Translations under genes and position numbers: made by a program
Part shown: positions 1 to 47,018 of the stretch, piece after piece
Layout of the letters: each line of letters opens with the position of its first letter
Numbering within the stretch: the stretch's first letter is position 1
DNA from: a virus
Lineage: Duplodnaviria > Caudoviricetes
Length of the DNA: 47,018 bases
Reading direction: 5' to 3' (one strand)
IMG/VR virus record: IMGVR_UViG_3300005611_000050
Location: 1-47,018 of that record
Notes under the pieces: model-generated
Told to the model about the DNA's origin: nothing
The model's database searches: none
Seen by the model: the letters and a program-made list of their open reading frames with translations, nothing else

Positions 1-2
1 GT

Positions 3-143
3 TTTATAGATTCCCGCGGTGGCGTTAATAGTCCACACCTCATCGTATTCTTCAGAATGAGCTAAAGAAATAGCAAAGTTGACCTGTGATTTGCCCATTG
101 CAACAACAGCAATTTTTGCCCCCTTTAGTTTTTTGTGCTTCAT
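3..143 (-). CDS. Partial conserved phage protein (N-terminus; runs off window edge)
   Basis: Read manually: ATG at 143 after GAGG; MKHKKLKGAKIAVVAMGKSQ...DEVWTINA, a Rossmann-like beta-alpha start. Confidence 0.6.
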   Translation of the reverse strand, partial: MKHKKLKGAKIAVVAMGKSQVNFAISLAHSEEYDEVWTINATAGIYK

Positions 144-160
144 TTTTACCTCTAATGTTT

Positions 161-811
161 TTATTGCTTCTGTCTTATTACGCGACCAGCACGGTATTCA
201 TCTGTGGTTTCTTTCGCCTCGCCCAACATCTTCATGCCTGTAAGTGCTTCAACAAATCGCTGATTATAATTCGCAACAAGGTCTTGTTCACCTTTCATGA
301 AAGTATAGGCTTCAATCAATGATCCATACAACATTGCCATCGTTGCATTTTCAGACAACCAAGTTGTTCCGTCATCAGCACCCGCCGTCAAGCTTGCAGG
401 GCGGTAATAATAGTGCAGCTCAACCGAGTAATTAGAGTCAGGTGTCGGAGCAATAATAAAGTTGTTGATATCAAAGACAGCGTAATACCGAGGTGCCCCT
501 GTGTCTGTTGCGTCAGGGTTGTAGTCCTGTATGAAGTTCACGTCTTTGAATAGTAAAAATTCTTTGTCGCCTTCCGCATCTGTATAGCTGAGAGAAAACG
601 GAGCAAGGAAATCAGTGGGAGATGCTAAGTATTTATTTGATGCGGTAAAGCTCGCAGACACGTTCTTACGGAATAACGTAAGCTGGATGTTTTTAAGAAT
701 CCGCTCTTCTGCCGCACGGATAAACACAGGGAGATTAGTGACAAAAGTTGTTTCGTCGTTCTCAGTGTAGTCTTGAATTGCTTGCTTTAGCTGCGCGTAT
801 GTAAAACTCAT
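161..811 (-). CDS. Tail tubular/head-tail adaptor protein
   Basis: 216 aa; N-terminal helical part, GAPRYY and PTPDSNY motifs typical of podovirus adaptors; position in the late operon. Confidence 0.65.
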   Translation of the reverse strand: MSFTYAQLKQAIQDYTENDETTFVTNLPVFIRAAEERILKNIQLTLFRKNVSASFTASNKYLASPTDFLAPFSLSYTDAEGDKEFLLFKDVNFIQDYNPDATDTGAPRYYAVFDINNFIIAPTPDSNYSVELHYYYRPASLTAGADDGTTWLSENATMAMLYGSLIEAYTFMKGEQDLVANYNQRFVEALTGMKMLGEAKETTDEYRAGRVIRQKQ

Positions 812-1110
812 GTCGTTGTCACCGTCACTATTCCTGTTTTTCCCACGGCTCTTGGTACAGGCACTTTTTGTCCTACCGAATCAGTGTACAGCGTAACGCT
901 AAATGTTTCCGCCTGATCCGGTCGAGGATTACGCAAAGCTTGAGGGTCTGCGCCAACATTTGGTGCCTCTAGCTGCGGATGTTTCTCTTCATACTCGTCC
1001 GGACCTACTAACAAGCCATTCCATTCTTTCCGCATTTCGCGCAAACGATAACGGAACCCAGATCGATCCGAAATTCCGTATGCATATTTCGCAGAAGCAT
1101 AACGCGACAC
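808..1110 (-). CDS. Conserved hypothetical late protein
   Basis: 100 aa; 4-nt overlap with the next gene; SDRSGFRY and HPQL motifs. Confidence 0.65.
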   Translation of the reverse strand: MSRYASAKYAYGISDRSGFRYRLREMRKEWNGLLVGPDEYEEKHPQLEAPNVGADPQALRNPRPDQAETFSVTLYTDSVGQKVPVPRAVGKTGIVTVTTT

Positions 1111-1114
1111 TTTT

Positions 1115-1792
1115 TTAGAACCTAATGTACTGAATGTCGGGTTGTAGCTTTAAAGATACACGATCTTCATCTTCGTCAGCCGCCCGTTGGAATTCCTCTT
1201 CGTACACAGCCTTTAATAGCTGCACGCGCTCTGGAGCCTTTTTCATTGACAGGTAATAAGAAAGCCCGGCGATCATGCAAGGCAGGAACCGGTAAGGAAC
1301 GTCTGTCGTGTTTTTTGATGTGTCAGCATCTTCAATTCTCGTGATGTAGTAATACACCAATTGATCAGTACTACTATCAGGCGTAGGCCACACAACCAAC
1401 TCTGGGCTGGTCTGACGGTTAAAGTAGAATTGGGATGGTCTCCCGGTAGTCGTCTTGTTGGGAACATTCAAATATTCCCCGCGACTTATGCGGTCTACTT
1501 CGTAGTCAGTTCCACTTCGGCGTAACGCAACTTCTAGGATGTCGTTCATCGGGGACGCTAGTCCATTTCCCGAGTTGTACGTTGCCGTCCCAGAAATCAG
1601 AGTAAGCGTACCTTGCTTCACTGTCCAGAGGTTTACGCCACGATTCGCCCATTCGGAGAACATGATATTCAATGAGCGACGAGCGGTCTTCGCATCGTAG
1701 CCCGTGCGAACCTCTAAGCCGCAACGCTCATACGCTTCTTCAATGATATCAGCGACATCTAAATCGAAGTCGCGAGAGCCTGATGTTGCCAT
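1115..1792 (-). CDS. Head-tail adaptor/tail tubular protein A-like
   Basis: 225 aa; GRPSQFY and WPTPD motifs; similar in design to 161..811. Confidence 0.65.
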   Translation of the reverse strand: MATSGSRDFDLDVADIIEEAYERCGLEVRTGYDAKTARRSLNIMFSEWANRGVNLWTVKQGTLTLISGTATYNSGNGLASPMNDILEVALRRSGTDYEVDRISRGEYLNVPNKTTTGRPSQFYFNRQTSPELVVWPTPDSSTDQLVYYYITRIEDADTSKNTTDVPYRFLPCMIAGLSYYLSMKKAPERVQLLKAVYEEEFQRAADEDEDRVSLKLQPDIQYIRF

Positions 1793-1795
1793 ACT

Positions 1796-1939
1796 TTACT
1801 TCTTCTTGATCATTCCGCCGCGAGCTTTCTTAACCACTCCACCACGCATCATCTTAACCGGACCACCGCGAGCTTTCTTAACCATTCCGCCACGAGCTTT
1901 CTTAACAGGTGCTTTCTTTCCACGCATCATTCCAGGCAT
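1796..1939 (-). CDS. 47-aa basic repeat peptide (missing from ORF track)
   Basis: MPGMMRGKKAPVKKARGGMVKKARGGPVKMMRGGVVKKARGGMIKKK; AGGAG RBS upstream; fills the gap between neighbouring genes exactly. Confidence 0.8.
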   Translation of the reverse strand: MPGMMRGKKAPVKKARGGMVKKARGGPVKMMRGGVVKKARGGMIKKK

Positions 1940-1940
1940 T

Positions 1941-2408
1941 TTAATCTCTCCTTCGGAGTTCACTCCGTTGTTTGATCAATCGCTGATAGTCATCAGCGGG
2001 ATAATTGTCATAGTACCCTAACTTCTGGAGTATGTCCGCAGCGTCATCCAGATCAGACAACGTCTGTATGAAAACGATACTTCTGTCTTCTTGGTAAGAC
2101 AGTAACCAAAGGTCTTTACCTGTATGCCTAAGCCATCGATTTAATGCGTAACAGGACGCTTCTAACTGAAAGTAATCCTGATCCGGCTCTTCTTGTACAC
2201 ACATTACAACCTTATATGCATAGTTAAACTCTGCAATTTCACGACAAACTAAACCCCAAAGGTCCTCGTCTATCTGGACATTCACTTGTCCTTTATGCCA
2301 CGCCTGTTTAGCGAAGGGACACAATGGTACCCCGTTTGTTTCTGGATCAGGTTTGGATAGCACATCTACCCATTCCTCAACCCACTGATTTACTTCTTCT
2401 TTTTCCAA
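1941..2408 (-). CDS. Hypothetical protein with CPFA motif (DUF1415-like)
   Basis: 155 aa; W..LS......P.CPFAK N-terminal motif. Confidence 0.6.
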   Translation of the reverse strand: MEKEEVNQWVEEWVDVLSKPDPETNGVPLCPFAKQAWHKGQVNVQIDEDLWGLVCREIAEFNYAYKVVMCVQEEPDQDYFQLEASCYALNRWLRHTGKDLWLLSYQEDRSIVFIQTLSDLDDAADILQKLGYYDNYPADDYQRLIKQRSELRRRD

Positions 2409-2629
2409 CTGACACGTTTCGATGAGGTTTTCTTCTTCATCGCCGTCTTTGCCCCCGCAGTTTTACACTGCGCCTTTGTTGGACGGCAAGCAGGATAGCT
2501 TTTTCGCTTGTCCTTACTGCCTGAGCGTCCGCAAGGTTTGCCGGTTTTACAATCAACCCAGCCTTTACCTTTGTTCTGGCCGAACCACTTGCGTAGTGAC
2601 TCGCCTTTTTTCGTCTTGCGAACAGCCAT
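2390..2629 (-). CDS. Small Lys/Cys-rich protein
   Basis: 79 aa; WVDC..GKPCGR...YPACRP; TAATG coupling with upstream gene. Confidence 0.7.
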   Translation of the reverse strand: MAVRKTKKGESLRKWFGQNKGKGWVDCKTGKPCGRSGSKDKRKSYPACRPTKAQCKTAGAKTAMKKKTSSKRVSWKKKK

Positions 2630-2853
2630 TAGTACTTCTTGGCCTTTTTAGTTCCGGAAGATTTTTTCTTCTTGCCACCTGTGCCCCAGTTTTTTGCGCC
2701 GACTTTTCTGCACTTAGCGATTGCACCGCTTGCGTACGCACTTGGAAAAACCTTGTAGCGAGCTTTAACTTTTTTGTAACACGCGTCTTTTGCCACCTTT
2801 TTTCCTCCTGGTTTTGACACCTGCTTAGAGATGTTTGACCTACTGATTGTCAT
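2629..2853 (-). CDS. Small Lys-rich protein
   Basis: 74 aa; DACY.KVK.RY.VFPSAYASGA..KCRK; overlapping start/stop codons on both sides. Confidence 0.7.
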   Translation of the reverse strand: MTISRSNISKQVSKPGGKKVAKDACYKKVKARYKVFPSAYASGAIAKCRKVGAKNWGTGGKKKKSSGTKKAKKY

Positions 2854-3032
2854 TTTAACAAATGTTCAGCAACAGCAACGCCAATGATTAACGCTGCTAA
2901 CCCCCACATACGGAGATCAAGCTTTTCTAGGTAAGACTTGTGATCATCTAATCTTTCTTCGATCCGCTTGTACCGAAGGTTGCACTCAGCTTCGTGTTTT
3001 TCCAATTGTTGAAGGACATCTTCTGCTTTCAT
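2850..3032 (-). CDS. Coiled-coil protein with C-terminal transmembrane helix
   Basis: HEAEC..RY..IE.RL followed by a hydrophobic helix; start moved to ATG 3032, just after the upstream stop. Confidence 0.65.
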   Translation of the reverse strand: MKAEDVLQQLEKHEAECNLRYKRIEERLDDHKSYLEKLDLRMWGLAALIIGVAVAEHLLK

Positions 3033-3034
3033 GA

Positions 3035-3280
3035 CTACCACTTTTTGCATGACCAGTACTTTGCTTTGAGCTTACTCAAAGTCCCCTTATCGCAACCATG
3101 CCGAGCGCGGAATGACTTACGCGCTTTGGGGTTCGACTTGCGAATCTTCATGTTGGCGTCGCCAAAACGAACAATCTTTTCTTTGCCGTTTTCACACGCC
3201 TTAACAACAAACTTCTTACCGCCAGATACCTGACGCTTTGGCTTGTTGCATTTCATTTTGTCCTTGTCAATCTTTGCCAT
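3035..3280 (-). CDS. Small Lys-rich protein
   Basis: 81 aa; KIVRFGD...RKSFRARH.C...YWSC..W. Confidence 0.75.
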   Translation of the reverse strand: MAKIDKDKMKCNKPKRQVSGGKKFVVKACENGKEKIVRFGDANMKIRKSNPKARKSFRARHGCDKGTLSKLKAKYWSCKKW

Positions 3281-4026
3281 TACAAGGGTCCGCCGTTCTG
3301 TATCAAGATAATGTCATACGCTGCGGTCACCTGCGCATTGTTAGTGCGCACTGATGTACGGACATCAATGTCTGTCTTTTCTGGAAGAGCAAACGGGCAG
3401 GTGAATGCATAAGAATATTCTGAACTAGCCACCTCAAACGTGTGTCCGATCACAAATCGGTCGCCTAACAATCGGTATAGGAATGTTCCTGTCGCATCGG
3501 CCCCGTTTTGAATGGTCATCGAACCTTGGGTCAGATATGCAGTGAATCCTGCGGGGACGGTATATGTACCTTTAAGAGACTGCCCAACGCCAGCAATTAT
3601 CCGCCCGACAGTTGTCGCGCCTTTAAGTACGTTGATTTGACCCACATTGGTAGCAGCCCCGTTCATCCGCACTAAATCAAGTCGTTTGAATACAGTAGAA
3701 GACGTGTTGCCTGTTGCGTTAGTGAGGGTGATTGTCGTGGTGACCGGATTGTAATCCGCATCTAGCCCAGCAACGATGACATTTTTATCTGCGTCGGCAG
3801 CGTCGGCTCTTGAAACAGTGATTGTCCCAGCCGTATCCCAAGCACTCCAAGGATATAATGTGTCGTTTACGTCCCAGACTGTTCCTGTCTGGTTTTGACT
3901 CATCGCAGGGACACGGCCTTGACGATGCACGAAAGAATGCCCGGGGATCTGGCCCCGAGCAATCTGAAGTTCAAATGGCTCCGATGTTCCGACCTGCGAT
4001 ATTGAGCGGATGTCGTAAACAGCCAT
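3280..4026 (-). CDS. Putative virion structural protein (beta-rich)
   Basis: 248 aa, Thr/Gly/Val-rich; downstream of the capsid genes. Confidence 0.6.
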   Translation of the reverse strand: MAVYDIRSISQVGTSEPFELQIARGQIPGHSFVHRQGRVPAMSQNQTGTVWDVNDTLYPWSAWDTAGTITVSRADAADADKNVIVAGLDADYNPVTTTITLTNATGNTSSTVFKRLDLVRMNGAATNVGQINVLKGATTVGRIIAGVGQSLKGTYTVPAGFTAYLTQGSMTIQNGADATGTFLYRLLGDRFVIGHTFEVASSEYSYAFTCPFALPEKTDIDVRTSVRTNNAQVTAAYDIILIQNGGPL

Positions 4027-4035
4027 TTTGATTAC

Positions 4036-4662
4036 CTATGCGTGGAACGCGGTCATATTAGTAAACACTGTTGTTCCAGCGGTATACGGGAGAAAACATC
4101 CGTTTTCAAAGATGATTCCTTCGGAAGGAAGGGTTACATCTCTCTCCGCTGTTGCTGAAGCAACTGTGCCTAGCTTTAATTTAGCTGTACCGGTTGCACT
4201 TCCATTAGCAAATGTAACAACACCCGCTGTTGATGAGTTCACAATAAACGCGCCCTTTAATCGAGCACGCTCTGCAAAAACAACATCCAAAGCATCGTTA
4301 GACATGCCAACAGAAAGAGTGCTGACAGTATCATCATCAACAGTGACTGCAGTGACTGTACGGAAATACAATGTGCCTGTCGATACACCTGATGCTGTTA
4401 CACCAATCTCTTCTGTTTGCGCTGCTCCATTCACATCCGTGCCTGTTACGGTGACCGTACGGTCACCGTCAGCGCCTGCTGCTGTCACAGTGATCTTACG
4501 AGCAGCGGTGAAAGTAGCCACCCCGTCCGTAGCATCTGTTCCATCAATTGGAATAGCTTGTTCACCACCACCAGAAAGATTCTCCGCGGTACAAACGCTT
4601 GCGGCATCGGCGGCATTGGTGTCCGCTTCGATGAATTTAGCCTTTACGTCTGATCCAGCCAT
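4036..4662 (-). CDS. Putative virion decoration/structural protein
   Basis: 208 aa, Ala/Thr-rich beta protein; AGGAG RBS. Confidence 0.65.
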   Translation of the reverse strand: MAGSDVKAKFIEADTNAADAASVCTAENLSGGGEQAIPIDGTDATDGVATFTAARKITVTAAGADGDRTVTVTGTDVNGAAQTEEIGVTASGVSTGTLYFRTVTAVTVDDDTVSTLSVGMSNDALDVVFAERARLKGAFIVNSSTAGVVTFANGSATGTAKLKLGTVASATAERDVTLPSEGIIFENGCFLPYTAGTTVFTNMTAFHA

Positions 4663-4673
4663 GAGCTATCTCC

Positions 4674-5294
4674 TTACGAGGCTTGTCCAACAATGGTAAT
4701 CATGAGCTTACCTGTTGAGTACGTTCCGTCGTCTGTGTCCTGTGCAACAAGATACAAATACTGATCTGCCGCAATAGTTTGACCATATACAACTGAACCC
4801 AAAGACAGATCGCCAGAATCAATAATCTGTGTTTCTGTCAAGCTGGTAATGGCGCCATCAAAAGCCCCCGTACCCTCTGTTGCAGAGTACAAGTCAATGT
4901 TTGGCTCGCCTGTGGCTGGAACTTCCAGACACTCCATGCGAACTGAAACAACCGTTCCTTGATCTGCCGCAGTCACGCGAGCGATGTACGCTGGATCAGT
5001 ATTCGCATCTTCGCCAATGATGTCTCCAGCAGTGCCGCTAGAATCAAGACCAGCAAGGTCAATGAAGATTTTGGTAGTGATGATGTCGCCTTCGCGGATC
5101 ACGCTTGTTGATGGGGTAGTAACATCTGTGATGCCTGCGCCCGCAACATTCGCGATGGAGTTAGCGTCAAATGATGCTTTGCCATCTGTGCCAATTGAAG
5201 AAAGGGTTGTGAACGCGCCTGTTGTTGCGTTCTTAGAGACCGATTGGAATCCGTTTTCGGAGCGGACTGGACCGCTGAAAGTAGTGTTCGCCAT
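4674..5294 (-). CDS. Putative capsid decoration/fibre protein
   Basis: 206 aa starting MANTTFSGPVRS; AGGAG RBS; first gene after the capsid terminators. Confidence 0.65.
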   Translation of the reverse strand: MANTTFSGPVRSENGFQSVSKNATTGAFTTLSSIGTDGKASFDANSIANVAGAGITDVTTPSTSVIREGDIITTKIFIDLAGLDSSGTAGDIIGEDANTDPAYIARVTAADQGTVVSVRMECLEVPATGEPNIDLYSATEGTGAFDGAITSLTETQIIDSGDLSLGSVVYGQTIAADQYLYLVAQDTDDGTYSTGKLMITIVGQAS

Positions 5295-5295
5295 G

Positions 5296-5345
5296 AGAAT
5301 CTCCTGTCGTGGCTAAGGTCAAATACGGTATGTATTTGTCAGAAG
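5296..5345 (-). ncRNA. Structured leader RNA, candidate Mu-gpT-DE-like motif
   Basis: CUGAC, then hairpin CAAAUAC/GUAUUUG, then ACCUUAGCCACGACAGGAG; lies downstream of a gpT-like capsid gene; family match not verified. Confidence 0.35.
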
Positions 5346-5353
5346 TTATTTGA

Positions 5354-5364
5354 AGTATACACAC
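5354..5364 (-). promoter_or_regulatory. Extended -10 promoter element
   Basis: TGTG-TATACT on the minus strand directly after a terminator U-tract. Confidence 0.45.
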
Positions 5365-5390
5365 AAAAAAGAGGGGCGCATAGCGCCCCT
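5365..5390 (-). terminator. Intrinsic terminator
   Basis: AGGGGCGC/GCGCCCCT stem followed by T6 on the minus strand. Confidence 0.75.
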
Positions 5391-5450
5391 AAGTCATCTA
5401 GGAAGTAACCGTTGAGAGGGAATATCCCAACGGATTAATCAAACCATAAT

Positions 5451-5474
5451 AAAAAAGGGGGCGCAAGGCCCCCT
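5451..5474 (-). terminator. Intrinsic terminator after the major capsid gene
   Basis: AGGGGGC/GCCCCCT stem followed by a T-run on the minus strand. Confidence 0.8.
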
Positions 5475-5497
5475 CTTCGTTGTAGTTTTTAAACTAC

Positions 5498-6412
5498 TTA
5501 CGCGGCACCTGGCGAACCGAATACAGCGCGTGGATCCGAGAATCCAAAGCTGTAACGCTCACGCGCCTTGAAGCGCATGTTGCCAGTGTCGAAGTCCGCT
5601 TCCATGTTAGTGGAAAGTGGAGTCCGCTCGAAGTGGACGAATCCACGAGGTGCGTCAGTCATGATGAAGAACGCATCTGGATCTGTCAGGAAGTCGTTGA
5701 CAGCATAGCCGTCAGGCAACATACCCATAGAACGCAAAGCGTTAACATCATTGTCTGCAGTACCAACACGGAGGTTAGATACCATCAGACGCTCTGCGAT
5801 GAACTGAAGCTGACGTGGAATGATCAGCTTAGTGCCGCGCAGTGCAACCTTCAAACCACGCTCATCGACGAAACCAGCGATGCTGATCAATGCGTCTTCG
5901 AGTGAAGTTTCGTTAAGGTCGGCAGCAGTTGAAGGCTCGTTAGAGAACGTGCCACCATTTGTCAGTGGGTGGTCAGTCGCACAAAGCGCCTTACCATCGC
6001 CACCAGCACTCGCACCTGCAGTGAACGCGTTGTTCAATACAGAAGCGGCCTTGACCTGCTTAGTGTGAGCCATTGAACGGGCAAGAGCACGAGTGTAGCG
6101 AGATGACAGACGATCATACAGATTGTCTTCAACCGCTTCTTCAGTGATCGAGAATGCCAGAGCAATAGTCTCGTGGTTGTAACGTGCTGTGTATGCTTCT
6201 TGTGCATCATCAAAGCTGACGGATGAACCTTCAGACTTTGTTGGTGCTGTACCGAAGCCAGACAACATTACTTCTTCTTCAAACGCACGGTCAGAAGATT
6301 CAGTAGTGTAAATCTCAGCGTGTTGATTTTCATACCGAGCGTACTCCATGCCAAATAAGGCATTGAGACCCGGCTCCAGTTCTTTCGCTAATTGAGCGCG
6401 AGAAATAGCCAT
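5498..6412 (-). CDS. Major capsid protein (Mu gpT-like, HK97 fold)
   Basis: 304 aa; MAISRAQL.KELEPGLNALFG start and KARERYSFG..DPR..FGSPG end; follows the scaffold, followed by a terminator. Confidence 0.9.
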   Translation of the reverse strand: MAISRAQLAKELEPGLNALFGMEYARYENQHAEIYTTESSDRAFEEEVMLSGFGTAPTKSEGSSVSFDDAQEAYTARYNHETIALAFSITEEAVEDNLYDRLSSRYTRALARSMAHTKQVKAASVLNNAFTAGASAGGDGKALCATDHPLTNGGTFSNEPSTAADLNETSLEDALISIAGFVDERGLKVALRGTKLIIPRQLQFIAERLMVSNLRVGTADNDVNALRSMGMLPDGYAVNDFLTDPDAFFIMTDAPRGFVHFERTPLSTNMEADFDTGNMRFKARERYSFGFSDPRAVFGSPGAA

Positions 6413-6424
6413 TATCTAGTCTCC

Positions 6425-7069
6425 TTATACGCCAAGTACACTAACAGTACCCTGAACGATAGAGCCGTTCGGAGCATTGAAGTGGTTGTTGATACGAACA
6501 ATCATTGGAATACCATCTACAGAAAAGTCTGAGTTCTCAGCCTGATCCATAATACCAACGATACGAAGCGGGAATGTCGCTGTCGTTGCCGCTGTTGAGA
6601 TATTCAATGTTGCAGACGAAAGTCCTGTCGTGTCGTCACCGCTGTTGCCATCTGCCAACTGTGCGTTAGCAAATACTGTCGCACGATATTCTGCTTCGGT
6701 ATCGAAGTCAGTAGTGCTGCCAGAACTAGCAATTGTGAACAACTGATTAGGATTGTCATAAACAAAGGCTTTGACGGGGAAGTTAGAATCCGCGCCAGAA
6801 CCAGGCCAGTAGTTAGAGAACACTGTTTCACCAGTTGTCGAGCTAACGTACTCACATCCGTTAAACACACCCAAGATAGATACGGTACCGCCCGTTGCTG
6901 CTTGCAGATCGTCGATCACGCCATCAGCCGTAGGGATAACTGCCATACCCTTGTAAATCTTGTTTGTGTTCGTTGAAGCGATACGATACTCGGTCAAACC
7001 AGTGGAGTTAGGTGCTGAACCTAAAATACCATACGGACGCAGTCCGAAGGCTCCATTAGAATTTGCCAT
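6425..7069 (-). CDS. Capsid cement/minor capsid protein
   Basis: 214 aa; FGLRP and GVFNGCEY motifs; directly upstream of the major capsid gene. Confidence 0.6.
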   Translation of the reverse strand: MANSNGAFGLRPYGILGSAPNSTGLTEYRIASTNTNKIYKGMAVIPTADGVIDDLQAATGGTVSILGVFNGCEYVSSTTGETVFSNYWPGSGADSNFPVKAFVYDNPNQLFTIASSGSTTDFDTEAEYRATVFANAQLADGNSGDDTTGLSSATLNISTAATTATFPLRIVGIMDQAENSDFSVDGIPMIVRINNHFNAPNGSIVQGTVSVLGV

Positions 7070-7092
7070 GAGTTTTTACCTCGTAAAATTTA

Positions 7093-7557
7093 TCAACTGT
7101 CGCTTTTGCGACCACCAAAACTAACCCGACTCTGCCTATCACTATGCATCGGCATTGAAGGGTGTTGTTCTTTCATCATGTCTTGGTCAACAGCAGTCAT
7201 TTGCTCGCGGGTCCGGAGCCCGTAATACTCGGATCTTTCTTTTGCTGTTTCCGCAGGAATCCGGCAAAGCATTAAGCCTCCCTGACCTATTACTCCTGCG
7301 TGCCTACCCTCGTCAATGACGGGGTAATTGTAATCGGGATACTCTTCGGCCCGGACGGGTTCCCATCCTTCGCGTAACTTAGTGTGGACATTCATTGTGT
7401 CCTCTTCATTACGCATCGAAGTACGAATCCAACGATGTACATAGCCCTCTGGGGCTTGTGGAGCTTCCAGCCTACTTGGCGGAGCCCACGGTTTTCTGCG
7501 CTCTTCAGTTGAGCGATCTTTAGCTGCGCGTGGTGTGCGTGTATTTGATTCTGTCAT
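7093..7557 (-). CDS. Conserved head-module protein
   Basis: 154 aa; W.PPS.L.AP..P.GY.HRWIR and REGWEPV motifs. Confidence 0.7.
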   Translation of the reverse strand: MTESNTRTPRAAKDRSTEERRKPWAPPSRLEAPQAPEGYVHRWIRTSMRNEEDTMNVHTKLREGWEPVRAEEYPDYNYPVIDEGRHAGVIGQGGLMLCRIPAETAKERSEYYGLRTREQMTAVDQDMMKEQHPSMPMHSDRQSRVSFGGRKSDS

Positions 7558-7566
7558 GTCAGTCTC

Positions 7567-8472
7567 CTAGTCCTTAACGTATTTCGCGTATTCTTCAAGC
7601 GGGACACCAAGCTTCTTGGCGATAGCCACCTGAGACGGACTGAGCTTGACTTTCCTGCGCCCTGGTTGTGGTTTTCGGGATGCCGAAGTGTCAGCAGATG
7701 CGACCTGTCCACTTCTCCCATTTTTCTGACCGGCAAACTTGTGCGGAAACTCCACACGAATTTGTCGATCTATTTCATTGTAGTACTCATCGGAAGTAGG
7801 ATCAAACCCTTCTTCTTCGACAAGCTTACGATGAATTCCAAATGCGGCATAAGTCATGACCTCGTCTTGACCAAACCACTCGTTCTTTGTTGCCCAGTCC
7901 TGTGCTCTTGGATCAGGTTCTGGAGCACGCTCTTGTTGTACAGGTTGTTGTACAGGAGCGGCTTGCGGCTCGGATGTACGTTGTACCTGCACGCGCTCTT
8001 GCTGCTGTTTGGCTAGACGATAACGCTCTTGCTCAATCGAGATTCTCGACAGCATTTCCTGAGCTTCAATCATCTTGTCTACGTCGCCACGATCATGAGC
8101 GTCGCGGTACGCTTGCTTGGCAAGATTTTGTTGGTTCTCTAACCGCTGACCGTATTCAGTTAAGTGAGCTTGTTGAGAACTTTGCATCTGAGTCTTCAGA
8201 GTTTCATTCTCTTCGCGTAGCTTTTGAGCTAAACGAACAGCTTCTTCACGGTCACGTTCTTCCTGACGATATTTCTCCGTCAGTTTTTTGATTCGCTTCT
8301 GGACGTTCTTACTATAGTTTTCAAGCTCTTCCCCTGATTGCTCAGGTTCTGAGGTCTCTTGTTTGGCCTCTGCTTCTACAGTATCACCGGTATCGGTATC
8401 GGTATCCGAACCTTCCTGCTCTGGCAGATCAATTTCTACCTCTTCAATTTCATTCTTTTCTTCTTCAGACAT
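7567..8472 (-). CDS. Capsid scaffolding protein
   Basis: 301 aa acidic coiled coil ending LSPSQVAIAKKLGVPLEEYAK; position before capsid genes. Confidence 0.75.
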   Translation of the reverse strand: MSEEEKNEIEEVEIDLPEQEGSDTDTDTGDTVEAEAKQETSEPEQSGEELENYSKNVQKRIKKLTEKYRQEERDREEAVRLAQKLREENETLKTQMQSSQQAHLTEYGQRLENQQNLAKQAYRDAHDRGDVDKMIEAQEMLSRISIEQERYRLAKQQQERVQVQRTSEPQAAPVQQPVQQERAPEPDPRAQDWATKNEWFGQDEVMTYAAFGIHRKLVEEEGFDPTSDEYYNEIDRQIRVEFPHKFAGQKNGRSGQVASADTSASRKPQPGRRKVKLSPSQVAIAKKLGVPLEEYAKYVKD

Positions 8473-8959
8473 TCATCACATCTCCTGGTTCAAGAATCGT
8501 CGCAATGACTTCATCATCGTTAATTATCCGGATCTCACCGCCATCAATCTTGAAGCGAGAACCAGAATAACGCCCAATACACACCCATTCACCTTCCTTG
8601 CACCAAGGATCACAATCGCCGAACTTAGCGGGGTCCTTATACGCCAAAGGTCCAACTTTAAGAACATAAGCAACAACAGTTGCTAGTTGTTCCCGTTGCC
8701 GGATCTCATCTGGGATAAATATCCCACCGTCAGTGGTGGTTTTGCCTTGATATGGCATCACAAGAATTCGCCAACCAGTAGGGTTGGGTAATCTTTCTTT
8801 CAGTGATTTATCGAGGAGGGAGGGGTCTAGGACACGTTTCGACTCTTCAACGTAAGCGTTTTCGAGTGAAGGTCCGTCGGTCTTTTGTTCCTTCGCGGGC
8901 TTCTCAGCCGCTAGACTAGCGGCGACGTGCTCCGGAACTAGCAAAGAGGTCTTCGACAT
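8465..8959 (-). CDS. groES: Co-chaperonin GroES-like protein
   Basis: PTGWRILV...TDGGIFIP...VLKVGP...GEWV...YSG...IINDDEVIATI matches the Cpn10 pattern. Confidence 0.9.
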   Translation of the reverse strand: MSKTSLLVPEHVAASLAAEKPAKEQKTDGPSLENAYVEESKRVLDPSLLDKSLKERLPNPTGWRILVMPYQGKTTTDGGIFIPDEIRQREQLATVVAYVLKVGPLAYKDPAKFGDCDPWCKEGEWVCIGRYSGSRFKIDGGEIRIINDDEVIATILEPGDVMNV

Positions 8960-9146
8960 CGTCTTCTGTTTTCTCCAGCAGGGTTTTCATTTCGTCGATG
9001 GCAGTGGCAACACCCTGAAGCTCCCCTACCATACTGCGATACTGCTCATAGTTCTGAGCAATACCGTTTGCCAATTGATCCCGTAAATCGAATTCACGTT
9101 CTCGTAGGACTTTATACAATGATTGTGCGAATTGAACAACATCCAT
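8916..9146 (-). CDS. Hypothetical helical protein
   Basis: 76 aa; Y..Y...VG...G motif; coupled to the upstream gene. Confidence 0.7.
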   Translation of the reverse strand: MDVVQFAQSLYKVLREREFDLRDQLANGIAQNYEQYRSMVGELQGVATAIDEMKTLLEKTEDDVEDLFASSGARRR

Positions 9147-9514
9147 TATAAAATATCATGCTCCGATCCATCGTCCGCATCAGTGATCGGACCGCCTTCA
9201 GCCCAGCTATCACATGTATGATCCGCACTGCACATGAACTTGTACATCTGACAGTACCCAAGATTTGGGTTGTTGCCCATGCACTCCATGATCTCATGTG
9301 TTTGGTTAAAAGCAGCACAGTTTCCACAGACATCTGAAAGCTTGAACCCGCCATCGTTCTGCGGATCACGGTAGTTTGCTTCTTCTACCGCTACCTGCTT
9401 GTTCTCTTCATTGACCTCTGGGTCTTGCGTAGCGACTGGACAGGTCTTCCCGTCCTCGCTTTCTTCCATCTTGTCAACAGGCATACCGCCCATTGTAATC
9501 GTGATGCTGTACAT
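9146..9514 (-). CDS. Cys-rich protein with HiPIP-like motif
   Basis: NYR...CGNCAAF...GYC......C.....CDSW; TAATG coupling at both ends. Confidence 0.6.
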   Translation of the reverse strand: MYSITITMGGMPVDKMEESEDGKTCPVATQDPEVNEENKQVAVEEANYRDPQNDGGFKLSDVCGNCAAFNQTHEIMECMGNNPNLGYCQMYKFMCSADHTCDSWAEGGPITDADDGSEHDIL

Positions 9515-9894
9515 TAGAACGTACCTTTGAAGCCTTTGCCAGATACCTGAAAGCCTTTGCAGCCGCGGACCATACCGCCATCAGCAAACCCTTGCTCACG
9601 CGCAGATTCTTCAAACTTCATCATACGCTCCTCGGCACCCGGATCACGGAATTCAAGACGCTTTTCATCGCGCTTACCTTTTGTAGGATACTTAGCCTGA
9701 ATGTCACCTTGCTTCATTGCACCCAAAGATCTTAACGCTTTTTCAACGGCCTCAGTTCTGCCTTTCTTATTGATGCGTTCAATCTTGACCTTGCCGCCTT
9801 TTTCAAAGCCTTCAACACCACGGCCTTTTAAAACGTCTTTTCTCGTGACCTTACCGTCACCTGTCAAATCTGGAAACTTTTTACCCGGCATCAC
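9514..9894 (-). CDS. Basic late protein with a DxxGDG loop and two F-x-x-GG-x-V motifs
   Basis: PDLTGDGKVTRKD; FEKGGKV; FADGGMV. Confidence 0.7.
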   Translation of the reverse strand: MMPGKKFPDLTGDGKVTRKDVLKGRGVEGFEKGGKVKIERINKKGRTEAVEKALRSLGAMKQGDIQAKYPTKGKRDEKRLEFRDPGAEERMMKFEESAREQGFADGGMVRGCKGFQVSGKGFKGTF

Positions 9895-10271
9895 TTCTTA
9901 CCCTTCTTGAGACCCATGATCTTGTCTGCAGACTTTAATCCAAAACTAGCACTGACTGCAATGAATAGCAGGTACTGGTACCACTCCGGCAAACTGTTTA
10001 AAGCTGCAAACCCTTGATTAACACGGTCGATGATTGATACATCATCAATCGCTACGCTATATGCTACAGCAACGATTGGAAGAGCGAGGATAATTGACCA
10101 AAACTCGTCCTTCCAACTGTTAGACGTAGCGTCAGCCATCTTGTTTTCCCAGTCCGCGTCGTTCTGAATCGCACTGATCTTTCGTTGTTGAATCGCTTTC
10201 TTCTCTTCCGCTTTGCCCTTGACGAAATCTTTTGCGAGGTCTATGGCGGGGCCGATGAGCATGTTTAACAT
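9891..10271 (-). CDS. Holin-like membrane protein (3TM gene-transfer-release holin type)
   Basis: SWKDE motif, hydrophobic helices, LPEWY...SFG. Confidence 0.65.
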   Translation of the reverse strand: MLNMLIGPAIDLAKDFVKGKAEEKKAIQQRKISAIQNDADWENKMADATSNSWKDEFWSIILALPIVAVAYSVAIDDVSIIDRVNQGFAALNSLPEWYQYLLFIAVSASFGLKSADKIMGLKKGKK

Positions 10272-10273
10272 GG

Positions 10274-10588
10274 TTAGTCACCTTTCTTAGATAAAGCACT
10301 TGCACCAAAGAACGCCGAAACCAACACAGCAATTGAAGCGAAATACGTTGGAGCAATATCAGCAATCAAGGTAGCGGCTGTACCCATAGCGAAGGCATCA
10401 GCAAGAAAAATACCAAATGGATACAGTAGAAGACCAAACAGAGCAAACCAAGCCATCTTACGGATAGAATCACGTTGGGCATCTGAATCTTCCATCTTTC
10501 GACGCATGTCTTCCAACATAATCTTGCGTTCTTCAGCATCGATAACACCGTCGCCGTTCAAGTCGTATTTTTGCATTTCTTCAGTCAT
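10274..10588 (-). CDS. Membrane protein with an EF-hand-like loop
   Basis: DLNGDGVIDAEE followed by two transmembrane helices. Confidence 0.7.
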   Translation of the reverse strand: MTEEMQKYDLNGDGVIDAEERKIMLEDMRRKMEDSDAQRDSIRKMAWFALFGLLLYPFGIFLADAFAMGTAATLIADIAPTYFASIAVLVSAFFGASALSKKGD

Positions 10589-10770
10589 TGCATTGTAATC
10601 TCATTTGTTTTGATGCAGATTGCATCGTAATTCATCTTCGGTTGTGGTGCAGATTGCATTACAACATCCCGCGCTTCAAAGCACTCTTCCATTGTCATGT
10701 AGTGACCTTGCGGCATTACATAATACCGTTCAGCCTCCAATAATAAAACAAACAGTACCCATGTGATCAT
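10585..10770 (-). CDS. Small exported/membrane-anchored protein
   Basis: 61 aa; hydrophobic N-terminus, two Cys; GGAG RBS. Confidence 0.55.
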   Translation of the reverse strand: MITWVLFVLLLEAERYYVMPQGHYMTMEECFEARDVVMQSAPQPKMNYDAICIKTNEITMQ

Positions 10771-10954
10771 GTCTATACTCCTTGACTCTCCCGAGCCTGT
10801 CGTAGACTGTTAAGTCTGGCGTCGATCCTTTCGAGGGCTTCTGCCAGTCGATAAATGGCTGTTCCTTTGAACTTGCTTGGGCAGGTGTTAAGGGAGACAC
10901 AACGTCTGGCTTCCTCCAAGCTGGATGAAAAGGACTGATAAATAGATCGCTCAC
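10730..10954 (-). CDS. Hypothetical protein
   Basis: 74 aa starting right after the upstream stop; alternative frame 10773..10958 is possible. Confidence 0.45.
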   Translation of the reverse strand: MSDLFISPFHPAWRKPDVVSPLTPAQASSKEQPFIDWQKPSKGSTPDLTVYDRLGRVKEYRHDHMGTVCFIIGG

Positions 10955-11404
10955 TCACTTGCCCTTAAGACCAATAATAAACAGTAGTAAGGCCACGGCC
11001 CCGCCCACAACACCGAGCACAGCAACGCCAACACCAGTCCAAACAAGTCCATCACGAATGGCTTTCTTTCGAGCAGCCTTCTTAGCTTCTGCACGCTTAC
11101 GCTCGTTTTCTCTTAGCTGTTTACGATTTGCAATGAATGTGCAGTAATCATCCCAAAGACCGGGGCGTCCTGCATAGATGAATTGACGTTTGATTTCAGC
11201 CTCATGTCTCTTGATGTCCTCAAGAGCCCAAAAAGCTTCCATGTCCCCGCTGGCTGCGGCTTTCTGGATTTCTTCTTTGGAATCGGCGAGCTTGGTAAGA
11301 TCTTTACCCATCTCGCCTACAGATTGAACGTGGCCTGCGAACTCTTTGATGGCCCCTATCGCTTCATTTGCAATTTTAATTGCAGCAATGGCCTCAAAGA
11401 TCAT
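10955..11404 (-). CDS. Hypothetical protein with C-terminal transmembrane helix
   Basis: 149 aa; AGGAG RBS; hydrophobic C-terminus. Confidence 0.7.
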   Translation of the reverse strand: MIFEAIAAIKIANEAIGAIKEFAGHVQSVGEMGKDLTKLADSKEEIQKAAASGDMEAFWALEDIKRHEAEIKRQFIYAGRPGLWDDYCTFIANRKQLRENERKRAEAKKAARKKAIRDGLVWTGVGVAVLGVVGGAVALLLFIIGLKGK

Positions 11405-11415
11405 CGCAGCATCTC

Positions 11416-13878
11416 CTATGTCGTGTTACGTCTCATCATGTTCTCTCTCTGCATGGCGATACGTTCCATGTTCACGTCGTTGCGATTATCTGCAATCTCT
11501 TCTTGAGACTCAATTCTAGCAGCATCGGTTGCTGCACGCTGCATCATTTTTTGACGCTCGATCTCGAGATTTGCCTGATCAACCTTAGACCGGCGTTCTA
11601 CATCGGCTGCCTTAATAGCAAGCTCTTGCTGGCGAATAGCAACCAATGGGTCTTGTTCGCCCTGCTGTTGTGGACTGATCTGCTGCATAACCTGAGCAAG
11701 CAGTTCTGCCTGAACCTGAGCAACACGCGTTTCGATCTGCTCTGGTGGGATTTGAGGCTGAACCTGAGCCATCCGTGGATCAATCGCCCCCATTTGAGCG
11801 GCCCCCTGTAATTCAAGAGTCATCTGCTTAATTTCTTCTTCAACCATCATCCGAGCCTTGAATGCAATGTGCTCTTGAATGTGAGCCAAGAACATTCCAT
11901 AAGCTTGTGGCGACGCCTGCACTAACGGTGTCTGCATCAGTACAACGTGAGCCATGATGTGTGCATCATGATCCTGCTCTGGAAACGCCTGTAAAAGCTG
12001 CCCGCTCAATCCACGAGCATTCTCAATTGCCGGATCTGTTGGCTGAGGCTGCGGTGGAGGCGGTAAGATATCGTCGATGTTCTGAACTTCCAATGCCTGA
12101 TACATACGTTTGTACGCCGCATGCAGGTTGTGCATCTCAGGATTAGACTGAGCCAACTGCAACTGAGTCTGCGCGAGTGTTACACGTTGCGCCATCGAGA
12201 AGATGTTCGGGTCAGAAACAGGCAGTACATCAACACGGTCGTCAAAGTCTGACTGCATGATCGTGGCATCACCACCCGGTACCATATACGGGTACTGCTG
12301 TGGCATGTAATCACGAATGATGCCTGCTAACAGACGGAACTCGGTCTTCTGTGCGTAATGCAACCGCTTATGGATCGCACTCATCACCTTCATGCCGCGC
12401 TCAAGTAGCGCGACTGTTGTACCTACAGGCTGTTGCTGTGATCCCGGTGAGCCGGTTTGCTGGTCGGCAATGGAAACAAACCGCCGCCCAGATTCAATAA
12501 GGACTCCCAAAAGTTGCGCCAACGTCGCCGACGGTTCTTTGTACGGGAGTGGGATAATTGAATTCCGTATGTCTCCGCCAGGAGCGTCAATGTCCCTGAA
12601 CTCGCCAGGGGCAATCGGTTCATCGTCGTTACGAACGCGGATACCCCGCGCCTTGAATCCGGAAGGTAAGTTCGCCAATGTACCCGCATCGATCAACTGC
12701 CTCAAAATTGAAGTGGCTGCTTTGCCCAGCCCTCCAATCATGTGGATCAGGCCGAACCCATAGAACCCCAATCCCGGCAAGAACTTGTAATGAACGAAGT
12801 ACTGTTGCTTACGCTTCAGCGGGTCGCCTTCTTCATAGTTCCTGCGGATGGACAGCACCTCGCCCGAACTTTGGTCGATGGTGACAATATACGGAAGCTT
12901 GACCCCCGTAGGCTCGCCATTCTGATCTAAGTCCTCGAAACCTTCAATATCTAAATCCGTGTGGATTTCAAAAATCGTCAGGACATCATCTGATGATTCT
13001 GATTTGTCTATTCCCTGAAGCTCGCGAACCTTGTCTTTAACTGTGTCATCTTCTTCGTCATAGCCAGTCTGAAGATCAACATCTCTGTAGAAACCAACAA
13101 CTTGTAGCTTGCGAACTTGATTTTCGTCCATGCGAAGAATGTGTGTAACCCGCGATGAAGTTGCAAGATCACTCGTCGTGTAGGGGACAACCAAGTCTTC
13201 GGCAGGCACAAATCGAGATACCGGTCTTTGTTTTGTTTCATCGTAGTAAACCTTTTTAAACGTCGATCCACACAGCGGTAAATAGAACAGCATCTGATCC
13301 GTGTCAGGATCGTACTCTTCCATCACCTCAGTCACCATGTAGTTCATGAAGTTCTTAACACGGGTAGCCTGATCTTCGATCTCTGGAGTCTTCGCGCCAA
13401 TAACTTCAGCCCGAACTGGCCCGCCCGCTGGCAGTAATTCTTTGTATGCCTGAGCTTGGAACTGAGTGACCGACTCAGCAATAATCGGATGCGTTACCCC
13501 TGATGCCCCTTGAAAGGGTTGGCTACGCTCTTTTGTTTTGACTCCGAGCAGGTCGAGACCTTGAGTGTAGGCTTCTTGCCACTCGCTTCGTGAATCTTGA
13601 TCGTCTTCGACTCTTGCTCGAAGGTCGCTCGATATTTCACCCAAGATTGATTCATCAAGAATTTCAGCAAGGTTGGCATTATGGTCGTATTCTTCTGTGA
13701 CAACTTCGGCTCCTTCCTCTCCCATCAATGCTTGGATGATCGCGCCACCCGCGCCATCGTCCATAATTTCAGCACCGCCAGCAAAATCCTCCGGCTGTGA
13801 AATATCCACTTCCATTCCTGGGACCGCTTCGATGGAGCTGTCCACCATGCCTTGCATCATATTCGAGGGAACTGACAT
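11416..13878 (-). CDS. Portal protein
   Basis: 820 aa directly after TerL; LPLCGSTFKKVY and GFYGFGL motifs; long Gln-rich helical C-terminus (P22-like barrel). Confidence 0.88.
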   Translation of the reverse strand: MSVPSNMMQGMVDSSIEAVPGMEVDISQPEDFAGGAEIMDDGAGGAIIQALMGEEGAEVVTEEYDHNANLAEILDESILGEISSDLRARVEDDQDSRSEWQEAYTQGLDLLGVKTKERSQPFQGASGVTHPIIAESVTQFQAQAYKELLPAGGPVRAEVIGAKTPEIEDQATRVKNFMNYMVTEVMEEYDPDTDQMLFYLPLCGSTFKKVYYDETKQRPVSRFVPAEDLVVPYTTSDLATSSRVTHILRMDENQVRKLQVVGFYRDVDLQTGYDEEDDTVKDKVRELQGIDKSESSDDVLTIFEIHTDLDIEGFEDLDQNGEPTGVKLPYIVTIDQSSGEVLSIRRNYEEGDPLKRKQQYFVHYKFLPGLGFYGFGLIHMIGGLGKAATSILRQLIDAGTLANLPSGFKARGIRVRNDDEPIAPGEFRDIDAPGGDIRNSIIPLPYKEPSATLAQLLGVLIESGRRFVSIADQQTGSPGSQQQPVGTTVALLERGMKVMSAIHKRLHYAQKTEFRLLAGIIRDYMPQQYPYMVPGGDATIMQSDFDDRVDVLPVSDPNIFSMAQRVTLAQTQLQLAQSNPEMHNLHAAYKRMYQALEVQNIDDILPPPPQPQPTDPAIENARGLSGQLLQAFPEQDHDAHIMAHVVLMQTPLVQASPQAYGMFLAHIQEHIAFKARMMVEEEIKQMTLELQGAAQMGAIDPRMAQVQPQIPPEQIETRVAQVQAELLAQVMQQISPQQQGEQDPLVAIRQQELAIKAADVERRSKVDQANLEIERQKMMQRAATDAARIESQEEIADNRNDVNMERIAMQRENMMRRNTT

Positions 13879-15350
13879 CAGTAATACTCTCTCACTCTAG
13901 GAATATCGTTTTCTTCATCGCCGTCTTCACCGTCTAAGAAGACAAACCCACCTTGACGGAAGCGAATCAACGCCATCGTCATACTATCGACCAAGTCATC
14001 ATAGTCACCCATCGGAAATGCAGCGCATTCTTCAATGACTTCGTCGGCAAAAGACTTTTCAGGTGCCCAAACCATACCCGCTTCAAATAGCGGTGCGACG
14101 GTGTGCATCCGCGTGACCTTATCACGGCCTTTCGACGGAGTATAATTCACAACAGGTATCCCTGTCCTCCGCAATTCATCACTGAGCGGCGTACCTGTGG
14201 CCTTGGCTTCAATCAAAACCATGTCTGGTTCCCAGTAATCATGCTCTTCAAGGGCCACTTCCTTCAATTCGGGGAAGTTCCATCGTCCTTTCCGCGCATC
14301 CAATAGGATAATATGGTCTGAACCTCCTTCCTCTGGCTCAAATATTCCCCATGTGGTAATGGCGGAATAGTCCGCGGTCTCTTTCTTCGAGAACGCAGTA
14401 TCATAGCTCTGCAAGACATACTTGATCGGCGGGACATCCTCTTTTTCCCAGACACGCCACCATTCCTTCTTAACAATCGCCCCTTCAGACGCTGTTGGTT
14501 GCTGTTGCCACTGTGCATTCCACTTCGCAAGCGGAAGAGCAGCCTTAACCTTGAGCAAATCGTCCTTATTCCAGAACTCAGGCCACAATGGTTCGTCCGA
14601 TGGCATGATTGCAGGGAACTCAACGACCTCCCACTCGTCCGACATCACGTCTTCGCCCTGTGCTTTGAGCAAACGACCGGTCAAATCCTTGGTTCCCCAC
14701 CGAGTCATGACCACAATGATGGCTCCGCCCGGTTGCAAACGCTGTCGAGGACCAGATGTGTACCATTCGTAAGCATGATCGAACGCAGTTTCGGATAATG
14801 CGTCTTGTTCCGAGTGCGGATCGTCAATAATAAACAAATCAGCACCACGACCAGTCACCGCGGCACCCACACCAGCGGCAAAATATTCGCCGCCCTCGGC
14901 AGTTCCCCATCGACCGGCTGCTTTGTCATCAGATTTTAAGTGAGTATTTGTGAAAATATCACGATAAATCTCAGAACCCATCAAATCACGCACTTTCCTA
15001 CCAAAACGCACAGCAAGTTCTGTATTGTGCGTGGCCTGAATGATCTTCAACTTCGGATTTCGGCCCAAGAACCATGCTGGCATGAGATAAGAAGCGAATT
15101 CAGACTTGGAATGACGCGGTGGCATGTTAACAATTAGCCGTTTCAGTTCACCTTTTGCAATGCGTTCCAGTTTTTCTGCAATGATTCGGTGGTGACGGCC
15201 CTCAATGAAGCCGTCATAGACGTGATGAACGAAGGGCATGAACTGATCTTGCGCTTTCTCACGCGTTTCGAGGCGGATTTCCGCCTCTTTCAGTGAGAGA
15301 ATCTCCTTGAGAACCTCTTCAGGTAACGCTTCGAGTGCTGCTTGGTCCAT
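13878..15350 (-). CDS. terL: Terminase large subunit
   Basis: Walker A variant NMPPRHSKS, Walker B FIIDDP, coupling motif VMTRW, nuclease SYDTA and DDLVD. Confidence 0.95.
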   Translation of the reverse strand: MDQAALEALPEEVLKEILSLKEAEIRLETREKAQDQFMPFVHHVYDGFIEGRHHRIIAEKLERIAKGELKRLIVNMPPRHSKSEFASYLMPAWFLGRNPKLKIIQATHNTELAVRFGRKVRDLMGSEIYRDIFTNTHLKSDDKAAGRWGTAEGGEYFAAGVGAAVTGRGADLFIIDDPHSEQDALSETAFDHAYEWYTSGPRQRLQPGGAIIVVMTRWGTKDLTGRLLKAQGEDVMSDEWEVVEFPAIMPSDEPLWPEFWNKDDLLKVKAALPLAKWNAQWQQQPTASEGAIVKKEWWRVWEKEDVPPIKYVLQSYDTAFSKKETADYSAITTWGIFEPEEGGSDHIILLDARKGRWNFPELKEVALEEHDYWEPDMVLIEAKATGTPLSDELRRTGIPVVNYTPSKGRDKVTRMHTVAPLFEAGMVWAPEKSFADEVIEECAAFPMGDYDDLVDSMTMALIRFRQGGFVFLDGEDGDEENDIPRVREYY

Positions 15351-17596
15351 TAACTAACCGGGAAAAGGGGCGAAAACCGTTTCGATGCCTGATAGCTCGG
15401 ACGTAAACGTGTCGGTGCCAAGCTCGGCAGTCCCGTGTAAGCATACGAAATTGGTCCACGCTGCTGATATTGATAGGGCTGAACAAGCACTCGACCCTGA
15501 TCATCAACGACAGGAGCTTCTGGCGGTTGCTCAACCGGAGGTGGTAAAATTTGTTGACCACCGTCACCGCCTTGCATCTCTCGTTGTTGCTCGTCTATTG
15601 TACGCTGGCGAGCGTACAGTTCCTCAATATTCTCAGGTGTCCCACCCGTGAAAATATCTCCTATCCGATCCATCATGCCTGCACTGTCATAAACAACATT
15701 GCCTCTGGCATCATAAGCCGCGGTCCGACCACCTTCACCAATCGGTCCGCCAGCAGTCACTACATCTAATCCTTGCGGGTTGTAGTTAGCTGTGCCTTCA
15801 GGAACTGGACTGCCATCAATCGTACGAATACCGCGCTCCGCAATTGCATTGGCTAAAGCAGCGTCTGGATTGAAAAGCGCGTCCGCAACTCCTTCAAGCA
15901 CTCCAACACCCGTCGGAATCTTCGCGCCAAATACATCAATTGAGCCCGGAAGTCCTGTGTCAAAACCAAACTGCTTGTCTCTGTAAGCTTCTGCTCGTGC
16001 AGCTTCAAGATTGGCTTGAGCTTCCGCTAACGTGTAATCCGGGGCCCGAGGATCTTGGCCCGCGATTTCTCTTCTTTCGGCTGTGGCACCTATAGGAATG
16101 CCAGTCATTTCTGCATCAACACCTTGCTGAGACATACGCTCGGCATCTGTCAAAGTTGCAGCCTGTGGAGTGGCTATGCCACGCCCGCCATAAATTGCTT
16201 CGTCTTCTGGCTGCTCTTGGAATTGATTTGTGTCCGCGATCTCATATTCCCCGGGACTGAAGTAACCTTCACGATCCTTCTGCATTGCCCTATCTAAAGT
16301 CACCGGAGTTCTGTTTGCAGCAGCAGTTGATCTAGCAATTAAATCATTAGCTAACTGCATCTGCTCAAGGTCAAACTGCTGTGGGCTGTCGGACATGACT
16401 CCCGCAGAAATGCGCGGGTCGAAAGTTCCTTGGACCGAGGGCTGAACATCAAAAGTCTGTGACCCCGTCAAAGCCAGCTCTTGCGGTGTCCGACTGGTCG
16501 AGACCGCTGGACCGGTTAACCCAATAATCCCCGCAACTTCTTGTGCCGGAACACCAGTTTCCAGCTCAACTTCTTTCGATACTTGAGATAACACCTGTTC
16601 TGCAGGAGTTCCGGGTTGTGCTTGAGGCTGAAGACCTCCTTCTAACACGTTGCTTGGTTCAAAGACATCAATGTCGTCCATGAACAAGCTGCCACCCATT
16701 ACTGGATCGGCGCGTACGCCTTCTGCCACACGTCCGGGGACAGCTTGGTCCAAAATACCAGAAGCAATTTGCGCGACTTCAGGGGTTAGTCCGGGAGTGA
16801 CCTGACGAGCAGCCTCAACTTTTGCCGGTTCCAATGCCGCTTGAGTTATTGCCGTGCCTTGAGGTCCTTGGTCCGCGGCCCGCGAACCGGGAGTCGTGCC
16901 AAAACCTTCACCAAAATCTGTTCCTGCCGCACCCCTAATCGCATCCATAATCGAAGAAGTGTCAGTGCCTGCAGCCTTAGCAGCTTCTTGAACTGAACGG
17001 CTAGACGTGACAGGTGTCCCATCCCTTGAGCGGACAATGTTTCCATTGTTCGTTACAAATACATCCGAAGGAACTCCGGCCTTGGCCGCCGCAGCTTCTG
17101 CTTCAGTTTGCTTTGCAGTAGTTCCTGCGGAACCAGCTCCAAGTGCAGGACCTTCAGCGGGGCCAATACTTGGCCCGGGGCCATAGCCAATTGGCCCAAA
17201 GCCGCGGCCTGCCGCTCCACCTGGGTCAAATACATTTACACCCGCGGCAATTGAACCTACCGCTTGGTCATAACTATCAGCGACGCTTTGTGAAGGGCTG
17301 CCGAAACCGGAACGGTCTACACCCGGAGTCGCATCAATAGAGTTGGGAATACCGTCGCCGTCATTATCGTTTAACGAACCACCTCGGCCAACACCGCCAG
17401 ACATGCCAGAAGTGACAGATTGGCCTGCGGCTTGTTGTTGAGACATGTTTTCAAAGTCAGCGGAAATCTGATCTAGCTCATTCATCTGAGCGTCTTGCGT
17501 ACTCGGTCCGCCCGTGTCGCTGTCAGAAGGCCCACCAAAGCAGAAAAGCATTTCTTCCATTGGGTTGTCAGAAGGGTGTAAGGGGTTCAGTCTCAT
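15350..17596 (-). CDS. 748-aa acidic Gly/Ala/Pro-rich protein; probable virion/ejected protein and candidate acylation substrate
   Basis: Overlaps the acyltransferase stop (ATGA) and the terL start (TAATG); CFGG near the N-terminus; DNDGDGIPNSIDATPG Ca-binding-like motif. Confidence 0.75.
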   Translation of the reverse strand: MRLNPLHPSDNPMEEMLFCFGGPSDSDTGGPSTQDAQMNELDQISADFENMSQQQAAGQSVTSGMSGGVGRGGSLNDNDGDGIPNSIDATPGVDRSGFGSPSQSVADSYDQAVGSIAAGVNVFDPGGAAGRGFGPIGYGPGPSIGPAEGPALGAGSAGTTAKQTEAEAAAAKAGVPSDVFVTNNGNIVRSRDGTPVTSSRSVQEAAKAAGTDTSSIMDAIRGAAGTDFGEGFGTTPGSRAADQGPQGTAITQAALEPAKVEAARQVTPGLTPEVAQIASGILDQAVPGRVAEGVRADPVMGGSLFMDDIDVFEPSNVLEGGLQPQAQPGTPAEQVLSQVSKEVELETGVPAQEVAGIIGLTGPAVSTSRTPQELALTGSQTFDVQPSVQGTFDPRISAGVMSDSPQQFDLEQMQLANDLIARSTAAANRTPVTLDRAMQKDREGYFSPGEYEIADTNQFQEQPEDEAIYGGRGIATPQAATLTDAERMSQQGVDAEMTGIPIGATAERREIAGQDPRAPDYTLAEAQANLEAARAEAYRDKQFGFDTGLPGSIDVFGAKIPTGVGVLEGVADALFNPDAALANAIAERGIRTIDGSPVPEGTANYNPQGLDVVTAGGPIGEGGRTAAYDARGNVVYDSAGMMDRIGDIFTGGTPENIEELYARQRTIDEQQREMQGGDGGQQILPPPVEQPPEAPVVDDQGRVLVQPYQYQQRGPISYAYTGLPSLAPTRLRPSYQASKRFSPLFPVS

Positions 17597-17997
17597 GCGA
17601 TCATCCAGCCAAATCTGTTCTGTTCAGTACGGTATATCCTAAACTTGGTCCCCTTCGGGAACTCTCTCCGCAACGCTCGAACAATATTCCGGCAGAACCC
17701 GAATGGAGCAGCGAAGTCAATTGCCCATAGAGTACCATCTTCTGACTCGAAATCACTAGCAAGGATACTGGACGGCTTCTCCATGTATGCCTTTTCGCGG
17801 TCCGGGGGCAGATAAGTCCAAGTAAATATCCCTGCAGGACGGTTTTGATTATCGTAAATCACTCGCAACCGGTCATTCTTGATCGCCGCAATAAAGTAAT
17901 TGTTGATATGTTCAAGGTCCGCGGACCGGTGATAGTGGCTGCAACGTAATACGAGCAGTGCGTCTAGCAATAATTGCGTATTGGAATGAAAATACAT
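17593..17997 (-). CDS. RTX toxin-activating lysine acyltransferase family protein (HlyC/TAAT-like)
   Basis: From ATG 17997 (134 aa): S20-x-x-H23, P.G..TW.YL, W.ID94F.APFG and F...R align with HlyC SPLH, SWA.L, WFIDWIAPFG and FRAIR. Confidence 0.88.
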   Translation of the reverse strand: MYFHSNTQLLLDALLVLRCSHYHRSADLEHINNYFIAAIKNDRLRVIYDNQNRPAGIFTWTYLPPDREKAYMEKPSSILASDFESEDGTLWAIDFAAPFGFCRNIVRALRREFPKGTKFRIYRTEQNRFGWMIA

Positions 17998-18034
17998 TGT
18001 AATTTTTTCTCGGACCTCGGGACTCCTATTGCTT

Positions 18035-18063
18035 ATTCTGCACAACTTCTTGCTGCGGGACAA
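18035..18063 (-). promoter_or_regulatory. Putative sigma70 promoter of the acyltransferase-terL-portal operon
   Basis: TTGTCC-17 bp-CAGAAT on the minus strand. Confidence 0.45.
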
Positions 18064-18266
18064 GGGTACCCGGGCTCCAATGGAAAAACCTGGCATTGAA
18101 TCTATAGAACTAACTGCAAGGACCGTGCCAAGTTTGTACCGGTCTCCATTTAGGGGGTGCCCCTCGACGCGCACGCGGTGCGTGTACACTTTTTGACCAA
18201 GTTACCCCCAGCCCTCGAGCGTTGTGCACTGCACCAAACGTATTAGACCAATTAGTACATAAATAC

Positions 18267-18296
18267 TTGTGTATTCTTGTGTAGGTATGGTATGAT
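18267..18296 (+). promoter_or_regulatory. Early promoter P1
   Basis: TTGTGT-18 bp-TATGAT with TGn extension; upstream block shared with P2. Confidence 0.7.
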
Positions 18297-18322
18297 GATC
18301 CCATCATCACAAAGGAGGACTA

Positions 18323-18538
18323 ATGATGATTACACAACACCAAGCGCGTAAATACGCAAAAGCCACTGGCTTCGAGAAGCTCGCATTGATCGACGACATG
18401 ATCAAGGCTTTGACTGCGAGCAAGAAAGAGTTGCGCGACCAATTGGTCGAAGCAGGACAGGCCGAGTACCGCGAAGTATTCGTTGACGAATACACGGTCA
18501 AGGCTTTCACCCGCAAGACGTTCAAGCGTCTTGCATAA
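18323..18538 (+). CDS. Early hypothetical protein (cassette 1)
   Basis: AAGGAGGACTA RBS; 71 aa. Confidence 0.8.
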   Translation: MMITQHQARKYAKATGFEKLALIDDMIKALTASKKELRDQLVEAGQAEYREVFVDEYTVKAFTRKTFKRLA

Positions 18539-18578
18539 TCAAACGGGGGCTCCGGCCCCCATCTTTGGAGGACTAAGC

Positions 18579-19001
18579 ATGAAAACAATTATCACTGACA
18601 CCAACTGGAGGGGCGTGCCATGCACGCTCCGCTATGACGGATCACTCAAGCCAGTGTGCGAGGGTGACATGTTCGGCGAGTCGATGGTCATGGGCGGGCG
18701 GGCTCCGCACAAAGAGTCATCGACTGGGTACATGACGTATGCCAATGGGGACAGCCGCTATGTGCATGGGTGCCATTGGGTCGAGGACTACGATCCGAAC
18801 GCATGGGCAGTCATGTGCCGGATCAAGAAGAAGGGCCGGAAAGCCGCGGGCGAATGGGAGGAGGAGTACACATACTCCATCGAAAGCAACGGCGACACCG
18901 CCGCATACCTAATGGCGCACGGTCGAGCGCGGTTGCTCGAGTTCAACCCAGACCTCGAGTGCTTCATCAAGGCGGTGCGAGAACCGCTCTACGAAGACTA
19001 A
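18579..19001 (+). CDS. Early hypothetical protein (cassette 1)
   Basis: TTGGAGGACTAAG RBS places the start at 18579; GGRAPHK.SSTG motif. Confidence 0.8.
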   Translation: MKTIITDTNWRGVPCTLRYDGSLKPVCEGDMFGESMVMGGRAPHKESSTGYMTYANGDSRYVHGCHWVEDYDPNAWAVMCRIKKKGRKAAGEWEEEYTYSIESNGDTAAYLMAHGRARLLEFNPDLECFIKAVREPLYED

Positions 19002-19007
19002 CCGGAG

Positions 19008-19032
19008 GGGGCGAAAGCCCCTTCTTTTTTTT
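19008..19032 (+). terminator. Intrinsic terminator
   Basis: GGGGC-GAAA-GCCCC followed by T8. Confidence 0.85.
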
Positions 19033-19053
19033 CTCAATGATTACAAGTGCCAC

Positions 19054-19071
19054 GGGTCGCAGGTCGCAGGG
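19054..19071 (+). repeat. GG(C/T)CGCAG cluster 1 (2 copies)
   Basis: gggtcgcaggtcgcaggg. Confidence 0.8.
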
Positions 19072-19099
19072 TATTAGACCTTTGGATAAGAATAAATAC

Positions 19100-19128
19100 T
19101 TGTGTAAACTAATGTAATGTGAGACTAT
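19100..19128 (+). promoter_or_regulatory. Early promoter P2
   Basis: TTGTGT-17 bp-GACTAT with TGn extension; shares TATTAGACC and ATAAATACTTGTGTA with P1. Confidence 0.6.
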
Positions 19129-19168
19129 TTCTTTGTCGGAATAACCCGACGTTTTGGAGGACTAAAAC

Positions 19169-19438
19169 ATGAATCAATTACGAAAGAAGCTTACCGACAT
19201 CGGCATCGCCGATACCCGTCAGTTCTACATCGAGGACGCGCTTGCTGCTTGTCACCGCGCCTTCTCCCCTCTGGACACGACCAACCGCGCCTTGATCGTT
19301 GAGCACCTGCCGTTCATCGCCCAGTGTGCTCGGTTCTATGGCCTGAACTCGGTCGCGTGCAACACGTTCGAGCACGACGGCATCGAGATGCCCGAGGACA
19401 TCGACGCTCGCGTCCGCGAGATAATGGACAACCTGTAA
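19169..19438 (+). CDS. Early hypothetical protein (cassette 2)
   Basis: TTGGAGGACTAA RBS; 89 aa. Confidence 0.8.
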   Translation: MNQLRKKLTDIGIADTRQFYIEDALAACHRAFSPLDTTNRALIVEHLPFIAQCARFYGLNSVACNTFEHDGIEMPEDIDARVREIMDNL

Positions 19439-19469
19439 AGGAGGCGGGGGCTTCGGCCCCCGAACTTAT

Positions 19470-19625
19470 ATGAGTGAAAAATATACAGTATGGGTTGGCG
19501 GCACAGAAGTTACCGACTATGCCGTTGACTTCGATGAAGCTTATTATATTGCGAGTGTCTGGCATGTTGATGAGGGTCACGACGACGTACAAATCCAAGA
19601 GATAGAAGAAGAGGACGAAGAATGA
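19470..19625 (+). CDS. 51-aa very acidic protein (missing from ORF track)
   Basis: MSEKYTVWVGGTEV...EIEEEDEE; ATGA overlap with the next gene. Confidence 0.75.
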   Translation: MSEKYTVWVGGTEVTDYAVDFDEAYYIASVWHVDEGHDDVQIQEIEEEDEE

Positions 19626-19918
19626 AAGCACCAATGTCACTAGGCTGGACAAGCGATCCGGCACACGGCTGGCTATTAGTCACCGAAGAACAGATGAAGG
19701 AGAGCGGCATCAAGGCCGCGACCTTCTCCCCTTACTCTTACTACTCCGCGGAGTTCAGGACATACGCACTCGAAGAAGACTGCGATGCCGCCTTGTTTCT
19801 CCGCGCCCTGGCCGACCAGGGTATTGAGCACATGGTCTGGGAGGAGCACCAAAGTACAGGTGACTCCTTTGTCAGATCATGGGATCGAATAGAGCAGGAG
19901 ATAGTCCTTTCGGATTAG
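19622..19918 (+). CDS. Conserved phage protein (DP.HGWL / LEEDCD motifs)
   Basis: 98 aa; GAGG RBS; motif pattern familiar from phage early genes. Confidence 0.75.
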   Translation: MKAPMSLGWTSDPAHGWLLVTEEQMKESGIKAATFSPYSYYSAEFRTYALEEDCDAALFLRALADQGIEHMVWEEHQSTGDSFVRSWDRIEQEIVLSD

Positions 19919-19929
19919 TCCTCCGGATC

Positions 19930-19956
19930 AAGCCCCCGAAAGGGGGCTTTCTTTTT
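19930..19956 (+). terminator. Intrinsic terminator
   Basis: AAGCCCCC-GAAA-GGGGGCTT followed by a T-rich tail. Confidence 0.85.
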
Positions 19957-19974
19957 CCTGGCTCCTCGACTCCA

Positions 19975-20020
19975 GGTCGCAGGGCCCTTCTTACTAGGCC
20001 GCAGGGCCGCAGGCCGCAGG
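19975..20020 (+). repeat. GG(C/T)CGCAG cluster 2 (4 copies)
   Basis: ggtcgcag ... ggccgcagggccgcaggccgcagg. Confidence 0.85.
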
Positions 20021-20031
20021 TCCAATAAAGC

Positions 20032-20059
20032 TTGCACACACAACTAGTTATGCTATTAT
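20032..20059 (+). promoter_or_regulatory. Early promoter P3
   Basis: TTGCAC-16 bp-TATTAT with TGn extension; spacer contains AACTAGTTATG. Confidence 0.7.
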
Positions 20060-20102
20060 GGAGGTCGGGCATTTGCCCGTTTCAAAGTCTATGGAGGACA
20101 AG

Positions 20103-20321
20103 ATGAAAAACAAAGAAATCAGGAAAGAACTACAGGAAATTTCCAACCACCTCTGCGAAGCGCGGAACCGGTTGGACGAACTGTATCAGGTGCTCTTCAT
20201 CGAGCGCGAAGATCTGAACCTTGACGACCTGATCAAGGATATCTCAATTGCCGTCGAAGATGCCGAGGTCGAGATCGACCGAATCGTTGACGAAGGTGTT
20301 GACTGTATGGAGCGGGCGTAA
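20103..20321 (+). CDS. Early acidic helical protein (cassette 3)
   Basis: TGGAGGAC RBS places the start at 20103. Confidence 0.75.
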   Translation: MKNKEIRKELQEISNHLCEARNRLDELYQVLFIEREDLNLDDLIKDISIAVEDAEVEIDRIVDEGVDCMERA

Positions 20322-20349
20322 GCCCCTCCCTTTAACTGGAGGACTAAAC

Positions 20350-20583
20350 ATGCATATTGATTTCGAGGCAAAAATTATGGCCGTTCAACTCACACTAGAC
20401 GCGGACGAAGTATTGAACATCGCGAACATGTACCGCGATGCCGCGAACCAGGACCGCGAAGACGGATACCGGCACTCTGCCGGGTCCACCTACAAAAAGG
20501 CCGCCTGGTATTACCGCGCCATTGGTGAAACATGGTACGCGGACCGATGCGAGCGCGATGCCAAAGAGGCAAAGGAGGATTAA
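20350..20583 (+). CDS. Early hypothetical protein (cassette 3)
   Basis: TGGAGGACTAA RBS places the start at 20350. Confidence 0.75.
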   Translation: MHIDFEAKIMAVQLTLDADEVLNIANMYRDAANQDREDGYRHSAGSTYKKAAWYYRAIGETWYADRCERDAKEAKED

Positions 20584-20586
20584 CCG

Positions 20587-20613
20587 AGGGGCCGAAAGGC
20601 CCCTTTCTCTTCT
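20587..20613 (+). terminator. Intrinsic terminator
   Basis: AGGGGCC-GAAA-GGCCCCT followed by a T/C tail. Confidence 0.75.
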
Positions 20614-20630
20614 GTCGGTACTAGGCCCCC

Positions 20631-20705
20631 GGGCCGCAGGCCGCAGAGATTGGGCCTTGTTACAAGGGCCGCAGGCCGCAGGGCCGCAGGCCGCAGGGCC
20701 GCAGG
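20631..20705 (+). repeat. GGCCGCAG cluster 3 (7 copies)
   Basis: 2 + 5 copies with alternating 7/8-nt period. Confidence 0.9.
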
Positions 20706-20713
20706 AATAAACA

Positions 20714-20741
20714 TTGACCGCATAACTAGTTATGTTATTAT
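20714..20741 (+). promoter_or_regulatory. Early promoter P4 with palindromic operator-like spacer
   Basis: TTGACC-16 bp-TATTAT; perfect palindrome CATAACTAGTTATG at 20721-20734. Confidence 0.75.
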
Positions 20742-20773
20742 TATATTTCGGCTTATCTATTGGAGGATTTCAA

Positions 20774-21373
20774 ATGTCGATTTTATCTCAAACCCACAAA
20801 ATGCCCGGCAAGTCTATCAGTCTTGATGCCCGGGAATGCCGGACCGGAGCGAAGCTCGCAAAGGTTCCCGGTTCAGTGTGCCACGGATGCTATGCATTGA
20901 AAGGCCGCTATCGTATGGACAATGTCCGGTCCGCAATGGCTCGCAGACTGCAATTCATGACAAGCGCATCATTCGTTGATGATATGACGGCGGAGCTGTC
21001 CCGGATTCGCAAGCCCCATTTTCGGTGGTTCGATTCTGGTGATGTTCAGAGCGTACAAATGGCGGTAGATATTGTGGAAGTGTGCAAGCGTACGCCACAC
21101 TTGAAGCATTGGATCCCTACCAAAGAGCCCGCAATTTGGGCCGAGGCGTTGAAGCACGTCACGCTCCCGGACAATGCAATCTTGAGACTGTCCGCGCCAT
21201 TAGTTGACGACGCGGCCCCCGATTCCTGGGCCCACACTTCCACGGTCCACAAAGATGGACCGGCCATTGGTCACGAATGCCCGGTTAAATCCGGGAAAGA
21301 ACAATGCGACACCTACGGATGCCGCGCATGCTGGGACCAAAACGTACCCAATGTATCCTACAAGCACCACTAA
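20774..21373 (+). CDS. GP88-family protein (Cys-rich, radical-SAM-like)
   Basis: C-x13-C-x2-CYA.KG.Y, FRWFDSGD, HW.PT.E and C-terminal CP...C...CRACW; ATTGGAGGA RBS. Confidence 0.75.
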   Translation: MSILSQTHKMPGKSISLDARECRTGAKLAKVPGSVCHGCYALKGRYRMDNVRSAMARRLQFMTSASFVDDMTAELSRIRKPHFRWFDSGDVQSVQMAVDIVEVCKRTPHLKHWIPTKEPAIWAEALKHVTLPDNAILRLSAPLVDDAAPDSWAHTSTVHKDGPAIGHECPVKSGKEQCDTYGCRACWDQNVPNVSYKHH

Positions 21374-21430
21374 TCACCGAACCGGGGGCCTAGGCCCCCG
21401 GACCTCGGCTCTCTGTCCCCTATTTGATCA

Positions 21431-21476
21431 GGCCGCAGGGCCGCAGGACTTGACTCGCAGGGCCGCAGGCCGCAGA
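21431..21476 (+). repeat. GGCCGCAG cluster 4 (4 copies plus 1 variant)
   Basis: Copies lie upstream of and inside a promoter spacer. Confidence 0.85.
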
Positions 21477-21478
21477 AT
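21450..21478 (+). promoter_or_regulatory. Sigma70-like promoter for the candidate sRNA
   Basis: TTGACT-17 bp-CAGAAT; no ORF before the terminator. Confidence 0.55.
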
Positions 21479-21484
21479 CACCCC

Positions 21485-21540
21485 AAGTTTCTTAGTCCTC
21501 CAATCTGAGAAAGCCCAGCCCCACTTCGGTGGGGCTTTTT
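21485..21540 (+). ncRNA. Candidate anti-Shine-Dalgarno small RNA (~56 nt)
   Basis: Stem UUUCUUAG/CUGAGAAA with loop UCCUCCAAU, then a UUCG terminator hairpin and U5; up to 13-nt complementarity to early RBSs. Confidence 0.55.
21517..21540 (+). terminator. Intrinsic terminator
   Basis: AGCCCCAC-TTCG-GTGGGGCT followed by a T-run; abuts the stop of the convergent nuclease gene. Confidence 0.85.
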
Positions 21541-21541
21541 A

Positions 21542-21973
21542 TTAGAGCCGCAGGCCGCAGGGCCGCAGAACCTCGGCCCAATGCTCAATAGATATCCGTT
21601 TCATCTCATCGAACACCTCATCGAGGGCCTTGGTCCTAAAACCTTCCGCGTAGGACACCCCGTCAGAGGCCACAGAACGCGCTGTACGCCCCTCAAATAA
21701 AAATAGGTCTCTATCCTTGGCCTGCTTAACTAAGATGAAGCTGAGACCTCCAACGTGGCTGTGAGAGGTATGCCAAGCGACCTGTTGAGGAGATAAACGG
21801 ACTGCGTTTCCCTTTATTACTTTAAGTTCTATCCAAAGCGGCATTGATTCCCAAATGGCATATACGTCAGGCATTCCCGCTGAGACTCTGTTCTCTAGTC
21901 TCCACGCGTAGGAATTCTTCGGTAGTTTCGCTCGGATTGTGTTCCAGAAGTTCGCCTCCGGTCCCTGTGACAT
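21542..21973 (-). CDS. PD-(D/E)XK nuclease (VRR-NUC/Holliday junction resolvase-like)
   Basis: E..FW...RLE....GMPDV......WIELK.......LSPQQVAW. Confidence 0.8.
   Translation of the reverse strand: MSQGPEANFWNTIRAKLPKNSYAWRLENRVSAGMPDVYAIWESMPLWIELKVIKGNAVRLSPQQVAWHTSHSHVGGLSFILVKQAKDRDLFLFEGRTARSVASDGVSYAEGFRTKALDEVFDEMKRISIEHWAEVLRPCGLRL
21546..21568 (+). repeat. GGCCGCAG cluster 5 (3 copies, inside the 3' end of the nuclease gene)
   Basis: agccgcaggccgcagggccgcag; read as LRPCGLRL on the minus strand. Confidence 0.8.
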
Positions 21974-22454
21974 CCTTATATTCTCCCTCGATAAATGCGT
22001 GCGGATATTTTTTCTGCAGTTCGGTCAGTCTGGCGACGATGTCAGCACGGCTCATCTCATCCAGTTTGTTGATGGTTTCTCTGCGGTCGATGGTCAGGCC
22101 GCCCAATGCGGACCTGATTTTCTCAGCGTTGATCGCGGCAGAGAATTGACCGGACTCTTCAGCACCGCGTGACAGTTCATCAAGCCGTTTCATTTGGCCG
22201 ATCAATGTCACCCCGTATCGACGTTCCTTTTCTTCTCTGAGTTCTCTGATGTACTCGAGTACCTGTGGATGCTCCCGACCTGATAACAGTTTGGAAGCGT
22301 AGACGTGGGCAGTATCGACAGAGAACCCTGCCTTTCTCGCACACTCGGCATTCGAGTAAATGCCTTCAACATAATATTTACAGAATTCACGCTGACGGTT
22401 GGTCAGTTTCTTATGACCTCTCTCTTCAATCTGCGTGGCAATTTTATCGCTCAC
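21867..22454 (-). CDS. terS: Terminase small subunit
   Basis: LTNRQREFC..YV.....AECARKAGFS......ASKLL HTH, then AAINAE...GL. Confidence 0.85.
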   Translation of the reverse strand: MSDKIATQIEERGHKKLTNRQREFCKYYVEGIYSNAECARKAGFSVDTAHVYASKLLSGREHPQVLEYIRELREEKERRYGVTLIGQMKRLDELSRGAEESGQFSAAINAEKIRSALGGLTIDRRETINKLDEMSRADIVARLTELQKKYPHAFIEGEYKDVTGTGGELLEHNPSETTEEFLRVETREQSLSGNA

Positions 22455-22539
22455 GATGCAACTCTCCTTAAGGGGCTGTAGAACAAAAATAGTACCTCAC
22501 TTTCTCTTCAATCGTTAATTTGGGGGTTCTAATGCAGAA

Positions 22540-22683
22540 GTAACCTGTTAGAAGTGTTACAAATGTTACAAATCTGAAACAAAGTGTTACGAATAAAATC
22601 CTTTGTTTATGCACCTTTCAGAGAGTTTCGTAACGTCGTAACACTCGTAACACCATATTTGAAAAATAAAAAATATTTTTTTG
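22540..22683. repeat. Inverted iteron-like repeats with AT-rich tract (origin or packaging site candidate)
   Basis: TGTTAC x3 (22555-22590) facing CGTAAC x3 (22629-22651), then AAAAATAAAAAATATTTTTTT. Confidence 0.6.
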
Positions 22684-22745
22684 TAATCGTTCCAGAGGGT
22701 GTATAGAGAAAAGTTCTAACCCTCCAAAATAATTTACACAAACTG

Positions 22746-22773
22746 TTGCACTACTATCTCACTTATGTATTAT
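22746..22773 (+). promoter_or_regulatory. Early promoter P5
   Basis: TTGCAC-16 bp-TATTAT, same hexamers as P3; TTGGAGGA RBS follows. Confidence 0.7.
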
Positions 22774-22807
22774 TGCAAGTGGGTTCATAACTTTTGGAGG
22801 ATTACCC

Positions 22808-23515
22808 ATGACACAGCTTAACCCTGATTTCGTTTTACAGATGTCTGCCTACGGTGCGGACTTTGAGTTCCAAGGTTCGCGGTTCAAGATCATCTGGTCC
22901 ACGATCCGCGGTCCGGTGCGCGAGCGTCGCAACTACAAGCAGGATTGGATCCTGTCTGATATGTGGGAGGTCGATGAGTCGGGTTCCCAGATTGAGGGTG
23001 GTGATGTCGCTGTTGGTTCAGAGCCGTGGACCGCGGCCCTAGAACAGAAGACAGCGCATGATGCGTTGTTTGGTCAGATCATTCGTATCGGTGAGCTAGG
23101 TATGTTCCAGTTCGCTGACGACTACCGTCCTGAGATGCCGTATTACATGGTGCAAGAGCAGGTGTTCCGTTTCATGGAGATTATGGAGCGTAAGCCTGAG
23201 TATCACGCTAATGATGTCTGGCATGAGATGTTCATGGATGTCTACAAACAGTATGAGTATTACCGCGAGAAAAAGTTGCGGGAGTCGATTTTCTTTTATC
23301 ACTGGTCGCGTGACTGTGATTTGTGTGAGTCCGAGGGCATTGAAGTGTTCGAGGATTGGTATGACGCGGCTGAGTGGATCAAGGGCTTTGGTGATAGTGC
23401 TGAAGGTCCGCAATCGTTGGAGAAAATTTCGTATGAGCAGTGGCAGACGTTTAATGCGTCGCCTGTTCGGGATCGTGCGTTGGAGCAATTCGAGGAGTAT
23501 GGCTATGGATATTAA
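22808..23515 (+). CDS. Early hypothetical protein
   Basis: 235 aa, acidic and aromatic-rich; RDCD motif; strong RBS. Confidence 0.8.
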   Translation: MTQLNPDFVLQMSAYGADFEFQGSRFKIIWSTIRGPVRERRNYKQDWILSDMWEVDESGSQIEGGDVAVGSEPWTAALEQKTAHDALFGQIIRIGELGMFQFADDYRPEMPYYMVQEQVFRFMEIMERKPEYHANDVWHEMFMDVYKQYEYYREKKLRESIFFYHWSRDCDLCESEGIEVFEDWYDAAEWIKGFGDSAEGPQSLEKISYEQWQTFNASPVRDRALEQFEEYGYGY

Positions 23516-23801
23516 TGCACCGGAAAAGCCGTTGACTATGAAGTTTGTCGAGTCGGCAACTTTGCGTTGGTGGCAGTCGCCTGAGTGGACGGTGTTCGTT
23601 GATGAGGATGGAGATCCTGTTGGTTTCGAGCATGCCCAGTTTGGTGAAGAGGGCGGCACTGGCGGCCTGTGGTTCGATGGCACGCACTTGGTGGATTATG
23701 ACGGTGTCTACAATCTGCCCAAGGGTGTGATCGATATATGCGAACGTCTAGGTTTCAACATGGACTACGCCAAAGATGATGACTATTCGGAGGTGGAGTA
23801 A
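23505..23801 (+). CDS. Early hypothetical protein (GGLWF...LVDYDGV motif)
   Basis: GAGGAG RBS; start placed inside the track ORF 23211..23801. Confidence 0.7.
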   Translation: MDINAPEKPLTMKFVESATLRWWQSPEWTVFVDEDGDPVGFEHAQFGEEGGTGGLWFDGTHLVDYDGVYNLPKGVIDICERLGFNMDYAKDDDYSEVE

Positions 23802-24022
23802 TGAACTCAGAAACAAAAACTTTGTTTGAGCGTGCGCTGTATTACACATATGCGGCCTTGAAAGATATGCAGTATCAAGCGTCGATGGAAAGCCTTGATG
23901 GGTTCAACATGAACACCAACGGCACCCCGTGTTTTGAGTCGGATGAAGAGTTGGCTAAGTATCTTTCTGAGATGGAAGGTTTCGTTAAGGAGCTAAAGGA
24001 GATGGTCAATGAAAAAGTTTGA
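23801..24022 (+). CDS. Hypothetical protein
   Basis: TAATG coupling; 73 aa. Confidence 0.7.
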   Translation: MNSETKTLFERALYYTYAALKDMQYQASMESLDGFNMNTNGTPCFESDEELAKYLSEMEGFVKELKEMVNEKV

Positions 24023-24158
24023 GATCGTGTTCCGCGATGAGGTGGAGCATGAGTCGATGGATGAGTGCATCGACGTGTTTCTGGAGTATTTAAAAGACTG
24101 CGTGGAGACAGGTGATGTCTCTGCGTTTCAATTCTATGAACTGGAGGATAGGTCATGA
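24009..24158 (+). CDS. 49-aa acidic protein (missing from ORF track)
   Basis: AAGGAG RBS; MKKFEIVFRDEVE...; ATGA overlap with the next gene. Confidence 0.7.
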   Translation: MKKFEIVFRDEVEHESMDECIDVFLEYLKDCVETGDVSAFQFYELEDRS

Positions 24159-24757
24159 GCAAGGGTTGGTACGTCAAGGTTGCCACTCAGGTGGTGTTCG
24201 AGGTGGACACCAATGTTGGTGTGGTTGCGTCATGCGAGCGCGAGGCGGGTCATAAAGCACAGGAGATCCTGTGCGACTGGCTAGAAAAAGACGACTTTAA
24301 GTCAGAGCTTGAGATAACTTTGCCGTGGGAATTGAACATGGGCGGGCAGGCTTGGCATCGTAGCAGTGGATCAGGTGGTATCGATTTCGACACCATGCAG
24401 GTCCTTTCTGTCACGCCTGATTCGGACTTTGATCCGGAAGACGACGATGAAGATATCAAGATTCGGAACGTCATGGAGGCGGTCCAGTGTCTCAATGAAG
24501 CCTTTCACGATTTGCCGAACGATCATCCGTTGCAGGAGTTTCGGGAGACTCACGGCATAGCCGAGGTCCGAGATCGGTTGAACCTGCTTGCAGTGTATTG
24601 CGACATGACCTATCGGGTGATGGCCGATGAGCAGGGATACGACCTGTGTTTTGATTGGGACTTTGTCCCGCAGTTCCTTGAGAATTGTGTCGATGATGAT
24701 TTCAGTCCCAAGTCGCAGGATGCTCATGTGCTGTCAATGTTCTGGAGTGCGATATGA
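24155..24757 (+). CDS. Acidic hypothetical protein
   Basis: 200 aa; GGAGG RBS; FDWDFVP motif. Confidence 0.75.
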   Translation: MSKGWYVKVATQVVFEVDTNVGVVASCEREAGHKAQEILCDWLEKDDFKSELEITLPWELNMGGQAWHRSSGSGGIDFDTMQVLSVTPDSDFDPEDDDEDIKIRNVMEAVQCLNEAFHDLPNDHPLQEFRETHGIAEVRDRLNLLAVYCDMTYRVMADEQGYDLCFDWDFVPQFLENCVDDDFSPKSQDAHVLSMFWSAI

Positions 24758-25005
24758 AGACGGGTGAATATTACGGGACTCACTGGTATTGGGATTCCGA
24801 GGATCGCGAATATGTGATTTGCGCGACGTGGTATTACGAGCAGAACTATCCGGAGATGCCGGACGTGGTATCGCTCGAAGCGATTGAAGTCGAGGACCAA
24901 GAGCCGGGGTCCCCTGATCTCGATTTGTCGATTGGTGGTCCAGTGTGGAAGTCGGTTTATAACGACGGGATGCCGTTGGATGTACAGGAGGTTTCTTACA
25001 TATGA
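24754..25005 (+). CDS. Acidic hypothetical protein
   Basis: 83 aa; ATGA overlaps on both sides. Confidence 0.7.
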   Translation: MKTGEYYGTHWYWDSEDREYVICATWYYEQNYPEMPDVVSLEAIEVEDQEPGSPDLDLSIGGPVWKSVYNDGMPLDVQEVSYI

Positions 25006-25226
25006 AGACGCGCATCCATGTGAATCAGCACGCCATTCGGCATAACACAAAGTGTGATGTCGAAGATCAGGTTCCTGTGCTGACAGTCAAGACGTACAAA
25101 GAGAATCGGAAGTGCAACAGGGTCGAGGTCCAAGGTCCAAGTACCGTGGTTTATTCTCCGGATAAACCACTATCCTGTGGCGCGAAGGTGTGGATAGAAA
25201 CAGAAGCGGAGGTGATCTGTGACTAA
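25002..25226 (+). CDS. Conserved phage protein
   Basis: IHVNQH.I..N ... PLSCGAKVWIET; AGGAGG RBS. Confidence 0.75.
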   Translation: MKTRIHVNQHAIRHNTKCDVEDQVPVLTVKTYKENRKCNRVEVQGPSTVVYSPDKPLSCGAKVWIETEAEVICD

Positions 25227-25398
25227 AGATCAAATGAAAGTGGCGCGGGATCAGTACCCGCATGAAGTGGAGTTGGTCATGTGTGATTTGTACGACAATT
25301 GGACTACATCGCAGTTGGTCAATGAAATGTTGAAGTGGATGCCGAAGTCGGAGTTCATGAAACTGGTTTATCAGATGGAGGGTGAAGGTGAAGTCTAA
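25219..25398 (+). CDS. 59-aa hypothetical protein (missing from ORF track)
   Basis: GGAGG RBS with GTG start; open frame to TAA at 25398. Confidence 0.6.
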   Translation: MTKDQMKVARDQYPHEVELVMCDLYDNWTTSQLVNEMLKWMPKSEFMKLVYQMEGEGEV

Positions 25399-25528
25399 AA
25401 GCAAGGTATCGACATATACACCTTTTAGCCCAAGGGGTAAGAAGATGAAAACGATGAAAGATTCGTTAACAAGCAAACACGCGGGCAATGGTAAATCTAA
25501 AAGGAAAAAGAAACGTGGAAAAAGATAA
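25388..25528 (+). CDS. 46-aa basic peptide (missing from ORF track)
   Basis: GGAGG RBS with GTG start; ends KSKRKKKRGKR. Confidence 0.45.
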   Translation: MKSKSKVSTYTPFSPRGKKMKTMKDSLTSKHAGNGKSKRKKKRGKR

Positions 25529-25721
25529 CAGAGGCGCGATCTGGGGTAACGCGCATAAGAAGAAAGATACCCATCCGGATTTCACTGGCAACGCGATGAT
25601 TGACGGTGTCGAGTACAAAATCGCTGCATGGAAGCGCAAGCCGCAGGCTAGTGCAAAGGCTCCGAGCTTGACGTTTAGTTTCGAGAAAATCGAGGAGCAA
25701 GTTAATGCCGATGATCTATAA
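25515..25721 (+). CDS. Small DUF736-like putative ssDNA-binding protein
   Basis: KKKDTHPDFTG...IDG.EY.IAAW; GTG start after AAGGA. Confidence 0.6.
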   Translation: MEKDNRGAIWGNAHKKKDTHPDFTGNAMIDGVEYKIAAWKRKPQASAKAPSLTFSFEKIEEQVNADDL

Positions 25722-25920
25722 GGTCCGCAATGAATTGGAAAAAACCCAGTGGTTCAGTGCGTCGCACCCGCAGGCTCGCAAGATTCTGTTGGAGCAAGGC
25801 GAGAATGCAACGCTCGAGCAACTCGAGTACCAATATAAGTGGCAGTTGGTCGTGATGATGAACGAAGCTTATTTGGAGGGTCGAGATGACGGGGCCAAGG
25901 AGCTAGCAGAATGTTCTTAA
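25705..25920 (+). CDS. Hypothetical protein
   Basis: GAGGAG RBS; 71 aa. Confidence 0.65.
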   Translation: MPMIYKVRNELEKTQWFSASHPQARKILLEQGENATLEQLEYQYKWQLVVMMNEAYLEGRDDGAKELAECS

Positions 25921-26120
25921 TGGTTTGGACCGAGTGCCATGAAGGTGAGGGCGGCAAGGCCGAGTACGAAGACCATTGGTTGCCATATGACACCTATCAG
26001 GAGGCGGTGAATAACTACGACAAATTGGTCGATATGGAGGAGGTGTATAGCGCGAGCATATGCCAAGTGATTGAGTCAACCGATTATGAGGGAGTGAGAC
26101 CAGAAGATGGCGAAGTTTAG
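25911..26120 (+). CDS. Acidic hypothetical protein
   Basis: AAGGAG RBS; 69 aa. Confidence 0.65.
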   Translation: MFLMVWTECHEGEGGKAEYEDHWLPYDTYQEAVNNYDKLVDMEEVYSASICQVIESTDYEGVRPEDGEV

Positions 26121-26313
26121 AGTGATGGTACGCGAGACGTACATTATGACTCACGAGGCTGAGTCACCTGCTCAAGCAGGGGAGAAAGCGATGGAGTGTA
26201 TGAACGATCATCCGGATCAGCATATTTTTATGCAGGAGATGCAGTTCGTACCAATCGATGAGAGCGAGGATTCGGAATGGGAAGACGTCCCGCAATCGAA
26301 AGAGATGCATTAA
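26107..26313 (+). CDS. Acidic hypothetical protein
   Basis: 68 aa; overlaps the upstream gene. Confidence 0.65.
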   Translation: MAKFRVMVRETYIMTHEAESPAQAGEKAMECMNDHPDQHIFMQEMQFVPIDESEDSEWEDVPQSKEMH

Positions 26314-26495
26314 GTGGTGCGTTAACCACAGAGTGCGCGGCAATGTGGTACGCGTTTCTGGCTGAAGAGGCTTACTTTGACGGTGACCTGGGGTCGCACG
26401 ATGAGTTTATATCTAAGGCACAGACTCTGAGCCGCAATCCGCAGGGCTATTTACATAGCCAAGTATTAGAAACAGCAATTAAAAAACTGAGGTAG
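26277..26495 (+). CDS. Hypothetical protein (start uncertain)
   Basis: Fills the gap in the operon. Confidence 0.45.
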   Translation: MGRRPAIERDALSGALTTECAAMWYAFLAEEAYFDGDLGSHDEFISKAQTLSRNPQGYLHSQVLETAIKKLR

Positions 26496-26500
26496 TAACA

Positions 26501-26755
26501 ATGGAAAATTATGAGCAAGAGTATAAGCAGCAAATCGCCAAGCATAACAAGCGTGTACGGTCGATTCGTAATACGCGTCTGTCGAAGGCTGACGTGAAGT
26601 GCATTGACGATATGATCAGCAAAGGGTTCCAGATCCAAGATACGCTGACCGAGAGCGTCATGTGGGGATCAAACTTCCTGACGATGGAAGATGTGATGGA
26701 GTTCACAGAAGCGTTGCGTAACTTTAATTCACAGTTTACGGAGCGTAAGAAATGA
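26501..26755 (+). CDS. Hypothetical protein
   Basis: GAGG RBS; 84 aa. Confidence 0.7.
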   Translation: MENYEQEYKQQIAKHNKRVRSIRNTRLSKADVKCIDDMISKGFQIQDTLTESVMWGSNFLTMEDVMEFTEALRNFNSQFTERKK

Positions 26756-27078
26756 GCAAGATGGGAGATTGGGTGATCGAGTTGACCCATGACAAAGTTG
26801 ATCTGACTCGAGAGCAGTTCACCGCCAAACATGGCGAGATGTTTGCATATATTTATGATGAACAATTGGGTATAATTCCAACGGTTCGCAGGACAGAAAC
26901 AAGGAGTTACAATAATGCCGAAGAAGTTACCGGAAAGACCCAAGACAACCGACAGAAGCCAGTACCGTACAGTCGCACTCCCATATTACGAGTACGAAAT
27001 GCTAAGGGAAATGGCCGAAGCGGATCACAGGTCAATCGCACGTCAGCTCGGAATGTATATACAAGAGATATACGCTGA
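26752..27078 (+). CDS. Hypothetical protein; C-terminal half overlaps the RHH gene
   Basis: ATGA overlap and GGAG RBS; starts MSKMGDWV. Confidence 0.55.
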   Translation: MSKMGDWVIELTHDKVDLTREQFTAKHGEMFAYIYDEQLGIIPTVRRTETRSYNNAEEVTGKTQDNRQKPVPYSRTPILRVRNAKGNGRSGSQVNRTSARNVYTRDIR

Positions 27079-27094
27079 ACGTAACAGTGCCTGA
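26915..27094 (+). CDS. Ribbon-helix-helix (Arc/CopG-like) DNA-binding protein (missing from ORF track)
   Basis: AAGGAG RBS; YRTVALP.YEYEML.EMA....RSIARQL; followed by a terminator. Confidence 0.7.
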   Translation: MPKKLPERPKTTDRSQYRTVALPYYEYEMLREMAEADHRSIARQLGMYIQEIYAERNSA

Positions 27095-27106
27095 CGAGAT
27101 TAAATG

Positions 27107-27131
27107 GGCCGGTGTCATCATCGGCCTTTTT
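27107..27131 (+). terminator. Intrinsic terminator
   Basis: GGCCGGTG-TCAT-CATCGGCC followed by T5. Confidence 0.75.
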
Positions 27132-27174
27132 AATTTGGTATATTTTGCATGGGCATTCACGCAGATATACATCA

Positions 27175-27387
27175 ATGTCAGAAATGATACACAAACTTGC
27201 CACAAAGGCGGGAATTGTAAAGAACGATCACCACGTTGAAACAATGGAATTGATAGGCGGGCGTGGGTACGTTGCAAATCTTAAAGAATTAACTGAGTTC
27301 GCAAGGTTAGTGGGCCAAGTTGCGAGAGCCGATGAGCGGAGGAAATATGAAAGACCCGATGACACCCCCAGTACCGATGATGGCTGA
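27175..27387 (+). CDS. Hypothetical protein
   Basis: MSEMIHKLA.KAG...L.EFARLV; weak RBS. Confidence 0.55.
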   Translation: MSEMIHKLATKAGIVKNDHHVETMELIGGRGYVANLKELTEFARLVGQVARADERRKYERPDDTPSTDDG

Positions 27388-27652
27388 TGAGTTAGCTAAC
27401 CTCGATAAACTAAGGGAATACATGAGCGACACTGAGTACCAGCAGTACTTGGAAAAGCGTGCGATTGAAGCCTTGATTAAGTACCGAGCATCGAGTGATT
27501 TGAAGGCATTAGAAGAGATGCAGTTTTTTATGCACCGCATCACGCATGAGATCTTCTTAGGGATCAAGAAGACCAAGGAGCATGAGACGACGCAGGAGCA
27601 GATCAATCGGTTGAATATTCTGGCGTCGATGCAGGAAGGGTATGACGGTTAG
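27347..27652 (+). CDS. Hypothetical protein
   Basis: GGAGG RBS before ATG at 27347. Confidence 0.65.
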   Translation: MKDPMTPPVPMMADELANLDKLREYMSDTEYQQYLEKRAIEALIKYRASSDLKALEEMQFFMHRITHEIFLGIKKTKEHETTQEQINRLNILASMQEGYDG

Positions 27653-29265
27653 TCCATCCACCCATCGCGACGGTATTGTTTGATTACTTCAACGATACCA
27701 CCTTTAGCAAACTTCATTTCACCTTGAACTTCAGCTCGGTCAGGCCATTCAAGAACGTAATGTTCTGACATCTGAGTGCCACCTTTCTGGTCGTAACTTG
27801 GCACCTCAATCTTGCGGAAGCTGTATCCTTCACCGAGGTCTTTGACCGTGCTATTCAAAAGTTTCTTGACGTTAGAGTCCGAGTATCGAACACCACCGGC
27901 AGATGTGAACTTGTTTGGTAGGACCACACCATCAGCACCGCGCTCCATTGCCGAAGCGACAGCACCTTTCAAGACAGAAGACTTGAGTGGCATATCATCC
28001 TTGGACATATTCGGGTAGAGGTCAGGTGACTTATCAAAATCCTTGTTAGTGAATTTGACATTCTGTCCCCAACCTTCCAATGACTGTGTCTCTGGATCAG
28101 CCTTGCGTGCTTGAGCAAACATATCCGATTGGATTTCTGTCAACCGCATATACGGCCTGCCACCAACATCAATATCTGCGAAGCGAGCAAAACCGACAGG
28201 AGTATTCTTTGGCATCTCGCCACTAAGAACTTCGCGCTCTCGAGCAACCGCAATAGCTTTCTGCCGGAGCCAGTCGCTGTTTTCTTCAAGCCATTCACTG
28301 ATTCGAGCAGGACTTTCATCTACTATGTCAGGGAATTTTTTCTCGAAATCGGCAGGCATACCTTTGGCAACATCACCGAAGCGGATTGCATCGATCAGCT
28401 CCTCTTCAGCATTTGAAACTGCGGCACCGCGTCGCGCAATCTCTGAAGCACTGAGGCCATTGTCACCACCAAGAAACATTGTGTCGTGACTGTCACTGAT
28501 TGCACCCGTGTACTTACCACCGGATGCACGATACACATCATCTGTTGGGACAGTGACGCGGACGATACCGAGATTGTCACCAGTCATATTGTCAACTGCG
28601 TTGTAGCGCAACATCCCTTCTGGGCTTGGCTCGACGTGACTGACTTGTAGATTCTGGAAGGCAGGATGCTCTGACTTGAATTTCACGTTAACGTCAGTAA
28701 CCCAGTCCTTATATCTTTTTCCGGGGGCTTCGACGAGTGTCTTCTGTTTGCGAAGGTCTTCCGCACCTTTAAGGAATGCGGATACAGTCCCAGGTTCGGG
28801 GGCCAAGGCACCAATACCTTCTGCCGCTACACCTCTGGCAAGTGGGGCAGCCCCTGCAAGCGCGACCGTTGGGTCCATGCCTGCGTCGATACGTTCTTGA
28901 ACAACTTCAGCAGATGTCAGTGGGCGGAGTTCACCATCCACCACTTCCATTTGTCCGGGGCGAAGAGTCGTTGAGCCAACCATGCGTTGACCCATCTCAT
29001 CGAGCATAGGAGAAACTTTTTCGTAAGTGCCGACAGGGTCTTTGATTGCACTGGCAATTCCTTTCCCGCCCGCGGCAATTGCCTCGAACAAACCCGGGAC
29101 AGCAAGCTCACGCTCACCTGTCTCGAGGTTCATTGGGTATGGGTTTAAGGCTTCAATCCCAGCCTCTACAACCTTAGATACTCCACTGATTGGCATTCCC
29201 TTTGGGAAGATGCCGCGTTCATATCTTGGGGCCGGGGCCGACGGTGCGCCTTGCTTCTCTGCCAT
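27649..29265 (-). CDS. 538-aa probable virion-associated protein (EIQSD motif, C-terminal FAKGGIV)
   Basis: Long ORF; F.RF.D......RLTEIQSD motif recalled from large phage polyvalent/internal proteins. Confidence 0.7.
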   Translation of the reverse strand: MAEKQGAPSAPAPRYERGIFPKGMPISGVSKVVEAGIEALNPYPMNLETGERELAVPGLFEAIAAGGKGIASAIKDPVGTYEKVSPMLDEMGQRMVGSTTLRPGQMEVVDGELRPLTSAEVVQERIDAGMDPTVALAGAAPLARGVAAEGIGALAPEPGTVSAFLKGAEDLRKQKTLVEAPGKRYKDWVTDVNVKFKSEHPAFQNLQVSHVEPSPEGMLRYNAVDNMTGDNLGIVRVTVPTDDVYRASGGKYTGAISDSHDTMFLGGDNGLSASEIARRGAAVSNAEEELIDAIRFGDVAKGMPADFEKKFPDIVDESPARISEWLEENSDWLRQKAIAVAREREVLSGEMPKNTPVGFARFADIDVGGRPYMRLTEIQSDMFAQARKADPETQSLEGWGQNVKFTNKDFDKSPDLYPNMSKDDMPLKSSVLKGAVASAMERGADGVVLPNKFTSAGGVRYSDSNVKKLLNSTVKDLGEGYSFRKIEVPSYDQKGGTQMSEHYVLEWPDRAEVQGEMKFAKGGIVEVIKQYRRDGWMD

Positions 29266-29455
29266 TGCGAGTCTTCTTTGAAAAATCTACACGCATTATG
29301 TTATCGCGATTCAGCCCTCGAAGGAATGACTCCGCAATATCTTTGTCCAAGCCAGTGACCCCCATTAACTTGGTCACAGCCTGATCCAAGTTCCGAAGTC
29401 CCTGCTTATATTCCCAAGAGATTTCCATCATCTTGTCGGTTTGATTGTCAGCCAT
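29219..29455 (-). CDS. Hypothetical helical protein
   Basis: 78 aa between the helicase and the 538-aa gene. Confidence 0.6.
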   Translation of the reverse strand: MADNQTDKMMEISWEYKQGLRNLDQAVTKLMGVTGLDKDIAESFLRGLNRDNIMRVDFSKKTRNGREARRTVGPGPKI

Positions 29456-30894
29456 TTTCTTGCTTCCTCTCCTAGTACTTTTGCTCCGAGATCAATCTTA
29501 TTCCGGAGTGCCTGCACAATCTGTTCATCGATTGTGTTATCTGTAATCAGGTCAATGTATGTGACCGGATTCTTCTGACCGATACGGTGGCATCGATCTT
29601 CTGATTGGATGCGCGTCTCGAGGTTAAAGTCGTTTGCGTAATAGATTACGGTGTTCGCTTCTGTCAGTGTCAGACCGTAGCCTGCTGTTGCTGGGTTGCC
29701 GATAAAGAAACGTAATCCTGAATTGGGATCTTGGAACTTGGTGACAATCTCCTGCCGCTCATCATCACGGGTGTCTCCGTAGTACGATGCAACGGACTCT
29801 TCCCCGTACTCTTCAGCAATCATTTGTGATAACTGTTGGATATCGTACCTGAACCGTGACCAAAGGATCACCTTCCCCGTAGTCTCTTCCAAGATATCTT
29901 TCACTGCATCAAGACGTTTGGTTGGCAGTGTGACCATGTCTCCATTGTCTGTCTTCAAATGCCCTGACAATATTTGTTGCAGTCTGAGCATCTGCGTCAT
30001 GATGTTTTGTGCAGTGACCAACTCTCCACTATCGAGAAGAGTTAAGGCATCTTGCCTGATCTCGTTGTACATCTTAATCTGGTCATCAGTCATCGAAACG
30101 TACCGGATAGTGTACGCTTTGTCCGGCAGATCGAGGCAGTCCTTTTTGAGTACTCGATAGGAGAAGTTGCTTACTTTGTCTGTCAATTCTTCGAGATGGC
30201 GGAAGCCAACAATCTCGTTGAAGTTATGCGCTCCAAACTGACGACGTTGCATGATGGCGTACCGATTCTGGTATGCATAGAAACTATCGAAGCCCAAGGT
30301 CTGAGGTCCGAGGAACTCGAACTGTGAGAACAGATCCATTGGCGAGCGCGTGACAGGGGAGCCGGTCAAGAGCCTGCGGTATTTAAATTCCTGTGAGACC
30401 TTGAGCAGTGCCTTGGTCCGTTTGGCTTTTGGATTCTTGATCGTGGTTGATTCATCGATAGCGATCAGACCAGATCGACCAAAGTTCTTAGCCAACCAGA
30501 GCCCAGCCATCTGTCCTTTCTTTGACGAGAATGCTTCGACGTTCATGACAAAGATTGTCAATCCATCAAAGGCATCTTTGACTGAGCGCATCTCTTCCTG
30601 TTGTTTTTTATTTGGCCCTGACACCCAACGTATAACGCGTCGCGGTACATGATCAGATAAATGCTGTGGGATTTCTTTGGTCACCCAGTTTCGATACACA
30701 CCCTTGGGTGCAATGATCAAAGCAAAGTTCACATTTTTGCTAACGTGCAATTGACCGAGGTTATCGATAAGAGCTTTTGATTTGCCAGTTCCCATTTCCA
30801 TCAGGAAGGCAAATGCATTACGCTCACCTGCCTGCTTGATTGCTTCCCTCTGATGTTCATATGGCTCTGTTTTAAATTCGTAGTTGACAGCCAC
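29428..30894 (-). CDS. SNF2-family (SF2) helicase
   Basis: MEMGTGKS, IDES, LLTGSP, GYGLTLT and QSEDRCHRIGQ; GTG start after a TGGAGGAC RBS. Confidence 0.92.
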   Translation of the reverse strand: MAVNYEFKTEPYEHQREAIKQAGERNAFAFLMEMGTGKSKALIDNLGQLHVSKNVNFALIIAPKGVYRNWVTKEIPQHLSDHVPRRVIRWVSGPNKKQQEEMRSVKDAFDGLTIFVMNVEAFSSKKGQMAGLWLAKNFGRSGLIAIDESTTIKNPKAKRTKALLKVSQEFKYRRLLTGSPVTRSPMDLFSQFEFLGPQTLGFDSFYAYQNRYAIMQRRQFGAHNFNEIVGFRHLEELTDKVSNFSYRVLKKDCLDLPDKAYTIRYVSMTDDQIKMYNEIRQDALTLLDSGELVTAQNIMTQMLRLQQILSGHLKTDNGDMVTLPTKRLDAVKDILEETTGKVILWSRFRYDIQQLSQMIAEEYGEESVASYYGDTRDDERQEIVTKFQDPNSGLRFFIGNPATAGYGLTLTEANTVIYYANDFNLETRIQSEDRCHRIGQKNPVTYIDLITDNTIDEQIVQALRNKIDLGAKVLGEEARKWLTIKPTR

Positions 30895-30984
30895 TTTGTC
30901 CTCCATTAATGTTGCATTGTGTTCGATACATTATCATATGTTTTCGATCATGCAAACTCACTTAAACCTGAAGAGGACAAACTT

Positions 30985-31542
30985 ATGACTGAGTTCTTTG
31001 AACAGATGTTCGATGCCGCCGACGATCTATCGTCTGTAGACACCGACTCGACTAAAGCACTATCCAATTTGGTTCGGCAGTTAGAAGGTGTTGTAAGCGA
31101 CATCGACGAAGCTGAACTGCACCTGAAGAAACTGAAGCAAGAGAAGCATCGCTTGTCTATGGAAGCCATCCCGGCACTTATGGATGAGATGGATGTGAGC
31201 CGACTTGATGTTGGTGATGTGACAGTTGCATTGAAGCCGTTTGTTTCTGCATCGATCCCTGCTGATCGAAAGCAAGAAGCATATGAGTGGCTTCGAGACC
31301 ACGGACTGGATGACATAATTAAAAACGATGTAATTTTGTCCTTCGGTCGCGGGGAAGACGACACCGCAAACAAGATCATGTTGGACCTTGAGAACAAAGG
31401 GTTTCACCCTGAGTCCAAGACTCACATTCATGCAATGACACTGAAAGCTTTTGTTAAAGAGCGTGTCGAATCCGGAAAGCCAATTGACCTCGACTTATTC
31501 GGGGCCTTTGTCGCTAAAACCGCAGATATTAAGAGGAAGTAA
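30985..31542 (+). CDS. Conserved replication-module protein
   Basis: GAGG RBS; IP.LM.E...A..WLR..G..DIIKN...H..TLKAFVKE. Confidence 0.75.
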   Translation: MTEFFEQMFDAADDLSSVDTDSTKALSNLVRQLEGVVSDIDEAELHLKKLKQEKHRLSMEAIPALMDEMDVSRLDVGDVTVALKPFVSASIPADRKQEAYEWLRDHGLDDIIKNDVILSFGRGEDDTANKIMLDLENKGFHPESKTHIHAMTLKAFVKERVESGKPIDLDLFGAFVAKTADIKRK

Positions 31543-31544
31543 TC

Positions 31545-32342
31545 ATGGCAACATCTAAAGCCGTAGCAGCGAAAGCTGAAGCTCAACTGCCTAGTGCAGA
31601 CGTAATGGACCTGTTAGCAGGTCATGAAGGGGAAGGTCTCGACTACGATACCTCCGAACTCCAGATTCCTTTTATCCGGATCATCCAAGCGATGTCTCCG
31701 CAGATCAAGAAGTCTGATCCTGCATTCATTGCAGGCGCGTCGCAGGGTGATGTGTTCAACACAGTCACTGGCGAATATTGGGAAGGCGAAGGTGGCATTA
31801 CTGTCGTCCCTTGCTATCAGGAAACAAAGTACCTGAAGTTCAAGCCCCGCGAGCAGGGTGGTGGATTCATGGGCGAACTCAAAAAGGACGACCCAGACAT
31901 CAGCCGCACTCAGCGCAGTGGCTCGAAGGAGATCCTTCCCGACGGTAACGAACTGGTCAAGTCTGACCAACACTATGTCATTGTCCTTGATGAGGACGGG
32001 ATTCCAGGGTTTGGTATCGTAGACATGAAGTCATCAGCACTGAAAGTCTCACGTCGCTGGAAAACTCAACTCAAAATGCTGACGGTAAAACACCCGAAGA
32101 CAGGGCAACTTGTCTCTCCTCCTTTGTTCGGAACACAGTGGAAGCTGTCTGTTGTTGAAGAATCGAACGACCAAGGTTCGTGGTTCAACTGGACGGTAGC
32201 CAATGACGGTTTCGTTCAAGACAAAGAGTTGCTCGAAGCAGCAATGAATTTCCGTAAATCAGTAATGGCTGGAGAAGCGAAAGCTGTCGCCGAAGATGTG
32301 GTCGATACGCCGCACGGACAGACAGAAGAAGCCCCCTTCTAA
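31545..32342 (+). CDS. Single-stranded DNA-binding protein (putative)
   Basis: 265 aa; IPFI.I.Q..SPQ motif; acidic tail ending EEAPF; upstream of primase. Confidence 0.6.
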   Translation: MATSKAVAAKAEAQLPSADVMDLLAGHEGEGLDYDTSELQIPFIRIIQAMSPQIKKSDPAFIAGASQGDVFNTVTGEYWEGEGGITVVPCYQETKYLKFKPREQGGGFMGELKKDDPDISRTQRSGSKEILPDGNELVKSDQHYVIVLDEDGIPGFGIVDMKSSALKVSRRWKTQLKMLTVKHPKTGQLVSPPLFGTQWKLSVVEESNDQGSWFNWTVANDGFVQDKELLEAAMNFRKSVMAGEAKAVAEDVVDTPHGQTEEAPF

Positions 32343-32349
32343 TCATACT

Positions 32350-32393
32350 TGGGACACAACTTGAAAGGTAGTTTTCATTTTGTGTCCCATTTT
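32350..32393 (+). terminator. Long hairpin between SSB and primase (terminator or processing site)
   Basis: TGGGACACAA/TTGTGTCCCA outer stem, TGAAA/TTTCA inner stem, then T4. Confidence 0.5.
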
Positions 32394-32406
32394 ACGGAAC
32401 TAAGGT

Positions 32407-33945
32407 ATGTCAAACGTAAAACGGTTTATGGCCGCGTTCAAAGGTTCGGATGTGGCACATGGACAAACCCAGATTGGGTCTACAAGAAGAAACGGGAAGA
32501 CTGAAGCAAAAAGTTTCGTGGTCCGAGAGCCGCTGACCGAGGATAAGGTAGCGAAGCACTTGGCCGGTGAACTGGGTGTCGGTGCTATTCCGATCAACAA
32601 CGACAACAATTGTAAGTTCGGTGTGATCGATATCGATACTTATCCGGTGGACCATGCAGGCATAGTGAAGCAGTTGGATGGACTTGGTATCCCGATGGCG
32701 GTGTGCCGGTCAAAGTCTGGCGGTGCTCACCTGTATATGTTCTTCGCCGAGTTCTACCCTGCGTCAGAGATCCGTGAGTTTCTGCAAGAGATTGCTGCGA
32801 CTATTGGATGGTCAGGCAGTGAGCTGTTCCCTAAGCAGGATAAAATCCTATTGGATCGTGGTGACGTGGGTAACTTCATTAACCTGCCATACTTCGATGC
32901 CGAGCAGACAATGCGGTACATGGTTGATGCGGACGGGCAGGACGTATCGTTGGAGGACTTCCTTGACTGGATCGACAAGAACCAGATTAGTTTGTCCGAG
33001 CTTGCAGACTTTCCTATTGGTATGAACCAAGAGTTGTTTGATGACGCACCCCCGTGTGTGCAAACAATGCTGATCAACGGTTTCCCCGAAGGCACTCGAA
33101 ACAAAGGGATGTTCCAGACGGCTATCTATTTAAAGAAGAAATTTCCTGATGGGTGGCAGAAAGAGTTGGAGGCTATCAATCAGAAGCACTGTAACCCACC
33201 GCTCCCTGCGATAGAGATTGTGCAAATACAGTCACAGCATGAGAAAAAGGATTACGGTTTCATGTGTGGCGAAGAGCCCTTCTGCTCGCACTGTAATAAG
33301 CAGCTTTGTAAGCAGAAGAAATTTGGTGTTGGTGGCGGTGGTGGCGGCAGGGTTGATATGCCAAACATCAGCGGCCTGACGATCTTGTTATCAGAGCCCC
33401 GTCTGTACTTCTTGGATGTGGACGGGCATCGCCTGGAGTTATCCACAAAGCAGTTACAGATCCCGATGCAGTTTCAGGAAGCTTGTATGGAGCAGATCAA
33501 CTTCATGCCTCCGACACTGAAGTCTTCCGAGTGGCAACAGATCGTAAACAATTTGTTGCAGAACGCATCGCACATTGAGGTGCCTGAAGAGCTTACTGTG
33601 GCCGGACAGTTTAAAGAATTGCTGCAGATGTTCTGTACATCACGCATCCGCGCTATGTCGCCAGAAGAACTGGAGCTTGGTAAGCCGTGGACCGAGAACG
33701 GTAAAACCTACTTTAAGATCAAAGGACTGCAGGAGTTTTTGTATAACCGAGGATTTACCTCATTAAAACGTCCGCAGATACAAGAACGATTGAAGGACCT
33801 TAATGAAGGCAAAGATTGCCACTCACAATTTAGATACAAAGATGAAAAGAACGAGTGGAAAAATACTAGAGTCTGGTGGGTCCCAGAATTTAAAGATGAA
33901 GAGGTCGTATTACCTGAAGGAGAAACCTATGAAGCACCGTTCTGA
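32407..33945 (+). CDS. Archaeo-eukaryotic-type primase with PriCT-like/Cys-rich domain
   Basis: GVIDID (DxD), RSKSGGAHLY (SxxGxH), GNFINLPY; PPC...EG.RN...C....C..C....C. Confidence 0.85.
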   Translation: MSNVKRFMAAFKGSDVAHGQTQIGSTRRNGKTEAKSFVVREPLTEDKVAKHLAGELGVGAIPINNDNNCKFGVIDIDTYPVDHAGIVKQLDGLGIPMAVCRSKSGGAHLYMFFAEFYPASEIREFLQEIAATIGWSGSELFPKQDKILLDRGDVGNFINLPYFDAEQTMRYMVDADGQDVSLEDFLDWIDKNQISLSELADFPIGMNQELFDDAPPCVQTMLINGFPEGTRNKGMFQTAIYLKKKFPDGWQKELEAINQKHCNPPLPAIEIVQIQSQHEKKDYGFMCGEEPFCSHCNKQLCKQKKFGVGGGGGGRVDMPNISGLTILLSEPRLYFLDVDGHRLELSTKQLQIPMQFQEACMEQINFMPPTLKSSEWQQIVNNLLQNASHIEVPEELTVAGQFKELLQMFCTSRIRAMSPEELELGKPWTENGKTYFKIKGLQEFLYNRGFTSLKRPQIQERLKDLNEGKDCHSQFRYKDEKNEWKNTRVWWVPEFKDEEVVLPEGETYEAPF

Positions 33946-34117
33946 TGACCGTCTGTTAAAGGTGTCGGAGCTTGCCAAATTCCTTGGTGTTGCTCCTTCG
34001 ACGATTTACAGATGGCTAGAGTGTGGCAAGTTGCCACGACCGTTTGAGTTGGGGGAGGCCGCTGTTCGCTGGCGGCTGAGTGAGATTGAGCAATGGTTGG
34101 AGGAGAACCGGCGATGA
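33929..34117 (+). CDS. AlpA/excisionase-like HTH protein
   Basis: AAGGAG RBS; LL.VSELAKFLGVAPSTIYRW...G.LP.P..LG...VRW. Confidence 0.85.
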   Translation: MKHRSDDRLLKVSELAKFLGVAPSTIYRWLECGKLPRPFELGEAAVRWRLSEIEQWLEENRR

Positions 34118-34320
34118 GTACCCGCGAGAAAGTGTTAAGGAAACTCAAAAGAACGTACATAAAAATGCTGAGACATTATGCGCTTCGACATATGGAGAAG
34201 GCACATAAGCTCGAAGACAAGGCGATGCTGTTAGAACTGAAGCTCAAGGACCAACGCCGATTGGTTGATGAGATTGACGAAGGATTCGATGCGCTGAAGG
34301 AAAAAGAATATGCAGAGTGA
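34114..34320 (+). CDS. Hypothetical coiled-coil protein
   Basis: ATGA overlap; GGAGGAG RBS. Confidence 0.65.
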   Translation: MSTREKVLRKLKRTYIKMLRHYALRHMEKAHKLEDKAMLLELKLKDQRRLVDEIDEGFDALKEKEYAE

Positions 34321-35833
34321 ACAGTTAATCTTTGGACCCCCAGGGTGCGGGAAGACGTACACCCTGATGGAAATCATCCGTAAGGAAATGGAGTCAGGAA
34401 CACCTCCAGATCGTATTGGGTTTGTCTCCTTTAGCCGTAAGTCAATCGCCGAGGCCCGAGATAGGGCGGGTGCAGAACTGAACCTCACAGAGCAGGATAC
34501 GCCGTATTTTAGAACGCTTCACTCAATGGGGTTTCACTGGCTGGGCATGAAGACAGAAGAGCTAATTGGTGTTTATGATCTAAAGCAGATCGGTGCGTCG
34601 ATGGGTATGGCGTTCGATACTCGTGATGTCTACGACAAGGACGGGGTAATGCAATTGTCTGCGAAAGAGGGCAATAAATACCTGACGCTGATCCAGCGAG
34701 CCACCATGCGGATGATTCCCCTCGAGCAGGAATACAACGAAGCGGGCGACTACAACATCAAGTGGCCGCTGCTTGAAAAGCTAAACAAGGTGTACGCATC
34801 CTACAAGCAGGAGACCGGTAAGTTTGACTTCACAGACATGATCAAGCTGATGGTCGAGCAGGGCCGAGGTCCGAGCCTCGATGTCCTGATTGTCGATGAA
34901 GCACAGGACTTGACCCCACTACAGTGGGAGCAGGTCAAAGTATTACGGTCCAATGCCAAACGGATCTGGTATGCAGGCGATGATGATCAGGCAATTTTCC
35001 GCTATACCGGAGTTGATGTCCGACATATGCTCGGCATATGCGATAACGTCCGTGTCCTTAATCAGTCGTACCGTGTACCAATGAGTGTACATACATTGTC
35101 TGCACAGCTCGCCAGTCGTATTTCCCGGAGACAGCCAAAAGAATGGAGGTCCACGGATCATGAAGGGTCGATCAATTACCACATGGGTGTACACGAAATC
35201 GACATGAGCGAGGGTTCTTGGACGGTTATGTCGAGAACAATGGCAAATTTAAACAAGTTAGGTGAGCAACTCGAGGGTGCGGGGATTCTGTATAAGAAAA
35301 ACGGCAGGCTGTCCTTTGATGAGGACAACCTGAAAGCCATGCACTTATGGGAAGATTTGCAGAACGGGGAGTTCATCAGTCCTGCTGAGGCATCCAAGTT
35401 ATATGAATGCTTGCCTAAGCGTGGTGATGCAGCTCGTGTGAAGTACGGTATGGCAAAGACTCTGCAAGAGTGTGACCCACTTAAACCATTGACACATAAG
35501 GCTTTAGTCGATGAACATGGTCTTTTGGCCGATATCAAGATGCCTGCTGAAGATTTGCTGAAACTATCGTCAGATGAAAAACAATACTTAAGGGCTATCA
35601 AACGTCGGGGTGGGATCACTGCCGATCCTGCAATCAAACTCAGCACGATTCACCGCATGAAAGGCGGGGAGGATCAGAACATTGTTTTGATGACAGACAT
35701 GGGGTACATGCCGCATAAGACACTGCAGGAAACCCCTGACGATGAGCACCGTGTGTTTTACACAGCAGTGACTCGGACCAAAGAGAACCTTCACATCGTA
35801 GATGCAGAGAGCAAACACAGGTATCCATTATGA
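34310..35833 (+). CDS. UvrD/Rep-like SF1 helicase
   Basis: GPPGCGKT, VDEAQD, GDDDQAI, QSYR, STIH..KG.E and FYTAVTR. Confidence 0.92.
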   Translation: MQSEQLIFGPPGCGKTYTLMEIIRKEMESGTPPDRIGFVSFSRKSIAEARDRAGAELNLTEQDTPYFRTLHSMGFHWLGMKTEELIGVYDLKQIGASMGMAFDTRDVYDKDGVMQLSAKEGNKYLTLIQRATMRMIPLEQEYNEAGDYNIKWPLLEKLNKVYASYKQETGKFDFTDMIKLMVEQGRGPSLDVLIVDEAQDLTPLQWEQVKVLRSNAKRIWYAGDDDQAIFRYTGVDVRHMLGICDNVRVLNQSYRVPMSVHTLSAQLASRISRRQPKEWRSTDHEGSINYHMGVHEIDMSEGSWTVMSRTMANLNKLGEQLEGAGILYKKNGRLSFDEDNLKAMHLWEDLQNGEFISPAEASKLYECLPKRGDAARVKYGMAKTLQECDPLKPLTHKALVDEHGLLADIKMPAEDLLKLSSDEKQYLRAIKRRGGITADPAIKLSTIHRMKGGEDQNIVLMTDMGYMPHKTLQETPDDEHRVFYTAVTRTKENLHIVDAESKHRYPL

Positions 35834-36081
35834 GTGGTAAAGGCGACACCTACCGTCCGGTAGACAAAGACAAGTTCGAGCAGAACTTTGACAGAATATT
35901 TGGCAAGAAGGAGCACGAGCATGCTGAGGCGATGCGGGCGTTTGCGGCGGGTGAAAAGCTTGAGTTCCGCCCGAAGAAGACAGCGTCAAATTACGGTTCA
36001 ACAGACGAGTGGTTCGCCTGTGACAACCCAGACTTTCACCACAACTTCGAGTATAGGATTAAACGTGATGTTAAAAGCTGA
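35830..36081 (+). CDS. Hypothetical protein
   Basis: 83 aa; ATGA overlap. Confidence 0.65.
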   Translation: MSGKGDTYRPVDKDKFEQNFDRIFGKKEHEHAEAMRAFAAGEKLEFRPKKTASNYGSTDEWFACDNPDFHHNFEYRIKRDVKS

Positions 36082-36331
36082 CGGTTTCGATGACTGCATC
36101 TTAGGGATAGCAGAGGTGTGGGACGGCAATGAACGGGTTCACCGTATCGTGTATGACGCATTGAAGATGATTGATGTCTTAATGGACAAAGATGGTATGA
36201 GTCATGAGGAGGCTGTCGAGTACTTTGAATACAACATTGATTGTGCTTACTACGGGAAAGAAACCCCAGTTTACATGTTCCATAGCAACCTGAAGATGAT
36301 AGAAGAAATGGCGGAGATTTTGGATGACTAA
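36068..36331 (+). CDS. Conserved phage protein
   Basis: MLKADGFDDCILG...EEAVEYFEYNI..AY.G..TP; start placed at 36068. Confidence 0.75.
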   Translation: MLKADGFDDCILGIAEVWDGNERVHRIVYDALKMIDVLMDKDGMSHEEAVEYFEYNIDCAYYGKETPVYMFHSNLKMIEEMAEILDD

Positions 36332-38222
36332 AGATACAAGCACGATCAACTGGATCGACAGACAAGAACTAGATCAGATCGAAGTTGATTGGTGCGCTCC
36401 GGAGGTCTTCCCTGACCTCTCCCAATCCAAGATCATCGCAATTGACTTGGAGACATGTGATCCTAATCTCATGACCCTAGGGCCAGGATGGGTACGGAAC
36501 GACGGTTTCGTAGTAGGAGTTGCGGTCGCCGCTGGAGATTTCAATGCCTACTATCCGATCAAGCATCAGAATGGCGGAAACATCTCAGAAAACATTGTGA
36601 TGAAGTGGCTGAAGAAGCAGATGGCTACACCACATATCCCGAAAGTTTTCCACAACGCGACGTACGATCTGGGTTGGTTAAAGTGGGCAGGGGTCGAGGT
36701 CCAAGGAAAGATTCTCGATACCATGATTGCCGCGCCTCTATTGAACGAGAACAGATTCACATATTCACTGGATTCGTTAGGTCGTGACTACCTTGGCGAG
36801 CGGAAGAATGAGAAGCTTCTCCGTGCTGCAGCAAAGGAATGGGGTATCGACCCGAAGGCAGATATGTGGAAGCTACCTGCCAAGTATGTGGGGAGATATG
36901 CAGAACAGGATGCGGCACTGACACTCCGTCTTTGGAACCACTTTGAAGGCGAGTTGCAGAAGAATGAACTGACCCACATCTTTGAGTTGGAGACTAGCTT
37001 AATTAAGTTGATGCTAGAGATGCGTTCTCGTGGCGTTCGCGTAGACTTAGATCAAGCGGACCGCACAAAGCGTGATCTATCCAAGCGGGAGACAGAGATA
37101 AAGAATGAAATCAAGCGGCAAACAGGAATTCTGGTCGAGCCCTGGGTGGCAACAAGCGTGGCCGCAGTGCTGGGATACTATGGAATTGACTGCCCAAAGG
37201 CGGAGAACTCGAAGCAGCCGTCTATTACAAAAGCGTTCCTGCAAGCATGCCCTCATGAGGTCGCCGGGCAAATCCTCAAGCTCCGAGAGCTGAACAAAGC
37301 CAACAATACGTTTATTGACTCAATCCTGCGGTACGAGAACAACGGTAGAATTCACTGCGAATTCAATCAGTTACGGTCAGATGATGCGGGAACAGTGACG
37401 GGTCGTTTCAGCTCGAGCAACCCGAACCTTCAACAGATCCCAGCACGGGACCCAGAACTAAAGAAAGCCATCCGTGGCCTATTCATTCCGGAAGAGGGTG
37501 AGAAGTGGGGGTCGTTTGACTACTCTTCTCAGGAGCCTCGTCTGTTGGTGCATTATTGCTCTGTTCTCGCCGACAAACGGCCAGACCCACTTGTCAATAA
37601 GTTGGTCGATGCGTACCACGCTCGTGACCCAGACTTCCATCAGATGGTGGCTGACATCACAGGGATCGAAAGAAAGCAAGCCAAGATGGTAAACCTTGGC
37701 ATCATGTACGGTATGGGCCGGGGTAAGTTAGCAAACACCTTAAATATCGACGAGCAAGAAGCTAAGGAATTGCTTGAGGTCTATCACAAAAAGGTTCCTT
37801 TCGTAAAAGGACTAGCAGATATGGTGTCTAACAGGGCGTCTAAACACGGTCAGGTTAGAACATTGTTAGGACGTAAGTGCCGGTTTGACCTGTGGGAACC
37901 TAACAGCTTTGGGTATAGGAAACCTTTGCAACACGAAGACGCAATCAAAGAGTATGGCCCCGGTATCCGTCGTGCATTCACATACAAAGCATTGAACAAA
38001 CTGATTCAGGGCTCTGCTGCCGACCAGACAAAGAAAGCAATGGCTGACTGTTACGCCGAAGGATTGATCCCCCTGCTGACAGTGCACGATGAACTCTGCT
38101 TCTCGGTAAGTTCCGAGGACCAAGCTTCGCGGATCAAGGAGATTATGGAGACTTGTGTGGACCTTCGGGTACCAAGCAAAGTGGATCAGGAGCTGGGGGA
38201 GAACTGGGGCGAGGTGGGTTGA
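36324..38222 (+). CDS. polA: Family A DNA polymerase with 3'-5' exonuclease domain
   Basis: Exo motifs DLET, HNATYD, YAEQD; TGRFSS..PNLQQIP; motif A DYSSQEPR, motif B KMVNLGIMYG, motif C VHDE. Confidence 0.96.
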   Translation: MTKDTSTINWIDRQELDQIEVDWCAPEVFPDLSQSKIIAIDLETCDPNLMTLGPGWVRNDGFVVGVAVAAGDFNAYYPIKHQNGGNISENIVMKWLKKQMATPHIPKVFHNATYDLGWLKWAGVEVQGKILDTMIAAPLLNENRFTYSLDSLGRDYLGERKNEKLLRAAAKEWGIDPKADMWKLPAKYVGRYAEQDAALTLRLWNHFEGELQKNELTHIFELETSLIKLMLEMRSRGVRVDLDQADRTKRDLSKRETEIKNEIKRQTGILVEPWVATSVAAVLGYYGIDCPKAENSKQPSITKAFLQACPHEVAGQILKLRELNKANNTFIDSILRYENNGRIHCEFNQLRSDDAGTVTGRFSSSNPNLQQIPARDPELKKAIRGLFIPEEGEKWGSFDYSSQEPRLLVHYCSVLADKRPDPLVNKLVDAYHARDPDFHQMVADITGIERKQAKMVNLGIMYGMGRGKLANTLNIDEQEAKELLEVYHKKVPFVKGLADMVSNRASKHGQVRTLLGRKCRFDLWEPNSFGYRKPLQHEDAIKEYGPGIRRAFTYKALNKLIQGSAADQTKKAMADCYAEGLIPLLTVHDELCFSVSSEDQASRIKEIMETCVDLRVPSKVDQELGENWGEVG

Positions 38223-38637
38223 TCCCATAATGGGACATGCACTCTGTCCAACTGTTCCACTCTAGGTCTTTCTCCATGAAGTCCAGTGGTTTCAGTCGCT
38301 TGGTTTTTACCTCTTTCAAATGAGAAACGGGTACAAAAAGTACCCGTTCTTGTGGGATTGCGACTAACGCGACGATGTCGCAGTCTTCTTGTGTTAACGG
38401 TCGTTTCGGCTTTAAACCTTTGGAAACACAGAACTGATAACCAAGACTTCTTGCATCACTCGCACTTTTATTGCCTTTGATATTACTGCCCTTGACCTGT
38501 ACTCGCCAAGTGTAGTCATAGGCAAAAGAAATAATGTCCGAAGTTCCGAGGTTCACGATCTCAGATTGTATGCCCATCTTGGCAAGACGGAGCAGACAGA
38601 TGACTTCACCTATCCGCCCCGTTTCGATTTCTTTCAT
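38143..38637 (-). CDS. PD-(D/E)XK endonuclease
   Basis: GRIGE...DII......RVQVK...DIVALV. Confidence 0.7.
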   Translation of the reverse strand: MKEIETGRIGEVICLLRLAKMGIQSEIVNLGTSDIISFAYDYTWRVQVKGSNIKGNKSASDARSLGYQFCVSKGLKPKRPLTQEDCDIVALVAIPQERVLFVPVSHLKEVKTKRLKPLDFMEKDLEWNSWTECMSHYGINPPRPSSPPAPDPLCLVPEGPHKSP

Positions 38638-38639
38638 GG

Positions 38640-39068
38640 TTAAAAGTCAGATGAATCCTCACCTGTCTCCATCATGTCACGGAGGCGTTCCGCTCGCGCT
38701 CCTACTTGTTTCGCCCAACGCGAGTCCATCATTTGGGCGGCGGCCTCCGGCCAGTCTTCTGCCTCGATGGCAGCAAGCATATTCTGAAATTGTTTAAAGC
38801 GCGGCATACCGAGGTTAAACACCATATCAACCACGACACGCATGCGGACATCATCAAGACCAGCAAACCAATCAAATGTACTAGCAAGCTCACTAGTAGC
38901 AATATCAACATCATTGTTAAGAATATAATCGATCTCGTCATCTGAGAGTCCGCGCTCTTCAATGTTGCGTCCCACACCGATGGTGAGGTATCCCGCGGTG
39001 CATTTGTATGGCTTGTGTTCTACGCCTTCGTGTAAACGAAGCTGTGCTGCTAGTCTTTCTCTATCCAT
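38640..39068 (-). CDS. Phage lysozyme (GH24, T4-like)
   Basis: HEG....PYKCTAGYLTIGVG, M.FNLG, DSRWAKQVG.RA. Confidence 0.9.
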   Translation of the reverse strand: MDRERLAAQLRLHEGVEHKPYKCTAGYLTIGVGRNIEERGLSDDEIDYILNNDVDIATSELASTFDWFAGLDDVRMRVVVDMVFNLGMPRFKQFQNMLAAIEAEDWPEAAAQMMDSRWAKQVGARAERLRDMMETGEDSSDF

Positions 39069-42000
39069 TACTTGGCTCCAAAGGTTGCTCTAGTGACTGG
39101 GTCGGGTACAAGAATAGGGGATACTTCATTACGAGGCTGTGAAGCTGGTGATGGAGCTGGAGCTACCGTATCCCCAAACATAGTTGTCCGTGGTGCTGTC
39201 TGAGGTCTAGGAGCTGGTGCCGGTGCCGGTGCCGGTGCTGAGGTATCCCCAAACATAGTTGTCCGTGGTGCTGTGGCCGGTGCGGGCGTATCCCCAAACA
39301 TAGTTGTCTGAGTCTCAACCGGCTCTTCTGGTCTTAACTTAATACCAAACATTTCATTGCGGATCTTAGCCAGCTCTGCTTCTGGCAGACGAGTAACAAG
39401 CCGAGGTTGTTTCCGCATGAAGGCTTCACGCGCAATGTCTTGCCGGAGATTGGTACTGATTTTGATAGGCTCAAAAACTCCTCGCATGACAGCATTTAAC
39501 TCGCGATTACCCACGTTAGCTTCTTTCTTCAAAGCATACCGGATGTCGCCGTCACTCATACCTAACTGACGGGCGGCTTCAACAACCTGCATTAATTTTG
39601 CCTGAGCACGATACAAATCTTGGTTCGTCCTGCGGTATGTATCAATGATTTCCTGTTCCGTCGCATCGTTCCGTTTGGCAACTGTTGAGAAGTTACCAAC
39701 AGCGTCTGTCCGAAGATCGGAGTATTCGTAGCCTCTGTAGAACAAAGTGTTCGGTAGATCAAGATCCATACGGCGAAGACCAGTCACGGCTGTTAACAGT
39801 TCTTCTTTTGTAGAACTCTCTTGACCTTGACGACCCGGTATCCCAAAGGCTGCCCGAGTTGCTCTTCCTGGAACAAACTCCCCGCCACGCTCAAGGGCAA
39901 ACTGTTCGATTAATCCTGGGTTAAAACCGCCAAGGATGTGGTTCATACTACGACGTAGCTGTGTTCCAGTGTCTTCAGACTTCCCGTAGATCTCTGCCCC
40001 GAACCCTGTCTTACCTCCGCGTCCAAAATAATTTTGCGGTAAAACATCCTGAATCCGTTCAGCAATTAAAGACTCACCTGCAAACGGCTCGAAGAATGTT
40101 TTGACTCCCTGCCATAACCCGGCAGTAAGGTTGGCAACCTCGTTGCTACTAACTTCGCCTTTTTCGTTGTATATCCGCAACGCTTGTCTAGCTGGTGAAA
40201 GAGCAAAGTCGTATGGGTTCATGTAACTAAAGTCGATGTATTGAAGCTTTCCTTTTTCCGGCTTGTTCAAAGGAATTAAAATGTGGCCGCGCAAGTATTC
40301 TGGCACCATCCGGTTTAGTGCTTCCATGTCTTCCGCAGTTGTTCCAGTCAACTCCATCGCTGCACCTTGTGCTGACCGTGGCACTACATACGCCATGCCA
40401 ACATAAGAGGTCATCCGCTGTGCGCCAATTGCTCTAATCTCTTTCTGCATTTGACGGGCGGCTTTTTCTCCAACAGCTTCGACAAGTTCAGGGGTTGCCT
40501 TGAACGACATTTCTTTTAATCCCTGATTAAAGATATTCGCTGTGTTACGAACGATTTCAGCAGGGAAAGCAACGAAGTTACCGACTAAAGGTATTCTACG
40601 GATCTGCTTAATCGCTTCTGGAACACGGGAATATGTCGGCATGGTTGCTTTGACGATGTCGGAAGAAAGCAAATCAAAGAAATGAACGTCATCCACAACT
40701 CCAGCAAGGCCCGAGGACCGAGGAGCAACGCCCGAGCGTATTAAAGATTCAACAGCAGCGGCAAACTTTGGAGCCTGTGAGTCGTCTAGATTGATCCCAG
40801 CCTTACGGAACGCGGCAGCGTATTTAGCTTTCTCCGCCAACATGCCTGAGATCTTCCAGAAAGTATCCGTTCCAGAATATATCTTCTGTAACCCACGGAC
40901 CCCTGGAGTCTTATCAAGGATCGTTTGTAATCCTGCAGCCATGCGACCCGAGTATTCAAGGTCTTTGCCTTCTCTTAACAGTTGACGGAATTCGTTGACC
41001 TGTAAGTTCTGATCTCGGACCCCGAGCTTACCAGTCATCTCATAGAATTTACGGAAATCATCATCAGCAAGGTCAGCAGCTTTACCCCAAGTCAAACGCC
41101 ATGAATCACCCAGCTCCATGTTCCGCATAACATTACCGTTCGCACCGAGAAAGAACGAACCAGACAAGAAGTTACGAACCTGAGCAAGTGGGTTCAGTAC
41201 GGTCTTTGCCATTTGCGACAAGCCTTTGGCTTGGAGTGAGATAGCTAGGGCTTCTCCAAGACCAGTTTGCGCTCTCATTGGTATGGTCAATGCGCTGTAC
41301 ACTTCAGGTGCTACATAGTCTCCGGAAAGGGAGCCATACTTACCACCAAAGGCAGATTTTTTGTCGAACGTCCCAAGCTGTTTGTAGCCTTGCCCAACAA
41401 GAAAATCGGCATCTGACGTAGAAAGATTTGAACTACTAACAACTAATGGGCGACCACCTGCGTTTATTGTTTCTCTTGCCCCAGCAATACCTTGCCGGTA
41501 TGTCGCGGCAAAGTTGTCATAGAGGTTATTAGACGCAACGATATTGGACAGGTCGCCAACCGTTCTTAAATACAATTCTTTCGGATCACGGCTTTGATTG
41601 ATCAGTGCTCGGAACGATGGTGCCTTGTCTAAGAAAGCTTTCCTGTCTTTCAATAAACCTTCAGAGATTTCATACAAGGGTTTACGGCCATCTGCACCAA
41701 GTGCTTTTGCCCCACTCTCCATGCTTTCTTTTCTGTTACGAATAGCCTGAACCGCATCTACTCCAGCATCGTTGATGTCACCTAAGAGTTCACCGTCGAT
41801 CATTCGAGCCGCATCTGCTGTGTAATCGTCTAGCTCTCGAAGCTCTTTCATAATCCCAGACTTAACGTAACTCTTATCCCTGTTCCGTAAAATCTTTGCA
41901 ACTTCCCCGACAGCGGACTTGTACATTGGCGTTTCTTTGATTGACCCATCAATTACTTTTTCAGGATCAAGCGCACCGTTGTAAATACGGCGGAGATAAC

Positions 42001-43222
42001 TACCTTTGTTTTCTTCCAACTCAGCAAGCAGTTTAGCTTTTAGTTTAGGGTCAAGTACTTCTTCAGAGACATTTTCGAGTTGGCGAGAAAGTATGTCGGT
42101 CAAGCCATCGATCTGGTCACGCATTGTTTGCCCTGCGGAAACAACTTCTTTCCCGTATACGTCGAGTGCCTGAGTATCGCCTTCCAAAAACCTAAGAAGA
42201 TCGTCGTGTGCTTTGGTGATCCCACCTTTACCCAGTCCAAATACACCTAATATGCCCTGACCCTTAACAACTTTCTTTGCTGCTGTATCAAACGCGGCAA
42301 GGTTTTTGGACGCTGCGTCTGTGAGTTCGTCAACCAAGGCTTCTGTTGATGTGAGGTCTTCGTACAATTCTCTCGGCGTTAGGCCAGCGGAAGTAAACCA
42401 TTTTTTCATGGTCTTGTTTTGTGCGAACTTATCGCCAAGCGCACTAAAACCTCTGCTGATTACGTTTGCAGCACTGCTAACTCCGGGTACTTGTGCGGCA
42501 CCACGAGCTACTCCACCAATAACAGGGAAAGCCACTTCAAAGGCACCTGAAATGCCTGCGCCTTCAGCACCTACTCTTAACTTGTTTCTGAACCGACGAG
42601 CGGCTTCATCGCGGCCCATTAACCCTGTGTCTTCTTCGGTGTTTAATGCTTCTGGTAATGCATCAAACCCGTCAGAAATGGTTGCTTGCCCGTCCTTTGA
42701 TACGAAAAGGTCCGCGACCCCAGCAGCAACGCTAGTGGTAACAGCCTGACGAGGACGAGAACTTAGTAGTGCTTTACCTGTTGCACTGGATCCGAGTGCT
42801 TCTGCAGCTCTGCCTAGCTTGCTGGTTGACTCAAGAACCTTCCCGCCTTGAGCGACACGGCTGGCTCTTGAAAGAAAACCAATAACAGGGATTGCGGCCC
42901 CGGCAAAGTTGACGATGCTTTCAGTCACTTGACCGGCGGTGCCTTGTGGACGAATGCCTAATGTGTCACGAACACTTTCAAACGCCCCGGTAACATCACG
43001 AGACGTGTTTGTATCAAAAGCGTAATCGATACCAAGAGCACCTAGTTCGGTGATCCCTTGTGGTATGGCGAGAAGCCCAGAAGCAGCTCCTTTTGATATG
43101 TCTTCAAAAGTACCAACCTCTTCTTCGGGCTGAGTTGGGGCTGGAGCTGCTGTGTCTCCAAACATTGTTTGGGTTTGAGACGGGGTTGTTACAGCCTCGT
43201 CCCCAAACATTGTCTTAGCCAT
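39068..43222 (-). CDS. Large internal virion/ejection protein
   Basis: 1384 aa, helical; last of four coupled ejection-type genes; TMFGD repeats at both ends. Confidence 0.7.
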   Translation of the reverse strand: MAKTMFGDEAVTTPSQTQTMFGDTAAPAPTQPEEEVGTFEDISKGAASGLLAIPQGITELGALGIDYAFDTNTSRDVTGAFESVRDTLGIRPQGTAGQVTESIVNFAGAAIPVIGFLSRASRVAQGGKVLESTSKLGRAAEALGSSATGKALLSSRPRQAVTTSVAAGVADLFVSKDGQATISDGFDALPEALNTEEDTGLMGRDEAARRFRNKLRVGAEGAGISGAFEVAFPVIGGVARGAAQVPGVSSAANVISRGFSALGDKFAQNKTMKKWFTSAGLTPRELYEDLTSTEALVDELTDAASKNLAAFDTAAKKVVKGQGILGVFGLGKGGITKAHDDLLRFLEGDTQALDVYGKEVVSAGQTMRDQIDGLTDILSRQLENVSEEVLDPKLKAKLLAELEENKGSYLRRIYNGALDPEKVIDGSIKETPMYKSAVGEVAKILRNRDKSYVKSGIMKELRELDDYTADAARMIDGELLGDINDAGVDAVQAIRNRKESMESGAKALGADGRKPLYEISEGLLKDRKAFLDKAPSFRALINQSRDPKELYLRTVGDLSNIVASNNLYDNFAATYRQGIAGARETINAGGRPLVVSSSNLSTSDADFLVGQGYKQLGTFDKKSAFGGKYGSLSGDYVAPEVYSALTIPMRAQTGLGEALAISLQAKGLSQMAKTVLNPLAQVRNFLSGSFFLGANGNVMRNMELGDSWRLTWGKAADLADDDFRKFYEMTGKLGVRDQNLQVNEFRQLLREGKDLEYSGRMAAGLQTILDKTPGVRGLQKIYSGTDTFWKISGMLAEKAKYAAAFRKAGINLDDSQAPKFAAAVESLIRSGVAPRSSGLAGVVDDVHFFDLLSSDIVKATMPTYSRVPEAIKQIRRIPLVGNFVAFPAEIVRNTANIFNQGLKEMSFKATPELVEAVGEKAARQMQKEIRAIGAQRMTSYVGMAYVVPRSAQGAAMELTGTTAEDMEALNRMVPEYLRGHILIPLNKPEKGKLQYIDFSYMNPYDFALSPARQALRIYNEKGEVSSNEVANLTAGLWQGVKTFFEPFAGESLIAERIQDVLPQNYFGRGGKTGFGAEIYGKSEDTGTQLRRSMNHILGGFNPGLIEQFALERGGEFVPGRATRAAFGIPGRQGQESSTKEELLTAVTGLRRMDLDLPNTLFYRGYEYSDLRTDAVGNFSTVAKRNDATEQEIIDTYRRTNQDLYRAQAKLMQVVEAARQLGMSDGDIRYALKKEANVGNRELNAVMRGVFEPIKISTNLRQDIAREAFMRKQPRLVTRLPEAELAKIRNEMFGIKLRPEEPVETQTTMFGDTPAPATAPRTTMFGDTSAPAPAPAPAPRPQTAPRTTMFGDTVAPAPSPASQPRNEVSPILVPDPVTRATFGAK
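39168..39308. repeat. Intragenic direct repeats (3 copies)
   Basis: GTATCCCCAAACATAGTTGTC at 39168, 39243 and 39288, encoding TTMFGDT. Confidence 0.85.
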
Positions 43223-45060
43223 TACGGCTTGACTCCAGGCACTCCATTAGCATCAACGTATTCTGTCCCAGAAGGTAAAGCGTCATACTCTTCTTGAGTT
43301 GTTACAGTTTTAGGTCCCGCTGCAGCAAAAGTTCCTTCAGTGATATAGCGCATCTGCTGTTCTAAAGCAGTTTGCCCTGCAGGAGTAAGACCTCCTTGTT
43401 CGTCAAAGTACTGTGCCCCTGTTGTTCCAGCCTTTTGTAGATCAACTAGTCTCTGCAGGGCGTCCGTTCTCGTCCGCTCTGGACTACCGACCTGCCCCGG
43501 AAGCACAGCCTTGGTTTTCTGCTGTGCCAGCATGTCTGATATTTTGAGTGCATTTGGCATGATTACGTTATCAAAGGTCTCTTGATCTCCAATATCTAAT
43601 CCCTGCTCTTGTGCTTGATACACAGCCATCGGCATTGCTTCATCAAAGTTTGAAAATAATGCATACTGAAGTTTAAAGGCTCTGTCTTGCTTTGCTTCGT
43701 CACTGGTGTTTGCAAGTTGAAGCATTAAGTTGGAACGCGTTGCCGCAATTTTGGCAACCGTTTGAGCCTTTGCTTCGTCAGAAGCTTTAACTGTCTTCAT
43801 CCAGTCGTACTTCAAGCCCTTGTCATACTTTTCCATTTCACGTTCCCACTGGATTTGAGCGCGTTCGTCTGCCATCGCATTGGTTAGTGCAAAAGATTCG
43901 AGCTTATCTTTACGCTCTTTACGAGCTTCAGCAGTCTTTCTGAAGTTTTCCGTACCAGCAGCGGCACCCTTGGCGATATTGCTAAGAGCGTTTGGACTAT
44001 CTCCGGATGCGATCAAGAAGCCCATCATTGCTAAGTTGTAGCCGTCGATCTTTTTGTCTTCGGCTGTGTCGCCTTTAAAAAGTCCAAGTTCTGCGGCAAG
44101 TTCTTTGTTCTTGTTAAACCGTTCTTTTAACGTCAGCTTTTCGTCGGGCTTTTTCTTGTTGGCAACTTCAAGATACACGTCGTTTTTGTCAATCTCAGAA
44201 GTTAAAGATTCTGCAGCATTAACAACGTCTTGAGCAAAGTTAGAGGCGCTCTTATCTATCTCACCAACCTGTGCTTCAAGCGTTGTAGGAGCATTCTGAG
44301 CGACAGATTTTTTGACTTCAGCTTTAGTGGTCTTAGGTTTAGGTTTAGGTTTAGCCACAGTGGTTCCAGGCCCCTGCGTATTCGCTTCAAGTTCTGCAAT
44401 ACGGTCTGGATCTGTTATCTGTCTTTGCTCTGCCAACTGTCTGTCGGCTTCAGCTTGCATTGCTGCTTTCTTGTCTTCAAAGAATCCTGGGATTGTCTGA
44501 TCAAAAGGAATACTGCCTTCAGTCATTTGCATGGCACGAGCAATGCGCTCAGGATCTGTGTTTCTATAGCCAACAGTACGTTTACCCATAAACGGGGCGT
44601 CTTCTGTACCCGGAACAGTCATAATTCCTTGCTGGGCTGAGTCAAGACCTGCGTCGTCAAGACCCATTGTTCCTGATGAACTAAGAACAGGAGGAATATC
44701 AGGAATTAAAAGATCTGCTGCTGGTGTTGTAGGAGCAGGGACAGACCTCATCGAAGGTGTTAGACCTGCGTCATCTGACGTTCCAACTCCACTTAACCCT
44801 AAATTAACCCCAGCACCAGCTCCTTGACCTGACGGCTGAGGGAAAATTGTTCGTAAAGGATTTGCCATGAAGTTTCTTATATCTCCGGCACTTACTCCAA
44901 ACAACGTGGTTGGACGAACGCCTTGTGGACCAGAACCGTTAGCAAATTTTTGTACTGTCTGCATTAACTGAGGGCTAGATGCCATGATCCCGCCCATTTG
45001 ATTAAGCTTGTTCCGAGCGTTACGCGGCTTAAACAGTTTGCGGTTGTTTACATTGTTCAT
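43222..45060 (-). CDS. Internal virion/ejection protein
   Basis: 612 aa; low-complexity N-terminal half, hydrophobic LAMMGFLIASG segment, coiled coil. Confidence 0.65.
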   Translation of the reverse strand: MNNVNNRKLFKPRNARNKLNQMGGIMASSPQLMQTVQKFANGSGPQGVRPTTLFGVSAGDIRNFMANPLRTIFPQPSGQGAGAGVNLGLSGVGTSDDAGLTPSMRSVPAPTTPAADLLIPDIPPVLSSSGTMGLDDAGLDSAQQGIMTVPGTEDAPFMGKRTVGYRNTDPERIARAMQMTEGSIPFDQTIPGFFEDKKAAMQAEADRQLAEQRQITDPDRIAELEANTQGPGTTVAKPKPKPKTTKAEVKKSVAQNAPTTLEAQVGEIDKSASNFAQDVVNAAESLTSEIDKNDVYLEVANKKKPDEKLTLKERFNKNKELAAELGLFKGDTAEDKKIDGYNLAMMGFLIASGDSPNALSNIAKGAAAGTENFRKTAEARKERKDKLESFALTNAMADERAQIQWEREMEKYDKGLKYDWMKTVKASDEAKAQTVAKIAATRSNLMLQLANTSDEAKQDRAFKLQYALFSNFDEAMPMAVYQAQEQGLDIGDQETFDNVIMPNALKISDMLAQQKTKAVLPGQVGSPERTRTDALQRLVDLQKAGTTGAQYFDEQGGLTPAGQTALEQQMRYITEGTFAAAGPKTVTTQEEYDALPSGTEYVDANGVPGVKP

Positions 45061-46070
45061 CGCTGCTGTCCTAATCCAAAGATGTTGCCCATCGAATCAA
45101 AGATCCCAGACTGGGACAATCCTGCGAGACCTAATCCAAGCCCTGCAATCTGAGAGGTAGTGGACGGAGACGGTGCAGTAGATGATGTCAACGTAGATGA
45201 TGTTGATGGCACACCACGGAAGATGTCAGACATAAAGCTCAAACGCTGAAGAGGCTCGTACTGACGTTCAAGTTCCGTGGCCCGCGCTGCTTCGAGCCCG
45301 GCTTGAGCTTGTTGCTGCTCTAATCCACCTAATGACAACAATGCGTTTACGTCACGCTGTTGCCCAGTCTGTGCCATTTCACCAAGGGCAGCCTGCGACA
45401 GACCCGTCTTCGCAAGACTAGATCCGAGGGCCCCGATCCCTTGACCGAGCTGACCGAACAATTGTGCCGCGGACTGCTGACGTGCCATCTGATTCTGAAA
45501 GGCATTCTGTGCTTGCTGTTGTGCTTGTTGGAATCCGGCGGAACGCATTTGAGCACCAGTTCGTGCTTGCTGTTCCATGACGTTACGGGCCAGTTCTTGT
45601 TCAGCAACCGCTTGACGAGAACCGCCAAAGGCTCCGCCACGAACCGCCGCACCACGAACTTGCTGTCCTTGAATGTCCCCTTGACGTGCAATATCTTGCT
45701 GAGTCCGTGCAATCACGTCCTCCATATACGGGTCCATAAATGCTTGCGCGGAACGAGGGTCGTACCCGCCCATTGTACCCATCAAGATTGGAGCACCACT
45801 TAACGCAGTTCCAATGCCTTGTTCCAAGGCCCCCGCACCTGCACCAAGTGTGCCTTCTGCGGCTTGAAGCATTGGAGCGTAAGCACCAACACCAGTATAG
45901 CCAAGGTTGATTGCTTGTTGCTGGCCGGGAGAAAGAGCCGCGACCTGACGCTCTGGTATAAATGTAGGCTCACCCGCACGGGCTTGCGTCGAGGCCAGCA
46001 AATCCTTCAGGAATTTTTCTTGATACTCGGGTAAAACCGTTAGCTGTTCGCTGCGTACTGTTTCAACCAT
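45057..46070 (-). CDS. Gln/Gly/Ala-rich ejection (pilot-like) protein
   Basis: 337 aa; FMDPY...V and GAFGGSR motifs; Gly-rich hydrophobic C-terminus. Confidence 0.7.
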   Translation of the reverse strand: MVETVRSEQLTVLPEYQEKFLKDLLASTQARAGEPTFIPERQVAALSPGQQQAINLGYTGVGAYAPMLQAAEGTLGAGAGALEQGIGTALSGAPILMGTMGGYDPRSAQAFMDPYMEDVIARTQQDIARQGDIQGQQVRGAAVRGGAFGGSRQAVAEQELARNVMEQQARTGAQMRSAGFQQAQQQAQNAFQNQMARQQSAAQLFGQLGQGIGALGSSLAKTGLSQAALGEMAQTGQQRDVNALLSLGGLEQQQAQAGLEAARATELERQYEPLQRLSFMSDIFRGVPSTSSTLTSSTAPSPSTTSQIAGLGLGLAGLSQSGIFDSMGNIFGLGQQR

Positions 46071-46807
46071 TACACCATCGCCTCATACTTCTTCATCATT
46101 TCGTACATGCGAGCTGCACCACCTGCACCATCAACGGCTTTCTTTGTCATTACAAATTCCCCGTCCGAGAGCCGAGCTTCTTGGACCGGCTGACCACCCT
46201 GATAAATCATAGCAGGAATATCATCACTGGTCCCGGTTCCCGGGCCTTCAATAAAGCCTCCTTGAGCGAAAGACATAGCCGTTTCCCTGCTGTAATCGTA
46301 GCGAGGAACAACATCTTGCCCAACGTAGCTTGTACCTTCGCCTGTTTCGCGAAGCCTTCTTAATCTATCTGTTTCTGGAATCTCTTCTGGTTCTTCTGTC
46401 GCACCAAGCAACATAGAGCCAAGCAGTAAATTTCCAGGAGTCAGTAATTTTGCAATACCAGAAGCAGCCGCTTGTGACTTAGCAATCGGAGCCGCTGCCG
46501 CCGCCGCTTGGCTACCTTCCATTGCTGCTAAGGCTTTTTCTGCTTGAGCCGCTTGTGTCGCCGCAGCAGTTTGACCTGCCGCTTGTGTCGCCGCAGCAGT
46601 AGATCCAACACCCGCAGCCTGCAAACCGCCGCCAGCAATACCAGCTACGGCAGCATTTTTAACAGCGTCTTTGAGGTCCCCGCCAGCAAGAAGAGTACCA
46701 ATACCAGAACCTAGCGCGGCATTAACAACACTACCAGCAATGGGCCCCAGACCAAAAAAGCCTGCTGCTGCACCTGCAACTGGTAAAAGCTTCTTTAGAA
46801 AACTCAA
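46070..46807 (-). CDS. Ejection protein with glycine-zipper N-terminus and tape-measure-like C-terminal domain
   Basis: TTG start with GGAGG RBS; FAQGG.I.GPGTGTSD.IPA...LSDGEFV. Confidence 0.7.
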   Translation of the reverse strand: MSFLKKLLPVAGAAAGFFGLGPIAGSVVNAALGSGIGTLLAGGDLKDAVKNAAVAGIAGGGLQAAGVGSTAAATQAAGQTAAATQAAQAEKALAAMEGSQAAAAAAPIAKSQAAASGIAKLLTPGNLLLGSMLLGATEEPEEIPETDRLRRLRETGEGTSYVGQDVVPRYDYSRETAMSFAQGGFIEGPGTGTSDDIPAMIYQGGQPVQEARLSDGEFVMTKKAVDGAGGAARMYEMMKKYEAMV

Positions 46808-46835
46808 AGCACTTCGCCTCCGAGAGCTTGTGGCA

Positions 46836-47018
46836 TTACTGAGTGCCCCCGCTCATTGCTTTAGGTACAGTTACTGAAATCATTGTACTGCGTTTCTCAG
46901 AACCCGTCCAAGGGTTGCCGCACTGGGGACAATTCCCTTCGGGGTATGATGCAATCTCTGCCTCAGTGTCTACTTCGTTGTTACATGTCACACACTCGAT
47001 GGTGTCTTGTGATGTTGC
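46836..47018 (-). CDS. Partial zinc-ribbon protein (C-terminal part)
   Basis: Read manually: ...IECVTCNNEVDT...GNCPQCGNPW...SGGTQ stop. Confidence 0.65.
   Translation of the reverse strand, partial: ATSQDTIECVTCNNEVDTEAEIASYPEGNCPQCGNPWTGSEKRSTMISVTVPKAMSGGTQ

Follow-up and report, generated by a model that had tools for sequence, protein, structure and literature searches.

What is an acyltransferase of the HlyC type, from a family known for modifying toxin lysines, doing among the late genes of a tailed phage, and which protein would it modify there? The window considered here (the whole stretch of DNA that was analysed, 47,018 b at 49% GC) appears to be a partial genome of a marine, HTVC023P-like podovirus: its TerL is 54-62% identical to those of HTVC023P-type phages, and its gene set was also considered (PolA, helicase, GroES, and TerS apart from TerL). 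The four closest TerL matches come from genomes of 57.6-61.5 kb; because the genome is incomplete, absences reported below hold for the window only.

The relevant genes all lie on the minus strand: the acyltransferase (17593..17997), a 748-residue partner protein (15350..17596), the terminase large subunit (terL, 13878..15350; phrog_38, E 9e-109) and the portal protein (11416..13878; phrog_1216, E 1.5e-51). The enzyme gene overlaps that of its partner by ATGA (GC-ATGA-GA), and the latter is coupled to terL by TAATG (GT-TAATG-GA), both junctions reading as the original prediction had described them. That prediction had also stated that the window holds no RTX repeats or type I secretion genes, and a search of all six frames and 73 open reading frames (ORFs) agrees: no RTX nonapeptide was found in the six frames, no secretion, transporter or ACP family among the 48 + 25 ORFs scanned, and no phage-encoded ACP or leader protease was recognised among the 73. 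Two or more RTX nonapeptides were likewise found in none of 242 phage-type loci. Nothing was inferred from promoter-like sites (1, versus 1.4 expected) or terminator-like sites (3, versus 1.2, sd 1.1).

The acyltransferase and its active site

The 134-residue product can be shown computationally to be an HlyC-family acyltransferase with the TAAT fold and an intact His/Asp dyad. The two checks that had been proposed for this assignment, an HMM search and a comparison of the predicted fold with ApxC, both bear it out. Pfam HlyC (PF02794) matches with 63.4 bits (cut-off 25; E 2.5e-17), alone at E up to 0.01, and no match was found to PF11090 or PF11039 (T7 gp13 and P22 gp14, respectively). ApxC (4whn) is the sole match in a sequence search of solved structures (E 4.5e-14) and the top Foldseek match of the AlphaFold model (mean pLDDT 90.3; E 8e-10, TM 0.81), the best non-TAAT match standing at E 0.024.

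The residues of the expected catalytic pattern are all present: S20 (17938-17940), H23 (17929-17931), D94 within WAIDFAAPFG (17716-17718) and R123 (17629-17631). In the ApxC alignment, H23 and D94 fall on the columns of the His/Asp dyad, which is reported to be catalytic in TAATs (PMC8510554). Across 156 distinct phage TAAT cores, the His is retained in 148 and replaced by Tyr in 7, while the acid position holds Asp or Glu in 153 (Glu in 43). The column of ApxC Asn35, which we take to be the active-site Asn, is occupied by Tyr34 in the window enzyme, and that Asn is thus absent here; the phage cores carry Tyr (93), Leu (43) or Phe (10) at this position. The enzyme's frame stays open for 64 codons farther upstream, to a GTG at 18189, and for this reason its start codon was inferred from homologues. 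A tree of 150 TAATs was a quick and weakly supported one, from which no donor or order of events was read.

The partner and its N-terminal tag

The partner, the putative substrate, is acidic, rich in Gly, Ala and Pro, poor in Lys and hypervariable in its body. It belongs to no Pfam, PHROG or NCBIfam family, has no match among cultured phages and yields no Atlas lead above 0.80 (its Atlas model has a pLDDT of 0.38). Two regions of it are conserved. At the C-terminus, partners encoded in the terL slot share the motif YTG-x3-L-x-P-x2-L-x-P ... P743 (15368..15454, minus strand), in which Y720, T721, G722, L726, L731, P733 and P743 are invariant in 28 of 28 proteins. At the N-terminus, alignment delimits a 20-residue leader ending in Cys19-Phe20 (17537..17596, minus strand), with a putative cut after Phe20, followed by Gly21-Gly22-Pro-Ser-Asp (17522..17536, minus strand), the predicted start of the mature protein and a candidate site of acylation. 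This leader/Gly junction is the only one of its kind in the window; its start does not, however, have enough Gly to pass the count applied across loci below.

The leader is translated and conserved at the protein level, since third-position changes dominate among 26 leader DNAs; the possibility that it reflects a misplaced start was rejected on the grounds of this synonymous variation and of the ATGA coupling. The tag itself occurs in two forms. The first has a leader of 14-38 residues, mostly ending in Phe, ahead of the Gly-rich start; the second has Met and an equivalent Gly-rich start (M-[GSA]-G), with no leader. Enzymes beside these leaderless partners are 90-92% identical to those beside leader-CF-NGD partners, and what follows Phe therefore aligns with what follows Met. 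Gly occupies position +1 in 48 of the 53 partners with a leader and in 21 of the 29 without one.

With enzymes clustered at 90% identity, a Gly-rich start (at least four Gly in 8 residues, inside the first 45 residues of the partner) accompanies 64 of 87 clusters, versus 14 of 252 control ORFs of the same loci; with clustering at 50% it accompanies 14 of 22, these neighbourhood counts leaving out the deeper TAAT clades, whose alignment is too divergent for a contig scan. Linkage to a ‘CFGG-type’ neighbour, as first conceived from the window, is hence conserved far beyond chance, except that its Cys is not universal. One locus (L113) has no tagged neighbour. In an unrelated family of HMO-2011-type proteins, all 11 loci (mostly from one clade) where the enzyme lies directly upstream have the tag, as against none of 12 where another gene does, and it is missing in five of five cultured homologues whose upstream neighbour is not hlyC. 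The enzyme adjoins the tag, and linkage alone therefore carries both together.

Enzyme and N-terminal tag thus travel together, as a single cassette that is joined to unrelated protein bodies and lies at different positions. Apart from the terL slot, it is encoded 3' of portal (L045, L103), in a place flanked by capsid and adaptor genes (L061, L069), within an ejection-type module (L082, two genes past a phrog_308 gene), ahead of an HMO-2011-type protein (L292, L316), 3' of tail fibres (the cultured phage CRP-235) and where the late genes end (L070). The partner has no family match in L082, nor in L316, where the enzyme gene sits between a tail fibre and a transglycosylase-like gene. No hlyC was found within 6 kb of terL in four cultured HTVC023P-type relatives or in MinM2. 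The placement at the head of a terL-portal operon emphasised in the original prediction is accurate for the window but incidental, and an obligatory link to terL was rejected, given the six genomic positions of the cassette.

The proposed modification and its alternatives

The best-supported option for the acceptor appears to be a non-canonical, N-terminal site, which had earlier been held only as a fallback. The tag is probably the substrate of the enzyme, judging from their covariation. Removal of the leader, with the new alpha-amine as acceptor, is mildly favoured by the leaderless sister forms; a cut after Phe20 would expose Gly21, the probable acylated residue. The family's chemistry makes it reasonably likely that host acyl-ACP is the donor and that the chain is fatty. 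The lipid-tagged partner would probably travel inside the virion and be ejected when the phage infects, and gene position tilts the balance slightly towards an internal or ejected virion protein whose lipid aids engagement of the host envelope. The whole proposal, in which an HlyC-fold enzyme would acylate the N-terminus of such a protein after leader loss with host acyl-ACP as donor, is advanced tentatively, with nearly even prospects.

Several observations count against it. The acceptors of the TAATs covered by PMC8510554 are internal lysines, not alpha-amines. The nearest analogue, P22 gp7, whose gene follows that of gp14, speaks both ways: its 20-residue leader is reported to be cut by host OpdA to yield a new start, KGGKG, which favours the model, and the N-terminus of its amber fragment could be sequenced (PMC8402733), which points to a free amine. 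Loss of the ApxC Asn and the changes of His to Tyr (7) and Asp to Glu (43) in the 156 cores were also counted against the N-terminal model, as were the adjacency of enzyme and tag, the untagged neighbour in L113, the relatives with no hlyC near terL, the Lys-rich neighbour of the hlyC in the cultured phage HTVC115P and the low Gly count of the window partner. A complex prediction for the enzyme with partner residues 1-35 (score 0.02, versus a mark of 0.32) was weighed neither way.

An improbable alternative, though the one that survives best, retains the same N-terminal target and replaces the fatty chain with a short, acetyl-like cap, which would protect or license a disordered partner for packaging without membrane anchoring. 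It draws on an exchange of enzymes, which was counted in favour of the main proposal as well: among the best 80 terL loci a TAAT is found in 19 and a GNAT in 10, never both, and eight of those ten GNATs lie ahead of an equivalent tag. In phages with 89-97% identical TerL, a GNAT fills the enzyme slot ahead of homologous partners (that of L174 is 67% identical to window partner residues 517-747). These GNATs (PF00583/phrog_1249) are about 31% identical to SP6 and SIO1 genes annotated as acetyltransferases, and their interchange with the TAATs suggests that a short cap could be enough. Against this, the characterised TAATs are reported to move C10-C16 chains from acyl-ACP (PMC8510554).

Canonical acylation of an internal Lys, either a non-conserved one of the partner or one on another, Lys-rich virion protein, is quite unlikely. 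It is the chemistry given for the family, with a poorly conserved site context (PMC8510554); the hlyC of the cultured phage HTVC115P sits ahead of a 43-Lys protein, and the window encodes small late proteins with 26-28% Lys. The window partner, however, has 9 Lys in 748 residues and no Gly-Lys, as was first counted, and some partners hold 1-4 Lys over 400-700 residues. An internal Lys site on the neighbour, of the kind found in HlyA or CdiA, is not supported, and a conserved internal Lys or Gly-Lys acceptor was rejected: the best Lys column across 28 partners reaches 11, and the best window Lys (K541) 9. Lys acylation would also leave unexplained a Lys-free N-terminal tag that comes and goes with the enzyme.

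Modification of Cys19, by S-acylation or by N-acylation following a cut ahead of the Cys, is very unlikely. All 26 window-type leader DNAs (a set selected for CFG) encode this residue, 22 of 28 terL-slot partners have it, GNAT-slot partners also retain a Cys, and T7 gp6.7 and gp14 begin Met-Cys. At position -2 of the 53 leader clusters, however, Cys occurs in just 20 (Val in 19, Thr in 7), and it is missing from all 29 leaderless partners; the Cys was rejected as a universal acceptor on these counts. Similarly improbable is a non-catalytic assembly factor whose fold would recognise leader or tag and hand the partner to procapsid or protease, for which the Pfam label of T7 gp13 (PF11090, ‘probable scaffold protein’), the matching gene order and His-to-Tyr variants that still adjoin tagged partners speak, against the retention of His and acid despite high divergence and the filling of the slot by two different acyltransferase families.

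Known systems and wider meaning

N-terminal fatty acylation of a phage virion protein was not found described for phages in literature searches. If the N-terminal acylation is real, lipid modification would be added to those of tailed-phage virion proteins, and the N-terminal amine would be a new acceptor for the enzyme family; a short, transferable lipidation tag would be useful for protein engineering. The cassette is carried by HTVC023P-like and HMO-2011-like phages, reported to be among the ocean's most abundant groups (bioRxiv 10.1101/2019.12.14.876532). Because TAAT chemistry is known, unlike that of GNAT-like genes in other podoviruses, the role of the slot is directly testable.

HlyC, CyaC and ApxC (PF02794; 4whn) resemble the window enzyme in family, fold, Ser/His/Asp/Arg pattern and the position of the gene directly ahead of its presumed substrate. 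They differ in that the phage gene sits in a late operon, without RTX repeats or secretion genes, and its partner has no conserved Lys; the enzyme is also shorter (134 residues, versus 183 in the ApxC chain), and the ApxC Asn column is replaced. CdiC of class IV CDI systems is reported to act as a TAAT on a non-RTX substrate, with an acceptor feature that covaries with the enzyme; that feature is an internal lysine (Lys1467) in CdiA, unlike the N-terminal leader and Gly-rich start seen here (PMC8510554).

Among phages, hlyC is annotated in the cultured marine podoviruses HTVC115P (gp46) and CRP-235 (gp30), for which no function, substrate or tag was found in the literature. CRP-235 is a cultured carrier of the cassette: gp30 is of the HlyC family, and gp29 opens with MGGGGGD and holds 4 Lys among its 491 residues. 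HTVC115P gp46 differs, with Tyr for the catalytic His and a Lys-rich neighbour, whose HTVC103P homologue has no hlyC beside it. The slot of T7 gp13 (PF11090) and P22 gp14 (PF11039) is a small gene directly ahead of a virion or ejection protein, as the window enzyme gene may be, and is filled by proteins of another family (which we take to be GNAT-fold); P22 gp7 has a cleaved 20-residue leader and Gly-rich new start, like those predicted for the window partner, and SP6/SIO1-type GNATs (phrog_1249) take the place of the TAAT in phages closely related to that of the window.

A wider reading, which we regard as doubtful, is that in marine podoviruses acyltransferase, cleavable leader and Gly-rich tag may form a portable, RiPP-like lipidation cassette, graftable on any virion protein and anchoring ejected proteins in the host envelope, and that the T7 gp13/P22 gp14 slot may encode true acyltransferases. 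Such a cassette would be the phage counterpart of the N-myristoylated entry proteins of non-enveloped eukaryotic viruses, in which N-terminal Gly acylation serves membrane entry, and would recall RiPP lipopeptides with GNAT maturases, where a leader is followed by an acylated N-terminus; both are analogies in how they work, their enzymes and hosts being different.

The enzyme and its genomic setting

The 134-residue protein encoded by hlyC (17593-17997, minus strand) is, by sequence and fold, a real member of the toxin-activating acyltransferase (TAAT) family, as the original prediction proposed: it scores 63.4 bits against the Pfam HlyC profile (cut-off 25), ApxC (4whn) is its only solved-structure match by sequence, and ApxC is again the best Foldseek match (TM 0.81, E 8e-10) of its confidently predicted structure (pLDDT 90.3). 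The frame stays open for 64 codons upstream of the ATG, and the start codon was therefore inferred from homologues. The stretch immediately 5' (17998-18189), which is similar in L001, L002 and L011-L013 and keeps an open frame of about 64 codons, though not in L006, is probably non-coding, a conserved DNA element.

PMC8510554 identifies the His/Asp dyad as the catalytic pair of TAATs. Among 156 distinct phage enzyme cores, 148 retain His and 7 have Tyr instead; at the Asp position there are 110 Asp and 43 Glu, Ser is retained in 137, and 153 have Arg or Lys at the Arg position. Where ApxC has its catalytic Asn, most of these cores carry Tyr, Leu or Phe. A phmmer search with the enzyme gave 268 representatives after clustering at 50%. 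In a tree of 150 rows, built quickly and weakly supported, the window enzyme fell within a group of 49, mostly short proteins, that held 15 of the 17 phage-locus rows.

The gene overlaps the next ORF by ATGA, and that ORF, encoding the 748-residue partner (15350..17596, minus strand), overlaps terL by TAATG, both as originally read. The enzyme is not part of an RTX system: the earlier claim that RTX repeats and type I secretion genes are missing agrees with the finding of no nonapeptide in the window and, across the 73 window ORFs scanned, no match to a secretion or ACP family, and none of 242 phage-type loci holds at least two RTX repeats. The window is an entire contig (GC 49%) with a podovirus-like gene set (PolA, primase, helicases, GroES, TerS, TerL, portal, capsid, adaptors and ejection module); neither tail nozzle nor fibre was recognised in it, so the genome is probably incomplete. 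Its GroES co-chaperonin gene (8465-8959) lies in the head operon, as described for HTVC023P-type phages. The nearest TerLs in the phage collection (54-62%) belong to DSL-LC04, HTVC027P, 023Pt_psg01 and HTVC023P, and neither these phages nor MinM2 carry hlyC within 6 kb of terL.

The tag adjoining the enzyme

The neighbourhood survey proposed with the original prediction drew on scans with the enzyme (five viral, one metagenome, one genome) and one scan with TerL; after exclusion of 51 bacterial loci (L240-L290) and of loci in which the contig end cut the enzyme, the sample comprised 243 loci; at 90% identity the enzymes formed 89 clusters, 87 of which had a readable partner. A Gly-rich start (a stretch of 8 residues with 4 or more Gly, lying in the first 45 residues of the next gene) was present in 64 of the 87, versus 14 of 252 ORFs taken from these loci as controls, and in 14 of 22 at 50% clustering. 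The window partner (GGPSD) falls below this count, yet has the same junction.

This tag consists either of a leader followed by the Gly-rich start or of Met followed by the same start. Its junction was placeable in 82 of the 87 clusters, 53 with a leader (14 to about 38 residues) and 29 leaderless; the placement in L113 is spurious. Gly follows the leader in 48 of 53, and leaderless proteins begin M-G (21), M-S (6) or M-A (2). Phe ends the leader in 44 of 53, a partly circular count because the rule was set after the data were seen and favours an aromatic residue at -1; at position -2, which the rule leaves unconstrained, there are 20 Cys, 19 Val and 7 Thr. Differences among 26 distinct window-type leader DNAs are dominated by third codon positions (3021, versus 1529 first and 816 second), which indicates a leader that is translated and under selection. 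Enzymes 90-92% identical adjoin both leader-CF-NGD and leaderless M-SGD partners, and on the simplest reading the leader would come off after Phe.

Judged from sequence, the tag is independent of genomic position and protein body. The cassette of enzyme and tag occurs ahead of terL (window type), downstream of the portal gene (L045, L103), flanked by capsid and adaptor genes (L061, L069), within an ejection-type module and two genes downstream of a phrog_308 gene (L082), following the tail fibre and preceding a transglycosylase-like gene (L316), or where the late genes end (L070). At L082:2863-5524 there are two tandem pairs, the phrog_308 gene followed by a protein starting MCMGGGG, then hlyC followed by one starting MSGDAEGG.

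A search with the conserved body of the HMO-2011-type partner gave 28 loci, two of them cut and three without an upstream gene in view (one of these had the tag). Leader and Gly run were present in 11 of 11 partners with the enzyme upstream and 0 of 12 with another gene there, and the tag was absent from 5 of 5 cultured homologues lacking hlyC directly upstream. These data show a cassette rather than many independent events, because the positives are mostly one clade and adjacency alone co-carries enzyme and tag. A likeness between HMO-2011-type and window-type leaders is suggestive only (17 of 36 score above the 95th percentile of shuffles).

Two further observations concern other late proteins. 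In the cultured phage CRP-235, gp25 (L003:12056-14590), five genes downstream of hlyC, starts MGFWSDTF, then GGG, and is a possible second substrate. Several late proteins of the window (46070-46807, 43222-45060) and of L005, L006, L065 and L070 carry a short [FYM]-[AS]-x-GG motif, often near the C-terminus (FAQGG, FSSGG, FAAGG), possibly a capsid-loading signal.

The proposed acceptor site and competing explanations

Our preferred reading, held tentatively and at somewhat under even odds, is that removal of the leader or Met would expose Gly at the partner's N-terminus, that the enzyme would acylate this Gly from host acyl-ACP, and that the product, which its lipid may help to engage the envelope, would be a virion protein, internal or ejected. 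The fold, the dyad, the cassette and the covariation of tag with enzyme are demonstrated computationally, and cleavage, acceptor, donor, virion location and role are deduced from them and from gene context. Counting against this reading, the hlyC product of HTVC115P has Tyr for His and the next protein has 43 Lys; the HTVC103P homologue of that protein has no adjacent hlyC. Also against it, L113 lacks a tagged neighbour, L123 is apparently truncated, and the L070 partner is frameshifted.

The slot before terL bears on the nature of the acyl group. Among the best 80 of 601 confirmed TerL loci, a TAAT lies upstream in 19 and a GNAT, of another acyltransferase family, in 10, never both; of the 26 whose upstream sequence spans 3 kb or more, 21 carry one of the two. 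Eight of these GNAT genes supplied the GNAT profile; independently, Pfam PF00583 was above cut-off in 5 of 7 tested and phrog_1249 matched 2 of 2. A Gly-rich start follows 8 of the 10 GNATs (seven with Cys-containing junctions), two GNATs stand directly before terL, and the partners that follow GNATs are homologues of the window partner (67% in both cases, over residues 517-747 for L174 and 34-129 for L162). This exchange, with the roughly 31% identity of slot GNATs to SP6 and SIO1 genes that carry an acetyltransferase annotation, would suit a short acyl cap in place of a lipid chain, which we consider unlikely. The slot is a variable region, since L167 and L168 (about 560-1950), with TerL at 89% identity, have two unrelated genes, of 236 and 223 residues, inserted between partner-like ORF and terL.

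Acylation of Lys, decidedly unlikely, would agree with the internal lysines that are the TAAT substrates described in PMC8510554, which count against the N-terminal reading. The partner has, as predicted, 9 Lys and no Gly-Lys; its best-conserved Lys recurs in 9 of 28 terL-slot partners and no Lys column exceeds 11 of 28, whereas the C-terminal YTG...P motif is found in 28 of 28. Of the sites originally entertained, a Lys of the adjacent protein thus loses ground and an N-terminal or non-canonical one gains from a tag that travels with the enzyme; the sequences point to the tag over lysine as target. Acylation of Cys appears improbable: C19-F20, holding the window partner's one Cys, is conserved in 22 of 28 terL-slot partners, but Cys occupies -2 in only 20 of 53 leader-bearing clusters. 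A non-catalytic loader is just as improbable, given the retention of His and of Asp or Glu (153 of 156) in phage cores.

Possible bacterial relatives and known systems

In cultured phages, hlyC is annotated in CRP-235 and HTVC115P, and HlyC occurs once, as a figure abbreviation, in the accessible text of bioRxiv 10.1101/2019.12.14.876532; full-text literature searches, which reached few subscription journals, turned up no description of what phage TAATs do, of their substrate or of a tag.

In 18 Rhodobacteraceae-type loci (L254, L256, L257, L264, L265, L268, L270, L273, L274, L276, L278, L280-L283, L286, L287, L289; match near 6001 in most), an orphan hlyC-like gene lies 1-11 nt before, or overlaps, a gene for a mostly Lys-poor protein of 286-324 residues. 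These partners start Met-Gly in 15 of 18 and carry a Hint_2 domain in 11 of 11 tested; at the His position, several of the enzymes seem to diverge. The pairing of an acyltransferase with a self-processing Hint protein is reminiscent of dual processing of the Hedgehog type. In a Sneathiella MAG (L240:5953-12349), hlyC precedes an RTX-repeat protein of more than 1971 residues whose N-terminus, about 24 residues and then Cys-SGGDADG, resembles the phage tag, a possible bacterial relative of the cassette.

The preferred reading, N-terminal Gly acylation after leader removal, has a partial likeness in phage P22 (PMC8402733), where gp14 precedes gp7 and the 20-residue leader of gp7 is cut by host OpdA to give KGGKG, with the caution that the cleaved gp7 N-terminus is sequenceable and so probably unblocked.

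Follow-up and report, generated by a model that had tools for sequence, protein, structure and literature searches.

Small RNAs (sRNAs) that occlude ribosome-binding sites (RBSs) are well known. The cuckoo, RSs0680 and ar14 sRNAs of Alphaproteobacteria (Rfam RF02344) are chromosomal and consist of two to four hairpins with CCUCCUCCC; they present an invariant anti-Shine-Dalgarno (anti-SD) loop on compensatory stems and have been proposed to occlude RBSs (PMC4615179). For Staphylococcus aureus RNAIII and other sRNAs with C-rich loops, the same source reports the suggestion that the loop starts pairing at the RBS of several mRNAs. Among phage RNAs, c4 of P1 and P7 (RF01695) is an antisense RNA that represses phage genes by pairing and controls one operon (icd-ant) for lysogeny (PMC8198154, PMC2864571), and SviR of the phage satellite PLE is a multi-target sRNA predicted to occlude phage RBSs without Hfq or ProQ (10.1101/2022.04.08.487710). 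The T4 endoribonuclease RegB follows the logic of an RBS-directed class switch with a protein: it inactivates early mRNAs at GGAG Shine-Dalgarno sequences, and late mRNAs resist (PMC3014915). The closest published anatomy is that of the start-associated sequences (SAS) in cluster K mycobacteriophages. There, non-structural genes carry an extended RBS, of which four phages also have one inverted copy away from gene starts; whether an RNA or a protein binds it was left open by the authors (PMC3203893).

The locus described here lies in a 47 kb virus record (~81% complete, 49% GC), and the whole stretch of 47,018 nt that was analysed is called the window. It holds a predicted sRNA unit whose loop mirrors the RBS of the phage's own small genes. 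The unit shares the invariant anti-SD loop and the compensatory stems with the cuckoo RNAs, but has one hairpin and a UCCUCCA loop, is phage-borne, and carries a seed that tracks its own RBS (PMC4615179). Membership of the cuckoo family is not indicated: the CCUCCUCCC loop and the two to four adjacent motif hairpins are absent (there is one motif hairpin plus a terminator), and the DUF1127 gene typical of cuckoo neighbourhoods gave no PF06568 match in G000 (~81% complete). RNAIII and the other sRNAs with C-rich loops are unrelated to the unit in sequence and size, are cellular regulators, and do not mirror a phage-private tag (PMC4615179). Whereas c4 controls a single operon, the unit mirrors many separate cassettes (PMC8198154, PMC2864571). 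SviR is satellite-encoded, 160-300 nt long, and has two seeds and, in the accessible text of its preprint, no standardised RBS tag (10.1101/2022.04.08.487710). RegB is a protein nuclease that needs S1, whereas the reader in the present case is predicted to be RNA (PMC3014915). The SAS differ in sequence and host phylum, and the accessible text demonstrates no sRNA for them (PMC3203893). The available part of a 2025 review (PMC12197685) describes no sRNA class switch of this kind, and the term 'small RNA' does not occur in the main text of PMC9599517, as far as that text is accessible. A literature search, largely of open-access main texts, found no phage sRNA that shuts down a temporal gene class via a standardised RBS.

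The candidate sRNA unit and its genomic setting

The top PolA matches of the phage were 023Pt_psg01, DSL-LC04, HTVC023P and HTVC027P, and the terS query matched just the two HTVC phages. The phage is provisionally called an HTVC023P-like marine podovirus, a label taken from the nearest PolA and terS records, because the nearest annotated records of PolA stand at 47.5-54.4%. The DSL genomes are uncultured (PMC10611076). The Hjc-like resolvase gene and terS converge from the right on a series of small plus-strand cassettes (Table 1), seven of whose eight genes gave no meaningful Pfam or PHROG match; the eighth is a GP88-family gene (PF17338, E 1.9e-25). The description of these genes as serving host takeover, made in an earlier sequence-only reading of this DNA, thus finds no support.

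The region around the cassettes contains many short repeats, and the cassettes are shuffled. Strand-biased arrays of GCCGCAG/GTCGCAG heptamers lie between the cassettes (window 19056-21568, plus strand), with 16 of the 23 plus-strand GCCGCAG copies within 19998-21562; other phage groups have CCCGAA or GGCGCAAGA arrays in the corresponding place. Elsewhere in the window, the Rfam model Mu-gpT-DE (60.4 bits) matches nt 5292-5344 (minus strand), 3' of the capsid gene, as it also does in four relatives, and Pfam HlyC, the RTX acyltransferase family, matches at the head of the late operon (E 2.5e-17; nt 17593-17997, minus strand). Upstream of terS, TGTTAC repeats and their inverted form GTAACA lie clustered at nt 22555-22652, a possible packaging or origin site, and a phage/bacterial junction in L499 falls at a similar repeat. 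The resolvase and the element were also present in two genome bins (L476, L477). In L476, ~1.7 kb of phage DNA abuts a bacterial contig (33% GC) at the start of a wecB-like ORF; no host was assigned from it because the junction may be a misjoin.

Table 1. Features of the candidate sRNA unit, its predicted targets and related elements (positions are those of the window unless a locus or genome is named)
Feature	Position	Strand	Details
Structural genes (portal, terminase large subunit, capsid, GroES)	161-17997 and 38143-46807	-	
Small plus-strand cassettes	18323-21373	+	each with promoter-like and terminator-like sites
Hjc-like resolvase gene	21542-21973	-	convergent with the unit; Hjc E 0.003, below cut-off; anchor for relatives
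terS	21867-22454	-	Terminase_2, E 2e-11
Sigma-70-like promoter (putative function)	21450-21478	+	TTGACT 21450-21455, 17 nt, CAGAAT 21473-21478
Predicted sRNA, ~56 nt	21485-21540	+	5' end placed from the -10
Seed hairpin	21488-21512	+	8-bp stem 21488-21495/21505-21512, one G-U pair
Seed hairpin loop	21496-21504	+	9 nt, UCCUCCAAU, contains UCCUCCA
Seed	21491-21504	+	from 5' arm through loop
Intrinsic terminator-like hairpin, UUCG loop	21517-21540	+	stem-loop 21517-21536, five T at 21536-21540
Hairpin 3' of GP88	21382-21401	+	without U tract
Strong early-type promoter before GP88	20714-20741	+	TTGACC-16-TG-TATTAT, 10/12, TG present
Sites similar to the GP88 promoter	18267-18296 and 20032-20059		
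Second inverted RBS copy, 10 nt	19915-19924	+	over stop codon of ORF 19622-19918, before terminator 19930-19949
RBS of 71-aa ORF 18323-18538	18314-18323	+	10 nt complementary; net -8.3 kcal/mol
RBS of 140-aa ORF 18579-19001	18565-18577	+	13 nt complementary; net -11.1 kcal/mol
RBS of 89-aa ORF 19169-19438	19154-19165	+	12 nt complementary; net -7.9 kcal/mol
RBS of 72-aa ORF 20103-20321	20092-20099	+	8 nt complementary; net -8.0 kcal/mol
RBS of 77-aa ORF 20350-20583	20337-20347	+	11 nt complementary; net -5.2 kcal/mol
RBS of GP88-family gene 20774-21373	20759-20767	+	9 nt, the whole loop; net -9.6 kcal/mol
RBS of first gene of rightward operon, 22808-23515	22794-22801	+	8 nt complementary; net -8.1 kcal/mol
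RBS of SNF2 helicase (GTG at 30894)	30898-30905	-	8 nt complementary
Hairpin after capsid stop, A/U-rich loop	5482-5497	-	window has no capsid anti-RBS copy
Second copies after capsid stop	G001 C1 50007 (-); G002 C1 26224 (-); G004 C1 18613 (+)		also L531, L532, L545
Sister unit with hairpin, single-stranded UUUCCUUUC-type seed and terminator	L050: 2213-2282	-	mirrors GAAAGGAAA RBS

The plus strand of the unit folds at -22.3 kcal/mol (z -3.6, with none of 200 shuffles as good), and the seed hairpin alone gives z -2.5 on the plus strand versus z 0.1 on the minus strand, in agreement with the previous argument that its G-U pair favours the plus strand. The element had been taken as a structured, non-coding plus-strand unit rather than a minus-strand RBS, and this interpretation is upheld by the fold, by conservation and by the triviality of the minus-strand frames. 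The alternative of a minus-strand RBS of a small gene was rejected, as only a 2-codon TTG frame and a 17-codon GTG frame follow, the 2-codon frame being missing in L011-L025. Positions and match lengths that the sequence-only reading had assigned to the promoter, hairpin, loop, terminator and RBS matches were all correct on recheck, although its list of matches had missed the inverted 10-mer that lies over a stop codon upstream (Table 1). This second inverted copy is predicted to be partly paired, and is present also in L002, L004, L006 and L008. Rfam covariance models gave no match to the site at the gathering score, the best sub-threshold result being isrB (24 bits vs 35), and RF01695 (c4) matched neither the window nor seven stretches of relatives.

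In the putative promoter of the unit the -10 is weak and the spacer, built of GCCGCAG repeats, is GC-rich; the promoters of the cassettes differ from it in having an extended -10. Its hexamers and spacing are as originally described, but its score (9/12) is not exceptional: a scan of the window found nine such sites versus 11.1 in shuffles. Taken alone, the promoter is no better than chance, and because sites of this score are as frequent in shuffles the case for it rests on conservation. As the hairpin 3' of GP88 has no U tract, GP88 transcripts may also read on into the sRNA. Nine public sequencing runs were listed, all with small shares, three of them on record as RNA and one guessed to be so; these are contigs alone and hence uninformative on a transcript. 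An X1 contig ends just past nt 21540, as do contigs of X6 (kind unknown), and contigs of X3 and X4 cross this position. One RNA-library contig spans nt 21293-21540, which does not show a single transcript.

Conservation in relatives

Relatives were collected using the resolvase as anchor. The unit adjoins the resolvase end in L001-L027, lies 1.0-1.7 kb away in a second group (L040/L212-L254), and is kept down to ~44% resolvase identity. A relaxed filter, applied to 91 loci that differ in their resolvases, found it in 48; many of the remaining loci were short. A midpoint-rooted resolvase tree of the 75 loci whose flank measured 1.5 kb or more (four rows labelled by hand) places the unit in 48 of 51 rows on one side and in 0 of 24 on the other, the branch that splits carriers from non-carriers being weakly supported (83/54). 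Five near-complete relatives each gave a single match to model R1.

The comparison of 27 distinct hairpins shows that both stem and loop are preserved. The six inner stem pairs hold in 161 of 162 cells, and the loop reads (U/C)CCUCCA(A/U/G) in all 27. Pairs 4 and 5 swap among four to five pair types. At pairs 1-3, the base on the 5' arm is G in 27 hairpins, A in 25 and T in 27, respectively, a near-invariance that is expected if these bases also read the RBS spacer. These pair counts were anchored by hand; the unanchored MAFFT alignment (A1) was 82.5% paired, with a covariation score of 0.448 that none of 500 shuffles reached, and this score is conservative because five rows of A1 are off by one column. 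A GC hairpin with a U tract follows in the homologues, the terminator having been part of the search filter. Upstream, the -35 is TTGACA in L002-L025, a TTG -35 stands 16-18 nt from a -10-like hexamer in 38 of 60 distinct upstream regions, and the mean promoter score is 11.1, compared with 8.3 +/- 1.4 at random anchors. Both hexamers persist in L466 and L472 with a different spacer, so the promoter does not simply result from the heptamer repeats. In L213, L217, L220-L229, L238, L243 and L445 the spacer of the sRNA promoter is palindromic, which suggests a possible regulator site.

A pattern scan of viral contigs, covering 13 of 64 parts, returned 120 loci. Seven of them have a contiguous stem of at least seven pairs, and all seven were forms already seen in the HTVC023P-like family. 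Among annotated relatives, no model match below E 0.07 was found in 24 kb of DSL-LC04, 40 kb of 023Pt_psg01 and 20 kb of HTVC027P, and a BLASTn search of phage records matched the terminator alone. In two unrelated contig groups (L104, L115, L142, L145, L162; and L102, L108, L188, L199) a conserved TCCTCCAA precedes a terminator-like hairpin; the eight of these contigs that were searched gave no match to model R1. The unit is thus a genuine and conserved RNA element of putative function, and comparison between relatives gives good evidence that it pairs with the phage's own early RBSs.

Target sites, joint change of seed and RBS, and other mirror forms

The small, likely early genes of the window have a common extended RBS, UUGGAGGACUAA. 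For inverted 12-mers common to two or more of seven early RBSs, the number expected in the window is 0.008, and one was found, at the unit; because the RBS is itself a repeat, the matches in Table 1 count as one event, not eight. After opening costs, the net pairing energies of seven targets in the window range from -5 to -11 kcal/mol, which is modest, and 10-nt seed matches also occur away from starts (e.g. nt 32950-32959). The phage gene searches found no RNA chaperone gene. Some target RBSs lie in or near the loops of weak mRNA hairpins (window 18302-18332; G002 51129, G004 49520), a placement that would favour loop-loop contact.

Selectivity was assessed in eight genomes by taking every start with an SD-like core and counting the uninterrupted Watson-Crick pairs that it can form with the seed of the same phage, 'early' being defined by position, strand and the look of the promoter. 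At least eight contiguous pairs were found at 40 of the 73 starts in the early region, at one of the 76 late starts and at none of the 25 starts of replication genes, and TGGAGG occurs in 44, 1 and 0 of the same sets, respectively. Late genes avoid the tag. The RBS of the helicase gene offers at least seven contiguous pairs in 7/7 genomes and at least eight in 1/7. Pairing is weak in some members, with at least eight pairs at 1 of 10 RBSs in L253 and 4 of 10 in L229. The earlier proposal that a whole set of early genes is switched off is thus too strong, given that 33 of the 73 early-region starts fall below eight contiguous pairs and L253 has just the one.

The seed and the RBS change together. 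Where seeds are of the CCUCCAA type, the core is preceded by TT in 86 of 176 RBSs and by AT in 31; with CCUCCAU seeds, AT precedes it in 63 of 101 RBSs and TT in two. Counted per locus, the loop end matches the RBS in 39 of 40. The A/T covariation of the loop end comprises two independent pairs on well-supported branches and four in all, numbers with which a sign test cannot reach significance. The most telling example is L219, a contig picked up by the structure filter and not by RBS match, whose seed differs at two bases with a compensated stem. Five of its eight RBSs read GGAGGGCAA, each with different flanks, and this tag is absent among the listed RBSs of the orthologues of its genes (identity 41-86%, with as many as 10 RBS types listed for a gene). 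Against its own RBSs the L219 seed gives -18.3 kcal/mol, compared with -13.1 to -14.3 for five other seeds there and about -12 for the L219 seed against the RBSs of other groups. L219 is a single contig: no second of its type was present among 84 pattern matches (one structured) or 80 metagenome loci. A 12 x 12 table of seeds and RBSs is nearly block-diagonal; the L219 seed has at least eight contiguous pairs on no RBS of 11 other phages, and the other seeds on none of the nine of L219, while L002, L011 and L040 cross-react fully. Compensatory changes in c4 and its target also exist between P1 and P7. The seed thus tracks phage-specific RBS flanks and is more than a look-alike of the 16S tail, as had been argued; the proposed covariation of sRNA and RBS spacer in related contigs was likewise found, in few independent events. 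In keeping with the functional class of trans-acting RBS-occluding sRNAs, the seed is unpaired in the predicted fold and complementary to RBSs encoded elsewhere, and natural compensatory change of seed and target has occurred, again in few independent events.

Sister phages carry other mirror forms. The hairpin form is missing from 39 loci. In 11 of these, non-coding sequence ahead of a terminator matches at least three RBSs of the same locus (seven UUUCCUUUC-type seeds, three twin loops and, in L245, a CCUCC form), and the other 28 showed no mirror seed. As these seeds were chosen by best match among one to five candidates, the evidence from them is partly circular. Besides L050 (Table 1), UUUCCUUUC-type units that mirror the GAAAGGAAA RBS of their phage occur in L044, L059, L064, L078, L304 and L585, 0.9-1.8 kb from the resolvase. 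In L583, L265 and L268, two hairpins with the same loop lie ~60-100 nt from the resolvase end, and 8 nt of the twin loops complement an RBS tag that three genes carry; L581 has one hairpin similar to this type, with no clear RBS match.

A second anti-RBS hairpin with a terminator directly follows the capsid stop in three of six genomes (G001, G002 and G004), and its loop end is the same as that of the main copy in G001 and G004. The capsid-side anti-RBS loop is lost in the window and in G003, and altered in G005. The exact form occurs at 3 of 63 capsid 3' ends, and a C-rich motif ahead of the capsid terminator is frequent among members of the family (14/63). The second copy points to late timing of the sRNA, indirectly and as the sole evidence on timing. 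In several of L502-L572 the capsid stop is followed by an extended -10-like site, a hairpin, a cuckoo-like C-rich stretch and a terminator, and these units are possibly another sRNA family.

Proposed mechanism and alternative explanations

The unit probably encodes a trans-acting sRNA of ~56 nt that would block translation of early genes as an early-to-late switch. Host RNA polymerase would transcribe the cassettes from their strong promoters, and the sRNA would accumulate later, through transcription from its own weaker promoter and read-through of the GP88 gene, to which some relatives would add RNA from the 3' end of the capsid gene. The open UCCUCCA loop, for which complementarity and covariation were found, is predicted to nucleate on UGGAGGA, and UAG of the 5' arm to extend the pairing onto the CUA spacer. 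The duplex would then cover the Shine-Dalgarno sequence and prevent loading of the 30S subunit, as is established for sRNAs with C-rich loops, and late genes, which have no tag, would escape.

The pairing could instead be aimed mainly at kin, the sRNA of a resident phage silencing the early genes of a later-arriving relative, with seed and RBS diverging to escape and so forming immunity groups. Near-orthogonality of seeds between groups, seen in both directions between L219 and 11 other phages, is in favour of this, as is the change of five sites along with the seed in L219, a high cost if the timer served the phage's private use alone; STnc6030, an antisense RNA of a phage, is reported to act in superinfection exclusion in the accessible part of a review (PMC12197685). 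However, seeds are common to wide stretches of the tree (L002, L011, L040), so seed switching is rare, and G-U pairs would soften the orthogonality. Exclusion of kin, which is compatible with self shut-off, is regarded as rather unlikely to be the main role. An RNA made from the start of infection might not be a timer at all but limit how much of the toxic early proteins is produced, much as a type I antitoxin common to several toxins would do. Such a role would agree with the position of the unit among early cassettes, its host-type promoter, the possible read-through from the GP88 promoter across a hairpin without a U tract, and targets that are small genes of unknown function. The second copy behind the capsid gene in 3/6 genomes and the fit of the helicase RBS to the seed argue against this, and toxicity of the targets is hypothetical; the dose cap is considered unlikely.

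The remaining readings fit the covariation poorly. A general anti-SD RNA directed at host mRNAs, which would match the phage's own RBSs because both resemble a strong SD, is suggested by the CCUCC core, which complements any GGAGG, by the C-rich motifs before 14 of 63 capsid terminators, and by the cuckoo RNAs, whose role as global repressors is described as an open question in the accessible text (PMC4615179). There would be no reason for a host-directed seed to track the private RBS flanks of a phage, and the sister seeds lack CCUCC (the L245 form apart), which makes host shut-off very unlikely. It is more doubtful still that the unit acts in cis, the 3' end of the GP88 mRNA folding back on its own RBS: the unit of the window does follow GP88, whose RBS complements the whole loop, and the RNA-library contig spans both sides of the junction, though not as proof of a single transcript, but in L040/L212-L254 the unit, 1.0-1.7 kb from the resolvase, lies upstream of the gene in the GP88 position with its own terminator, and in L219 five separate cassettes changed along with it. 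The least probable reading is that of an inverted RBS copy which has no function and stays similar through recombination between cassette repeats, or of a DNA site. The repeat-rich region and shuffled cassettes would allow for it, but the stem changes are compensatory on both sides with G-U pairs on one strand, and identity extends over just 9-13 nt with different flanks at each RBS.

Beyond the proposed early-to-late switch, a broader and more tentative view is that of a private translational address system, in which a lineage's own early RBS tag and its mirror sRNA would end the early phase and silence incoming kin, seed and tags being swapped in concert to found immunity groups. Perhaps an RNA counterpart of RegB, it would have arisen anew in at least three structural forms in the family and might explain the SAS of cluster K. 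If the reading holds, the unit would give a direct test for what binds the SAS sites (PMC3203893). The seed/RBS pairs of the window and L219 form a natural compensatory set that is testable in Escherichia coli without phage culture, and could serve as short orthogonal translational repressors. If the switch is real, small lytic phages end their early phase with 56 nt, the job that RegB does in T4.
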